Positions 1 through 64,000 of a stretch of 64,000 nucleotides of DNA are shown one piece after another. The notes below the pieces were generated by a model that did not search any database, had not been told where the DNA came from, and was given only the letters and a program-made list of their open reading frames with translations. The DNA is from Zootoca vivipara (lineage: Eukaryota). The translations under genes were made by a program, and so were the position numbers. Every line of letters starts with the position of its first letter. Within the stretch, counting starts at the first letter, position 1. The stretch spans positions 124,558,001 to 124,622,000 of the forward strand of contig NC_083276.1 of NCBI RefSeq assembly GCF_963506605.1. Reading direction: 5' to 3'.

Positions 1-930
1 CGTGTCCGACTCTTCATGACCCCATGGACCATAGCACGCCAGGCACTCCTATCTTCCACTGCCTCCCGCAGTTTGGTCAAACTCATGTTCGTAGCTTCGA
101 GAACACTGTCCAACCATCTCGTCCTCTGTCGTCCCCTTCTCCTAATGCCCTCCATCTTTCCCAACATCAAGGTCTTTTCCAAGGATTCTTCTCTTCTCAT
201 GAGGTGGCCAAAGTATTGGAGCCTCAGCTTCACGATCTGTCCTTCCAGTCCTTCCAGTGAGCACTCATGGCTGATTTCCTTCAGAATGGATAGGTTTGAT
301 CTTCTTGCAGTCCATGGGACTCTTAAGAGCAGGGGTCAGCAAACTGACTATATTTTGGAAAAATATATGAACGAATTCCTCTGCCCCACAAATAACTCAG
401 AGATGCATTTTAAATAAAGGACATATTCTACTCATGTAAAAACACCAGGCAGGCCCCACAAATAACCCAGAGATGCATTTTAAATAAAAAGACACATTTT
501 ACTCATGTAAAAACATGACCGTCCGCGGGCCTGATTTAGAAGGCAATTGGGCCACATCTGGCCCCCGGGCCTTAGTTTGGGGACCCCTGCTCAAGAGTCT
601 CCTCCAGCACCATAGTTCAAAAGCATCAATTCTTTGGCGATCAGCCTTCTTTATGGTCCAGCTCTCACTTCCATACATCACTACTGGGAAAACCATAGCT
701 TTAACTATACGGACCTTTGTAGGCAAGGTGATGTCTCTGCTTTTTAAGATGCTGTCTAGGTTTGTCATTGCTTTTCTCCCAAGAAGCAGGCGTCTTTTAA
801 TTTCATGACTGCTGTCACCATCTGCAGTGATCAAGGAGCCCAAGAAAGTAAAATCTCTCACTGCCTCCATTTCTTCCCCTTCTATTTGCCAGGAGGTAAT
901 GGGATCAGTGGCCATGATCTTGGTTTTTTT
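1..930 (-). mobile_element. BovB (RTE) LINE 3' fragment interrupted by a hAT MITE
   Basis: Minus-strand peptide [31 protein letters not shown]; same family as 7393-8128. Confidence 0.92.
330..589. mobile_element. hAT (Charlie-like) non-autonomous element nested in BovB
   Basis: TIRs CAGGGGTC..CAAACT / AGTTTGGGGACCCCTG; 8-bp TSD cttaagag/ctcaagag; internal duplication of about 70 bp. Confidence 0.85.
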
Positions 931-1734
931 TGATGTTGATGTTTGTATGTTTGATGTTTGATGTTTGTATGTAGAGGCCTATATAAAAACATGATGTGAC
1001 CAAATGGCAAGCGAGGACAGGGTTCTTATCCAAGATAAGGAAGGTTGGTCTAGATGCCTTCCCCTTGCTTGCTTCTACAAGAAGAAAACCCTCTGCTACA
1101 GTTCCCTGCATTGATATGATTTTGCTAGCAGTTTGGGATCTCTCATCTTTTCCTAAATGGATTATGTCCTCCCCTTCTTACCACCTGTCTGCTCTCTCTT
1201 TATTCTACAAAAGCCTTCTGACTGCACAATGAGGTGGGCGTTCCTCATGAATTTTCCTTTGCACAAAAGCACTACTGCAAGAAGTAGAGTTAACTCCTGA
1301 TGCCAAAGCAAGCAGGCAAAGGATTCTTTGTATAGACCAGGAACCCAAGCCTATTCCTGTGCATATGTAAGACTGAGCTGCTTATGGGAGGTTTAAATTT
1401 TCCTTTATCAAGAAATGTGAAACCTACATTGACAGCAATGTACATTTTATATCCATTCAACGTTTCCCCTAGCATTAACAATATTTGGATATGGCACAAC
1501 TAGCAAGAACACTTTTGGCTTCTCACAAAATATGTCCACCCTCCATGACAATGAGAAAATATTCAGAAAACCTTCTATAAAATGTGACAATAATGGAGGA
1601 GCCAGGGTGGTCAATTTCATATTGTCCAATTTTGTCTTTACATTTAATTAACCTTGTTTTCTAATCACTCCTGTGATTTGCTGTGCTTCTAATTCATTTG
1701 AAACATAATATTAAGGGCTATCCCCAAGTACATT

Positions 1735-1780
<46 letters not shown>
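1735..1780. repeat. (AAC)n microsatellite
   Basis: Directly visible. Confidence 0.95.
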
Positions 1781-2939
1781 GGGTATAAATAATAAAATCA
1801 TCATCATCAAGTACCAGTAATCCTGTATTCCTGTTCCCTACATAATGGCGGGTACCAGAAGGTAGCCTTGTTAAACAAAAAGCAAAAAACAGGAGTAAGA
1901 AGGCCAAGAAGTGTGCCTTTAGTGTATCATAATAACATGGGTATCAGGAGGAAAATGTAGTGCTCAGCACACTGATGTTTCAGGCACTATGCAATAGGTG
2001 TTCATTAACACAGTTGTTTTCTGAGAAAGCTTTGCGTTTAATTTCCCCCAACCCAGGAACACTCACCAGTGAGCTTTATACCATGAGAAAAGCTTCCGCC
2101 TGCAGTGCATGAGACAGTGCCCAGCATGAATACACACATGGAAATGAATGGCTGTATGGCAGGAATGTTGTTTCTAGGTGGCCTGAGCCCTGAGCTTTTT
2201 CTGCCAGACCCTACCGGTAGATCTGTCCAGTTAAGAAACTTATTTAAAAAAACAAAAAATTTTGATGATAGGGCAGCTGGACACACTGGAAACCACATAC
2301 AGTACCGTAGCTGGGAATACCCATCCATGTACCATCTTAATTTGTCCAGAGAAATATACAGTCCTGGATGGGGTAGGGAAGAGATGTGTGTGAAAGTGGG
2401 TGAGAAACACAGAGAAGGCATGTTAGACGAGCAGTGCACACTGATGAAGGGGTGATAGCAAAACACAGTAACCAATAAATCGGCATAAACTAATTCAAGA
2501 AATCCTAGAATTAAGGGGTCAGCCATATCACACCAGGGAGTATCATCACGTGCGTTGCTCATGTCATGTTCATACTGGTTTTAAAAAACCTAGCGTGGGT
2601 TGGCCTTCAGTTAAAATAATTTAAGTCTGTGGGTTTCATTGGGTCTACTATAGGATGACAAAACTTGAATACTACCCACTATCTTGAAGATAGATATTAG
2701 GAATATCATATCCCAGATAGAATTGCATGAGGCTTCTTCAATTGCTAAATTTATCAGGCTGTAATTTGGAGGAGGATTGGGGCATGCAACTAATTAGCAA
2801 GGAAGTGCCACGAAGCATGCGTTTATCCAGTGTTTTCCCCTCGTTACTGTGAAAAGGCAAATACGATGTCGTCTCACATCCAGAGTTAAGGAGAAGGGTT
2901 GTTAGGAATTTAATTACAGGAATTTGAGCTTCGCTCAAG

Positions 2940-3330
2940 TTTTCTTTCGAAGCGAAGTGTTCTGGACCGGATTAACTGGAAGATCGGGGGTGCTATTGGC
3001 TAAGCGGCGACCAGAAAACTTCTCCTCTGCAAGAGAAAAACATCCTACACGCCCCCCTCTAATGCGGAAGGAGGCGGCCAGGGCTGAAGCCTCAACGCCT
3101 CGCACTCGTGTTTCAAGCTGTTGAATTCACGATCAGTACTTACTCTCCTTCACGACCTGCTGCTTCTGTTTCCTCGCCCAGTTGCTATCCCTCTGTGCTG
3201 CGATGCCTGTCTCAGCAACAGCAACAGAACGAGCAGAAAGGACTTCAGACGATCTGATTTTCTACGTGAACGGCAAAAGGGTGAGTGGAAATCGAGCTCC
3301 CCGAGGACGCGGTAAGAGGTGCTTGGGGGT
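2940..3330 (+). promoter_or_regulatory. CpG-enriched promoter/5' region of AOX1, no obvious TATA
   Basis: Local CpG enrichment around exon 1 relative to the CpG-poor flanks. Confidence 0.5.
3203..3280 (+). CDS. AOX1: AOX exon 1 ([26 protein letters not shown])
   Basis: LIFYVNG motif; donor gtgagt at 3281. Confidence 0.88.
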
Positions 3331-6300
3331 ATTTCTTCCTCTCACAGTGCAGCTTGAAGTGTAGCAAAAGGAAACTGCCTGTACTGTACTGCCCTCTGCT
3401 TCCGATTAGAGGGTCCCAGTATAGTACAGTAGATACTCCTCTTCCAACAAGGCGTTTGCATTCTGCGTATTATGCAAACTGCAGAATTGCTTCCCTGCCG
3501 GCGGCCCTAGCGAAAAACGCAGCGGCAAATTAAAAACCCTGGAAGGTTTGCATTTCACGTGCTGAGCAAGTTGAAACTAGACACCTTTGCTCAGAAGTGA
3601 ATTCCTCTGGCTACGGTAGAAGTTACTGCTAAGCAAGTGTGCAGACAACTGCAGCCATAAGAGTCTCGTTGATGTTAAGAAAAGCAAGTCAAAACTCTCG
3701 GCAGTCAATCCTATTTATAAAATGTCAGGCTATAATGTGTAGCCTTTCGAGTGTTTGAATATTGCAGGAAATTCAACCCACCCACCTGTTATGTACTGAG
3801 CTGAATCCTAGAACAATAGGATTCAGAAACAGCGGGAGCTACCCAATCCAACTCCAGGTGGAAGTGAATCCGCAACCTGATTGGCCTGCTGGAGCAGCCA
3901 ATCAGGCGGCTGGCAGAAGTGAATCTGCTACCTGATTGGCCTGTAGGAGCAGCCAATCAGGCTGCAGGCAGAAGTCAATCCACAATATAATTGGCCCACA
4001 GGTGTAGCCCTGAAGCAGCCAATCACGCAAGGCCCATTGTGTAAATAATGTATATAAGCAGATGGTTTTGGGAAAAGAGCCATTCTTCTTCTCCTCTTCT
4101 CCTTGATGACTATGAGCTGAATAAAGAGCATGAAATTCACTCTCGACTCCGAGTACATTTCACCACCCCTTGTGCGCAGTTCTCCAGCATAATAAACTCA
4201 CAGTGGCAAGGGTGTGCATATTTACTTGCTGGAAACAAACAAGGGCATTTAGATTTTTTAACATACGGAGACTTTTAACATACTGGCTGATGGGCGGGCA
4301 ATAAATAAGGAAATGTTACACCTCTGCTGCCTCTAAATCCCAGATTTTTGGACTACATCCCAGATTTTTGGACTACATCCCAGATTTTTGGACTATTGGG
4401 AGGGGAGAGTGCTGTTGCTCTCATGTTCAGATTACAGGCTTCCCACAGGCATCTGCTCAGCCCCTGTGACCTAGATGGGCCATTGGCCTGATCCAGCAGG
4501 CTCTTATGTTTTAAAGTTTCAAGGGCATTCATGGATAGTGCCCGTGATATTAGTTCCACCCCTATATCTTACTTCCATTTTATTAACTCTTAACTTTGTC
4601 ATTTTAATTTCATTTTTTAAAAGGCCCTTCTATACACTTCTGCAACGTACTACCACGGTGTGGACTAGGTTGCTGGTTTTAGTTTTAAAAGCACTGCCTT
4701 TCAATCTTGATTTTTAAAAGCATTTCCTCACTGGCAATGCTGTTCTCTCAAGCCATCACTACTCATCTGATTTCCTTTGCAAAAATTTAAAAAATCAGTT
4801 TATCTACCCCCTATAGAACCCCCCCCCAAAACCTATCCTCTGTGTCAGGGAACCTTTGACCCTAAACTACAATTCACATCATCCCTGACGCATTGATGGT
4901 GCTTCCTGGGGCTGATGAGAGTTGTAGTACAGCAACATCTGGAGGGCTATAGGGTCTCCAACTTTGGTCTAGACCTGAGCTTACCTATATACCTACATTT
5001 CCCAGAAGCCTTAACTAAACTACAGTTCCCAGGATTCTTTTGGGGTATCCACGACTATTAAATGTGGTACAGGAGTGCTTTAAATGTGTGCTGTGGGTAT
5101 GACCACCTGGTTTTCATCCCCCTCTGCAGATAGTGGAGAAGAATGCTGACCCTGAGCAGACATTGTTGCCTTATCTAAGGAAAATACGTATCCTTTCTTC
5201 ACTTGTGGCAGCCCAGAATCAAGTCAACTGTTTCTACCCCGTTTCTCGCTCATCTCCTGTTCTTTCTCACTCTCTTACACTTCTTCACGCACACCAAACA
5301 AATCTGTCATTAAGTCTCTCAGTGCTTGCTTTTTTAAAAACCAAAATGCAGGCTCAAGGAAAGGAGTCTGCATATTTGCTTTCCAAAGCAGGGCTGAGGA
5401 AGGGGGTGGATAACCTCTTCCTCACTTGCTGTTTGGGGGCTCAGAATGCCCCTCCCCAGTGCTGCTTTCTCTCCCAATGGAAGATCTATTGGCATTGTTG
5501 AATGTTCACATTTAAAAGACATTCTAGTCAGTGGTTAGAGAGTCTAGCCAACGCAGGTGTTCTAGTCACATGTTCCAATGCATGCGAAGGGAACAGCACT
5601 TTACAAAGTAATCTTGCTTCCCCGCATCACATGTGCCAAGTAACACCTCGTCCTCTGTGCCTACAGGCAAAACATGGAGACATGATCTGGAACTCTGAGC
5701 ACCTTGTGCACACAGCTGTAAATACAAAGGTTCCTTCCTTGAAGGCATGAGACAAGTGAGCAAAACATACTCATATAGGACTATTGCATTGGCTGCACAG
5801 GGCTACTGGAACTAGCTTCATTCGAACACTGTCAACTTCATCTGCCTATATATTTTGTAGTACCATATTTGAAAGGGGAGGGGAGGAAAATGAAGGTTAA
5901 TTCAGTTTTATGAGGGTCTAGCATTTGGCACCTTGAAAGAATAATGGAAGATTACTGTACATCCATTTAGATAATTTTGTATCCCATTTTCTTTGGTTTA
6001 ATTCAGTTGTTGATGTGGCATTAAATTTATGTGGTTTTGTACTGTCTGTAAAGTTTTGTGGCTAGTTTGTGACCAGCCTGTGAACTACACAATAAACATA
6101 GAAAGGAAACGGAGGGAGGATGCTTTCTGTATTACACGAAGTCCTTTCCATATCAAAAGCAAGAACATGAAGTACTGAGCAATGCACATCTTGAAAAGAA
6201 GTAGTAATTTAAAGTGCCTTCAGAATTTTTGTCAGTTATATAAATGTGAAAATTTCCATGTTATAACATCGCTTCAAATTGATTCAGATGTCTTCAGATT

Positions 6301-9300
6301 ATGCACGGTTTATACTAGGAAGGCCAGTGTTATTTAACATAAACTTTCCATTTGTTTTTAGTGCTGGAGATGTTGCACCCGTTTTGGATTGCTAGTCATT
6401 TTCGTAAGTCTGATGATACCGATAATAGGATTTTATGCTTGGATTAATGATTTCAAACAGCACATAAGCCTCTGTTATGAAAATGTAATTGCTTCTTTTT
6501 GTTCTGTAGCACTCATTAGTTTGTAGCCTACCGATAATCTTTCCTGCAACAAATCAACTTTGCGCTTCTATTACTTTAATTGTACCTCATTTAACTCTTT
6601 AGCACTGACTTGCCCAGAATAAACTTGAGGGAGGAATCCATTGAACCATCACTTTGGAAACACTTGTTTTCAGGAGTGATGGTCCCCATCTCCAACACAG
6701 TTTGAAAGCCTTGCAGTCCAATGAAGTGCGTGTTTACTCTGCAGTAAGTTTTTCTTAGTTCAGTGACCCTTACTTCCAAGTAAGTGCATGATATTACATC
6801 CTTAGCTTGGAAAACATAAACTTCTGCTTGTCACAAAAGTAACCCATGAATCTCAGTAGGTTTATTTGGACTGGTCATCATCTCTCAACCTACCTAGCCT
6901 ATGTGGCAAGTTTGTTATGAGAATAGCATTAGGACTGGGTCATATGACACCCTGAGCTTCTGGGAGGAATGGTGAAATAAAAGTACAATCAACCAACCCA
7001 AAACAGATACCCTGTTTAGGCCTAGTAAAGGTCAGTATTGCAATGTGAGAGTGTGCCCCCAGGCTTCTAATCTTGAAATAATATATGGGTGGGGATGTAT
7101 GTAATCTGGATTTTTGGATATTTTGAAATTCTGCTTCAAGGCAGAATTTCTGCACCAAAGAAAGCTAAAATATGCAGTTGCACAAATGAAACTTATAATT
7201 ACTTTTATTGTGTTCTTTATTCTGCTCTAGTAGTGGGAAAATAGAGAACACTAAAGTCCCTTGCTGCTTACAGTCCTACTGAGTCCCACATCCCAGCTTT
7301 GGATAGTTAACTGGCTATTGCCCCCATTTTTTCAAGCAACCTCCCTTCACAGCCATAAGGGTTCCCAGATAATATGTTTGTACCTTTTAATGCTTGATGG
7401 CAGAAAGTGAGGAGGAATTAAAGAACCTTTTAATGAGGGTGAAAGAGGAGAGCGCAAAATATGGTCTGAAGCTCAACATCAAAAAAACAGATCATGGCCA
7501 CTGGTCCCATCACCTCCTGGCAAATAGAAGGGGAAGAAATGGAGGCAGTGAGAGATTTTACTTTCTTGGGTTCCATGATCACTGCAGATGGTGACAGCAG
7601 TCACGAAATTAAAAGGCGCCTGCTGCTTGGGAGAAAAGCAATGACAAACCTAGATAGCATCTTAAAAAGCAGAGACATCACCTTGCCGACAAAGGTCCAT
7701 ATAGTTAAAGCTATGGTTTTTCCAGTAGTGATGTATGGAAGTGAGAGCTGGACCATAAAGAAGGCTGATCGCCGAAGAATTGATGCCTTTAAATTATGGT
7801 GCTGGAGGAGACTCTTGAGGGTCCCATGGACTACAAGAAGATCAAACCTATCCATTATGATGGAAATCAGCCCCGAGTGCTCACTGGAAGGACAGATCTG
7901 TGAAGCTGAGGCTCCAATACTAGGCCACCTCATGAGAAGAGAAGACTCCCTGGAAAAGACCCTGATGTTGGGAAAGATGGAGGGCACAAGGAGAAGGGGA
8001 CGACAGAGGATGAGATGGTTGGACAGTGTTCTCGAAGCTACGAACATGAGTCTGACCAAACTGGGAGGCAGTGGAAGACAGGAGTGCCTGCCGTGCTCTG
8101 GTCCATGGGGTCACAACTAAACAACAACACCTTTTAATGTGTATTGCCAGAGGACAGGGGTGGGGAAACTGTGACCCTCAGGAGGTTGGTGGACTACAAG
8201 TCACATCAGCACCAGCCAGCATGGCCAGTGTTCAGGGCTGATGAGTGTTGTGTAGTCCAGGAACATATGGAGGACCAATGGGTCCCTGTCCATGTCTTGT
8301 TATATGTGGATGGAGTAAGACAAGCTTGTCCCAGGAGCAATGGTGTTCCAGGTTAAAGCAGACAGAAAATATGTGTAGTTTTCCTCCTTAACTGCAGCTT
8401 TTTCAGTCCGTCTTACAGGTACCAAGTATGGCTGTGGTGGAGGCGGATGTGGTGCATGCACTGTGATGATCTCAAGATATGAGCCTATCACTAAGAAGAT
8501 TGTGTATCCTTTCGAGCCAAGAGACTGGTAAACTACACATTGCAAATCTCTTCCTTGGATGAGGGATATTGTTGGTTTAGTATGTTTATAGCTGTGCCAT
8601 GATTTCCATGTCAGGGACTTGAAACCTGTAGCCCTCCAGATGCCGTTGGGCTCCCAACTCCCATCAGCCCAGGCTAGTATTGTCAGTGGAAAGTGAATGC
8701 TCATGACTCTATAAAGGTGACCGTCAAACATGGTAAAGTGTTCTTTACATAGTATTTTTCCGTATTGTGCTGGGGGCTGTTTATGGGAAAGTGACAAAAG
8801 TATAATACAAAACAAACCAACCCAGAAACAATTGAGCTACATTAGCTCAGTGCATAAATACAGGCGGTGGCCATTTTAGGCAGTTCCAACTGAAGTGTTT
8901 AATTTTAAATATATAATTATAATGCACACAAATAATAGAGGCAAATAATATACATATAATAAATGCTAAACACATTCTCCTTTACAATCCAAGTCATTAT
9001 TCAGCCAATGCATGCTTGATTCCCATATGTTCATTGCATGGCAGTGCGGTCATCACTGTAGAAGGAATTGGAAATACAGAAACCAGGATTCATCCAGTTC
9101 AGGTAAATGCATGCTGTAACTTGTGGGAGATTTTTTATTTGCTCCATGTACATTTCAGCAACCAGCAGTGCTGTGAATATTTATTGGGAACCGTCCAAAC
9201 CATGAACACAGTTGCAGAGATCTGAGTATGGTGCAGTTGAAACCTGCATCCAGACTATAAGAGCACATGCACATGTGAAAATGGCTACAGCCATTCCATT

Positions 9301-10907
9301 TGTATCATAGCTAAGTACATTTTAATACATCAGGCCATGGCACTACGGTAATCCAGAAAAACATCCAGCTTTGCAGGTTACTCTTGAGCGGAACATACAG
9401 TAGCTCCAGCTATTCATTCACGAAGAAAAAGAAATAATTGTGTTTTATTACAATGTCGCAGTGAAGGCAAAGATACCAGCAAGAGATCCTCACAATGTAC
9501 AAGTCTCCCCTGAGAGTGCACATACACACACACACTAATAATGGTCATTTTGCTAATTTAAAATAACTTGTGGCTGGACTTTTTGTCCTTCCAGAGATGG
9601 GTAAAAATGTTTTTGTTTTGTTTTACTTTAATTTTGCTTAATCAGTAACTTTAGATCTCACCTTTTTTCCATCATGAAGCTCAAGGCAGCGTACATAAAG
9701 TTTCTCCAGGCAGCCTGCTCTACAGGCAGCCTGCTCTACAGGTTCTGACCTGACTCAGTAAGGTGGCTACAATCTTCCCCCTCAAACCATGCCCAGGGAC
9801 ATTCATAAGACCAATGGTGGGCAACTATGATTTTTGTATTTTAGCTCTTGCTTTGTGATTTTATTACGGGGTTGTTTTTTAATGTGGAATTTAAACTCTT
9901 GTTGCCTGTTTCAAATTGCTTTTCTGATGTTGTAGGCCTCCTTGAGGGGATTCTTGGGTCTGATGTGGCAAACTATAAGTAAGTCAAGCCCTAAGTATCA
10001 GACAGGACTACTCTCATGTGCAATACATATGTAGCCCTCCTGGGCTTTCCCCTTTTTTCCACTGCATCTGCCACTTGAGGCCACTCGTGTTGTAGGTTGG
10101 CTCCCTGTTTTAGAATAGGCAAAGCCAACATGGTGCCTTCCAGATATCGTTGAAATTCCCAACACCCATTAGCCCAGGCCAGCTTGGCCAGTAGTCAGGA
10201 ATGATGGGAGCTGTAGTCCAACAAGGTCTGGAAGGTACCACATTGCCTACTCGTGTTTTATAACAGCAATCAACTCATGTGCTCTCGCAGCAACACATGC
10301 AGTTCCATAAGCAATAAGCCTTTGGTGACCTTTATAACATTTCAGGTTCAGCTCCTGCATGAATTATGAGCAGGCTTTCATTTAAAATATCTGAATAAGA
10401 GAATGTGGTAATCCTGCAGCAGGTTTTCCATTGTCCCAGGAACGGATTGCCAAAAGTCATGGCTCTCAGTGTGGCTTCTGCACCCCTGGAATGGTGATGT
10501 CGATCTACTCCTTACTGCGCAACCAGATGGAACCCACATCAGATGAAATGATGGAAGCTCTAGCTGGTAAATAGTTTGAAGATAATTTTAAACTCTGAAT
10601 TGTTTTATGCTGCTTTTATCCGCTGCTTCTTAACTTGTATTTATACTGGATTTTTAAAAAAACAAAACCCTCAACATTTCATTGCTGCTGTTTCATGTGT
10701 AAGTTGCCCTGTAGATTTTTTTTTTAGGGTAGCATAAAAATCTGTTAAGTACATAAAAATAGTGATTTTTAAAAAACCTACATTTGTGGTTTGGGTCTTC
10801 TTATCTTGAAGAAATAACATTATCTGTTTTATTGTTTAATTAGGTAATTTATGTCGCTGCACAGGTTACAGACCTATTATTGACTGTTGTAAAACCTTCT
10901 GTAAGGT

Positions 10908-10984
<77 letters not shown>

Positions 10985-13900
10985 TCTGTTCATCTGGTTC
11001 TCTTATTTCCATTTGATATTGCTCTCTGTGACATAATTCTGCATTCACAGATTTTGGGATAAAGGGCATAGCTTAGTGGTAAAGCATTTGCATTTTATGC
11101 AGAAGGTATCGGGTTCAATCCTCAGCATTGCTAGATTGTGCTAGAAAGGACTCTTGTTCAAAATCCTGGAAAGATGCTGCCAATTAGTGTAGAGTAGATG
11201 GAACTATGATCCAACACAGCTTCCTATGACCTACAGAAAAAAATGTCAGGCACGATTATGAGATGGATTGCTGATTATAAAACGAATGCATTGTTACCTG
11301 CCACCCCAATTTCCTAGTGATGCAAGATTCCAGGGGTTCCGGGCACTTACCCTGGATCCATGTTTCCTTTTGGAAATTAGGCACAGTGTAGAGTCTTTAT
11401 GACATATGATATGGCATATTTACACATATATGCAACCTTTAGGCTACAATGGAGGGACTCCCAGCATCAGGGCCGTCTTAAGCATAGCTGGCGCCGTGGC
11501 GCGAACTATCCCTCCGGCGCCCCCCTCCTGTTTCCGAGCACGGCTGCCGTGCGGGCGGAGCAGCGCGGCACCCCCCTGGCACCTTGCGCCACCCAGCCTT
11601 GCCTTAGGGCCGGCCCTGCCCAGCATTACACTTTAAGAAAGTCTTGCTTTTGAATTCAACCTGGGATTCAAACTGACCTCGGGCATGCTTCTGACCCTCT
11701 CTCTCAGTGATTTCATTGTACCTGCTTAAATTGCTCCCACTGATACCAGTGGGATTTAAAAAGTTTAACTGAAAAGGTATTGTGCCTTTTCTTTTTTTTC
11801 TTTATAAAGAATTGTGGTGGTTGTGCTGAATTCCATGCCCAATACCAAAATTGTTTCTGGCAGTTCAACTGCAGAACTATTAATATATACATAGATACGT
11901 GAATACAATTTTTTTTTGGGGGGGGCAGTTCCATTATTAGCTAAAATAAAAGTTCAGTCTAAGGCCTTTTTGGATCATTGGAAGCCATTCCACTTTTTGC
12001 TTATATCCATATTTCTCTTTACTGAATTTTGTATTTAGGAATCCTCTTGTTGCCAAAATAAAGTTTATGGGGATTGTTGCTTGAATCAAAAAGATTATTT
12101 ACCTTCACCAACTAATGAAAAAAAGGTAAGTTATCTGATTAACACACTCCCCCTTTCCTATTTTTGTTTGTTTGATTGATTGTAACAATTGTTGGTGGCA
12201 AGAACAAAATTGGTATAAAAAGAGAATTCCTGGATGCCAAGATTCACATTTGAGGCAGGTACTATTTGGAGACAGAACCCCAGCAGAGATTGAAAATCAC
12301 AAAATATGCAGCAAAGCGGGGAAATATATGTTCTTAGGCTTTTAAAATATGCCCCTGTGAGTTCCTTCCATAGTTGCCCTCTTCCCCATCATAGAAAAGG
12401 CTACAAATTTGGTAAGTTAAATGGTTTACTTACAAACTCTCCAAAGATCAGGTTCATGTGCTTTTTCGTACATCTGTCAGAAAACACAGGCGGTGAAACT
12501 TGGCTTAGTTACAGTGGTGAAAGTTCGTAAATTATTGGTATAGGAACACACACAAAAAGGCTTGTTAGAGCCATGTGGCTAAGCTGCAGCAATTATTAGC
12601 CTCTTCACAAGCTTTTCAGGTGGACTGAGCTAAACAAAGGCCACTGTTCATGTGGAAGAGAATGATTCAGATTAAACCCAAGAACCAGAGAAAGTACCGT
12701 GTTTATCCAAAAATAAGACACCATCTTATATTTATTTTTCCTCAAACAAAAGCCACGGTGGCTTATTTTCAGGGTATGGCTTATTTTCGAAGAAACATGG
12801 TAAGTAGATGGAATAGGCAAAGACCCATAGCACTTTTTCCTGCCACTGTATAATTGAACGAACTATAGCCACCCTAATATGAGATGATAGCCTTATGCTA
12901 ATAAAGGCCAATAACAATATGAGATGATAGCATAACACAGTCACAGTGATAAATGCCAGTTCTTCAGGGCAAAGTCTGAAATCTACCCAACTTATTATTC
13001 AGTTTGTAAAATACACACTCTTGTTGATTTCAATGGAAATTCACACATGTGTGTACTGTCTTTCTCTTTTTAAGATTTGTACAGCACTATTTTCTGCAGA
13101 AGAATTCCAGCCATTGGATCCCACCCAAGAACTAATATTTCCGCCAGAACTCATAGTAAGAAGAATTAACATACATACAGCATGCTGTCTTACAACTAAG
13201 AGCCAATTTCCACTATCATTTTAATGTGGTATTTGGGGTACTGGGTTAGTCGTGAACACTGAATTCGTGAAGAAGCAACCTTGTTCTGTCCCACGGGTCC
13301 AAATACAGACCAGGACAAAGGTTTGACTGATGCCCCGCAGGACCCTGTTGCAGGGATTCCAAAGAAAGATGCACAGAAGGCCAAAGCGATCGGCTCTAGT
13401 GCTTTATAAAAGAGATAAATCAAGAGACTTGCAGCAGTGCAATGCAAGGTTCCTTGCTACCGCACCTCAGGGCAGATGTTGTAGGGGCAAACACCGTGGC
13501 TTTGTCCATGAGGAGCCATTTGTATATGAGTTACTTGTACAAAAAGCAAGCTATATAAGCTGGCAGCAATAGCCCAATTAACCATCCCCACTTCCATCCA
13601 TCTCTCAGATATGGGGGTGGCTGACAGGCAGGCAGAGTGAGGAGTCTCCCCTCTCCCAACTAACTGAACCAAAACTAAGGTTTCAGAGCTTCATAACATA
13701 CAGAAAATCATGTATGATTTCATTTTACAGCTCACACCAATTAGTTATATTGACTACCAAGATACATACCTTCCAACTCCCGGTTAGAAAAATCCGGGAT
13801 CAGCAGCGCTGGCACCGGAAGTCTCTTCCAGACATGCATAGAAGCAACTTCCGGTGCCAGCGCTGCCCAATTTCTGGTGCCCAGACAAGGGCAGAGCGGC

Positions 13901-16900
13901 ACCGGAAGTCGCTTCTACGCATGTCCAGACATGCTCAAAAGCGACTTCCAGTGCCGCTCTGCCCAGATATGGGCAGAGCACCCAAAATTGGTTCTGCGCA
14001 TGTCCAGACATGCACAGAAGGAGCCTCCCTGGCAGGTACTGAAATCTGGGGGATTTACAGGATTTTTTCCCAATCTGGGCTGCCAGCGGGAAACGGTTTA
14101 AAATACGGGGGTTTCCCGTGAAAAACGGGAGACTTGGCAGCTATGCCAAGATGGTGTTTACAGGCCTTTGGGAACATTTGGTTCTATACACCAGCAGCTC
14201 TGATAGCTTTACTGTATGCCCTGATTGTAGAATGCCTTAATAATATAAAGCTTCTGAAAATAGGCTGAACTTAGCAACTGCTGAACCATCCATTTGACCT
14301 GAGTTGGAACAGCTGGCCAAACGCTTTGCCAACAGTGGGGTTTGCCCTCCAATAGCTTATCTACAACTCCCCATACCTAAAGGTTGTCCTAAGGCTACCA
14401 GTGTGGCAGGGCAGCAGTGCTTAACTGACCTCCCACCATCCATGTTGCTGTAGTGTCCTGGGAAGGAGAGGGGCAAGGTCAGTGCAGTTCAAACACACTC
14501 CAAAGCATATCAAACCTCTGAATCTGATACTGTTTTCCCTACAGAAAATGGCTGAAGATCAGACACCACAAACACTTGTTTACCATGGAGAAAGGACTGC
14601 ATGGATTTCTCCTGTAAATCTAAATGAACTTCTGGAACTGAAAGCCAAGCACCCCCAGGCACCTCTTGTAGTAGGCAATACTGCTGTGGGTATGTAGATT
14701 CCATACATAAGGGAGCAGCTCCCCCACTATGAGCTATTGCAGTGGTTCCCAACAGGTGGTCCGGGGACCCCCAGGGGTCCGCGAGCTATGCCAGAGGGGT
14801 CCGCAAGATGCTATTAGAATAAAAAATATATTAAATATATTTCGTATGATAACAGATTTTTTGTTTTGGCCGCTTCCTGCATGAGCAGAGTCTAGCGCAA
14901 AACTAGAATTAGATAGAGGCAGTAGTTCTGCTGTATGCCGTTAGGTGGCGCTTTACAAACACTACTGTTCTGCAAAGAGGCAGCGCGCACATTCTACTAA
15001 CGCTCACCTCCCCAAGATGCTTTGCGCGCGTCAGCTTCATTTGTGCGCTACTGCGCAGGTACCCTGTCTTCTCCATTCCCCTCCCTCCTCCCTGGCGCGC
15101 TCTGCCTCTTTGCAAAACAGTAGTGTTTGTAAACAAAGCGTTGTTTTTCGCGGAAGCTACAGTTCGCGTAGTTAAAAATGGACCGTTGGTTAAAAAGTGG
15201 TTCGTTAAAATGACAAAGGCCTACAGATGAAGAGGAAGAACTGTAAAAAACGTATAAATATAAAATATAAAAAGACTCTTAATTTGGCTCTCACTTTTTA
15301 ATTTTAGGATTAGGAATTAATGGGGGTCCTTGTCACAATAACGGCTCGATGAGGGGTCCTCGAGAAAATTTTGTTGGGAACCCCTGAGCTATTGAAAGTC
15401 AGCTCCTGGTTAAAGTTAGATGATTTGTAGTAGGTGATCTGTGTGTGGGCCGTGGTTTCATGGAGCTGCTGTGATTTATTCTTTCTGTAGAATTTCGGCA
15501 TATCCTGTTACTGTAATACCAGTATATGTATCACTGCACACCTTGAGATCCCCAAAGGAGCCTTGCTTTGTGGCCCTTCGTTAATCTGTGAACTCACTGT
15601 TGAAGTTTTTGTGATAAACTGCAGCTTTAAAGTAGACAATTAGTGAGTTAGCCAGAAGCTAAGTTAAACAAGGGAGTTTTTGCCTGGAGACAGGGAAGTA
15701 TGTTGACAGGCTGCTGATTGGTTTAAACTCCCCCTATAGGGAGACAGAGAAGCATGGTGACAGGCTGCTGATTGGTTTAAACTCCCCCTATAGGCAGCTT
15801 GGCACTAGCAGTTCTATGCTGAGGTAAAATGGAGCTGTTTAGAGAAGGAGTTTGTGAGGAGAGTTCTGAGAGTCTGTGTATATAGTAACTTGTACAAAGC
15901 AGCTTATAATAAAAGCTACTGTTCATCAAGTTCTGTTTCCTGAGTCCTGGATTACACCACCACACTATTGCGCTGCCTGCTAAATTCTCTGCTACACTTC
16001 AATAGGTTCTGGTGCCCAGGCTGTGGTTTCCAGGTTAGTGGTGTGCCAGTCAAGTCGTGGACGCAGGGGTTGTGAAGTCTCCCAGATTCTTAGCAAAGGA
16101 GATGGTGAGGACATGCCTGAGGTGATCAGTTGTAGAGTGTCGTGGTATTGATGCCAAGAGCTGATTGGTGGCAGACCCAAGTCTAGAGGACGACTGGACA
16201 CAGACAGTAGACACAGACATGCAGCATCCAGCTGCATTATCATTTGAGCGTCTGAACAATCATAACTATTTGTTGTGGTCCCAGAGGATTCAAGCTACGC
16301 TGCAGAGAGAAGGTCTTTGGAATGCTGTGTCTAAACCTCCTTCAAAGCCTGATGCTGATCATTTGGAGCGGGATGAGAGGGCAAGAGCTACTATTGTGTT
16401 GGCCATAGATGATATGCAGCTACCCCATGTGCGTGAGTGCAGTTCTGCAAAAGCTGTGTGGGTTGCTCTCCGGAATCTCCATGTGCGGGAGACGGCAGGT
16501 TCAAAGCTGTCTATACGTAAATCTCTATACAAATCGCTGCTTCAGCCGGGAGTGTCAATGCAGGACCATCTCCACGAACTGCAGATGAAGTTTGTGGCTC
16601 TTCTGGAGAGGGGTTGTAATTTACCAGAGGAAGAGAAAGTCTGCATTATTTTAAGTTCACTTCCTGACAGTTGGGACAATCTTGTTCTATCGCTGGAGTC
16701 AATGCGAGAACGGGATTTGACACTGGACTACGTCACTGGCAGGTTGCTTGAGGAGTGGCAGAAGCGGGTGTGCAGACAGTCGAAAACTTCTAGTGTTTTG
16801 ACAGGGAGTCGGTCTGTCAAAAACGCCAGCAGTTCTGAAGTGAAGCTGGTGTCTCAGCGTTCTTCAGAAGCTGTCAGCGAGGAGTCTGCATTTGCTGTGC

Positions 16901-19900
16901 GTCGCTGCTATAGATGTGGATCTTCAAAACATCTGCGTAAAGCATGTCCAGAAGTGGCAGGTTCTGAGGATCAGAGAAGTCGTCAGCAGAAGAAACGCGG
17001 CAAGTCAAAGCAGACAGTGCAGTACGTCGCCGCAGTGGTCAAGTGTCCAGAAGATGAAAAAAGCATCGAGTGGGTGGTCGATTCTGGCAGTTCAAGGCAT
17101 CTGGTTACATCAGAGGCTTTGTTTTCCAAGAAGTTGCCTAATCCACGCAAGCAGGTCGTGCTTGCAGATGGGAGAAAGTCTGAAGTGAAGTCTGCTGGAT
17201 CTGTCTTTGTCCCAAGTCTGCGCACACAGTTGGACAATGTTCTGTGTGTACCTTCATTGCAAAGCAATCTAATGTCTATATCATGTCTAATGCAGTCTGG
17301 TTTTTGTGTGCAGTTTAATGACAATTGCTGTGAGATACAGAAAGACGGTAAGACATTGGGAAGGGCTTTGCCAGAGGGTGGTGTGTTTGTGCTAAAAGAC
17401 AATGACAGAGTTGAGGATTCTGTCCTAGCTAGTGGTGTTTTACAGCAGAATTGTAAAAACAAGGCGTTACACCAGCATTGTTTACATTTATGGCACCGAC
17501 GCCTAGGTCATTCTAATTGGCGAAGTGTAATTAAAATGCCAAAGCTGAGTGATGGCTGTGAGCTGCAAAGTTGTGACAAGTTTTTAGACTGCAATGTGTG
17601 CAAGCAGGTTAAGTGTCACAGAGGTCCGTATCCTAGCAGCCAAAGAGTAAGTGAAAAGCCATTTCAGCTGGTACATGCCGATGTATGCGGTCCTTTCAAG
17701 CCTAGCAGGGGTAATTCTTGCTATGCACTGGCAATTATTGACGATGCTACCAGATTTTGCTGGGTTTATATGTTAAAGCACAAGGGGGAAGTTTTTTCTA
17801 AGTTTAAAAGCTGGGTTGCCTATGTAGAAAGGCAGTTCTCTTGCAAAGTCCAGAAACTTCAGTCTGATCGCGGAGGGGAGTTTTTGTCTAATGCGTTTCA
17901 GTCTTGGTTGGCAAGACGTGGAATTGGACATAGAAAAACTAATCCTCATTCTCCGGAAGAGAACGGGATTGCTGAGAGGAAGAATAGAGCGTTGCAAGAA
18001 ATGATGCAATCTATGCTAGCAGATTCTGGTTTATCTTTTGGTTATTGGGGAGAAGCCATTCTGAATGCGTGTTATATTCAAAATCGCTTATTTCATAGTT
18101 CAATAAGAACTACACCCTATTTCAAGTTGTTTGGGAAGAAGCCCAAAGTGGATCATTTGCGTGTGTTTGGGGTACAAGCTTGGGTACATGTGCCGAAGGC
18201 ACAACGCAGAAAAGGGGATGCCAAGGCACAACAACTTATTTTTGTTGGTTATCAAGATCAAGGAAAAGGGTGGCGGTTTGCAGTTGGTAACAACGGGATA
18301 ATAGTATCACGTAATGCAAATTTTTGTGAGCACTCTGGTTGGGAGAAAATCCATGCAAACACAGAGGTTTGGTTGCAATGTTCCAAGAGTTTTTCTGGCA
18401 ATAAAGAGCAGCCAGAAATTGTCAGCTCTGAGGGGGACGATGAAAAGCCTGAAATGTTTCCAAACTCTGAAGCCAGACAGATTTCGTCTACTTCAAAAGG
18501 TGTTTCTTCTGAAAGGGAGCAAGTGTCTGAGGGGGATGACAGTGCAGAGAAAAGTGATTTAACTCCCAGAAGGTCAGAGAGGAGAAACAAAGGAGTTCCA
18601 TCAGACCGTTATTCACCAGGTGTATCTCATGTTTGCCATGTAGCTGTAGAGCCACAAAGCTATAATGAGGTGTTTAAGTTACCAGAAGAACAGGTTTTGT
18701 GCTGGAAAGAAGCAATGCAAGAAGAAATGAATTCTCTGCAAGAGCACAAGGTGTTTACTTCTATGCCTCTACCCAAGGGTGCCAAGGTGGTAGGCAGTAG
18801 ATGGGTCTATAAACTGAAGCCCTTAGCTACTGGAGGTTTCAAGTATAAGGCACGGTTAGTAGCACAGGGTTTTTCCCAAAGACCTGGAGTGGATTTTGAT
18901 GAGGTGTTTGCTCCTACAGCGAGAAGCGAAAGCATGAGGCTGTTGCTTGCTATCGCTGCAAAGCATAAATTGGTGGCCAGTCATTTCGACATTCAAACAG
19001 CTTATTTAAATGCTGGTCTCACAGAGGAGCTGTATTTAGCTGAGCCACAAGGTTTTGAGACTAGGCCTGGGAATGTTTACAAGCTGCACAAAGCTTTATA
19101 CGGTTTAAAACAGTCTGCACGTAACTGGAACCGTTGTCTGGATGACACACTGGTTAAGCTTGGTTTTAAACATTGTGTGGCTGACAATTGTTTATATATA
19201 AGAGGGTCTGGAAATAATATAGAGTTCTGTTTAATTTTTGTGGATGACCTCTTATATGTGGCCAAGAGTAACAAACTGGTCAATGAGTTCTATACTCAGT
19301 TAGCAAAGAGGTTCAAGGTTAAAAACCTCGGCACAGTAAAAAATTATTTAGGAGTCGAAATGTGCCAGGCGGTTGATGGAAGCTATTTGCTCTGTCAAAG
19401 TAACAAAATCAAGCAGTTGTTGGTAAAATTTGGCATGCAGGATTGCAAAGGAGCCAAAACGCCAATGGAAACAGGTTTTGTTAAAGATTTAAATACAGAG
19501 CAAAGCCAAGAGTTCGAAAGTCCTGAACTATATCAATCTGCTATAGGTAGTCTGATGTACCTAGCACAATGGTCAAGACCTGACATCAGTTATGCTGTAG
19601 GCATCCTGAGCAGGCAGGTAGCAAAGCCAACAATTAATGCTTGGAAAGCGGTCAAAAGAGTTTTGCGTTATCTGAAACACACTGTTGACAGCACTCTAAG
19701 GATGAGTTCAACAGGGGAAGAGGTTTTACAGTGTTATACAGATAGCGACTGGGGAAATCTACCTGACAGGAAATCTGTAACTGGTATTGTCATCATGTTT
19801 GGGAAGTCGCTTGTTGGCTGGAAATCCAGAAAGCAAAGTTTGGTCAGTATGTCTTCAACAGAAGCCGAATACGCTGCGTTAAGTGAGTTGTGTAATGAGA

Positions 19901-22900
19901 TTGTGTTTTATAAACAGTTTTTGCTGGATTTGGGTTTTGAAAATGTTTGTCCTGTTAAAGTGTTTGTAGACAATCAAGCATGTATAACTCTGAGTGGGAC
20001 AGAACAGTTCAAAAGCAAAAGTAAACATATTCATTTGAAATACCAAAACGTCAGGTTCAATGTACAAAATAATACCATTGTGTGTGAATATGTGCAAAGT
20101 TCTGAAAATGTTGCTGACATCATGACAAAGCCGTTATCATTTGTAAATTGGAATATGCTTTGTCAGAGCATGGGTTTGGAGATCAAAGTTGGAGATAATA
20201 CTTTGTCTATGCTCAAAGACTAATTGCACTTTTGTAAGCTGTGAGGGGGTGTTGAAGTTTTTGTGATAAACTGCAGCTTTAAAGTAGACAATTAGTGAGT
20301 TAGCCAGAAGCTAAGTTAAACAAGGGAGTTTTTGCCTGGAGACAGGGAAGTATGTTGACAGGCTGCTGATTGGTTTAAACTCCCCCTATAGGGAGACAGA
20401 GAAGCATGGTGACAGGCTGCTGATTGGTTTAATGTCCCCCTATAGGCAGCTTGGCACTAGCAGTTCTATGCTGAGGTAAAATGGAGCTGTTTAGAGAAGG
20501 AGTTTGTGAGGAGAGTTCTGAGAGTCTGTGTATATAGTAACTTGTACAAAGCAGCTTATAATAAAAGCTACTGTTCATCAAGTTCTGTTTCCTGAGTCCT
20601 GGATTACACCACCACACTATTGCGCTGCCTGCTAAATTCTCTGCTACACTTCAATACTCACATGGTGGGAATTTTTTTCGTGGGGACAGCTTTTCATTTA
20701 AAATACTGTGCCAAGGAAACTCAGTTTGGCCCAGAATACACCCACACCTATACATATACAATACCTTTTACCACTTGTAAGTTTAGTCTCTGATTACTGT
20801 GGTACATTTTAATCTTATGGTAGCATATTTTTAAGTGCAGCATGTTTATGTTATTGGATTTTCTCTACTTTTAAAACATTTTCTAGATTGTTACTAGTTT
20901 TAGAGTGCTGCATACCCAATCTGTGAGTAGGAAAAGGGTTCACCATTTTTATAAACAAATATTTTCAAATGTTTAAATTGCAATCAAGCAACATTCCCCT
21001 TCCTCCTCATTTTCACTGTTATCTTCTACCCTTTAGGACCTGATATGAAGTTTAAAGGTGTATTTCATCCACTTATCATCTCGCCCACTAGAATATTGGA
21101 TCTGTATGTTGTGGAATGCACAGAAGATGGTCAGTAAACTTTGCTTTCTATCTTAGGGCCCTGCTAAAAGTTTTAAGAGCAGTGGGATCAGTTTGAAAGT
21201 GCACACTGTGCTCCATTAAACGATTATTTTTTGTCCCTTGATAAGCTCTGAAAAAGCAGCTCCAGCATGTGTTTTACTTTTGTGTTTTACTCTTTTCAGG
21301 ACTAATACTAGGAGCTGCGTGTAGCCTGACTGCAGTGAAAAACATCCTGACAGATGTGGTCTCAAAACTTTCAGCGGAGAAAACCAAGATATTCTCTGCT
21401 CTTTTGCAACAATTAAAAACTCTGGGAGGACAGCAGATCCGAAACGTGGCTGTATGTTTCCTTAATTGAAACATTTTTACAAATTTTACCTTGGATTACT
21501 GTTAACTGGGAAACAAATATTTTCCAGTTTAATTTGTTAACATTGATTTTGTAAGTGTTGCGTTTTTTGTGTTGAAACTGCATTTTTCCTCCCCTTTTTT
21601 GCTTTTAGTCCTTTGGAGGAAATATCATGAGCAGAAATTCAACATCTGACATCAATCCTATTCTAGCAGTTAGCAACTGTATCCTCAATGTGGCATCACA
21701 AGGTAGGACCAAATGCATTCTCAGTTTTCCATCACACTCAGTATTATCCAAACCTTCCAAATCTCTTTTATGTATTTGGAACACATTGCAGGTCCCTAGG
21801 AAGCCCACTGCAGGGGGCCCTTCAGGGAGGTAGGGATAAGGCTGTGGCTATGATGTTGCTTGTGAGGATATTTCTTTCTTTCTTCAATTGGCACAGGGAG
21901 TGTAAGCTGTGTAGTGCAATCCTATACATGTCTACTCAGAAGTAAGGCCCATTGAATTCAATGGGACTTTCCCTAGGTGAATTTGTATGGAGTTGCAGCC
22001 TTCAACATATTTTTGTTCTTTTACTCTAATCCCTTTCTCAATGAGGAACTCTAAGGTGCCAGTGTATTCTTTTTACAAATAAGCAAATATCTCAGTAAGG
22101 ACTGGAATGACGATCTTATTACAGTGGTACCTCTGGTTACGAACTTAATTCGTTCCAGAGGTCCGTTCTTAACCCAAAACCATTCTTGGTGCACTTTCGC
22201 TAATAGGGCCACCTGCTGCCACCGCGCCACTGGCATGTGACTTCCGCTCGCATCCTGGGGCAAAGTTCGCTACTAGGAGCATCTACTTCCGGGTTAGCGG
22301 AGCTCATTACCCAAAGTGTTTGTAAGGAGGAGGTTCCACTGTATTTCACTCTAAGGCCTTTGATAAATTCATTCATTCACTAGCTGAGTTTCCTGCTGCC
22401 TGTTTATCCTACTAAGGACATGTTTTTGATGCCCACATCAGCTTTCTTTTTGGGGTAAATAGCAGCTTTTGTGGACAAGAGAGGTGATTTTCATCAGGGC
22501 ACATCATGGCAGGGGGGGGGGACCCCTCCACCTGTAGTCCTAACCTGAATCTGGGTCTCCTGCGGTTGTGGTGCACACAACTGTGAAGACCCATTTAATG
22601 CAATGTGTAGTTTGGCACAGCAATGCTTTGTACGTTACAGTAAGAAAGGTGCAGTATGCTGTCTCACGAACCAGGCTTGACACTGCAATATCTCATGGGC
22701 AAGGCACACTTCTGTTATGATGAGAAGACTTGAGTGGCAAGTATGCACACGTTTCTGGTTGTTTGCATATGTTCTTTGCAAAGCAGCTGAAGAACATTGG
22801 AAGTTGCCTTATACTGAATTAGCTAGCTCAATGTTGGTAATACTGACAGGCAGCAACTCTTCAGGGTTTGGACAGGGCTCATTTGCAGCTCTACCAGGAG

Positions 22901-25900
22901 ATGCCAGGGACAGAATCTGGGACCTTCTGCATGCAAAGCAGATGCTCTACTAAGCTATGGCCCTAACTGTGTTACATCTTTGCACCCTTACAGGTTTAGT
23001 TAGATCTATTAAAATGCAAAGGTGTGAGACTCCCAAAAGCATTCTGACTTAGCTCTGGCACACTTCTTTAATAATTATAGAGGGTGAAGAAAAAGTGATT
23101 ACTCCTGCCACCTAAGCAAGAAACCCAATGGAATTGCTTTGAGTTTCTGCAATCTGTATGCATAACTAGTCCAAAAATTTCCATGCCAGCCAAGCCAAAA
23201 TGATTGCTCTGTATTCTCTTTATAGTGCTTAGTATTTATTTTCCATTTATATGGATGTTAATGTTCTCTGTTAGGGAGGCTGCGACAGATTCCTTTCAGT
23301 GACCTTTTTGCTGATGGACTTGGAAACAATACCCTGGAACCAGAGGAGATCCTAGTGTCTGTTAAAATCCCACATTCCAGGAAGGTCGGCAATCTTTCCT
23401 TTTCCTTTAAGATTGGTAATTGGGGGGAAATGTTAGATGATGATCCACAACGTGCATATTTTGGCAAATGTCAATGTTTTTGCAACATTCAGATTTGTTT
23501 GGGACTGGAACATGATACATTCATAAATACGTGAACAGTCTTAAAAGGGCAAAGTGCTTTCATAATGGGACAGCCAATCCTTGCCCAAAGTCTATGCCTC
23601 TTGCTTCAAGAGCTCCAGGGCCTTGAACCATCTGTAGTGTGGACCCTGCTCTATTCAGCTTGCTGTGAAACATTGGAATCAAACTGACTGCAGCATGTAG
23701 GGGAGAATATATAGCAGTAGCCTCCAAAGTTAATCGAAGGCACGAAGGTGGTCTGCAACTACTATAAGAGGAATACAGCCTTTTAAACTTTAAATATGAT
23801 CCAGGGGAGTATTAGAAAAAAACCTTTCTCCCAGTTTTCAATGGTCAAGTTGTGAGTGCTGCAGTGGAATGTCCTGTAATAAAAGGTGGCATTTCAAAAT
23901 GTTGTAGCCCAACTAATCTCTCTTTATTCTGATTCCTATTCCTTTTCAGGGTGAGTTTGTAGCAGCGTTTCGACAAGCTCCAAGGCGGGAAAATGCTTTA
24001 CCTATTGTTACAGCAGGGATGAGGATTGTCTTTGAAGAAGACTGCAACATCATTAGGGACTTCTGCATCTGTTACGGAGGTGTTGGCTTCACTACAGTTG
24101 CCGCCAAGCAAACATGCCAGGCACTCATTGGAAGGTACTATATGATTTCCTGTAGCATTGACGCCTCTTAGACTGAAAGCTCACCCCAATGGTAGCAATT
24201 TCCTAAGGAAGAGGCGTCTAGATAAACTCTTGAGTTCTCAAATACTAAAATTATATTGTTGCCGGATAAATGCTTGACATGCAGCAATTAAAAGACAAAT
24301 TTTTGTTTATATGAAATAGGTTGTGAGAATATTTCAGACCTTATTGTTCTTCAGAATTCCTTTTGGATTAAGCAACACAATGGAACTATTTTTACTTATC
24401 CGTTCTGTTCGTCTCCGATCGCACAAACTCACAAGTGGGCAAGCAGTTCAGTACCAAGAGTTAAAGAAGTTCTGCCATCATGTGAAATCATTTTGTATTT
24501 TCTGCATATTTTAAGCATGTTTAATTTATGATGTATTTTAAAAAAATTATGATGCATGCATGCAATGTTTAATGATTGTCAGTTGCAGTTATTTATCAAT
24601 CTGCATCTGTGCATATAAGTCAGCATATGCCGTTACTTCCGGCGCTCTTAGGGTAGACTCACGGAAATTAATGGGCCTAACTTAGGTAAGTTCATTAATT
24701 TCAGTGGGTCTGCACTGAATAAAACTTAGTTGAATACCATCCTTAGTTAATGAAGTTGTCACTGTTTGCGTTAACTAGATTTGGTGGACAGGCTATACTT
24801 ATTCTAGTCTAGTTTTATTTTGAAATGGAACTGAAGAAACACTTATTAAAAGAGTTGAAAAACATATGCAGCCTGACTCCTTGGTTCTAGCCCTCTATGA
24901 TTGTTCTGACCTCCAAATTTACCACAGTAGTTAGGAGGGCTAGCTACATAGGTCTTTAAAAAAATTAAACTGGAGTTTGTACAGTTTTAAACAGGAACAC
25001 CTTAGGATGGTGTTCTGTCAGAGGGTCGTCGTGGCTACTCTAGAGTAACTCCGCTTGAGTCCAGTTTGTCTTTCAAGACTTTTATTGTGCAAAGTATTTA
25101 CAGTGCAGAGATAGCTTAAAACATGACCTCTCAGTCCAAACCAGAATCTGGCAATGGCGTATGTCTGTTCCTACGCCAGCAAAGTAGTTGGGGCACCCCA
25201 AAACGCCTCCCCCTTGACCTGCGTCGTGGTGCTCTCCTTAACTCTTGTGCCGGAAGGAGCGATGCCCTCTCAGCCTCCTCCTGGTCAAAGCGGTGCAATG
25301 GTTCTCCAGTATCCTTGAGCCCTTGCCTACATCTCCCCTCCCCTGAGCTTTCTCATCGTTCCGCACGCTGGCTGCTCTCTCCCTCCGAGTCTCTCCCTCC
25401 CCCCCTGGCTGCTTCAAAACCATTGCTGCTCCCTGTGCTTGGCGAGGTGGACGTTAGGAGGGTGGGGGCTGGCTCCCTGTAGGGAGTCACCCTTACAGGT
25501 TCCTTTTTGTAAGCTGTATATTGTGCACATCTTCTTTAACCAAATTACAGAAATCAGATCCACTTACTTCATAGCAAAGGAAGATACTTAGAACTAAGGC
25601 ACCCCAAAATATAAATCCCCACTGGAATAGTGAATCTGCTTTGTTTCCTTGATGTACAATAACAGTGTGCTGCAGAATGCATGTTTTAATTCTTCCCCCC
25701 ATTAAGAATCTAATTTGTGTTTTACTGAGATAGCCCGTTAGAATAAAAACTTCATGATCAAAACTCTGCACACTATTTTTGTGCTAGTGTAAGGTGATTT
25801 TTTCCTCCCATGTATGCTTTGCTCTGTCTCCAAATGTGCTCTGTGGGGTTGAGTGAATCTCTCCCCCCCCCCCCGACAGATTTAGGGAGAGAGGGAGATT

Positions 25901-28900
25901 GTACCACTGTGCTATGCTGAATACAGTCCTATGCATTTAGAGCTGTGATCCTATAGGAAATGAATTGTAAGGATACAACTACTGTTGTTCTAATAGTAGA
26001 TATACAACTACTGATTAGTTTTCTGCTTACTGAGTATATATAATTATTTATTTTTCCAGACCTTGGGATGGGCAGATGCTGGATGAAGCTTGCAGAGCGG
26101 TCCTCAAAGAAATTATTCTCCCAAGTTCAGCTCCAGGTGGTAAAGTGGAGTACAGAAGAACTCTCATTGTTAGTTTCATCTTCAAATTCTACTTGGAGGT
26201 GTTGCAGTCACTGAAGATAATGGTAATTTTGATTTGTATTGATTCCTGTTTTGCAGTTATGTGTGACCAGCCTGATTCATAAACTGTTTAAAGCCCAAAG
26301 TGTTGGGTAAATGACATTAGCATGCCTGCATGCCTACATAATTCAATTCCATCTCTGGGTGGGATTTGAAGGGAGCAGTCTCAGGGTGCGCAGCCTACCA
26401 AGTTATTTTAGAAGCTGTGTCCCGATCTGCCTAGTTGTTATTGTCTTGGGAGTATTTTATTTATAATTATAATTTCTAGAGGTTGGAAAGTATATGTAAT
26501 AGATGTTGAGCCAGGAATTCACTAAACTATATAATGCATTTAGTTTGTTTATATTCCATGCTGCATTTTCTTCTGATATCATTTGGAGGAAGAGGAAGTC
26601 TTGAGACTATGTTTTGCCCCAGGTTACGTCTCTATGGCTCTGCTACTAGATCAGACCAAAGGCCCCTCTACGTCTGACACCCTCTTCTCACAATGACCAA
26701 TGAGGTGCCTATAAAAAGGGAAAACCCACACATGCTTGCACATGTGTGTTGGGTCAGCTGGGGGCAGGAACGATCCACAGGCACAATGCAGGAACAAATC
26801 CAGCCCGTCTCTCCCATCAGCATTCAGCGTGGAGTTCTAGGGAGTTCCGACAGCCCTTCCCGACGATTTATTACAACTCATGTCTTGGAGACACTGAGGA
26901 TATATTCAGAGTCCAGCAGAGACAAAACACAGACGGAGCCAGGCTGAGGTTGTGTACTAAAAGCTACTTTATTAAGCGTAAGGCAGAACAAAAGAAAACA
27001 TGTCTCCTCTCGCTGAGAAGTCCGAAGAAAAATACGAAAGGAAACAGAATACAGCAAACATCGCTCCCGTGATTCCAACAATATTTGCTGGAATGCATTA
27101 CACAGGCATGTGACCTGCACAATTAGAGGAATAGAAACCTAACATCCTCCCCCTTTCTATATATATCACTGGGCAGAGTGTTAGTACAGCCCCAGTTTCT
27201 GTACATAGGTACCGTGTCGTTCCCTGGGAACGACCTTGGACAACAAATCTGCAGGAATCTCAGTTCCTGGCATATAGGACACTGTTACGAGTCCGTTCTG
27301 AACACATTCCCTTGGACATCGTAATTTTAACTGCAAGTGCTTTATGCTTTGCTTACCGTGTTTCTCCAAAAATAAGCCATACCCCGAAAATAAGCCATAC
27401 CCTGAAAATAAGCCACCATGTGTTTTTTTGAGGAAAATAATATAAGACGGTGTCTTATTTTTGGAGAAACACGGTATAACTCTCGGAAGTTAGCAAAGCC
27501 AAACATGTTTTGTTGTCCTGATAAACCTGTATAGGACATGAATTCTCATGTCTTTACACAATTGCAACAACCATTCACAATCCATAATTGAATATGACAG
27601 AGCATTGAGTTCAGCTTCACAAGAACTTAGGCTCACTGTTGTTTGCTTCCTGCATGACCAGTCAAACAGACTCTGGTTGTACATGTAGCAAACTCCAGAT
27701 GTGTGTTTACCATCTGTGGTGTCACTTCCAAAACTTGCATCTGCAAATATTTCAAGACCTCCAGACTTTTGATCAGTGTATCTCAGTCTGTAGTGCATAG
27801 TACCTTTCAGGTTACGTGCTATGCGCTTCAGTGCTTTCCAATCCTTAACTGTAGGTTTGGTAGCGTGTTTGCTCAGCAGATTAGTGCTGACTACAGTATC
27901 AGGTCTTGAACATCTGGCAATGAAGTTTAGTTTGCCTATAACACTTCTGTACAGTGTCATATGCTTCATCGGTATCTTCTACCTGAAAACCTGTTACCAT
28001 TGGTGTATCTACAGGGTTTGCATCAACCAAGTTCAGTTTGGTTAACACATCAGCAATTTTTGTGTGACTGGTGTACCAAAAAGTTACCTTCCTGATCTAT
28101 TTCTATTTCTAGAGAAAGATAGTTGGTCCTTCATGTCAAAGTGCTCCTTCAGTTGAGCTAAGGTGCTTTTGTACAAAGTAGCGTCTTTCCAAAAGAAAAG
28201 AATGTCATCAACATAAAATAAACAATACAGTTTGTTATACCCCTCCTCTTTGACAAAAACACATGGATCAGCTTCCCCATGCTGAAAACCTAGCAAAAAC
28301 AAAGTTTTTGTGAGTTTTGAGTGCCAGCATCGGGTGCTCTGTTTGAGACCATGTAGGGATTTCTTAAGAGAACAGACTAATCCCTGTTTTACCTGTACTC
28401 CGTCAGGTGGGAGCATGTAAATTGATTCACCTGGGGTCCTGTACAAGTGCTGTGTTCACATCATGATGGGAAACCTGCAGTTTCTCCTCTGCAGCAAGTT
28501 TTAGCATAAACCTAAGGCTCTCATACTTCACGGTGGGTGAATAGGTCTCATGATAGTCTTCTGTGAAAAACCTCTTGCAACCAGTCTGGCTTTGTGTCTC
28601 ACTACTTTGCCATTTTGGTCTGTCTTTGTCTTAAAGACCCATTTGCTGCCAAGCAGCTTTATTCCTGGAACTATGGAGACTAGTTCCCATGTCTTGTTCC
28701 TTTCTAAGGAATCAAGTTCAGCCTTCATGGCATTTAACCATGGCTCAGCATCCTTCGAGTCCAAAGATTGGATCCCTTGGAAGCTTGAAGGTTCAAAAAC
28801 CTTCTTTGAGCTTCTAACAACAGCTGTATCTGTTTTGGCTGTTTTAACATCAAAGTGCCCCTAGCTTTGGAATCCTTTGCCTCCCATTCCAGTGTAATAG

Positions 28901-30243
28901 GCGCAGTAAAAGAGCCCTTTTACACTAAAGAGGCCTTCCTTGCGTAAAAGAGCCTCAGTATAAAGAACCCAATTGTAGTATCCAGTTTGGGAATCACCAA
29001 AGCATTGTGTATCAGCTCCATGACCCTGCCCTTGGCTCCAGCCATGGACGATTCGACACAGTTCCTTATCAGGCAGCTGTGAAACGAAACATCCTGCCAA
29101 AGGCTCTTGCTGCTGGCCGGTTAGTGCCTTTTTCTTTTCTTTTTTGGATTCTGTCCCTTTTTGCAGGGAACGTGGTATAGTATATTTTTAAACGTTCAAA
29201 AACTTATTTAACTGAATTACATTGAATTGTGTATGGGGAGGTGCGTGTCTGTGTGCATGTTAACTTTAGAAATGGGTTTTAATTACATGTTCCCTTTTTT
29301 AAAAAATGTGACAAATCATCTTCTTACAGTATCCTACTCAGTATCCTGATGTCCCAGATAATTATGCAAGTGCCCTTGAAAGTTTCCATACAAAAATGCC
29401 ACAGAGTATGCAAAAGTATCAGGTGAGTAGAATTACTTTAGTACTACTCTATTACACAGAACGCATTATTTCAAAACTGATTTTGAGGGTTTTTTGTAAT
29501 ATCAGGCTTTAACTTCTCTAAGTGTTAAGCTATTGCTGCCTGCTTAGAATTCAGTCCTTGTTATCTTAGCTTTCTTTGTCAGATCAGTGAGCTTTGTTCG
29601 ATTAGTGAGCTATTTCCAAGGTAGAATGAGAGGTGTTCCAGAAAGTCATTGATTTCAGCTTTTTTAGTCTATATACTGAAGGACTACGGAAGCTAAGGGA
29701 AACACAGTCTACCTTCATGCTAGTTAGAAGTCTCATTCACTTGCGTGTTATGGTAAAAGTATTAGGTAAAAGTTTGGCACTAGCTTGACTGAAAGTGTTG
29801 AACTAAAACATAGTGTGGATAAGCCTTGATTTCTCTTCCTTACAGTTTAGGATGCAGTTTATTATCTCAATTGTGATTACAATTTTTTTGGGGGGGGGGG
29901 AGTGGATTGTAGAAAGGAGAAATAGTTGGCATTAAAAAGAAAAAAAAGCTAAAGCAATGGGTCGTCTTGACTTTCTTGAATTTGATTTGTGGTTTCCTTT
30001 TCTTTCTTTCTTTTTTAATTAAAAAGGATGTGGAGCCAGGACAGCTTCCCCAAGATCCCGTAGGACGTCCAATCATGCACCAGGCTGGTACTAAACACGC
30101 CACAGGGGAAGCTATTTATTGTGATGACATTCGCGCCGTTGATGAAGAACTCTTCTTGGCTTTAGTAACCAGTTCCAAACCCCATGCAAAGATTGTGTAT
30201 GTGCCGCAGTATAGAAAACTATATCTATCTATCATCTATCTAT

Positions 30244-30294
<51 letters not shown>

Positions 30295-33200
30295 CGCCAG
30301 AGAAGAAGAAGTGTGTATGTGCCACCTGCCCCTTCTTGGATCACTGTGAAGGGACTTGAATAACTCCAAGAAGCTATGAGCTATGTGCCGTGCAGGGCCA
30401 CCCAAGATGGATAGGTCATAGCCAAGAGTTTAGGCTAAATGTGATCCACCTGGAGAAGGAACTGGGAAACTACTCCAGTATTTTGCCAGGTAAACTCCAT
30501 GGACATAAAAAAGGAGAAGCTTTGAGAAGAAAGTGAGAGTTTCCAAGGCATGCTCTGGTTCATGGGGTCACGGAGAGTCAAACATGACTAAGACAACTAA
30601 ACAACAACAATATGCCACCTGATCTTGTAAGATGGTGTATAACAATAAATTCAAGTACAATATAACGGAAAGCACTGTAAAAGTAATACGAAATAAGTAT
30701 GATGTGGCATGTAATAGCTGCATGTAACTCGAATATGAGGGAGGTACAGAGTACTGTCACCTCCTTTGCTTCTCCCCCCCCCCCAGTTTCCTTACCAGCG
30801 CTGTCTCCATTTCAGTGTCAAAGTGACACATCCCACTGCTTCCCCACCCAAGTCCCATAGCCCCTTTAGTCTTCACCAGCCCAATGTCCCCTTGGCCCAT
30901 CTCATCCTCATTCTGCCATGTACCTCCTTTTCTCCCCACCTTTGTCCCAGCAATCTGTGAATAACTGTTTCTGGTCTTACTGTTAGTTAACTTGCTTGCA
31001 CTGCTTCTTGCAGATCAGTTGATCCTTCAGAAGCTCTCAAGGTGTCAGGTGTAGTTGATATCGTTTCTGTTCAGGATGTCCCAGCGACTAATGAGTTCTA
31101 TAACTATGATGTCCCAGATATTGTGTTTGCCAGAGAAAAGGTATGCCACGTTTAATCATCAACAGTTCATTGTTGTTTAACTATTTATTTTAATTTTGTT
31201 TAAATAAGAATCGACTCATTCTCCATTATATATATACTTGTTTTTTGTTTGAATCTTTTTTCTGTTGCATTATTATTTAAGTGTTCACTGATTTGTCTCA
31301 CTTTTTATCTCCGTTTCCCTATAATATTCCCCTGCCAAGAACAGTGTGACAGTTTATTGACTGGGCTTCATTCACAGAGTACATTTTCACACTGTCTCTC
31401 AGTTCATGCCTGGCTAATGAAAGTAAAGTGTGGAACAATTGGGAAAAGTGCATCTTTCAACTAGCTCCTGAAATTATGCAGATCTCACAGTTTGGTTTGT
31501 GCACCAGTGTGCAACCAGCAAACCACTGACTTGCTATGTTAATTATGCAACTTAGTTGTGCATCAGTGTGGAGCCAATATTGAACCAACTTAAATATTTG
31601 TGCAGAGGCTTAGGATACACACTTTTTATATAAAAAAGAGATAACTTTGTATATATATGTACAGTAACCCCACTATTTCTGCAGGGGTTACATTCTGGGG
31701 ATAACGACTGAAAGCAAAAGCATGTATAGTCTAACACACTGGGGACTCAGCGATACAGCTGCAAATGAGACTGTTTTAAGTGCAATATACAATGTGACAC
31801 TAAATGGGGATGGTGAGCCTTATAGAATTTTTTTATTTTTAATAAAATATTTAATATTTTTAAAATTTATATTTTTAAAAATGCTTTTTTAAAAAGCATT
31901 TTCAGAATGGTTTTTATGTGTGTGTGGATTCCACCTGGGTTCAATGGCAGGTGGGATCGCCAAAGTCATTTCCCCTCCCTAGAATTCTGCGCCCTTTTTA
32001 TTTTTAAAATTACCACATGGGTAAAGCTGAATGCACACTAGTTAAATGTGTGTAAGCTGTGGGCTTTCTGCAGTTTCATCACCTTTCTGTGGAATATGTG
32101 TGTCCAAAAGTTAAGGCACTGGTTTTCTCTGGTTTTCAGGTGACTTGTGTGGGTCAGATTGTCTGTGCAGTGGTAGCAGATTCAGATGTTCATGCTAAAC
32201 AAGCAGCTGCAAAAGTGAAAATACAGTATGAACCTCAAGAACCTGTGATCCTGACCATAGAGGTAAGGAACAGCCTTTTCTTAATTGCTGCTGTGATAAA
32301 ATCTATTTATTTGTACTACTAGTTATTTCTATTAAAATTCCAGGTGTCTGGTTCAGTCCACAACCTAGTTAAATCAAATTACATTGATTTAAGATAATCT
32401 AGTCCCATTGTAGGGCTAAGTAGGCTTACAACCAGATATTCAGATTTTATTAATTTCCATATTGGTAGTCAGTCATAACAAAATAACCAAAGAGTCTTGT
32501 GGCACTTTAAGAACCGAGACATCTTATTATGATATAAGCATATTGTGCCCTAAGCTTCATCGCATTTTATGGAGCAAACTTTAGTAAACAAAAGCTTATG
32601 CCATAATTGACTCGGTTAATCTTTCAGGTGTCACAATACTCGTTGTTGCTTCTGATTTTACTGCACCACAGCCTGCCCTGTAAATTGTGTATTTGGGCAT
32701 GTATATATTAAATATTTACAACTCATAAAAGTTTAAATATCATGGCTTTCCCTCAAGGGATGCTGGTAGTTTGTTCAAAATAAACAGGCAGGGTGCTGAA
32801 CTTAGGTGTATGTCTCTTCTGTTGCTGCAGGAGGCAATAGAGCACAATTCATTCTTTGAACCACAGAGAAAACTGGAACGAGGAAATGTGGATGAAGCAT
32901 TTAAAGTCGTCGACCATGTACTTGAAGGTAAATCGCAGCCTGCTGATTCAAAACCTTACTGTGAAAGCCACACCCCACCATTTGCAGCAGGTGTGGGGAA
33001 CATTTGGCCCTCCAGATGTTGCTGAACTGAGACTCCCATCAGCCACAGCAAGCAATGCAAATGATGATGGGAGCTGGAAGTTCAGCAACACCTGGAAATC
33101 TAAAGGCTCCTTGTACCTGATTTACGCCCCACTCGTCAGTGCACTTGGACTGAACACAATACAAATCCATGCCTCTCAAACGAGTGAATATAGTTAATGC

Positions 33201-35191
33201 ACCATATAATGTCAGAAACAGCTATTTGTTTGATTTGAATATATACCTCCTAGGAATGCAGGTGCTTAACCCTAATTCTCACACAGGCAATAATTTGTAA
33301 CTTCTGCATATAGGCAAACCTTTAAAGGCACACCTGATTAGTTGTGCCTCAAAATTTCTGCCATAGAGAAGTGCAACATCTGCATCCTTTCTTACTGGTG
33401 CCCTTGATACTAGGCGGTTTGAGGCTTGGCATTTCTAAGATTGCAAAAATGAACATTTGTCTACAATTATGCTCAATGCAATGCAGTGTGGCTTTTCACC
33501 CACTTTCTTCCCAGTCTCAAGAAAGCCAGGCTGCACACTTTTGGATGTACTGATTTAAGATGTTCTGTTTTTGAAATAGGCGAGATCCATGTTGGCGGAC
33601 AGGAGCACTTTTATTTGGAAACTCAGAGCATACTTGCTGTTCCAACAGAGGATAAAGAAATGAACTTGTTTGTGTCCACCCAGCATCCAGCATTTGTACA
33701 GGTTAAGAGAGCTATCTCATAACATGTTGCACAAGTGACAGCCACGTTCTCTGTGTCTTAAAGCCCGACATTTATTGGGCTCAGCATATCACTTCCTCTC
33801 TTATGGGCTCATACTGATATTTTGCTGCTACCTGGAAATCAGGATGCTAGCCTGGAGAGGAGCTGCAGAATCGGCTCCTTCTTACACCTGGTTCTGGGCT
33901 TCTAACATTTTGTGAAGGAAGAGCAACTTCTGCATCACCAGTCTAAAGCAGCAAAGAAACCGCTGTTGTGCCATTGCTTTTTTCATCATGAAACCCTAAA
34001 GGATCAAATCAGATCAAGGCTGGAATCGAGAAAGGCATACTTGATAGCGCCCTATTACTCTGCAACACCTATTGCCCCTGGAGAGTTGCAAAAGGCTAAG
34101 CCTGAGTAACTTTCAGCTTTCCGCCACCCCCCATCCCCTTCCGCAGTTAAGATTGGCATCTGATGATGATTAAAGATATGGGAGGCCTGGGCTTAAGGAT
34201 TTGACATTTTATCTGTGTCACTGAGCTTAGCTATTCTGCAGCACAGAGTAGTGGTTACGAGAACAAGCTGTGAGCCTGCTCAGGACTTGCCTTACTCATG
34301 AACTTGCTTTGTGGCTTTAGGCAAGCCTCTCGCACTCACCCTCAGCCCCCCTCCTGCCTCACAGTAATTGTGAGATGATAACACTGGCCTACTTTCCATG
34401 GTGGTTCAAATGGTGTTGAGACCCCCATTGTGGTGCACATGCCACCATATCACCCTCAGACATTCTCCTTGGCACCTTCTAAGGCCTCCTGACCCTGCCA
34501 ATTAATTTACTACTGTATTGTTTGATTGAGGGTTTGAAAGGTGTTTTTGTTGGCAGGAAGGAACTGTTGGTTGCCTGCTTGCTTCTTCTTTTGCCTATGT
34601 TTTATTGGAGGGGTAGTTGTTTTGCCTTTGAGGGTGTTCTGAGCACTGCCAATTTTTCTTCTGTGAAATGGGTATTTTGTGGCATCCACAGCAATTTATT
34701 GAATTCCAAACAAGCCCCCAAACCCTGACTCTTAAAAGCTTGGGGACTTCTGGATCATTGTTGGTAAATTGCTTTCCGCAGGTAGGAAACAATAGACTCA
34801 CATAAGCCTTCAGCTATGATTAATTTGCATTTATACCAAAGCTAGTGCCTTACCTGATTCTGTTAATGTTCAGCCACTTTTTGAGAAGATTTAGGAGAAA
34901 AACAACAACCAGCCTCTGAAGTATTTCTGTTGGTCCAAGATTTAGAAAGGGGTTTTTTTTTGTTTTTTTTACTGTACTTTTTTAACCTATGTGTTATCCC
35001 AAATTTGAGACACCTCTGATTGTACCGGCATAATAAAATATTTGCTTTTGTGCAGGAAATGGTGGCCTCCTGTTTAGGCATCTCAAGCAATAGGATCATG
35101 TGTCATGTGAAACGAATTGGAGGGGCTTTTGGTGGAAAACTGTTGAAAACAAGTCTTCTGGCATGTGTTGCTGCTGTGGCAGCTAAGAAGT

Positions 35192-35252
<61 letters not shown>

Positions 35253-38200
35253 ATAGCTCATGAAGTTGTCTGTCAAAGCAGTGGAATTGGAGGGGATGGG
35301 AAATGAAATAATGAATAAGGCGGGTGAAACATCCATTCCATTTTCAGATGCTATTTGAAACACAGTCCCAGCTCCTGCCAACCTAGCAGTTCAAAAGCAT
35401 GTCAAGTGCAAGTAGATAAATAGGTACCGCTACAGTGGGAAGGTAAACGGTGTTTCCATGTGCTGCTCTGATTCGCCAGAAGCAGCTTTGTCATGCTGGC
35501 CACATGACCTGGAAGCTGTACGCCGGCTCCCTCGGCCAATAACGCAAGATGAGCGCGGCAAACCCAGAGTCGGTCACGACTGGACCTAATGGTCAGGGGT
35601 CCCTTTACCTTAATTGAAACACAGTCAACAAGCTTTTATCTGAAGAAGTGTGCATGCACACGAAAGCTCATACCAAAATAAAAACTTAGTTGGTCTTTAA
35701 GGTGCTACTGAAGGAATTTTTTTATTTTAACAAGCTTTTAGAAATTGAACTTATCTATTTTGATACTTAAAGTAGTACTGGATGGATTTAAATGCGAGGA
35801 AGGAATTGTCATAAAACTCTTGGCAAATGTAGAGGAGGTATATATGATTTGCCATACTGTGATGAGACCAACAGAGCCTCTGTTGAGGCAGTAGCACCGT
35901 GACTCATTGAAATAGATGACATAATGTCTATTGTAGCCCAAAGCAATGGGCTGTTGTGCAAGTGGTGCATATCTCAAAGAAAGGCTGTGTTTTTGATACA
36001 AAGCCACCATTTCAGATTTTAGTGGCAAGAGATATATTTCACTGGTGCTGAACATACTCAGCTAAGGATCAAAATTAAATTTCAAAAAGCTGTGTATGTT
36101 AAGAGGTTTTGTTGTGAATCCTTTTTCTGTACCTCATAAAATATAGCTGTGTTACCAAGGTGAGATCAATTGCCCTTATTCTTTTTTTAAGCAAGGGGAT
36201 TTATGCTTTTTGCCATACCTCCTAACTACATAGGCCGGGGGTAGCCAGTGTGATGCCTTCCAGAGATTTTGGACTACAATTCCCATCTCCATAAATGATA
36301 GTTAATGTTGGGATTTCACATTGCAAGCCAATGTTGGGGTTTGACATTGCAAGCCTGTTCATGTTTACTGAGAAGGAAGCCACGTTAAGGGACTGGGGCG
36401 TGTTCCCTGATTAAGTTTTTCATTTTGTTAAAAAGATAATATACTTACTAAGCACATTTAATTAAAATGTCTTATCTCCTCTGGATTGCAGCTATGATAA
36501 TAGCTATTCTCTGTGCATGTGCGCTTGGTAAGTGCGAGATCAGTACTGGAACTATTTCCTTAGATGGTAGCATATGAATAAAATGATGAAACATGCTCAA
36601 AGTTGGAAAGACAAGCATCCAAAGGATTACTGATGCATTTAGAATAGAATAGAATAGAATAGAATAGAATAGAATAATTTATTGGTCAAGTATCAACCAT
36701 ACTTGGATTTTGCTTCGACTACATTGCATTGCAATGTAAAGAAAAGAAAAAAGTACCTCATACAACCACTATTCCCCTCACAATACAACAGCACAGTGAA
36801 AAGACCCCATACCACCAACTGGCCTCCCTTCCACCCACAACTACAGATTCAACAATTTGATGGCACAAGGAAAAATGCTATTCCTGTGCCTAGACGTTTT
36901 TGTATATAGAGTCCTGTACCGACGTCTGGATGGGAGTAAATCAAACAAGTGATGGCCAGGATGCGAAGGGTCTACAGCAATTCTCTCCGCTCTCTTCCTG
37001 ACTCGAGTGGCATAAAGTGTCTCTATTGGAGGCAAACTAACACCAATTACCCTCTCTGCAGTTCTTACTGCTCGTTGAAGCCTCTTCTTATCCAGCTTAG
37101 AGGCTGTACCAATACCATACCAGACAGTAATGGAATTACAGAGGACAGTTTCAATAGTACCTCTATAGAATTGGACCAGCGATTAAATTGGGACAGATTA
37201 AATTTCCTTAGTTGTTGCAAGAAATACAATCTCTGGTGTACCTTTTTAATAATAATGTTGATGTTATCTGACCAATTCAATTTTTGAGAGATCATAGAGC
37301 CCAAGAACTTAAAGGTATTCCACACCAGAAACACTATAGAGTTCCTGGGGCAGTTTACAATTTTTTTAAAAAATGCAGTGCAATACAATATGATAGAAAC
37401 TTTGCCGGATTAAAAAGAACAGAATAGTGAAAACAGCAGCAGACTCCAGTAAATACAACCTCAAAGGAGCACAGTAGCTTAAAAGCACAACACCCAGCAG
37501 TTTAAAAAGATAAGCACTTGAACACTCTAAATAACATGGTTTTCTTGGAGCGAAACTAGATGGAATGTTACACACATTGTCTGTCATGAGGTCCCCACGC
37601 CCTTTTAAATAGCAGCTGGCAGAGAGCGAAGCTGCTGTTTCTTCCCCGGAGGTGCAAATCTGTAAATATTAGCTGGGCTGGTGCTGGAAAAAGCCACAGG
37701 GAAAGGGGTTAAGCCAAATCACCTCCACACACAATGGATACTATCAAAAAGAAAATGGACCTACAGATGGCAGCAGGCAGATCCACACCATACATTAAAA
37801 GCACATAAAGTGCCCATTTAAAGTGCTTGGCTCTCCCCTCCAAAGAATCCTGGGAGATGTAGTTTGCTAAGGGCACTGAAAGTTGTAGCTCTGTGATGGG
37901 GAAACTTCATTTCCCAGGGTTCTTTGGTGGAAGACTTGCTTTAAATGTGTGTTGAATGTTCTTTAAATATATGGCCCAACATGTTTAACATCACAACTAG
38001 TTTGGTCTTCAGAGTGGTGATAGTATAGCTCCCTTCCCATTAGATCCATTGCCTATAGCTCAAGTATATGGTAGTAGTTTATGTGGTAGCAATTATTATG
38101 AACATGGAGCATGGGTTTGGTTATTCTAGATTAGGCATCCCCAAACTTCGGCCCTCCAGATGTTTTGGACTACAATTCCCATCGTCCCTGACCACTGGTC

Positions 38201-39298
38201 CTGTTAGCTAGGGATCATGGGAGATGTAGGCCAAAACATCTGGAGGGCCGCTGTTTGGGGATGCCTGTTCTAGATGAATAAACATGGATCACATGTGTCT
38301 GTCTGCCATATGATTTGCAGGGCTCCTAAGAAAATGTTAAGCTACATTATCATAAAAGTAGGCGTGAAAGGGGCGTTTTAGGCTTGGTTACATAGAATTC
38401 TTTTTTTACAAACTTAGAAAATAAAACATGCTTCTCAAATATCACAAATTGCACTTNNNNNNNNNNNNNNNNNNNNNNNNNNNNNNNNNNNNNNNNNNNN
38501 NNNNNNNNNNNNNNNNNNNNNNNNNNNNNNNNNNNNNNNNNNNNNNNNNNNNNNNNNNNNNNNNNNNNNNNNNNNNNNNNNNNNNNNNNNNNNNNNNNNN
38601 NNNNNNNNNNNNNCACCACTGGTTTGAACAGCTTGTTTTGAACTTAAAGAGCTTTCTTCTTTTCCTTGCTTCTTTCCTCTGGTATCTCTCACATTCAGCA
38701 GAAACCTGAAATCTGTTTGATGATTACATAAGTATTGCAGTGGCACCCGAGGCAGTAGTTTGAATTGCCTAACAGGTTGGGGCAGCCCTCTTTGTAACAT
38801 GACAGGAGGTGCCCTTTGCCACTATCTACTTAGCTTTTTTTTCCGTTTTCAGGACAGGCCATGCAGTTCGCTGTGTTCTAGACAGAAGCACTGACATGTT
38901 AATCACCGGAGGCCGTCACCCAACCATTGGCAAATATAAAGTAAGCAGCAGAATTAACCTGTGTGTCAGAATTTTTCCCCTGCTTCTCATCTTGCAAATA
39001 ATGTGTACATAGAACAATGCACTTTCATCATTTGTGAACGCCACACATATAGCATGGTGCCTCAGAGGTTGAGCTGTGAAAGTAGAAAGTCACGGGCTCA
39101 TCTTACTAGATGTCCTTCAGTCCTCTTCAAACTTTGTTGGCATTCTTCGTTGCACTCAAGGACCACAGTTATGGAAAAGGTGTCTGCCCACATGTGTTCT
39201 GTCACTCATGTGCAACATACGTCTGCAAATAGCATCTCTCCCATGCGGACAAGAAACTGCAAAGGCATGCTTGTCAGTTGCCTGGAGAAGGGACTGCA

Positions 39299-39344
<46 letters not shown>

Positions 39345-41526
39345 TTATACCCCGCCTATCTGGCTGGGTTTCCCTGCCACTCTGGGCGGCTTCCAACAAA
39401 TAGAAAAATACATTAAAATATCACAGATTAAAAACTTCCCTAAACAGGGATGCCTTTAGGTGTTTTCTAAATGTCAGGTAGTTGTTCATCTCCCTGACCT
39501 CCGATGGAAGGGCATTCCACAGGGTGGGTGCCACTACCGAGAAGGCCCTCTGCCTGGTTCCCTGCAACTTGGCTTCTCGCAACGAGGGAACCGACAGAAG
39601 GCCCTCGGTGCTGGATCTCAGTGAATGGTGGGGGTGGAGAAGCTCCTTCAGGTATACAGGACCGAGGCCGTTTAGGGCTTTAAAGGTCTGTACCAACACT
39701 TTGAATTGTGCTCGGAAACGTACTGGGGGCCAGTGTAGATCTCTTAGGACGTTATGTGGTCTCGGCGGCCGCTCCCAATCACCAGTCTAGCTGCCGCATT
39801 CTGGATTAATTGCAGTTTCCGGGTCACCTTCAAAGGTAGCCCCACGTAGAGCGCATTGCAGTAGTCCAAGCATAGTCACATTGGAGATGTGTGAAGGATC
39901 CACATATGGCAAAGATGGACTCTGCTGCTGCTACATTCAGTTCACACATTCAGGAGCTCCCAGCAAGCCATTGTGTCTCAGTTTTTGAAATGGTATGATG
40001 AGGAGTGTTCAGAGAGTGTTTGCAAAGAAGATAATTAAGACTTCTAGGTTTATTCAGTGGCTTCTATGAAGGGTCAGCAAAAGGCTGTTTCATATCTCAG
40101 TCTTATTATCCAAACCCTTTCAATGTATTTGAAGCACCCTGAACCTTGTGAAATGCTATGTAAATGCTTTAAATAGTGCCCTATTTTAAAACATTATATT
40201 GCTGTTCTCACTTTCAAAGCATCTTACAGAAGGATATAATTATAATGAAAGGACTGGATCTGCCTGCGATCAACATTGCAGTGAAAATAGAGAAAGATTT
40301 GGCCTTGTCTTCTGTGCTTATTGCAGGGAAAGCTATCCTTTTAACTGAATGGGTTTTTTGTACATACATAATTTTATTTGTATGCCGCCTTTCCACAGTT
40401 CAATCCATGCGCAAGGTGGCTTTCAACATGAAAAAATACATAACTACAAAGTTATCACAAGATCTAAACTACAAAGTAAATCACAAGATCTAAAATAAAG
40501 ATACGAAAAAAGAGCAGCAAGCCCCCCCCTCAAAAAAACAACCCCAAACACCCCCCCAAGACTATATTTTGCTGCAGTACCTTTTAAATAAGTGGAGAGT
40601 ACTGGGCCATTAAACTCAAAGTAGCCTGTCCTTTCATTGATCCAATTTAGGTTGGCTTCATGAGTGATGGCAGAATCATGGCTTTGGATATCAAATTGTA
40701 CATGAATGGAGGATGCACCACTGATGATTCGGTTCTGGTGAGTATGTTTTAACCAGAATGATTTTTCATGTTGTACAATAGAAAAATGAACAAAACACCA
40801 CCTTCCTATGAGAACAGTGGGGGGAAAGGGCAGCTCTTATGAGGATGAATGCAGTTTACTTATGTAGGGTGGTTTTTAAAAAGCCAGTGTTCCCTTAGTT
40901 ACTTTATGTTATATTATCACCTGTCCAGCTGCAGGAGTTCAGTTTACAATATTTCAACAATTAAATCAGGTTAGATAAAACAGGAAAGGTCAACAATTAA
41001 ATCCAAAATGAATACACACACACACACACCATGCAAACCAGCGAAAATGTTCAATTCGTCCAATGGCTTTTTAATATAAATGTATGGTATGGCATTCACC
41101 ATAAACAGCTGAGTGCAGACAGACTTGGGATATTTTGGCAATGTGCGTTTTCCAGAATACGTATTAGCTACAGTCACACACTACCTGATCTTCATAACAG
41201 AAGCTCCAGCATGCATACACCAGCTGAAGGCATGTGGAGGGGCATGGCCCGAGACGTGTGCCATCATTGGGGCATGGCTGGTGGGGTCCTGTTCTCTCCC
41301 CCCCCCCCCAATTTGTGAAAAGAGGCTAGTGTCAATAGACCAGGGGAAGCCAACACAGTGCCCTCCACATTCTGTTAGGCTACAACTCCCATCAGCCCCA
41401 GCCAATGTGGTAAACACTCGGGGATGGTGGGTGTTGCAACCAAACAACCTCTGGGGAGCAACACGTTGGCTCCCTTTTGCAATAGGCATTAGCTTTGATT
41501 TGCTTCAGTTTATTGTGGCACATGGA

Positions 41527-41578
<52 letters not shown>

Positions 41579-44500
41579 TTTTTGTAACCCGCCCATCTGG
41601 CTGAGTCTCCCCAGCCACTCTGGGCGGCTCCCAATTGAATATTAAAACAATACATCATTAGCACAATTACAAAAGTCACAAACAATACATAAACCACATC
41701 AAAAAATACACAACCAAACGGAATACAATTTCCACATAAATCAAAATCTAAAACTAAGAATACAGCCTTAATACAGTTTAAAATGACATAGGTAAAAAAA
41801 TAGCAGGAATTTAAACAAAAAGCAAAACAAAATGGAGCCCTCTTTGCCCAACAGCAGCAGCGGCAGCAGTCCTTTATAGAGCCCATCAGGCCCTGCCCTA
41901 GGCCAGGTGGTGAGTGGCAGGACTGGGGCCTTCAGGCACCGAGCAGGGGAGTCCTCCTTTCTTGCCTGTTTGATCATGTTCTTATTTCTGCGCATTATAT
42001 TCAGTCCTTCTCCTCGTGCCTATGTTAACCTCTGCTCAACTTGTTTCAGCAAGAGACCTAGTAGCAGCACAGCACTAACCATCCTAGCTTCTCAGCGTTC
42101 TCCTTGCCAAAACAATATGCAAAAATGGAGGCAACAGCTTCAGGAGTTCCTGGAGAGGGGAGGGGGAGCGGGTAATGCCCGTGTTAGTAGAAGGTCATCC
42201 TATGTTGCAAACGCCCAGTGATCTCGCTTATTGTTGTTATTCTCATGCTCAGCTATTAATGTTCCCCTAATGAAGGTTTCAGAGGTAATGCTGCTGAAAC
42301 TGAATCATTCTTACAAGAGTCCCAATATCCGAGCTTGTGCCCACGCTTGCAAGACAAACATGCCACCCAACACTGCTTTCCGTGGCTTCGGCTTCCCGCA
42401 AGTAGGACTCATTACAGAAGCTTGGATAACGCGTGTTGCAGCCAGATGTGGATTATTACCAGAGCAGGTAGATTGGGGTTGGGGAGAAAGAGAAATTGCA
42501 TGCCTATGGTTCTGAAATTTTAAGAGTGAATGAAAAAGTGCACATGGTTGCTAAGGGTATTTTGGGAAGAGGTGTGAGAGTGAAGGCTGGATGTAAGTAG
42601 CTTATGCACTCCCAGAAAGAAGAGACCCGAGTACACAGAGGAAATCTTTTTGAGGAGAAAGTGTTAACTTTTGAAGATTTCAGATAAACCAGGGACCGTA
42701 AGATACTTTTCACATGACTTTTGGGAGACTGAACTGAAAGCCTATCAGAAAGGAGTGTTAGGCTGAGAGAAATGTAGCTGTGTCAGTAGGAGATAAGAAA
42801 TTGGCATCTAACATTGACTTCAGTACCATGAATAGTTTAATTGCCCCCTTGCTTTCTAGTGGTGGGCAGGCTGTCAACCCCCTGCTCCCCACTCTTGGGA
42901 CCCTTTCAGCTGTAATGTAGCATAAGAAATGGGCTTGTTTGGTTTCTGTATTAATGAGACCTAGATGAAACCCACTGTTGAAAAATTTGCTTTCTCAAAT
43001 ATATTGATCCTGGTCATATAATTAAGTACCCTTGTGTGACTGAATCCTGTTTTTGAGGTGTCCTGAATATTATTGTTACTTGCTTGTATTGATACTAGCA
43101 TTAATAATACTTTATGATCTGGTAATAGTTCAAATGTGTATGTGTGTGTAAAATATAAATAGGCCCAATTCTACCTCTAGGCTGAGAAAAAAATCTGTAT
43201 AAGGTTTGAGTAAATACATCTTAGCTCCCAAAGCCCATTATGAATGTGGCACTGTATTGCAGTTTCTTGAGATACTTGTCTTCCAGATTAGAGAAATAAA
43301 TATGTACAAAGAAACCGGACAGACATTTTATAAACAAGAGCTCAAGCCAGAGAACCTCCTCAGATGCTGGGATGAATGCATGGAGAAGTCTATGTATCAC
43401 ACCAGGAAAGAAGCTGTGAATAAATTCAATAAGGAAAATTACTGGAAGAAAAAAGGGATTGCCATTATTCCCATGACGTTCCCTGTTGGATTTGGCTTAC
43501 GCTCCCTAGGTCAGGTCAGTTTCTCTGGACACTGTACAAGAAGACAAGCATTGGTCACCTGCCTTTCTTGCTTTTATTTTATTTTATTTGGCTGTTTGTT
43601 TTCTGTTTTGTTTTTGAAAAGTGCTCCCTTTCACCCAAGTTCCCACTTGCATGCCCCTGGCCACACAACTTGAAATCTGAGCGACGTTCTCTTACAAGGG
43701 CAGACATGCTCCTGATAGGTGTGTCGTGGTTGGCAGCAGCGTTAGTTGGTAATCCTTTCCTGTGCTTTGACTGTAGGAGCTGGTAGGAAGGAGGGGGATA
43801 AACTATCAGGGAGGGGGCCATAAATGGGAGTAGGTTTTATTTATGCCAGCTCCTTTGCAGCTTTCAGTGGTGTATTATCAAGTTATGACTGACCCCCTAG
43901 CAGGCATGGAATTCCCACTATGCTCCATTCTTCCCCCACTGCAACCTTGACTTTCCTATCATCATCATCATCATCATCCTTGCATTGCTAGTGAACCATC
44001 AACATGGCAGTTTTACTAACACTGTGTGCCACCAACAGAATAGCAACACCATGCTCAAGACTGCCCTGAGACATTTTGCCGTCTACAAGGACAGTACGTT
44101 TCCAATTCCACATATAGAAATTTTGCAGTGGAAGCTCACTTCAGCACTTCTGAGCAGGCAATGTCCACCACCACACATGAGGACAGCAGAGGTGCAGGGT
44201 GCAGCGTAGGCTGCGTGTATCTCTGTCCTCCTATACCACTACTCCCCACCACCCCAGTATCTGCTGTCTGGGGCAGCTGTTTCCCTCTGCTTAATGCAAG
44301 GATGGGGAAATAATGTTTAGCCCTTCTGTCAACCTTCATGGCTGAGGAGTGCCAAAGGCAGAAGCTGACAGAGCAACAAATGTGAATTTCATCTTTGGAC
44401 CATTGGCTAGTTTCTACACACCCTTTTCTATCTTCCATCCAAACAAGCAAGAGGAGTTATCAGTAATCAAGAGTATATTCCAGCAAGGGAGAAGCACTCA

Positions 44501-46218
44501 TGGAGGGTGTGAAACATGGACGGCTAGTGGCTTGTGTTTGAGAGTGGGTGTGGCATGGGAAGAGTCAGGAGGGCTGGATTGAGAGTCCTGGAGGGATGCA
44601 TTTGACTCCTTGGCCTGAGGTTGCCCATCCCTGACCTAATAATAGGGCTGGTCCTGCTGCTAACACTAGTGGTGCAGCAGATTGTAGCAGCAATACTAAC
44701 CTTTAACTGCAGAGCATCTCTTTAAAATATATATAGCTCTTCACTTATAGATTGATAAAGATAGCCCAACTGAAAACATTCCTGCTCATTTCATGCAGAG
44801 TGCAGAGCCAAGCTGTGTGTTCTTTTTTTATGTAGGGCGCTGCTCTGGTTCATTTGTATACCGATGGGTCCGTGCTTCTGACTTACGGTGGTGTAGAAAT
44901 GGGGCAAGGGCTCCACACCAAAATGATCCAGGTACCAGGAATTGCTTATCTCTTGCTTATGTGTGTGAATAACAAATTGTTTTAATGAGATGTGTTTTCT
45001 GCTGATTTACTGCTTTAATTTTCTGCTTTAGAAAGATGGCAGCAATCCATGTTACTTCTTGGCATCTATTTATTAGTGTCAGTGAAGTTATGCCAGATGA
45101 AATATAGTGGTCTGATCTCAAGATAAGGGTAATTACAAACTCCAGTTTTAATTGAGGACCCAACCCCCTGTGGTTTCCAGGAACTGGCATTCAGAAGCAT
45201 TACTGTCTCTAGCTGTGGCTAATGATACAGTGGACCTTCAGGTAACGTAAGTTTTGGGTTGCAAACACGGCAAACCTGGAAGTGTATTCTTGCAGGTTTC
45301 ACTGTGCGCGCATGCACAAAAGCAGCACCTCCACTTATGGAATTTTTGGGGTGCGTATGAACCCCCGGAACGAATTACATTCGTATCCAGAGGGTCCACT
45401 GTACTGTCTTTTATTTGTAGTTGGGAAGCCACACTGGGAACAATGAGCCAGTTAGGCTTGATGAAAGGATGGACAAACCTGGCTTTTTCTGGTCCGCATC
45501 ACTTTCACATGCTTTTATCCATAATTTAATTCTGCTTCAACATTGATCTGCATTGGGCAATAAGGTTAGTCAAAGAAGATGGTGCCAACATGTGTAAGTT
45601 GGTGAAGACTCCCTTAACTGTCTGCAGCATTAAAAGAGGAAAGAGAAAAACAACCCCTCCTGATATGTCTTCACCTATCTTCAGCTTTACTCTAATATGC
45701 AAAACAGCTGTGATTATACACAAGCAAATTAAATAGTTATCAGTTCCATGTACACAATAAAATAGGCTCTGGCTTCTTTGTATGGTCTATATACGGTAGA
45801 CATCGTGGAGGAGCTAAACCTTAATCTGATTTCTCCAGCTATACCCCCTCCATGACCATGGGAGTATAATTCTTCCAATTCTTCCACGACCATGGGAGTA
45901 CAGTATAATTCTTCCATACATCGTTCTGCCTGGACACTGAGGTCTAGTGCCGAGGGCCTTCTGGTGGCTCTCTCGCTACGAGAAGCTAAGTTACAGGGAA
46001 ACAGGCAGAGGGCCTTCTCGGTAGTGGCACCCACCCTGTGGAATGCCCTCCCACCAGAGGTCAAAGAGAACAACAATTACCAGACCTTTAGAAGGCATCT
46101 TAAGGCAGCCCTGTTTAGGGAAGCTTTTAATGTTTGATGGATTTCTGTATTTTAATGTTTTGTTGGAAGCCACCCAGAGTGGCTGGGGGAACCCGCCAGA
46201 TGGGCAGGGTATAAATAA

Positions 46219-46266
<48 letters not shown>

Positions 46267-49200
46267 CAGTATTCAGCTCCTGAAAGTGGGGGAAATCGGG
46301 TCAATGGCATTTGTTGATGTATCTTTGTGAATGCCACTGAACCCAAAAATACCTTTTCAAACAGAACTATGAGGTGTAACCCTTTTGTGTGTGCGTGTAA
46401 AGGTCTAGGTTGCTGTACTTAAAACAGAATATCGTACGTATTCATTTCTCATTCTAGGTTGCAAGCCGAGAATTAAAGATGCCAATGTCAAATATTCACT
46501 TCTGTGAAACAAGTACACAGACAGTCCCTAATGCATGTGCTTCAGTTGGATCAATGGGAACGGATGTCAATGGAATGGCAGTGAAGGTAAAATGTGATAT
46601 TAATCTTCTAGTTAATGCAAAATTCCAAGGTTCTGGCTTCTTGAAATATATTTATAGGAGCTTACTTCTGTTAAATGATGATGAAATGTATTGATTTTTT
46701 TGAAAGACTTTCATACTAAGTGCACAAAAACCCTCAGAAGAAAGCACCACTGAATTGCTGAACACAGGTGCCTGATTATGTTTTATGATTACAATCTTAA
46801 ATAATGTATAAATTATCACTACGTCCTACTTTCTCTTGTTCCCCATACCTGCTTTGAATTGAGCAACATTGTGTTTTGCAGAGAAGATACACGCTAAGCT
46901 GGAAAGTGCTGGGAGTTTCATAGATTCGTAGAATTGTAGAGTTGGAAGGGATCATTAGGGTCATCTAGCCCAACCCACTGCAATGCAATAATCTTTCACC
47001 CAATGTGAACCCATGACTCTGAGGTTAAGAGCCTCATGCTCTACCGACTGAGCCATCCTGCAGTGGATTTCAAACAGCTAGGTGGGAATGTATGAAGCAC
47101 AGGAACAGCATAGGAAACTGCCTTATACCAACTAAGACATCTGGCCCATTTAACTTAGTTTTGTCTACACTGACCTACCTAGCAATGCCAGGGATTGAAC
47201 CTGGGATGTTCCGCATGCAAAGCAGATGCTCCGCCACTGAGCTATGGTCCTTACCTGGTGAGCTACAGCACAGAGCATGCAACATCTGGTTAGTGCAAAT
47301 TTGCCCAATTGGTTGTAGAACAAAAGAGGAAGCCTTAATGAGGTTTAACTGATGCCCTTCCCCTTCTGGGCTGCAAAATTTAAGCTTCTCAGGACTGAAT
47401 GTGGAGGCTCTTGATTTTTTGTTGAAATAACCTCTTGGCAATGCCATAGACTAGTGTTTAATGACTCCTGTGGTGTAAGCAACAACCCAGCGGTATGGCA
47501 AAAATGGAACTCTTTAAATGTCTTACATGGAAACTTTTCTTCTTTGTGCTCCTCCCAATGTCATCAGGACGCCTGCCAGACCCTCCGGAAACATCTTGAG
47601 CCCATCATTAGACAGAACCCTAAGGGCACATGGAAAGAGTGGGTAAGAGTTGTTGTTTAGTCGTTTAGTCGTGTCCGACTCTTCGTGACCCCATGGACCA
47701 TAGCACGCCAGGCACTCCTGTCTTGCACTGCCTCCAGCAGTTTGGTCAAACTCATGTTGTAGAGTAGTTCTGTGGTTTCCATGGATTACCCTTTATATGG
47801 AAATTCCCAGGAGACATTTTATGTTTTTTTTTACTCCTTTCAGATCAGAAAGCATCCATTTCTTGCAGCATGGCTAAATATAGTGCTGCTGTATGTAAAA
47901 CTTTAGCAACTTGTAATTTTGCTCTCTATTCATGGCATTCTATAGTAAGATACAGTTACTAGTAATTTTGGTGTTATCAGTCTTTACTTTGTTTTGTTGG
48001 GGATCATTTTATATATTTGGATGTTTCTATTTTGAACACTGGCTATTGACCAAAACAATAACAGCAATTAAATAAGAAGCACCACAACAGACATTTGACT
48101 TGTATTAAATGTTATATGACTTTAGAGCCCAAGGCATAACCTCTTGTTTTAACTTGCCTAGCTTACCTCAACATGATTAAAGAAGGAAAATGGAGTATGA
48201 AGAATTTGTGTTTATGCAGGACTTTGCCCCTGCCTTTGGCAAGTTGCTTCATTCAAATTTGTTACTCACTTTTATAAAGGGGCTTGTTTTCTTTTTTACT
48301 GTTCCTTAAATTAATGCACTTAGTGCAGAGGAGAGGAATCCTTTTCACACCAAGAACTGCTTTCCCCTGTGGGAAGTGGTGTGCACAGCAATTGATATGA
48401 CTCTTACCTTTGTAAAGCCGCACAAAAGTCACAAAATTTACCATTGCAGCCACACAAAAGTCACAGATTTCTGCATCCCCTCCCACCGTTCTGCATGCAC
48501 ATTTCTCCGTACTTCATCTAGGCAAGCACAGGGTATTACCACAGCTGAAGGACACATTCTGGGGGGAACTTAGTCAATGGTTTGAATGGATAGATTAACA
48601 TTTAAGTTAAGAGCAGTAAGGAGATGTAATGAAGTAGACACATTTCCAGAAGCTTGGTACCGCTTTATGGTGCACACCACTAATAAAGAAAGCAGCTTTT
48701 TGCCACCACCAGGTGCTTCTCTTTTGCTGGAGGAAAAGACACGGCTACTAAGAATCAAGTACAGTTTGACTCTTCACTGAGCTAGTAAATCTGTGTGTGG
48801 TACTAGTGAGAGCTCATGTACTGGGAGGGATGCTTCTCCATAGAAGAAACAACTGCCTGCAACTATCATGTCAGGAAGAAGGCTAGGCCAAACTTCTTCT
48901 CCCTGAAACACAAGTTTTCTGGATGGATGGGATTGTTTTATTTGGGGAAGTATTCAGCCACCTGAGCTCCTACCAGCAGTCTTACTTCCTCAGTGAAAGC
49001 CTCTTCGTCACAGTTCTCAATGTGCAATGTTCCATTTCATCATTCAGTCAACTGGAAATATTATTTTTTTCAATTATATTTTATTGAGTTTCAACATTTT
49101 TAACATATACAATCAAAACACAACTTTGTTTTTTTTCTTTTTGTCAATTTCCCACCCCGTTTTCCATGGAGTTGTTGCTTCTCCCCTTCTGCTGCCCCCT

Positions 49201-52200
49201 ATAGTCTATCTATTAAATCATAGCCACAATATTATCACCTAATTCAGGCATCCCCAAACTGCGGCCCTCCAGATGTTTTGGCCTACAACTCCCATGATCC
49301 CTAGCTAACAGGACCAGTGGTCAGGGATGATGAGAATTGCAGTCCAAAACATCTGGAGGGCCGAAGTTTGGGGATGCCTGACCTAATTACTTCTGTTGGT
49401 CATAGCTCAAATCCTGCTCATGAGTTGATTGTCAAACTGGAAATATTAATAGGAATGTCTTGGTTTTAGCATGGCCATGGTATCTTTTTTTATACAATAT
49501 TGCTTTTTGAAGGAATAAACTTACTATGCTTGCTTGTTTTACAGGCCAAAGAAGCTTTTGAGCAGAGTATCAATCTGTCAGCTATAGGTTATTTCAGGTA
49601 AGGTAGAAAGGTAAAGGACCCCTGGACATTAACTCATGACTTCAAGAAGTGACTGTCAAAAGAGAATTAATGATTTGCATAACGAGGTAGCTACTGCAGG
49701 GATCATGAATGACTTGAGCTGATACTTTTAGTAGTTGCATATGCTGCTTAGACATAAGCATACAGAGAAAAGGGCATGTCATGTCTAGTCTTGTACATGA
49801 AGGTCCTGAAGGAGAATTTTAGCAGCAGAGTTTAAGATAATAATACAACAGATAACAGGGTCACATATATCTCAAAATTAATAATTCCAGTCCAACGCAG
49901 GGCCTTTATGTTAGCCCGACTGAACAGGTCACCTTCAAAGGTAGCCCCACGTAGAGCGCATTGCAGTAGTCCAAGCAGGAGATAACCAGAGCATGTACCA
50001 CTCTGGCAAGACAGTCCATGGGCAGGTAGGGTCTCAGCCTGCGTACCACATGGACCAAATTCAATCAAGTTTCAATCAAGTATTATTAATCCAAAGAGAA
50101 AACAATAAGAGAACCATATACAAGTGCTGACACAAGAGCCAAAATCAAACGTTAAACAGATAACATGTACAAATTAAAGGCAAACCAGTTAAGGCTTAGT
50201 CAATACATGCTCAAACCAAAAATACTCTGAATACAAGAAATTGGATATGTAAATGAGAGAACCTTTTGAAAAAACACCTGAGCATTGTGGCCTAAGCCAA
50301 GATAAGTGGTTTCATATAAATTTGAATGCACTAAACATAAAAGTACAAGGAGAACTACTGAAGAAGCCCGTCATATGGGCGAAACAGGCAAAAAAACGCC
50401 GGCAGCCTGTCTACTACCATTGACACCTCGTTCGACCTGCTGCCACTTGCTGACCGCTAGATAGCCTCAAAGACTATAAAGACTGGTTTGCCTTTAATTT
50501 GTACATGTTATCTGTTTAACGTTTGATTTTGGCTCTTGTGTCAGCACTTGTATATGGTTCTCTTATTGTTTTCTCTTTGGATTAATAATACTTGATTGAA
50601 ACTTGATTGAATTTGGTGCCTTTGCGTGCTGCTTGTTTTATTTTGGACTTTTGAAGAAATTGGCAGCATTAGCCCATCATCTCTGTTTTTGCGTACCACA
50701 TGGAGCTGGTAGACAGCTGCTCTGTACACAGAATTGACCTGCACGTCCATGGACAGCTGTGAGTCCAAAATGACTCCCAGGCTGCACACCTGGTCCTTCA
50801 GGGGCACACTTAACCCTTTCACAACTGTGGCCTACTGTTTTGCACTCTCTAATGAACCATGCACACTGATGGCACTAAATTGATAATTTTTTCAGGGAGG
50901 ATCCAGAGGATCCTTCTGTGAATGAAAGGCACTAAGATCCAGCAGGTCGTCCTGCTGGAGAAAGATGCATTTTTTTAACCAGTTGGAGAAAGAGGAAGGC
51001 CACCCTGTGCTGCTTCCGATATGGTTCCAGAGACATTCCCAACTCTCCAAAGCAACTTTTCAGGCAAAACTCACCTGCTCTCCCCCTCCCCATGCCACCC
51101 CTTGGGCTTTCTCATGATCTGCATTCTGCTCACAGTAACTTTGGATCCAACCCACTGATCAAGTGGAAGGAATTATTGGTCACATTCAGAAATTTGTACA
51201 TTTGGTTGAAAGTGCTGTCAGTGAGTCTGTAGGGTTTTTTTATGTTTCTGTAAATGAAAAGTATTTCTGAATCAGAGAACTCAGATCAGCGCTGCATTCT
51301 GACTGCATCAAGGGAGAATGTAATGTGGCAACGATGAGTAGTAGATGATACAGCTTTAAATGAGGAAAAGCCAAATTCATAGATCTATTAATGGGTATTA
51401 GCCATTATAGGCAACAGAAGCAGTATTGACTGGCTTTGGGGGAGAAGAATGTTGGGGGCTTTTACCTACATCTCCTGTTGGTGGGGTTCCTGGAGGCCTG
51501 GCCACTTCCAGAAACAGAATGCTGAATTAGATGAACATTTGATCTGATCAACAGACCTGCTGCTATGTTCTTAAACAGCATGATGCATTATCAGAGCAAA
51601 TCTCACATAGCTCCACTGTCATGACTGATTGTAACAACTGAGGGTCCAGCACATCATTGTGATTGTGAGGGTCTTTATTGCTATTTTCCCCCTTGTCTCT
51701 TCTATTGTTGTTCCCATGCCTGCAAGCATCCCTTACTCCCCAACATACTTTGTTGCTTCTTGCAGAGGTTATGAGACATACATGGATTGGGAGAAAGGAG
51801 AAGGCCACCCATTTGAATATTTTGTTTTTGGGGCTGCCTGCACAGAGGTTGAAATAGACTGCCTGACTGGAGACCACAAGGTAAACTGCCAGGTGTCACT
51901 TACAGCTAGTGCAAAAAGCACAGTCAAGTTCCTGTGTAACTAATGAAAGGCTCTTGTGTTTTCTTTGTCGTATTCAGTCTAACAGCTGTTTGCAGTGGAC
52001 AGCAATAAATCCTGCTGCTTTCTACAAAGCACATCTAATTGGAAATGGGTGCCGGATACATAGTGGTTTCTTGTGTGAATCGAGTTTAACCTCTCCTCCT
52101 TCCTCCTCATGTGACTTCAGTAATCCATGAGCTGCTGCTATGGCACATGCATGGCAACTCTGAACGTGAATTCATCCTGGCACTTGTGCTGCAGTAGCCA

Positions 52201-55200
52201 ACAGCCTCCACTTTGCCCTTTTCCCAGCTGTTTTCTTCCAAAGCAGGAGGAAAGCTGACTGGGCAAACGCGGGCAGCCTTGTGCAGAACCAGACAGCTTT
52301 TTATTTCAGTTTTACAACTTATGAATTCCATTTTGCACATGAATTTTCCCAGAGAAGTGGTATAGTGTTCATTGCCACAGAAAGATAATAAGAATACATA
52401 GCATTTATATAGAACATGAACGAGTGTAGTCCACTTTGCATATATTGTTTCTCTAATTTTTGCAGGATTCCTGCAGTATTATTCCTTTTTGGTATATGGG
52501 AATCTGGCTTTTTGGTATATGGGAATCTGGCTTTCATAGTTGAAGGAAAATTTTATTTAAAAAACCCAGAAACATTTATTCAAAAGTTACAATACAGTTA
52601 CAATACAATACATTTCCAATCAATATATTGGGAAGATTCAAAAGCTGGTACAGTATTTGTTGGTTTCTTATCCAAAGCTCTCATTCTTAGCCAATACAAT
52701 GCATCAGCTTTCGTAGCTACTGTTATTTTTCCATTACAGGGATGTCCACTCTACCTACTTCTAAAAATGAAAGTAGCATCATTGACTTTAATACTTTCTG
52801 GTTTTAGACTGGGGAAAGTATTACAAGATAAGGACTGCAGTCCTAAGCATACAAGTAGGTCATATCACACTGGGTACAAATTCTCGATATTCTATCCATA
52901 ATATTTGGCTCATCTCCTCATGCTTCAGTCCCCAAAATGTAATACAAAGTTACAACCTGCTTTTCATTAACAGAACGTCAAAACAGATATTGTTATGGAT
53001 ATTGGATGCAGCATCAATCCAGCAATGGATATAGGTCAGGTAAGTCCTGAGAATTTCTTCATTGTGCTATGAGGTACTAAATTCACTTCAATTAGAATCA
53101 TAAGATTTGGAAGGAGATTTGGAAGATACAAAACCCAACAATACAGTAATTCACTGAACACGGGGTTGGACCTCCTTCCAACTCTTATGATAGAAATGGT
53201 TAATTAAAACATAGCATCTTGCAAAAATGCCCCACCCATTTCAGCTTTGTTAGATGGTGAAATTTAAGGGAAGGAAAGCAAAGAATTGAAATATTTGTGA
53301 AAGGGCAGCATTATTCATAGTATTCTGAAAGTCTAATTACAATATTAATTGTAAGGTGTCTCGTTGTCCTTCAGAAGTTATATCTTTATGCTTACTTTCA
53401 TGGTTCATTTGTTCAATTTTAATAATTATAATTTTAAAGCTAGCATCGCCTTCAGACAATGTAATGAGAACTGGTATGTATTAATTTAACAAAACAAAGT
53501 ATGTGGAAATCTCACTATAAGCTATACTTCCTCTTGGCAGATTGAAGGTGCCTTTGTCCAGGGCCTTGGACTTTACACAACAGAGGAACTCAAATATTCC
53601 CCAGAGGGGGTCCTCTACACACGGGGCCCAGATCAGTATAAAATCCCTGCTGTTTGTGACATTCCAGAACAGATCAGTGTCTCCTTGTTGGCATCTTCCC
53701 AAAACCCAAGAGCAATCTACTCATCCAAGGTAAGAAGATTGAAATCCAAGGTGCAGTTCTTCCCTCTCTCTCCTGTTAAACCTAAGTGACCCATATTACT
53801 GAAGGAAAACTGCAGACTTTGAGGGCGGGATGGAAATGATATGAGAGAATAAGTTGTTTTCACTATGAATATCTTGTTACAGTATTATTAATCATGCGGC
53901 AATAATCCACCCCACAGTCATTCAGGCATAAGTGCAATTGAAATAAACAGTGATTAAATGTGCTTAACAGCGGTTGGGTTTTTCCCCACATGGATATAAT
54001 GTCAGGAATGTTTCATTCAGTTTTGTGACATGTCATTGAGCAAGTTGTCTCCCCTAAGACTGAAATCCTCAACTTCACATTGGAATATTGATTGCAGACC
54101 ACAGTGTAGCAGAGCCAAAAGAAAAATACATGACATAAATACATGTTTCACTGTAGCATGTCCTCCTAACGGGAGAAGAGCAATCAACTTTGAGGCATTC
54201 CAAGCCCTTTTTGGAGGCATGATAGCAGAACAGGCTATCAAACAATCAGAAATAAGGATTGCAATTTTTACAGTGGCCTAGCCTTCTCTCTTAACTACCC
54301 AGCGAGGCACTGGTAGCTGGAAAAACTCTGCCAACTAGCTGAAAACAATCAGAGCACAGTTATCTACCGGTACTTGCAGCCAAACAGAACACAAGTTATG
54401 TCAAACTTCTAGCAAAACAAGGCCAAAAAGCCTAATGGGGGATTAGACCAGTTACGCAGCTTGACGGAATGTGACTATAAAGCCTAAATTATCCCTTGCA
54501 GACCACACACACAAGTGTTATTATCTGTAGCTCTGCTGGCTGCTTGGTTATTGGCATCCATCTGTTTTGAGAGACAATAGAGTGCACCTCCAGGGGTGAA
54601 TTTAAACCACTGTGTTAGCAGCACCAAATTGACCTCCCTGTAGCACAGACCTGGGAAGTATGTATGGAGGTCCTAGGCTGCCCAGATGACAAGAGCCTCC
54701 CCCTTTGGCCTCACTGATGTGTTCCACAGCAAAGTAGAGCAATGAATTTTGTACCAGCTTGACTTGACTGCAGGAGTTGCCGGAAAGAGGCATACTGTAC
54801 ATCCAACTGTTTTAGGGGCTCCACTCTGGATTTGTGCAGGGTTTACTCCTTAGCCTTTTCTTCTTCCAAAGATATCCCACATAGCATCTTGAGGTCTAGG
54901 ATCAGTGTTTTCCTTCTCCTAGATGGGCTCCATTTCCAAGTTGGTGAGCCCCATCTGCCCCTGGGAAAGCACTAATATCAGGTGACACCAATTGTGTCCA
55001 TCCACATCTTGATCTCAGTGGGCTGAAGCTCAAAAGGGCTTTTCACCTTTGGCCTTTTAGATGTAAAAACTGTGGCATGTAAAATGAAACATGTCATTCC
55101 AGGGAACTGGACAGATTTTGCATCTTAGGATAAACACAGAGGAGGGGGAGCTATATAGTGGCAACCCAAGCTCAGCTGAGATGGGCAGAATAATAACAGT

Positions 55201-56655
55201 CAGCCAGCTGCATGGGTAATTTGCTCTTCCCACTACCCTCAACTCTCCAGCACCCGTGATAGGCCGCAGTTGCGGCTGCCACCATTTTGGAATATGGTGA
55301 GCAATCTTTGTCAACCAACTAGGACACAACAAAAATATGTTCTTAAATGGCAGTGCGTTGCTAGCAGAAAGGTGTGGCCTCACATTGTTTTCATTTTGGT
55401 TAGTCTTTAAAAAGCTGCATGTGTACACTTGTGGATATAAACTCATGCTTTCAATTTTTTTTTAAAAAAAGCAACCACTCAGAATAGGTTAAAAACCTTT
55501 CTAAAATAACTCAGAGTTTGCAGTCACCATTCTCAGAACCCTTGAGGTTCTGAGACCCTTGTTAGAGGTACTGCTGTCTCCTTTTCCACAGCTCCACAGA
55601 TGAGCAACAGGTGGGCACTGTTGCAGTTGTGACACTGTGGACATTAATGAGCCACCCAGTACTGATTTGAGGAGTGCTGTTACTTCTGCTACCATCACTG
55701 CCCTTCCTCCTTCTCAGTAAGTCAGAGCCACCTACCACCCTTGGAGCTTAGTGGGAAATAAGTGGAAGGACAGAGAATGAGACTGGAACATCCACTCATC
55801 ACATACTGAATCAGGAAGCCCACTAGTGGCCCCATCGTGAAGGGTCCCTCAAGCTTGGAGCTGGCCCTGAGCACAGGGAGGGCAAGAAGTGTATTATTCA
55901 TCATGGGTGTTATGCAGTAGGTTCTTGTGGCTTCTCACATCAGCCACATGAAGGTGCTGGCTCATGTGAGGTCTGCCTGCACAAAGGCTGAAGCCACCAA
56001 GCTCTTAAGAGTGTTTCAGATGCTGGGTCTTGTTCCCACACTGAGAAAACAAAACTCATTTCATGTACAGACAGAGATGCTCCCTGAAAGGTTCTTGATG
56101 TGAAATACTTGCTAATGCCTCAAGATGATTTCATTGCTTTTGTCTCTGCTTTTGGCAGGGCCTTGGTGAAGCGGCACTTTTCTTGGGGAGCTCTGTTTTC
56201 TTTGCAATATGGGATGCAGTGGCTGCTGCCAGGAAGGAAAGGGGATTGCCAGCAGACTTTGTGTTGAACAGCCCCTTGACTCCTGAACGAGTGCGAATGG
56301 CGTGTGATGACCAATTTACTGAGATGGTAAAGATTTTGAATGCATCTGGTGCCTAATTCTTCTTTCTCTTGCGACTGTCAGGATGAGGAATAGGTTACTC
56401 TTAAATTAAAAATCAGGGTGTAGCGTCTTCTGGTCTGTCCTTAATGGCACCTTAAATCTTTTGTGCCTCCAGTGACTTCCTCTCGTTGCCTTCAGGTATT
56501 GTTGAATCAGTTTCACAGAAATCCAAACTGATTTAGCAGCAAGCCGTAGCAATGACTCTTCGAGACTGATCGTTCCGTTTACTATTTATTCATTTTTCTA
56601 GATCCCAAAGGATGAAAAAACTAAGTCCACTGTTTCATGGGACATCTCCCTTTGA
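3203..56655 (+). CDS. AOX1: Aldehyde oxidase (molybdo-flavoenzyme), complete 35-exon gene, 1348 aa
   Basis: 35 exons spliced by hand (listed individually) sum to 4047 nt in one open frame. 2Fe-2S motifs [15 protein letters not shown] and CRC; FAD domain QIRNVASFGGN; Moco domain [20 protein letters not shown] and catalytic Glu in SSKGLGE. XDH-diagnostic Glu802/Arg880 (bovine numbering) are absent (GGAFGGKL; SEVMLLK), so this is AOX and not XDH. AOX1 orthology is inferred from similarity and its position upstream of the paralog. Confidence 0.93.
3787..4162 (+). mobile_element. Solo LTR in intron 1
   Basis: TG...CA ends; 5-bp TSD CCACC; repeated CCAAT/ATTGG boxes; TATATAA at about 4052; AATAAA at 4120. 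Confidence 0.88.
4337..4395. repeat. 20-bp tandem repeat, 3 copies (ATCCCAGATTTTTGGACTAC)
   Basis: Directly visible. Confidence 0.9.
5130..5187 (+). CDS. AOX1: AOX exon 2 ([19 protein letters not shown])
   Basis: cag acceptor; U12 donor GTATCCTTT at 5188. Confidence 0.93.
5188..8406 (+). other. U12-type (minor spliceosome) GT-AG intron 2
   Basis: 5'ss GTATCCTTT; branch TCCTTAAC at 8385-8392, 14 nt before the end of the intron. Confidence 0.92.
7393..8128 (+). mobile_element. 5'-truncated BovB LINE in U12 intron 2
   Basis: RT C-terminal remnant; (CAA)n tail; 11-bp TSD ACCTTTTAATG. Confidence 0.93.
8407..8503 (+). CDS. AOX1: AOX exon 3 ([32 protein letters not shown])
   Basis: 2Fe-2S motif; U12 branch TCCTTAAC upstream; U12 donor at 8504. 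Confidence 0.95.
8504..8993 (+). other. U12-type GT-AG intron 3
   Basis: 5'ss GTATCCTTT; branch-like TTCTCCTTTAC at 8975-8985 close to the AAG 3'ss, with no polypyrimidine tract between them. Confidence 0.85.
8994..9102 (+). CDS. AOX1: AOX exon 4 ([14 protein letters not shown]...RIHPVQ)
   Basis: aag acceptor; gtaaat donor; frame continuous. Confidence 0.93.
10440..10566 (+). CDS. AOX1: AOX exon 5 ([21 protein letters not shown]...)
   Basis: QCGFCTPG motif; GT-AG. Confidence 0.95.
10844..10905 (+). CDS. AOX1: AOX exon 6 ([21 protein letters not shown])
   Basis: [12 protein letters not shown] motif; GT-AG. Confidence 0.95.
10910..10981. repeat. (GT)n(GA)n compound microsatellite at the exon 6 donor
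   Basis: Directly visible. Confidence 0.95.
11062..11230 (+). mobile_element. tRNA-derived SINE (Squam3-like)
   Basis: A-box TAGCTTAGTGG and B-box GGTTCAATCC; degenerate; related copies on the - strand at about 22790-22962 and 47100-47250. Confidence 0.65.
11468..11618. mobile_element. hAT MITE
   Basis: TIR CAGGGCCG/CGGCCCTG; perfect 8-bp TSD CCCAGCAT; CpG-rich. Confidence 0.88.
12039..12125 (+). CDS. AOX1: AOX exon 7 ([17 protein letters not shown]... linker)
   Basis: CC..CC linker typical of AOX/XDH; GT-AG, phase 0. Confidence 0.88.
12697..12800. mobile_element. Tc1/mariner-pogo-type MITE (CCGTGTTT family)
   Basis: TA TSD; TIR CCGTGTTT..AAACA(T/C)GG; same family at 27356 and 63747. Confidence 0.8.
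13075..13155 (+). CDS. AOX1: AOX exon 8 ([27 protein letters not shown])
   Basis: [12 protein letters not shown] motif. Confidence 0.94.
13765..14145. mobile_element. hAT-like MITE with internal CTTCCGG repeats
   Basis: Ends CATACCTTCCAAC / CTTGGCAGCTATG; 8-bp TSD ccaagata/ccaagatg. Confidence 0.75.
14545..14689 (+). CDS. AOX1: AOX exon 9 (KMAEDQ...[10 protein letters not shown])
   Basis: FAD-domain LVVGNT motif; GT-AG. Confidence 0.94.
14740..15386 (+). mobile_element. Internally deleted hAT (Buster/Charlie-like) element
   Basis: TIR CAGTGGTTCCCAACA / TGTTGGGAACCCCTG; perfect 8-bp TSD AGCTATTG; transposase-like start MDRWLKSG at 15178. Confidence 0.87.
15598..16004 (+). repeat. 5' LTR of Copia element
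   Basis: TGTTGAAGT...ACTTCAATA; internal 54-bp tandem duplication 15686-15793; AATAAA at 15908. Confidence 0.96.
16219..20223 (+). CDS. Copia gag-pol polyprotein (1334 aa from the first ATG)
   Basis: Zn knuckle [14 protein letters not shown]; protease [10 protein letters not shown]; integrase HHCC plus D(HADVCGP), D(SDRGGEF), E(NGIAER) placed before RT (Copia order); RT FVDD; RNase H TDSDW/EAEY/DNQ/ADIMTK. Confidence 0.96.
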   Translation: MQHPAALSFERLNNHNYLLWSQRIQATLQREGLWNAVSKPPSKPDADHLERDERARATIVLAIDDMQLPHVRECSSAKAVWVALRNLHVRETAGSKLSIRKSLYKSLLQPGVSMQDHLHELQMKFVALLERGCNLPEEEKVCIILSSLPDSWDNLVLSLESMRERDLTLDYVTGRLLEEWQKRVCRQSKTSSVLTGSRSVKNASSSEVKLVSQRSSEAVSEESAFAVRRCYRCGSSKHLRKACPEVAGSEDQRSRQQKKRGKSKQTVQYVAAVVKCPEDEKSIEWVVDSGSSRHLVTSEALFSKKLPNPRKQVVLADGRKSEVKSAGSVFVPSLRTQLDNVLCVPSLQSNLMSISCLMQSGFCVQFNDNCCEIQKDGKTLGRALPEGGVFVLKDNDRVEDSVLASGVLQQNCKNKALHQHCLHLWHRRLGHSNWRSVIKMPKLSDGCELQSCDKFLDCNVCKQVKCHRGPYPSSQRVSEKPFQLVHADVCGPFKPSRGNSCYALAIIDDATRFCWVYMLKHKGEVFSKFKSWVAYVERQFSCKVQKLQSDRGGEFLSNAFQSWLARRGIGHRKTNPHSPEENGIAERKNRALQEMMQSMLADSGLSFGYWGEAILNACYIQNRLFHSSIRTTPYFKLFGKKPKVDHLRVFGVQAWVHVPKAQRRKGDAKAQQLIFVGYQDQGKGWRFAVGNNGIIVSRNANFCEHSGWEKIHANTEVWLQCSKSFSGNKEQPEIVSSEGDDEKPEMFPNSEARQISSTSKGVSSEREQVSEGDDSAEKSDLTPRRSERRNKGVPSDRYSPGVSHVCHVAVEPQSYNEVFKLPEEQVLCWKEAMQEEMNSLQEHKVFTSMPLPKGAKVVGSRWVYKLKPLATGGFKYKARLVAQGFSQRPGVDFDEVFAPTARSESMRLLLAIAAKHKLVASHFDIQTAYLNAGLTEELYLAEPQGFETRPGNVYKLHKALYGLKQSARNWNRCLDDTLVKLGFKHCVADNCLYIRGSGNNIEFCLIFVDDLLYVAKSNKLVNEFYTQLAKRFKVKNLGTVKNYLGVEMCQAVDGSYLLCQSNKIKQLLVKFGMQDCKGAKTPMETGFVKDLNTEQSQEFESPELYQSAIGSLMYLAQWSRPDISYAVGILSRQVAKPTINAWKAVKRVLRYLKHTVDSTLRMSSTGEEVLQCYTDSDWGNLPDRKSVTGIVIMFGKSLVGWKSRKQSLVSMSSTEAEYAALSELCNEIVFYKQFLLDLGFENVCPVKVFVDNQACITLSGTEQFKSKSKHIHLKYQNVRFNVQNNTIVCEYVQSSENVADIMTKPLSFVNWNMLCQSMGLEIKVGDNTLSMLKD
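20250..20656 (+). repeat. 3' LTR of Copia element
   Basis: Identical to the 5' LTR except at 20433-20434. Confidence 0.96.
21037..21129 (+). CDS. AOX1: AOX exon 10 ([17 protein letters not shown]...)
   Basis: homology; GT-AG. Confidence 0.93.
21300..21451 (+). CDS. AOX1: AOX exon 11 ([10 protein letters not shown]...GGQQIRNVA)
   Basis: QIRNVA motif; donor gtatgt. Confidence 0.94.
21609..21702 (+). CDS. AOX1: AOX exon 12 ([19 protein letters not shown]...)
   Basis: GGNI..SD.NP motif. Confidence 0.94.
22122..22341. mobile_element. Tigger/pogo-like MITE
   Basis: TA|CAGTGG...CCACTG|TA. Confidence 0.8.
23275..23384 (+). CDS. AOX1: AOX exon 13 ([12 protein letters not shown]...KIPHSRK)
   Basis: [11 protein letters not shown] motif; GT-AG. 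Confidence 0.93.
23950..24134 (+). CDS. AOX1: AOX exon 14 ([17 protein letters not shown]...)
   Basis: AOX-type RQA.RRENA motif. Confidence 0.94.
25016..25497 (-). mobile_element. Solo LTR in intron 14
   Basis: TGT...ACA ends; TSD tgttc/ggttc (1 mismatch); minus-strand AATAAA at about 25082. Confidence 0.72.
26060..26222 (+). CDS. AOX1: AOX exon 15 ([11 protein letters not shown]...[12 protein letters not shown]...)
   Basis: APGG.VEYRRTL motif. Confidence 0.94.
26747..28885 (-). mobile_element. Degenerate 5'-truncated Copia element (RT/RNase H remnants plus 3' LTR 26747-27144)
   Basis: Minus-strand fragments [24 protein letters not shown] and ADLLSK broken by frameshifts; PPT AAAGGGGGAGGA next to LTR TGTTAGG...CCCAACA; left internal boundary approximate. 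Confidence 0.9.
27356..27474. mobile_element. Tc1/mariner-pogo-type MITE nested in the decayed Copia
   Basis: TIR CCGTGTTTCTCC/GGAGAAACACGG; TA TSD. Confidence 0.87.
29330..29422 (+). CDS. AOX1: AOX exon 16 ([16 protein letters not shown]...KYQ)
   Basis: linker 2; GT-AG, phase 0. Confidence 0.9.
30027..30196 (+). CDS. AOX1: AOX exon 17 ([18 protein letters not shown]...HAKI)
   Basis: [12 protein letters not shown] motif. Confidence 0.94.
30247..30292. repeat. (GT)n microsatellite
   Basis: Directly visible. Confidence 0.95.
30329..30612 (+). mobile_element. Bipartite BovB derivative (5'UTR fused to 3' end; Bov-A-like)
   Basis: 5' part resembles the BovB 5'UTR (..gcagggccacccaagatgga..gatccacctggagaagga..); 3' part is catggggtcacggagagtc..(CAA)n; 9-bp TSD TGCCACCTG. 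Confidence 0.75.
31014..31140 (+). CDS. AOX1: AOX exon 18 ([15 protein letters not shown]...FAREK)
   Basis: homology; GT-AG. Confidence 0.92.
32140..32262 (+). CDS. AOX1: AOX exon 19 ([14 protein letters not shown]...ILTIE)
   Basis: homology; GT-AG. Confidence 0.94.
32490..32645. mobile_element. Decayed Penelope-like remnant with inverted ends
   Basis: gagtcttgtggcactttaaga..cc and gg..aatctttcaggtgtcacaatactc form imperfect inverted arms resembling the 35639 element. Confidence 0.5.
32831..32927 (+). CDS. AOX1: AOX exon 20 ([24 protein letters not shown]...)
   Basis: homology; GT-AG. Confidence 0.94.
33580..33701 (+). CDS. AOX1: AOX exon 21 ([17 protein letters not shown]...STQHPAFVQ)
   Basis: [10 protein letters not shown] Moco motif. 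Confidence 0.95.
35056..35189 (+). CDS. AOX1: AOX exon 22 (EMVASCLG...[14 protein letters not shown]...)
   Basis: GGAFGGK motif. Confidence 0.95.
35194..35249. repeat. (GT)n microsatellite at the exon 22 donor
   Basis: Directly visible. Confidence 0.95.
35368..35613 (+). mobile_element. Sauria SINE (5'-truncated)
   Basis: Typical body (gcaagtagataaataggtaccgc...ggtcaggggtccctttacctt); 13-bp TSD TTGAAACACAGTC. Confidence 0.85.
35639..35728 (+). mobile_element. Short Penelope-like fragment carrying a minimal hammerhead motif
   Basis: CTGAAGA-a-GTGTG(CATG)CACAC-GAAA-GCTC; 12-bp TSD AACAAGCTTTTA. Confidence 0.75.
36641..37325 (-). mobile_element. Rex1/Babar-like LINE 3' fragment
   Basis: Minus-strand [37 protein letters not shown]; (CTATT)n tail at 36641-36675. 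Confidence 0.78.
38132..38267. mobile_element. 136-bp hAT MITE
   Basis: TIR AGGCATCCCCAAAC; perfect TSD TTCTAGAT. Confidence 0.88.
38457..38613. other. Assembly gap (157 N) in intron 22
   Basis: Run of N. Confidence 0.99.
38853..38940 (+). CDS. AOX1: AOX exon 23 ([23 protein letters not shown]...)
   Basis: [10 protein letters not shown] motif. Confidence 0.95.
39300..39872 (-). mobile_element. L2-clade LINE 3' fragment with (TAA)n tail
   Basis: [34 protein letters not shown]. Confidence 0.82.
40651..40737 (+). CDS. AOX1: AOX exon 24 ([13 protein letters not shown]...TDDSVL)
   Basis: homology; GT-AG. Confidence 0.94.
41527..41645 (-). mobile_element. Short L2 3' end with microsatellite tail
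   Basis: Same 3'UTR motif (ccagccactctgggcggct) as the 39300 copy. Confidence 0.65.
42276..42467 (+). CDS. AOX1: AOX exon 25 (VSEVMLLK...[11 protein letters not shown]...PEQ)
   Basis: AFRGFG motif. Confidence 0.94.
43287..43514 (+). CDS. AOX1: AOX exon 26 (IREINMYKE...[10 protein letters not shown]...GQ)
   Basis: homology; GT-AG. Confidence 0.94.
44836..44931 (+). CDS. AOX1: AOX exon 27 ([13 protein letters not shown]...[12 protein letters not shown])
   Basis: EMGQG motif. Confidence 0.95.
45228..45401. mobile_element. Tigger/pogo-like MITE
   Basis: TA|CAGTGGACC...GGTCCACTG|TA. Confidence 0.8.
45920..46265 (+). mobile_element. L2-clade LINE 3' fragment with (TTA)n tail
   Basis: [25 protein letters not shown]; inverted relative to the 39300 copy. 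Confidence 0.82.
46458..46586 (+). CDS. AOX1: AOX exon 28 (VASRELKMP...TVPN...NGMAVK)
   Basis: homology; GT-AG. Confidence 0.94.
46925..47058 (-). mobile_element. tRNA-derived SINE with CR1-like tail
   Basis: Minus strand begins ggatggctcagtcggtagagcatgagg (tRNA-like head) and ends in an attct-type tail. Confidence 0.65.
47568..47642 (+). CDS. AOX1: AOX exon 29 ([25 protein letters not shown])
   Basis: homology; GT-AG. Confidence 0.94.
47651..47758 (-). mobile_element. BovB extreme 3' end inserted 8 nt into intron 29
   Basis: Nearly identical to positions 1-89; TSD AGAGT. Confidence 0.85.
49245..49380. mobile_element. 136-bp hAT MITE, same family as 38132 in opposite orientation
   Basis: TIR CAGGCATCCCCAAACT; perfect TSD ACCTAATT. 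Confidence 0.88.
49545..49597 (+). CDS. AOX1: AOX exon 30 ([17 protein letters not shown])
   Basis: LSA.GYF motif. Confidence 0.93.
50055..50689 (+). mobile_element. Penelope/retrozyme-like non-coding insertion with a perfect 136-bp inverted repeat and hammerhead core
   Basis: 15-bp TSD TGCGTACCACATGGA (50040-50054/50690-50704); arms at 50054-50189 and 50482-50617. Confidence 0.8.
50345..50423 (+). ncRNA. Type I hammerhead ribozyme motif
   Basis: CUGAAGA(a) at 50358-50365; stem II GCCCG/UGGGC; GAAA at 50381; stem III ACAGGC/GCCUGU; GUC cleavage triplet at 50409-50411; stem I is weak. Confidence 0.7.
51766..51880 (+). CDS. AOX1: AOX exon 31 ([13 protein letters not shown]...[12 protein letters not shown])
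   Basis: [11 protein letters not shown] motif. Confidence 0.95.
52974..53039 (+). CDS. AOX1: AOX exon 32 ([22 protein letters not shown])
   Basis: NPA.DIGQ motif. Confidence 0.95.
53541..53729 (+). CDS. AOX1: AOX exon 33 ([13 protein letters not shown]...AIYSSK)
   Basis: IEGAFVQG and YKIP motifs. Confidence 0.95.
54530..54960 (-). mobile_element. RTE-like 5'UTR remnant
   Basis: Minus-strand motif cccatctaggagaaggaaaacactga, recalled from RTE-clade 5' ends; boundaries approximate. Confidence 0.4.
56159..56326 (+). CDS. AOX1: AOX exon 34 ([10 protein letters not shown]...[12 protein letters not shown]...)
   Basis: catalytic Glu in GLGE. Confidence 0.95.
56602..56655 (+). CDS. AOX1: AOX exon 35, coding part ([17 protein letters not shown])
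   Basis: tag acceptor; IP.D...W C-terminus; TGA at 56653-56655. Confidence 0.88.
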   Translation: MPKDEKTKSTVSWDISL

Positions 56656-57457
56656 AGAAGAACCAGGAATGTGCAGAAAGTGCCATGAAGTGCTAACTGC
56701 TTCAAGTCAACATCTTCCAGTGCTTTATCAACAAATGCATTTCATTTTAGTTCAGTAGTTGCTTTCTTGTGGGGAATTATATTGCAGGCTTCATATTCGT
56801 TTACATGAGAGTCTCCTACCATTTTCACACTTTTTGGTACTAGGCAGCTACAGTTAAAGGCCTAACCATTTGGTGGTTGTTTTTATCTGCCTTGCTAGGT
56901 TCCTAGTGCTAACGTACTCCATCTCTTTCCTGGAGCCCCCTTCAGCAGTTCCATGGGTCTCCTGCCTCCCTAACCCATTTGCCTGTCTACTCTCCCTCCT
57001 CTCCCAGGGTCCTATTTCACCATCCCCTCCTTTTTTCTAGCTAATAAGTTTCCTACAACCTCTAGCCACCTTTCCATCAGTCTTCTGCCTCTTTCACACC
57101 TCTTTCCCTCAGTTTTGAAGGTATTACTAAATGTCACAGAAAAACATGTGCTGACTACTAGACACAGCAATCATGTACAGTTTCCCCAACTTCAGGCAAT
57201 ATCTAATTCAGCCTTCCCTGACATAGTGAGCCTGAGATGCTTTGGAGTACATCTCCCATCACTCCTGACCATTGGCTGTAATGGCTGGAGCTGAAGGGAC
57301 TTGGGTTGGCGAAGGCTGATGGTAGCCGAACTTGCCTTGCATCCTCCTCATCTCATTATGCTGTGTGTTTCCTTGTTCCCACATGCCAGGATTGGCTGCC
57401 ACTAAGCACCTGCCTACTTTGATACATTTTATTTACTTTGAACAAGGTCTGTGGTAA

Positions 57458-57713
57458 AATAAATCTTGAGCTGGTTTTGGCTTTAGGAAATCTACTGTGT
57501 AGTGGTTTGCATGATAGATTGCGTGGGGCATCAGACAACATCCTCAGGGTGTGAGACAGCATTGCTTAATGACTGCTGACTGTTAAAAGGTACAAGGTGC
57601 CAGGAAGAGTCCCTTTGTGCATCTTAGCCGTCTGGTGCATGCATTATCTCCTGTGATGGTTGTGTTGTGTAAGATAAGCTGTATTTCCAGAATATCAAGC
57701 ACTAGGCAATAAA
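57458..57713 (+). terminator. Candidate poly(A) signals of the AOX gene
   Basis: AATAAA at 57458 and 57708 downstream of the stop; which one is used is unknown. Confidence 0.4.
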
Positions 57714-58899
57714 AACCATGCACATTAAAAGATGCATATTCCACTTCCTAAGGCTAGCACACAGGTTATTTCTTGAAAGGCAAAGGAAATAATTTGAGGA
57801 GTGATCTGTTGTTTGATTATGTGGTTTGTTATCATACCTTTTTTAACTATAGCATGGGTTAAAATTGATTAAGTATGCAGGTGCACGAGTAATGAAGCCT
57901 GCAAGTAATATTGCTTCACACTTACCTTGTTACTCTCGTGTGTAGCTTTGCCAGGAAGACTGAATCACTTGGCTTGCACTTTACCGCACTTTAATTTATT
58001 TTCAGAAGTTTCTCAACAAGTTGAATTAGAGATGTGCAATATAATTTTTTTAAAAAAAAAAATCCCTGCCGTGCTCATGGGTGATAGAATGGCAAAGAAT
58101 TTAATGGGAGGAAGAGGAAGAAGACTCTAGTTGCACTCATTCCAGCTAAGGGAATGGCAGTTACTAGGATTCCCAGAGATCCAGGATTGGTACCCCTCCA
58201 AATGTTATTGGACTCCAAATGCCCCCATACCATATGGTTGGAAGTCCAACCATATCTTGGAGACCCCACGTTCTCCATCTCTGCTGACACTCACAGTCCT
58301 TGTCCTCACATTCTTTTTCCTGGTGAAACTTCAGGCCTGGGTTTTGCATTTCACTTAACCAATGCTGTGTATGTGCAATTGCACCTACACCGTTGCATGC
58401 ACCTTGGATCAATATGAAAATGGCAGCGTTGTGAGTTTTCCCCTCCGTGCCATCTGGTACAACTTGTCCTGTATTTTGATGTGCCTTTCCTTGCTTCACA
58501 GGATTGGCTGGTGTGGGCCGCCAGGAAGCACACAGTGTAACGATGCGAGGACGTTGGGCAAATTGTGCTATGTATGATAAAGCTGGAGGAAAGATTCTAT
58601 GATTGGTGGCACCTCCCTTTTTTTGTTTGTTCACCCAAAGCAGAACTAAATCTTACAGAGGGCTTCTGGGCGGGGACTTAATGTTGTAAATAGGTTGTTC
58701 AGAAATCACAGTTGGGTTGTTGTCAACAGTTTTGGATTTTTTTAAATAGGGAGGCCCCTCCCCCCAGAAGGGTAAATGCAGGTTAAAGGGGGAAGAATAT
58801 ACAGTCTAGCATTTTGATGCCAATGACATTGTGCAAAAAACTGCACAAGGAACACCCATCAATAAGTACCTGTCTGAAAGCAGCCTAAGTGCACAAGTG

Positions 58900-59300
58900 C
58901 TGTGATATAATTTCACACCTTTTTGAAACTTGTTTAGAAGAGCAGGAAAAACTGGTGATGCACAGGATGAGAGTTGGAGAAGGTTCAGAAAAGGCAATCA
59001 GAATGATCAAGGAACTGCAGCAACTTTCCTTTGAGGAAAGCATTTTGGACTTTTTCGTTTAGAGAGAAGGCAAGTAAGTAGTGACATGATAGAATTTTAT
59101 AAAACTAGGCGTGGCATGGAGAAATTGGATTGATAAAATATTTTCTCCCTCATAACACTAGAAGTCATGGACATTCAACGATGTTCATTGAAGTACCTCA
59201 CGCATAGTTAAACTCTGGAACTCACTCCCGTAAAAGGCAGTGATAGCCACCAACTTGGAAACCTTTAAAAGAGGATTGAACAAATGGAGAATAGACTTGT
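58900..59300 (+). mobile_element. Old CR1 LINE 3' fragment
   Basis: Degenerate LEKVQKRA..MIKEL..FSLEKR-like and vklWNSLP-like motifs. Confidence 0.6.
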
Positions 59301-61920
59301 GCTCTGTCTGTATGGTCAGAAGCAGTATTATTTTGAATACCCATTGCCGGAAACCACAGAAGGAGAGAGGGCTCTTGTGCTTGGATCCTGCTTGTGTGCT
59401 TCCCGCAGGTATCTGGTTGGCCTCTGTGAGAACAGGGTGCTGGACTAGGTGGGCCATTGGCCTCATCCAGCAGGCTCTTCCTGTGTTTTTTTAATGAGAG
59501 ACTAGCATTTCTGTGCAAAGAAAAATTGTAATATTGGTAGAAAAATGCAAAAATCTGTTGGCATGGTTGCATGTAAGGTATTCTACTTCCTGACTTGCTA
59601 TTTTGCAGGGGGAATTCGATTGCATGTAGCAAATTTGGGTTGGGAAATTAAAGTGTATTTGGTACTCTTGTGCAACAAACCCTCCTCCCTCTAAATGGCG
59701 CTTCTTGTAGCAAGGAAAGTGTTGGGAAGATGCACTGGAAAATGTAGGGTTACAATTGCTTGATGTGATGTACTAGAATTTCCACACAAATCAGTATCAA
59801 TTAATCGTGTATAACCTCAATAAATTTCGTGCAAACAAATCAAAATGAATGATAACCTGGTCATCTGTAAGTACCCTAAGTCTGGGAAAAGTTTGCTGGT
59901 TTAATCAAGCTTGTTAATGTTATGTGATCACAACAACTGTTGGTATTCATTTCTGTTGAACAAAAAGTCCCATTCTGTTTTAGTGTGGACAGATGTACCT
60001 CGGAGTCCTATTACCTAAATAAACTTTGTAAGCTTCCATTTTTGATCTTTTACTTGAAACCGCCCACAAGTGTTTGGCGTGTTAAGCAGAGGGTGGTTAT
60101 AGAGTCAAATGTTTCGGAGGAGGAATGAAATATGTAATGTTGATACCTTTTCCCATCTCGGTCAACCTTGATCCTACTGTGGCTATAATCCCAGGAACTA
60201 CTCAACATGGATAGGTAGTTTCAAGTCAAAGAATTGGGGAGGCTAGCTGTTCTGGACAGGGTTGCACTGCCTTTGAAGGAACAGGTGCATAACCTGGAGA
60301 TGCTCCTAGAGCTGTCTTTGGAGGTTCAAGTGGCTTCCACAAGCAGTGCCTTTTACTATCTCTGGCTGATTTGCCAGCTATTGCCATCCCTGGACATGGA
60401 GAGCCTTGACACAGTGATCCAAACACTGCTGGTAACAGGGCCATAGCTAGGGGGTGGTAAGGTGAGCCCCTGCCAGGGGCGCAGGCAAGGGGGCGCACAA
60501 AATCAGCTTCCAAGACCCTCCGCTGGCCAGCACCCTGTCCAGCTAGCACTCCCTGCCTGCGGCCAAGCAGGACAAGGAAGAGGGCCCACACCAACTTCAA
60601 AGCTTACCTACTCCGGAGTCACTCCCTCCCTCAAGGGTGCCAACTTGAATAAAATATATTGGGGGGGGGCAGGTAAGCCCCGCCCTGTATAATTGACCAC
60701 AAGATGAAGCACATGGACACTATTTGATTGACAATGGCCATTAACTGGGAGGGGGGCCCTCAAATATTTTTTGGGGGGTGTGAAGCAACCTTGGCCCCAA
60801 GGAGTTGGCTCCCATGCCCTTCTCCCTATTAAAGTGGGGTGCTCCCCACTTTATGCAATTTCACTTATGCAGGCAGAGCCCCGGAACGTAACCCACGCGT
60901 AAGTGGGGAGACGGCTATACAGTATACCGTCATCTAGGTCAGCCTTCCCCATCTTGGTGTCCTTCAATCAGAACTCATTACAAAAAAAGAATTCACTACA
61001 AGGTGAAGGGGGGGTGTTGGAGGAGAGGCATAAAGAAGAGCTAATTTGTTCATGGCTAGGGGGCGGAATCGGGTCGGTTCTGCCAGGGGTGCAAAATAAC
61101 CTACGGCTCTGGCTGTTAACCTTCGGATTGGAAAATTGTAATGTACTCTGTGTGGACTGTCCTTGAAGTAGATTCAGAAGCTATAATTAGTGCAGAATGT
61201 AGCTGCTAGGCCTCAACTTGGGAGTGGCCTGCTGCAAACACTTTTTTAGAATTGCACTAGCTACCTATACGTACCAAGCGTGCTTGGTACTGGTTCTCCA
61301 GCTTTGGCCATTCCTGGACCGGTGATTCACACATGGGTAACTTCAAGTCTGATCTACTGTAATGTGTTCTGTGTGGAGGTGCCATTGCAGAACAGTATGA
61401 AGAATGCAGCAGGTAGGCTTTTCATCGGTATGACCTTCCGCAAACAATTCTGAAAGAACTGCACTCGCTGCTTGCTTGCTTCAAGTTACTTGCATTGGCT
61501 TAAAAAGCCTATACAGTTTGGGGCCTGGACACCTGACAGAATTCCTGTTCCTGTACTGACTTGCACATTGTCAAGATCTGCCAGTCTTGCCATCCTTAGG
61601 TAAGCCCCACTTCTATGGCAATGTGAGGGAAGAGCCTTCTCGTTAGTGGCACTCCACTTTTCGAGCTCCTTTCCCTCTGAAATTCCGCTGGCACCTCCTC
61701 TTTTGACCTTTCAGTGCCCTATTCAATTGAAAAGGGAGACCAGTACAGAATGGCATACTCGCTTAGGAGGTTTACAATGGTTTCTGTGTCAACCAGTTCT
61801 TTTGCTTTTCTAAAACAAAACCTTAGATACAAAAGCATCTGCCACCTGCAAGAAACCTTAATTTATTACCACCATCCATTAAATTCATGATTAGAGCCAC
61901 TCTGGCTCCTCCTCTTCGCC

Positions 61921-61927
61921 TATATAA
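61921..61927 (+). promoter_or_regulatory. TATA box of the second AOX gene
   Basis: TATATAA about 125 nt upstream of ATG 62048. Confidence 0.55.
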
Positions 61928-62047
61928 TTTGTTGCTCGGTTCTGGGCAACACAGACCAAAGTGGTGGTGGAAGCAACTGTAGAATCTTTTTTTTTCTCCT
62001 GGTGCTTAATATCTGACAACTTTCAAGGTGTGCTTTCATATGGCAGA

Positions 62048-62101
62048 ATGGCTAATCCCCAACAATCGGATGAGCTCATTTTTTTTGTGAACGGAAGGAA
62101 G
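62048..62101 (+). CDS. Second tandem aldehyde oxidase paralog, exon 1 (MANPQQSDELIFFVNGRK)
   Basis: SDELIFFVNGRK N-terminal motif; strong Kozak agaATGG; donor gtaagg. Confidence 0.9.
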
Positions 62102-63552
62102 GTAAGGATTTCTTTTAGTACTTTAGTGTGTTTTTAAAAGGGGGGGAGGACAAGGGGCACATTCTTGTATCTACAAAGAATATTTGAAATGTTCTCTAGA
62201 TGTTATTCATGACCTTACAAATTACACATCTTTCCCCTGCAATCTTCTGTCATTTCAACGTCATTGTTTACAAGTTAGGACTTTCTTTCTCTGTCTCATT
62301 GACCATCATTGACTGGAGTTGTCAACTATGTTTATTTCACATTACTAAATTAAACTTTGCAGAAACTTCCTCTAGTGTTTGAATGCCTAGGTCTTATGAA
62401 AATGAATGAGGATGGAGCAACAGCTGACAGAGCTATGCTGTTGGAAATGGATTAAGCTATTATTATAGCTATAAGCTATAGTAATCGGTTGCAATACCAT
62501 ATCGCCAAACTTTAAAAAATGAAAATACGACAAGAGTTCACTGTGAGTGCCCTACAACAATCTGAAATAAAAAGGACATTCAATGAAAGGTTCCCTAATG
62601 AAATATAATCAAATAACATTAATATCCCTTCCTGCTAAAAAAAGAGAGAGGTATGCGTGCAATTTAACGCTTAAAATGCACCCATGTGTTTACTTTCTCG
62701 TGTTTTCTCCACTTGAGAACAAAGACAATAAAACATCTGCATATTTACAGATATTTCACCCAGAGAGGACGAGGAAATGATTAAAATACATGTGTCATGT
62801 TTCTTAGCAACTTGAATTCTGCAGTTATTTCAAATAGGAAGAAAACTGCATGCACTAATTGTGCTTTGTATACTTTCAACTATAAGTCTAGTTAACTATA
62901 AAAGAGGCACTTTGATTTCAGTGGGAGAGAGTTAAGCACATTTGAAATTGTCCTATTGAAATTGGCAGTGTTTAAAAGTGGTTACAAGGCTAGATTAAAT
63001 TCTCACACTTCCTGGATCCAGGAATTACAGGTGTCTGGCACCCACAAATTCATAACGGCATTCATCCATTCATGTATTTTATTACTCTTCTGCTTTGTTC
63101 TCCTCCTCTACAAATACATCATAGTTAAGCAGAGCTTCCAAAAGAGAAAAAAGAAAAAAAATTACAAACCTTATATGCTGGATCCAAATAAAACTAAATG
63201 CAAATAAGGGAGAAGGATTTGGATTCCAAATATTTTTGAAGTTTCTTCAGTATCCAAGTTCTCCCCAAAATGGTTCCCGTCATAAATCAAGGCATAAATC
63301 AATATTTCAAAAGATGCGATGGGAGCACTCTAGATGCAGAGTAAATGCCTGGAATGCCACCAACCCAAGTAGCTGAACTTGCGTTCCTATTTCCCTGTGC
63401 TTTGATAAGACCTGCATTGTTGTATGTGAATAAGAGAAACTGAAGAAAAACAGCATGTGATATTAATTCCTCTCATCAAAAGCGTAGGTAATCCTCTTAA
63501 GCAAGGTGTATTTTTAGGTTTCTCTAGTCTCTCCCTTTCCTTTCTAATGCAG

Positions 63553-63610
63553 GTGATAGAGAAAAGTGCCGATCCTGAAGAACTGCTGCTTAATTACCTG
63601 AGAAAGGGGC
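63553..63610 (+). CDS. Second AOX paralog, exon 2 (VIEKSADPEELLLNYLRKG); gene continues past the window
   Basis: 58 nt, same size as exon 2 of the first gene; U12 donor GTATCCTTT at 63611. Confidence 0.9.
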
Positions 63611-63746
63611 GTATCCTTTTAAAGCTCTTGCGTTGCATAACTATTCTGTTACCGATTTGAAAAGTTTATTGAGATGTATCCTGGGGCTCCCAAGTTCAAT
63701 CAAGTGTGTGCAGAAGATGATGTGTGCAGAACTAGGTATAGTTATA

Positions 63747-63978
63747 CCGTGTTTCTCATATTATAAGACATGTCTTATATTTATTTTTTCCTCAAAAAAA
63801 CACACTATGGCTTATTTTCAAGGGATGTCTTATTTTTTTCCTCCTCCTGCCGCAGCCGGCATTGCTGCTGTGCCTATCACTATGTCTTATTTTCGGGGTA
63901 TGGCTTATATTCCTTGAATGCTTAAAAATCCTGCTATGGCTTATTTTATGGGTATGTCTTAAAATATGAGAAACAGGG
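63747..63978. mobile_element. Tc1/mariner-pogo-type MITE (CCGTGTTT family, longer variant)
   Basis: TA|CCGTGTTTCTCATA...TATGAGAAACAGGG|TA. Confidence 0.8.
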
Positions 63979-64000
63979 TAGGTATAGAACTAGCACTATA

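What the first reader, a model, noticed from the sequence alone, without database searches (positions are those of the whole stretch)
50055..50689. Young non-coding insertion: perfect 136-bp inverted repeat enclosing a sense-strand hammerhead ribozyme in AOX intron 30
Seen: a 635-bp segment flanked by a 15-bp TSD interrupts an older L2. Arms 50054-50189 and 50482-50617 are exact reverse complements. The loop holds a second imperfect hairpin (50193-50298) and a complete hammerhead core: CUGAAGA, 5-bp stem II, GAAA, 6-bp stem III and a GUC site, with predicted cleavage after 50411. No credible ORF is present. Known: Penelope-like elements and retrozymes carry hammerheads, and Penelope copies often have inverted terminal segments. 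Many Penelope-associated hammerheads are minimal, whereas this one has a long stem III. Inference: this is a recent non-autonomous ribozyme-bearing retroelement, possibly of an undescribed family. In the AOX pre-mRNA it could self-cleave the intron and form 136 bp of perfect dsRNA, a potential ADAR/Dicer substrate. Caveat: stem I pairing is weak (2 bp next to the core, then an internal loop).
Basis: partly seen in the sequence, partly recalled or inferred. Interest (0 to 1): 0.78.

Follow-up and report, generated by a model that had tools for sequence, protein, structure and literature searches.

The report
Fold-back Penelope-type insertion with hammerhead motif
A young 635-base mobile-element insertion in a lizard gene intron has the usual head-to-head layout of Penelope-type retrotransposons and carries a ribozyme-like motif with an unusually complete third helix, but nothing yet shows that the motif cuts RNA.

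Summary
A 635-bp insert (50055-50689) lies between perfect 15-bp target duplications, and its first 135 bases are the exact reverse complement of 50482-50616. It contains one complete hammerhead-type motif, with predicted cut after 50411.

The inverted repeat is most likely a by-product of integration. An inverted 5'-truncated copy plus a direct copy with a one-sided "tail" (50618-50689) inside one target duplication is the published Penelope-like element (PLE) layout.

The motif has PLE hammerhead hallmarks: an extra base between A9 and G10.1, a G10.1-C11.1 pair and a 6-bp helix II. It shares the string CUGAAGA-A-G with a resident minimal PLE hammerhead elsewhere in this window. It differs in having a 6-bp helix III hairpin.

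In public contigs the family is multi-copy in this species and absent, at 88% likeness or more, from a close relative. Some copies appear to carry introns that this copy lacks.

Not shown:
- any RT/GIY-YIG parent element;
- any cleavage, since the few RNA reads come from other copies and run through the site;
- any RNA editing;
- independent confirmation of the assembly.

Rfam finds no hammerhead here, but it also misses the resident one.

This scan has already met the fold-back PLE layout elsewhere in this genome. Verdict: a new member of a known kind, of modest interest.

The parts
50040..50054 (.). Left copy of the 15-bp target-site duplication. Base 50054 also pairs with 50617, giving 1 nt of overlap between target and element.
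50055..50189 (-). Inverted, 5'-truncated partial copy (left arm). It is the exact reverse complement of 50482-50616. Its outer end corresponds to 50617/50616, that is, to a start 72 nt inside the 3' end of the direct copy.
   Evidence: layout as described in PMC8557442 and PMC11167929
50190..50689 (+). Direct copy of the element: 500 nt, non-coding, with its 3' end at 50689. The + orientation is inferred from GT..AG intron signals in other copies and from the highest family depth lying at the 3' end.
   Evidence: (depth table, loose ends)
50192..50298 (+). Imperfect internal hairpin. An exon-exon junction inferred from other copies (50241|50242) lies inside it.
   Evidence: z -3.4; loose ends
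50322..50323 (+). Inferred exon-exon junction. In organism A, one contig runs on after 50322 with letters starting GTAAGTA, and 2 contigs reach 50323 from letters ending CAG. A second junction of the same kind lies at 50241|50242, where one contig runs on with GTAAGTA.
   Evidence: table 7 (run X1 only, 1-2 contigs each)
50343..50424 (+). Hammerhead-type domain (type I topology).
- Stem I: 50343-50357 with 50412-50424, bulged.
- Core: C3-A9 at 50358-50364.
- Extra A at 50365.
- Helix II: 50366-50380.
- G12-A14 at 50381-50383.
- Helix III: 50384-50410 (6 bp, 15-nt loop).
- C17 at 50411, with the predicted cut after it.
   Evidence: hallmarks compared with PMC4209133
50401..50444 (+). Competing hairpin (GGCAGC 50401-50406 with GCUGCC 50439-50444). 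It takes over the 3' strand of helix III once more of the RNA is present.
   Evidence: helix III pair probability 0.64-0.74 in 91 nt, 0.001 in the 292-nt loop
50482..50617 (+). Right arm of the inverted repeat, part of the direct copy.
50618..50689 (+). One-sided 72-nt 'tail', present only at the right end. It contains a small hairpin and has the highest summed family depth.
   Evidence: tail concept
50690..50704 (.). Right copy of the 15-bp target-site duplication.
49913..50856 (-). Host repeat interrupted by the insertion. It is a LINE-like ORF remnant and an extremely abundant repeat piece in organisms A and B.

Best explanation
This is a very young insertion made by a Penelope-like-element (PLE) type of integration.

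How it formed (inferred): a non-coding, spliced RNA of a lineage-specific multi-copy family was reverse-transcribed from both nicked DNA strands of one target.
- One strand primed at the RNA's outer start site (50689) and copied 500 nt.
- The other strand primed at an inner start site (50617) and copied 135 nt.
- Joining the two cDNAs gave an inverted partial copy, a direct copy and a one-sided 72-nt tail inside a single 15-bp target duplication.
The perfect 135/136-bp inverted repeat is therefore a by-product of integration, not a functional module.

The hammerhead: the RNA carries the family's hammerhead, which is of the PLE kind (extra base after A9, G10.1-C11.1 pair, 6-bp helix II). Its usual palindromic ACGU 'mini helix III' is opened by a 23-nt insert that makes a 6-bp hairpin.

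What is shown and what is inferred:
- Shown: the anatomy, the multi-copy status, the absence from a close relative at 88% likeness or more, and the intronic sense position.
- Inferred: the PLE machinery, the two start sites, and homology of the motif to PLE hammerheads.

In this intron the motif is most likely inert or weakly active. The template RNA of this very copy was not cut at 50411, since the copy extends 222 nt upstream of that site.
For: Layout:
- The perfect TSD and perfect inverted arm abut each other, and the tail is at one end only.
- Published PLE features match. [quoted passage not shown]
- An anole PLE protein cleaves and extends both strands. It starts reverse transcription at two internal RNA sites, and the tail is the stretch between them (PMC11167929, parts 1-2 of the text).

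Hammerhead:
- It is the only site in 2 x 64 kb that fits the full descriptor. Shuffles give 0.03 sites per window, and 0 of 300 shuffles give stems this long.
- Only 2 of the 34 CUGANGA heptamers in the window are followed by a helix II of at least 6 bp and GAAA (shuffles: 0.047 per window).
- The other such site is a 90-nt TSD-flanked minimal-hammerhead insertion at 35639-35728. It has the same CUGAAGA-A-G string.
- In a 91-nt context the minimum-energy fold is the three-helix hammerhead.

Family:
- Summed contig depth over the 10 element bins is 2300-24282 in X1, against about 28-30 on unique flanks.
- In X2 it is 298-2205, against about 104-129.
- Depth is highest at the 3' tail, as expected with 5' truncation.
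- In organism B it is 0 in 8 of 10 bins and 1.2 and 4.5 in the other two. Organism B's unique flanks are covered at depth 10-15 and differ by 8 of 343 and 25 of 455 letters.

Introns: contigs of organism A run on after 50241 and after 50322 with letters starting GTAAGTA, and reach 50323 from letters ending CAG. PLEs are the retroelements known for keeping introns, with an intron in the pLTR upstream of the hammerhead.

Earlier notes of this scan call the 'inverted copy plus one-sided tail in one TSD' layout textbook PLE in this genome (unchecked notes).
Against: - No RT or GIY-YIG ORF is linked to the family. There is no ORF in the insert. Pfam was blank on 10 of 10 neighbouring ORFs.
- A search of 1.84 billion protein representatives with the ORF over the hammerhead gave only a repeat artefact.
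- The tail is 72 nt, not 30-40.
- The target is not AT-rich, whereas the anole element prefers ATT.
- There are no direct pLTR repeats.
- Tail depth is higher than the bin before it. That does not look like an 'optional' tail, although the tool warns that this depth is no copy number.
- Rfam hammerhead models give nothing at E up to 10, even on 101 nt. This is weak evidence, because the resident minimal hammerhead is missed too.
- The 91-nt fold is no more stable than shuffles: z -0.8, and 45 of 200 shuffles fold as well.
- In longer context helix III is out-competed.
- The intron evidence rests on 1-2 contigs per junction in one run.
- The two copy-number proxies differ about tenfold between X1 and X2.
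Confidence: 0.6

Rival explanations
1. A non-PLE retroposon, such as a SINE or a LINE 3' end, inserted by ordinary target-primed reverse transcription. The 5' inversion would come from twin priming at a random internal site, and the hammerhead would be a chance motif.
For: - The 15-bp TSD and 5' inversion are also what LINE twin priming gives (recalled from the L1 literature, no call).
- There is 1 nt of target/RNA overlap at the inner priming site.
- No PLE protein is linked to the family.
- Rfam is blank.
- The scan has read hundreds of windows of this genome, so some chance motifs are expected. At 0.03 per window, that is about 23 in 779 windows.
Against: - A chance motif would have to fall inside this 635-bp insert. 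The expectation is 0.0003 for 2 x 635 nt.
- It would also have to carry the PLE-specific extra base, the G10.1-C11.1 pair and a 6-bp helix II.
- It would further have to share CUGAAGA-A-G with the resident PLE hammerhead.
- There is no poly(A) or simple-repeat tail.
- Intron-bearing copies are unusual for LINE- or SINE-type families.
Confidence: 0.2
2. A retrocopy family of a spliced host transcript (a lncRNA or a gene's UTR) mobilised in trans. PLEs are reported to do this occasionally. On this reading the element is not a transposon lineage of its own.
For: - Contigs with intron-like continuations at 50241 and at 50322/50323 could be the source gene, and this copy could be its processed form.
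- There is no ORF.
Against: - Summed depth of about 80-850 times the flank in X1 is high for a processed pseudogene.
- Depth rising toward a fixed 3' end and the PLE-type hammerhead point to an element that supplies its own recognition signals.
- Absence at 88% likeness or more in a relative whose flanks differ by only 2-5% would be odd for a conserved host gene.
Confidence: 0.1
3. The hammerhead is an efficient monomeric ribozyme that cuts the host pre-mRNA intron after 50411. The 135-bp arms form dsRNA that is edited or diced, with consequences for the host gene.
For: - The core is complete with three helices, and the stable helix III removes the need for dimers.
- The insert is in sense orientation in the intron of an XDH/AOX-family gene.
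- The whole insert folds at -305.9 kcal/mol, with 0 of 20 shuffles as stable.
Against: - (table 6) lists no pile of read starts or ends.
- 6 of 7 RNA reads at 50410-50412 carry their differences away from their ends, so they cross the site.
- 16 of 16 RNA reads at 50390 show another copy's letter.
- Places with A>G (12) and T>C (12) are not in excess over C>T (16) and G>A (10) in the RNA run.
- Helix III has pair probability 0.001 once the 292-nt loop is present.
- This copy was itself made from uncut RNA.
- The PLE hammerheads tested so far cut poorly or need protein.
- A cut inside an intron need not affect the spliced mRNA (general knowledge).
Confidence: 0.1
4. The inverted arm is an assembly artefact. 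PLE fold-backs are known to trouble assemblies.
For: - PMC8557442 notes that such structures cause problems in shotgun assemblies.
- No listed contig bridges either junction or the arms (table 8). k-mer contigs cannot span a 135-bp perfect inverted repeat.
Against: - The left TSD copy abuts the inverted arm and the right TSD copy abuts the tail, 15 of 15 identical.
- Removing the whole unit restores the host reading frame. A spurious inversion would not create this.
Confidence: 0.03

Closest known systems
Penelope-like elements of the Penelope/Poseidon and Neptune clades in lizards, for example Poseidon of Anolis carolinensis (PAc), PMC11167929
   Same: - An inverted 5'-truncated copy beside a direct copy within one target duplication.
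- A one-sided tail explained by two reverse-transcription start sites.
- A hammerhead upstream of the start sites, with an ATG (50375-50377) inside helix II. [quoted passage not shown]
- 5' truncation, and no poly(A).
   Different: - No RT/GIY-YIG ORF or pLTR tandem is seen.
- The distance from predicted cut site to 3' end is 206 or 278 nt, against about 85-92 nt plus a 30-40-nt tail in PAc.
- The 3' region is non-coding, whereas PAc starts reverse transcription inside its ORF.
- The target is not AT-rich.
- There is no sequence similarity to the resident minimal-hammerhead insertion beyond the core.
Minimal PLE hammerheads (min-HHR; Cervera and de la Pena 2014, PMC4209133), including the copy at 35639-35728 of this window
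   Same: - Type I order.
- CUGAAGA core, an extra base between A9 and G10.1, a G10.1-C11.1 pair, and a 6-7-bp helix II.
- Deleting 50386-50408 leaves GAAAC-GUC with the palindromic ACGU typical of min-HHRs.
   Different: - Min-HHRs have no helix III, or one of 1-2 bp, and are thought to act as dimers.
- This motif has a 6-bp helix III closed by a 15-nt loop, so it could fold as a monomer.
- Its helix II is not palindromic.
PLE hammerheads of fungi and protists with a large helix III (PMC4209133)
   Same: A stable helix III in a PLE-associated type I hammerhead, which allows monomeric activity in those organisms.
   Different: - Those come from endonuclease-deficient, telomere-associated PLEs of other kingdoms.
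- No recognisable stem I/II tertiary contacts are reported for them.
- No homology was tested here.
Non-LTR retrozymes of animals (PMC7229834; bioRxiv 10.64898/2026.07.22.740005)
   Same: Non-coding, non-autonomous, hammerhead-bearing, and related to PLE pLTRs. They are reported present in 4 of 5 reptile genomes sampled.
   Different: Retrozymes are tandem repeats in which two ribozymes excise a unit that circularises. Here there is one motif and no tandem repeat.
Twin-priming 5' inversions of LINE-1 (recalled, no call)
   Same: An inverted 5' segment joined to a direct 3' segment within one TSD, made by priming from both nicked strands.
   Different: - In L1 the inverted piece usually comes from RNA upstream of the direct piece. 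Here it duplicates a stretch that the direct copy also holds.
- There is no poly(A) and no TTTT/A target.

Membership tests
Penelope-like element (PLE) insertion | An ORF with a telomerase-like RT and a GIY-YIG endonuclease, in the copy or in a demonstrable parent | tested here: not met
   No ORF over 56 aa lies in the insert, and the 3' 315 nt are closed in all frames. Pfam was blank on 2 of 2 element ORFs and on 10 of 10 neighbouring ORFs. The protein library search gave no PLE protein. A parent elsewhere in the genome could not be searched.
Penelope-like element (PLE) insertion | An inverted 5'-truncated copy directly upstream of the direct copy, within one target duplication | tested here: met
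   135 of 135 bases are exact reverse complements, and the TSD is 15 of 15 identical. The definition is from PMC8557442.
Penelope-like element (PLE) insertion | A short tail extension at one end only, equal to the stretch between two internal RT start sites | tested here: inconclusive
   A one-sided 72-nt extension (50618-50689) is present. It is about twice the published 30-40 nt. Whether other copies end at 50617 and 50689 could not be seen.
Penelope-like element (PLE) insertion | Pseudo-LTRs formed by partial tandem copies | tested here: not met
   There are no direct repeats in or around the insert other than the TSD.
Penelope-like element (PLE) insertion | Retention of spliceosomal introns in genomic copies | tested here: inconclusive
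   Loose ends start with GTAAGTA after 50241 and after 50322, and end with CAG before 50323. Each rests on 1-2 contigs of run X1. This copy lacks those introns.
PLE-type minimal hammerhead (min-HHR) | [quoted passage not shown] | tested here: met
   Sequence reading and descriptors. The criteria are from PMC4209133.
PLE-type minimal hammerhead (min-HHR) | No helix III, or one of 1-2 bp, with palindromic 15.2-16.2 positions and loop 3 (dimer-dependent) | tested here: not met
   Helix III has 6 bp with a 15-nt non-palindromic loop. The closing A-C...G-U would be palindromic only if the 23-nt insert were absent.
Hammerhead ribozyme (Rfam RF00163, RF00008, RF02275-RF02277) | A match to the curated covariance models | tested here: not met
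   No hammerhead model matched at E up to 10 on 1101 nt or on 101 nt, and none at gathering score in the window. Control: the resident min-HHR at 35640 is missed as well, so this test has little weight for PLE-type motifs.
Hammerhead ribozyme (Rfam RF00163, RF00008, RF02275-RF02277) | Site-specific self-cleavage after H17 | not testable with these tools
   The RNA reads are few (7 at the site, 6 crossing it) and come from other copies.
Non-LTR retrozyme | Tandem repeats, each with a hammerhead, giving circular RNA units | tested here: not met
   There is one motif in the insert and no tandem or direct repeats.
LINE-1-type twin-primed insertion | A poly(A) tail at the 3' end and a T-rich nick site | tested here: not met
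   The 3' end reads ...CTCTGTTTT directly against the TSD, which is TGCGTACCACATGGA.

The most novel reading that the evidence does not exclude
A lizard PLE lineage has turned its dimer-dependent minimal hammerhead into a self-sufficient monomeric ribozyme by inserting a 23-nt hairpin at helix III. This lineage burst (or arrived by horizontal transfer) after the split from a relative only 2-5% diverged. Copies such as this one place an active ribozyme, caged in 135 bp of perfect dsRNA, on the sense strand of host introns.
Probability: 0.12. Interest if true: 0.6.

Novelty: new member of a known kind. Interest (0 to 1): 0.3.

Why it matters
If the reading is right, this is a clean, datable example of PLE integration by extension of both DNA strands from two RNA start sites. 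That mechanism has so far been shown only in vitro for one anole element.

It also hints that animal PLE hammerheads are not all of the helix-III-less, dimer-dependent kind. A monomerically foldable variant would be a convenient substrate for asking what PLE ribozymes are for.

For the host gene it probably matters little. The insert lies in an intron and adds a long perfect hairpin. That hairpin could attract editing or dicing, but no data here show it.

Tried and rejected
- Rfam at three scales gave no hammerhead. I do not count this against the motif, because the control on the resident minimal hammerhead at 35640 also failed.
- Other copies in the window: none. The best other BLAST hits are 16 nt long with E 1.4.
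- Earlier notes of this scan, searched by sequence: blank.
- Metagenome scan with an exact 28-mer of the motif: 0 matches. I did not use the second scan that is allowed after a blank.
- Protein route to a parent element. The 52-aa ORF over the hammerhead was searched against 1.84 billion representatives. The single hit, P0001, is a translated 65-aa tandem repeat with 11 of 30 identities per unit. Its score is inflated by repetition, so I rejected it. Because no near-identical ORF exists in that library, I did not spend a homologous-protein search.
- Pfam on 10 larger ORFs across the window, among them the nearest to the insert: 0 of 10 hit. There is no PLE, LINE or other TE domain next to the insert.
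- Empty-site test in organism B. A contig with the exact 650-bp skip exists (depth 12.2). The same joint also occurs in 1 contig of X2 and in 67 RNA reads, because the host repeat is present at summed depths of 10^5-10^6. I therefore do not take it as the orthologous empty site.
- Copy number. The X1 and X2 ratios differ about tenfold and the tool warns against reading depth as copy number. I say only 'multi-copy'.
- Literature. Searches for Zootoca vivipara + Penelope + transposable elements found 0 papers. A squamate / Penelope / horizontal-transfer search listed nothing specific (listing only). Lunse et al. 2017 on PLE hammerhead dimers is not held.
The supplementary hammerhead alignments of PMC4209133 and Figs S1-S2 of PMC11167929 might show reptile PLE hammerheads with a helix III, or tails longer than 40 nt. 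Either would lower the novelty.
- Papers seen:
  - PMC11167929: parts 1-2 of the text.
  - PMC4209133, PMC8557442 and PMC6765202: passages found by term.
  - bioRxiv 10.64898/2026.07.22.740005: abstract and part 1 of the Results.
- The species name 'common lizard' comes only from earlier notes. Run and organism names were coded.
Full report
**What is there**

The 635-bp segment 50055-50689 is bounded by two identical 15-bp copies of TGCGTACCACATGGA, at 50040-50054 and 50690-50704. Its first 135 bases are the exact reverse complement of 50482-50616. With base 50054 of the target duplication the match is 136 of 136.

Removing the segment and one duplication copy restores an open minus-strand LINE-like reading frame across the site. 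The segment is therefore a single insertion into an older repeat. I did not test that this repeat is 'L2'.

No other copy of the insert lies in the window. The insert has no ORF longer than 56 aa, and Pfam finds nothing in 2 of 2 of its ORFs tested.

Exons with molybdopterin-cofactor-binding domains lie on the + strand at 42.2-46.7 kb, in profile order. The insert therefore sits in a downstream intron of an XDH/AOX-family gene, in sense orientation. AOX versus XDH, and the intron number, were not checked.

**The hammerhead motif**

- CUGAAGA at 50358-50364;
- helix II at 50366-50371/50375-50380;
- GAAA at 50381-50384;
- helix III at 50384-50389/50405-50410, with a 15-nt loop;
- GUC at 50409-50411.

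There is an extra A (50365) between A9 and G10.1. Stem I, beyond its internal loop, has nine more pairs in bulged blocks, 50343-50352 with 50414-50424.

A descriptor requiring the core, helix II of at least 4 bp, GAAA, helix III of at least 4 bp and a non-G at position 17 finds exactly one site in both strands of the 64-kb window, this one. In 300 dinucleotide-preserving shuffles it finds 0.03 sites per window, and none with stems this long. I wrote the descriptor after seeing the motif, and the scan has read 779 windows of this genome. Some chance motifs are therefore expected genome-wide. The expectation of one falling inside this particular 635-bp insert is about 0.0003.

Thermodynamically the picture is mixed:
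- In a 91-nt context the minimum-energy fold is the three-helix hammerhead, at -18.3 kcal/mol. That is not better than shuffles (z -0.8).
- Once the downstream GCUGCC (50439-50444) is present, a competing hairpin takes the 3' strand of helix III. Its pair probability then falls from 0.64-0.74 to 0.001.

**Rfam and its control**

No Rfam hammerhead model matches at E up to 10, on 1101 nt or on 101 nt.

A looser scan of the window (CUGANGA, 0-1 base, helix II, GAAA) finds only two sites. Shuffles give 0.047 per window for helix II of at least 6 bp.

The second site, at 35640, lies in a 90-nt insertion (35639-35728) with its own 12-bp duplication. It is the kind of short Penelope hammerhead insertion that earlier notes of this scan describe as very common in this genome. 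Rfam misses that one too, so the Rfam blank carries little weight.

Both sites read CUGAAGA-A-G.

**Comparison with published PLE biology**

Cervera and de la Pena (PMC4209133, passages) list as consistent features of PLE minimal hammerheads:
- the G10.1-C11.1 pair;
- an enlarged helix II;
- palindromic 15.2-16.2 positions, with no helix III or a tiny one.

The present motif has the first three. If 50386-50408 were absent it would read GAAAC-GUC, with the palindrome ACGU. It can therefore be described as a PLE-type minimal hammerhead with a 23-nt hairpin at the helix III position. The same paper reports large helix III variants only for fungal and protist PLEs.

For the layout:
- Craig et al. 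(PMC8557442, passages) describe PLE insertions as highly 5'-truncated. They often have an inverted 5'-truncated copy directly upstream and a 30-40-bp tail at only one end.
- Frangieh et al. (PMC11167929, parts 1-2) show that an anole PLE protein nicks and extends both DNA strands. It starts reverse transcription at two internal RNA sites, and the stretch between them is the tail.

This insert fits that scheme. The direct copy ends at 50689. The inverted copy starts at the position matching 50617, and the 72 nt between them are present at one end only.

Two earlier follow-ups in this genome reached the same 'textbook PLE layout' verdict for other insertions. I derived the reading from the papers, and I note the agreement without counting it as independent evidence.

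**Evidence from public runs (runs chosen)**

Runs X1 and X2 (organism A) match the unique flanks without a single difference: 0 of 396 and 0 of 468 letters in X1, and 0 of 328 and 0 of 472 in X2.

| Run | Unique flanks | The 10 element bins (50090-50679) |
|---|---|---|
| X1 (organism A) | about 28-30 | 2300-24282 |
| X2 (organism A) | about 104-129 | 298-2205 |
| X17 (organism B) | 10-15 | 0 in 8 bins; 1.2 and 4.5 in two |

- The family is multi-copy in organism A. Depth is highest in the 3' tail bin, as expected for a 5'-truncating retroelement read on the + strand. The tool warns that this depth is not a copy number.
- In X17 the flanks differ from the window by 8 of 343 and 25 of 455 letters. 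At 88% likeness or more, the family is therefore absent from a close relative.
- Variants among copies include G for A at 50390, a 1-nt deletion at 50391, and a 3-nt deletion at 50411-50413 (1105.5 of 4250 depth in X1). The last shortens the CUACUAC run after the cut site.
- None of the listed differences falls in the core boxes. However, 56 further differences were not shown.
- Three loose ends in X1 look like splice signals. One contig each continues after 50241 and after 50322 with letters beginning GTAAGTA. Two contigs reach 50323 from letters ending CAG.
- If these are introns, this copy derives from spliced RNA while other copies keep the introns. Intron retention is a peculiarity reported for PLEs, whose pLTR can hold an intron just upstream of the hammerhead. 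The evidence is thin, at 1-2 contigs per junction in one run.

**RNA**

In the RNA run X21 (about 6% of the run read), depth over the insert is at most 8 per bin, on either mate orientation.
- At 50390, 16 of 16 reads carry G. These reads come from other copies, not from this intron.
- At 50410-50412, 6 of 7 reads carry internal deletions, so they run through the predicted cut site.
- No pile of starts or ends is listed.
- Places with A>G (12) and T>C (12) are not in excess over C>T (16) and G>A (10).

This gives no support for cleavage or editing, but the power is very low. One further argument comes from the anatomy. The direct copy extends 222 nt upstream of the predicted cut, so the RNA that templated this insertion was uncut. 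This agrees with the in-vitro finding that unprocessed RNA is the main substrate.

**What I could not do**

- A metagenome scan with a 28-mer found nothing.
- A search of 1.84 billion protein representatives with the ORF over the motif gave only a translated tandem repeat, which I reject.
- Consequently no RT/GIY-YIG parent is shown. The two fixed 3' ends are inferred from one insertion. Conservation of the core among copies is untested. The assembly of the fold-back is supported only by the internal logic of the target duplication.

**Age (inference)**

There are zero differences in 135 arm pairs and 15 duplication pairs. At assumed rates of 1-2 x 10^-9 per site per year, this gives a 95% upper bound of about 5-10 million years. 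Gene conversion between the arms could make the insertion look younger than it is.

**Verdict**

The best explanation (about 0.6) is a young PLE-type fold-back insertion of a lineage-specific, non-coding family that carries a PLE-type hammerhead with a full helix III. The inverted repeat is a by-product of integration.

The rivals are:
- a non-PLE retroposon with twin priming and a chance motif (0.2);
- a trans-mobilised spliced host transcript (0.1);
- a functionally active intronic ribozyme and dsRNA (0.1, an add-on to the main reading rather than an alternative);
- an assembly artefact (0.03).

It is a new member of a known kind. The helix III variant is the only part that could interest a ribozyme specialist, and it needs a cleavage assay.

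Noticed in passing
window 35627-35740: A 90-nt insertion (35639-35728) lies between 12-bp duplications AACAAGCTTTTA. It starts at the C3 of a minimal hammerhead: CUGAAGA, an extra A, a palindromic 7-bp helix II, then GAAAGCUC. This looks like the short Penelope hammerhead insertion class that earlier notes report as abundant in this genome. Rfam does not detect it.
   Followed up: partly
window 49913-50054 and 50690-50856: The host repeat piece around the insertion has summed contig depths of 10^5 to 1.9 x 10^6, against about 28 on unique sequence, in organism A and likewise in organism B. It is also well represented in RNA reads on both orientations. It has sharp edges at 49927/49928 and 50821, where most contigs continue differently from the window.
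   Followed up: no
window 11065-11133, 22905-22964, 47180-47251: Three tRNA-like matches at Rfam gathering score (30.5-36.1 bits), two of them on the minus strand. They look like heads of tRNA-derived SINEs rather than tRNA genes. This was not checked further.
   Followed up: no
window 16165-20223: A 1352-aa ORF on the + strand. I did not examine it.
   Followed up: no
window 49999 (RNA run X21): 73 RNA reads leave the window's sequence after 49999 with one identical 30-letter continuation (agreement 1.0). This suggests one strongly expressed other copy of the host repeat, or a junction in it.
   Followed up: no
window 50352-50413 (family variants): A subfamily is marked by an inserted A behind 50352, G at 50390, a 1-nt deletion at 50391 and a 3-nt deletion at 50411-50413. 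It makes up roughly a quarter to just under a half of X1 depth at these four places. It supplies nearly all RNA reads over the motif: 7 of 7, 16 of 16 and 6 of 7 reads at the respective places.
   Followed up: partly
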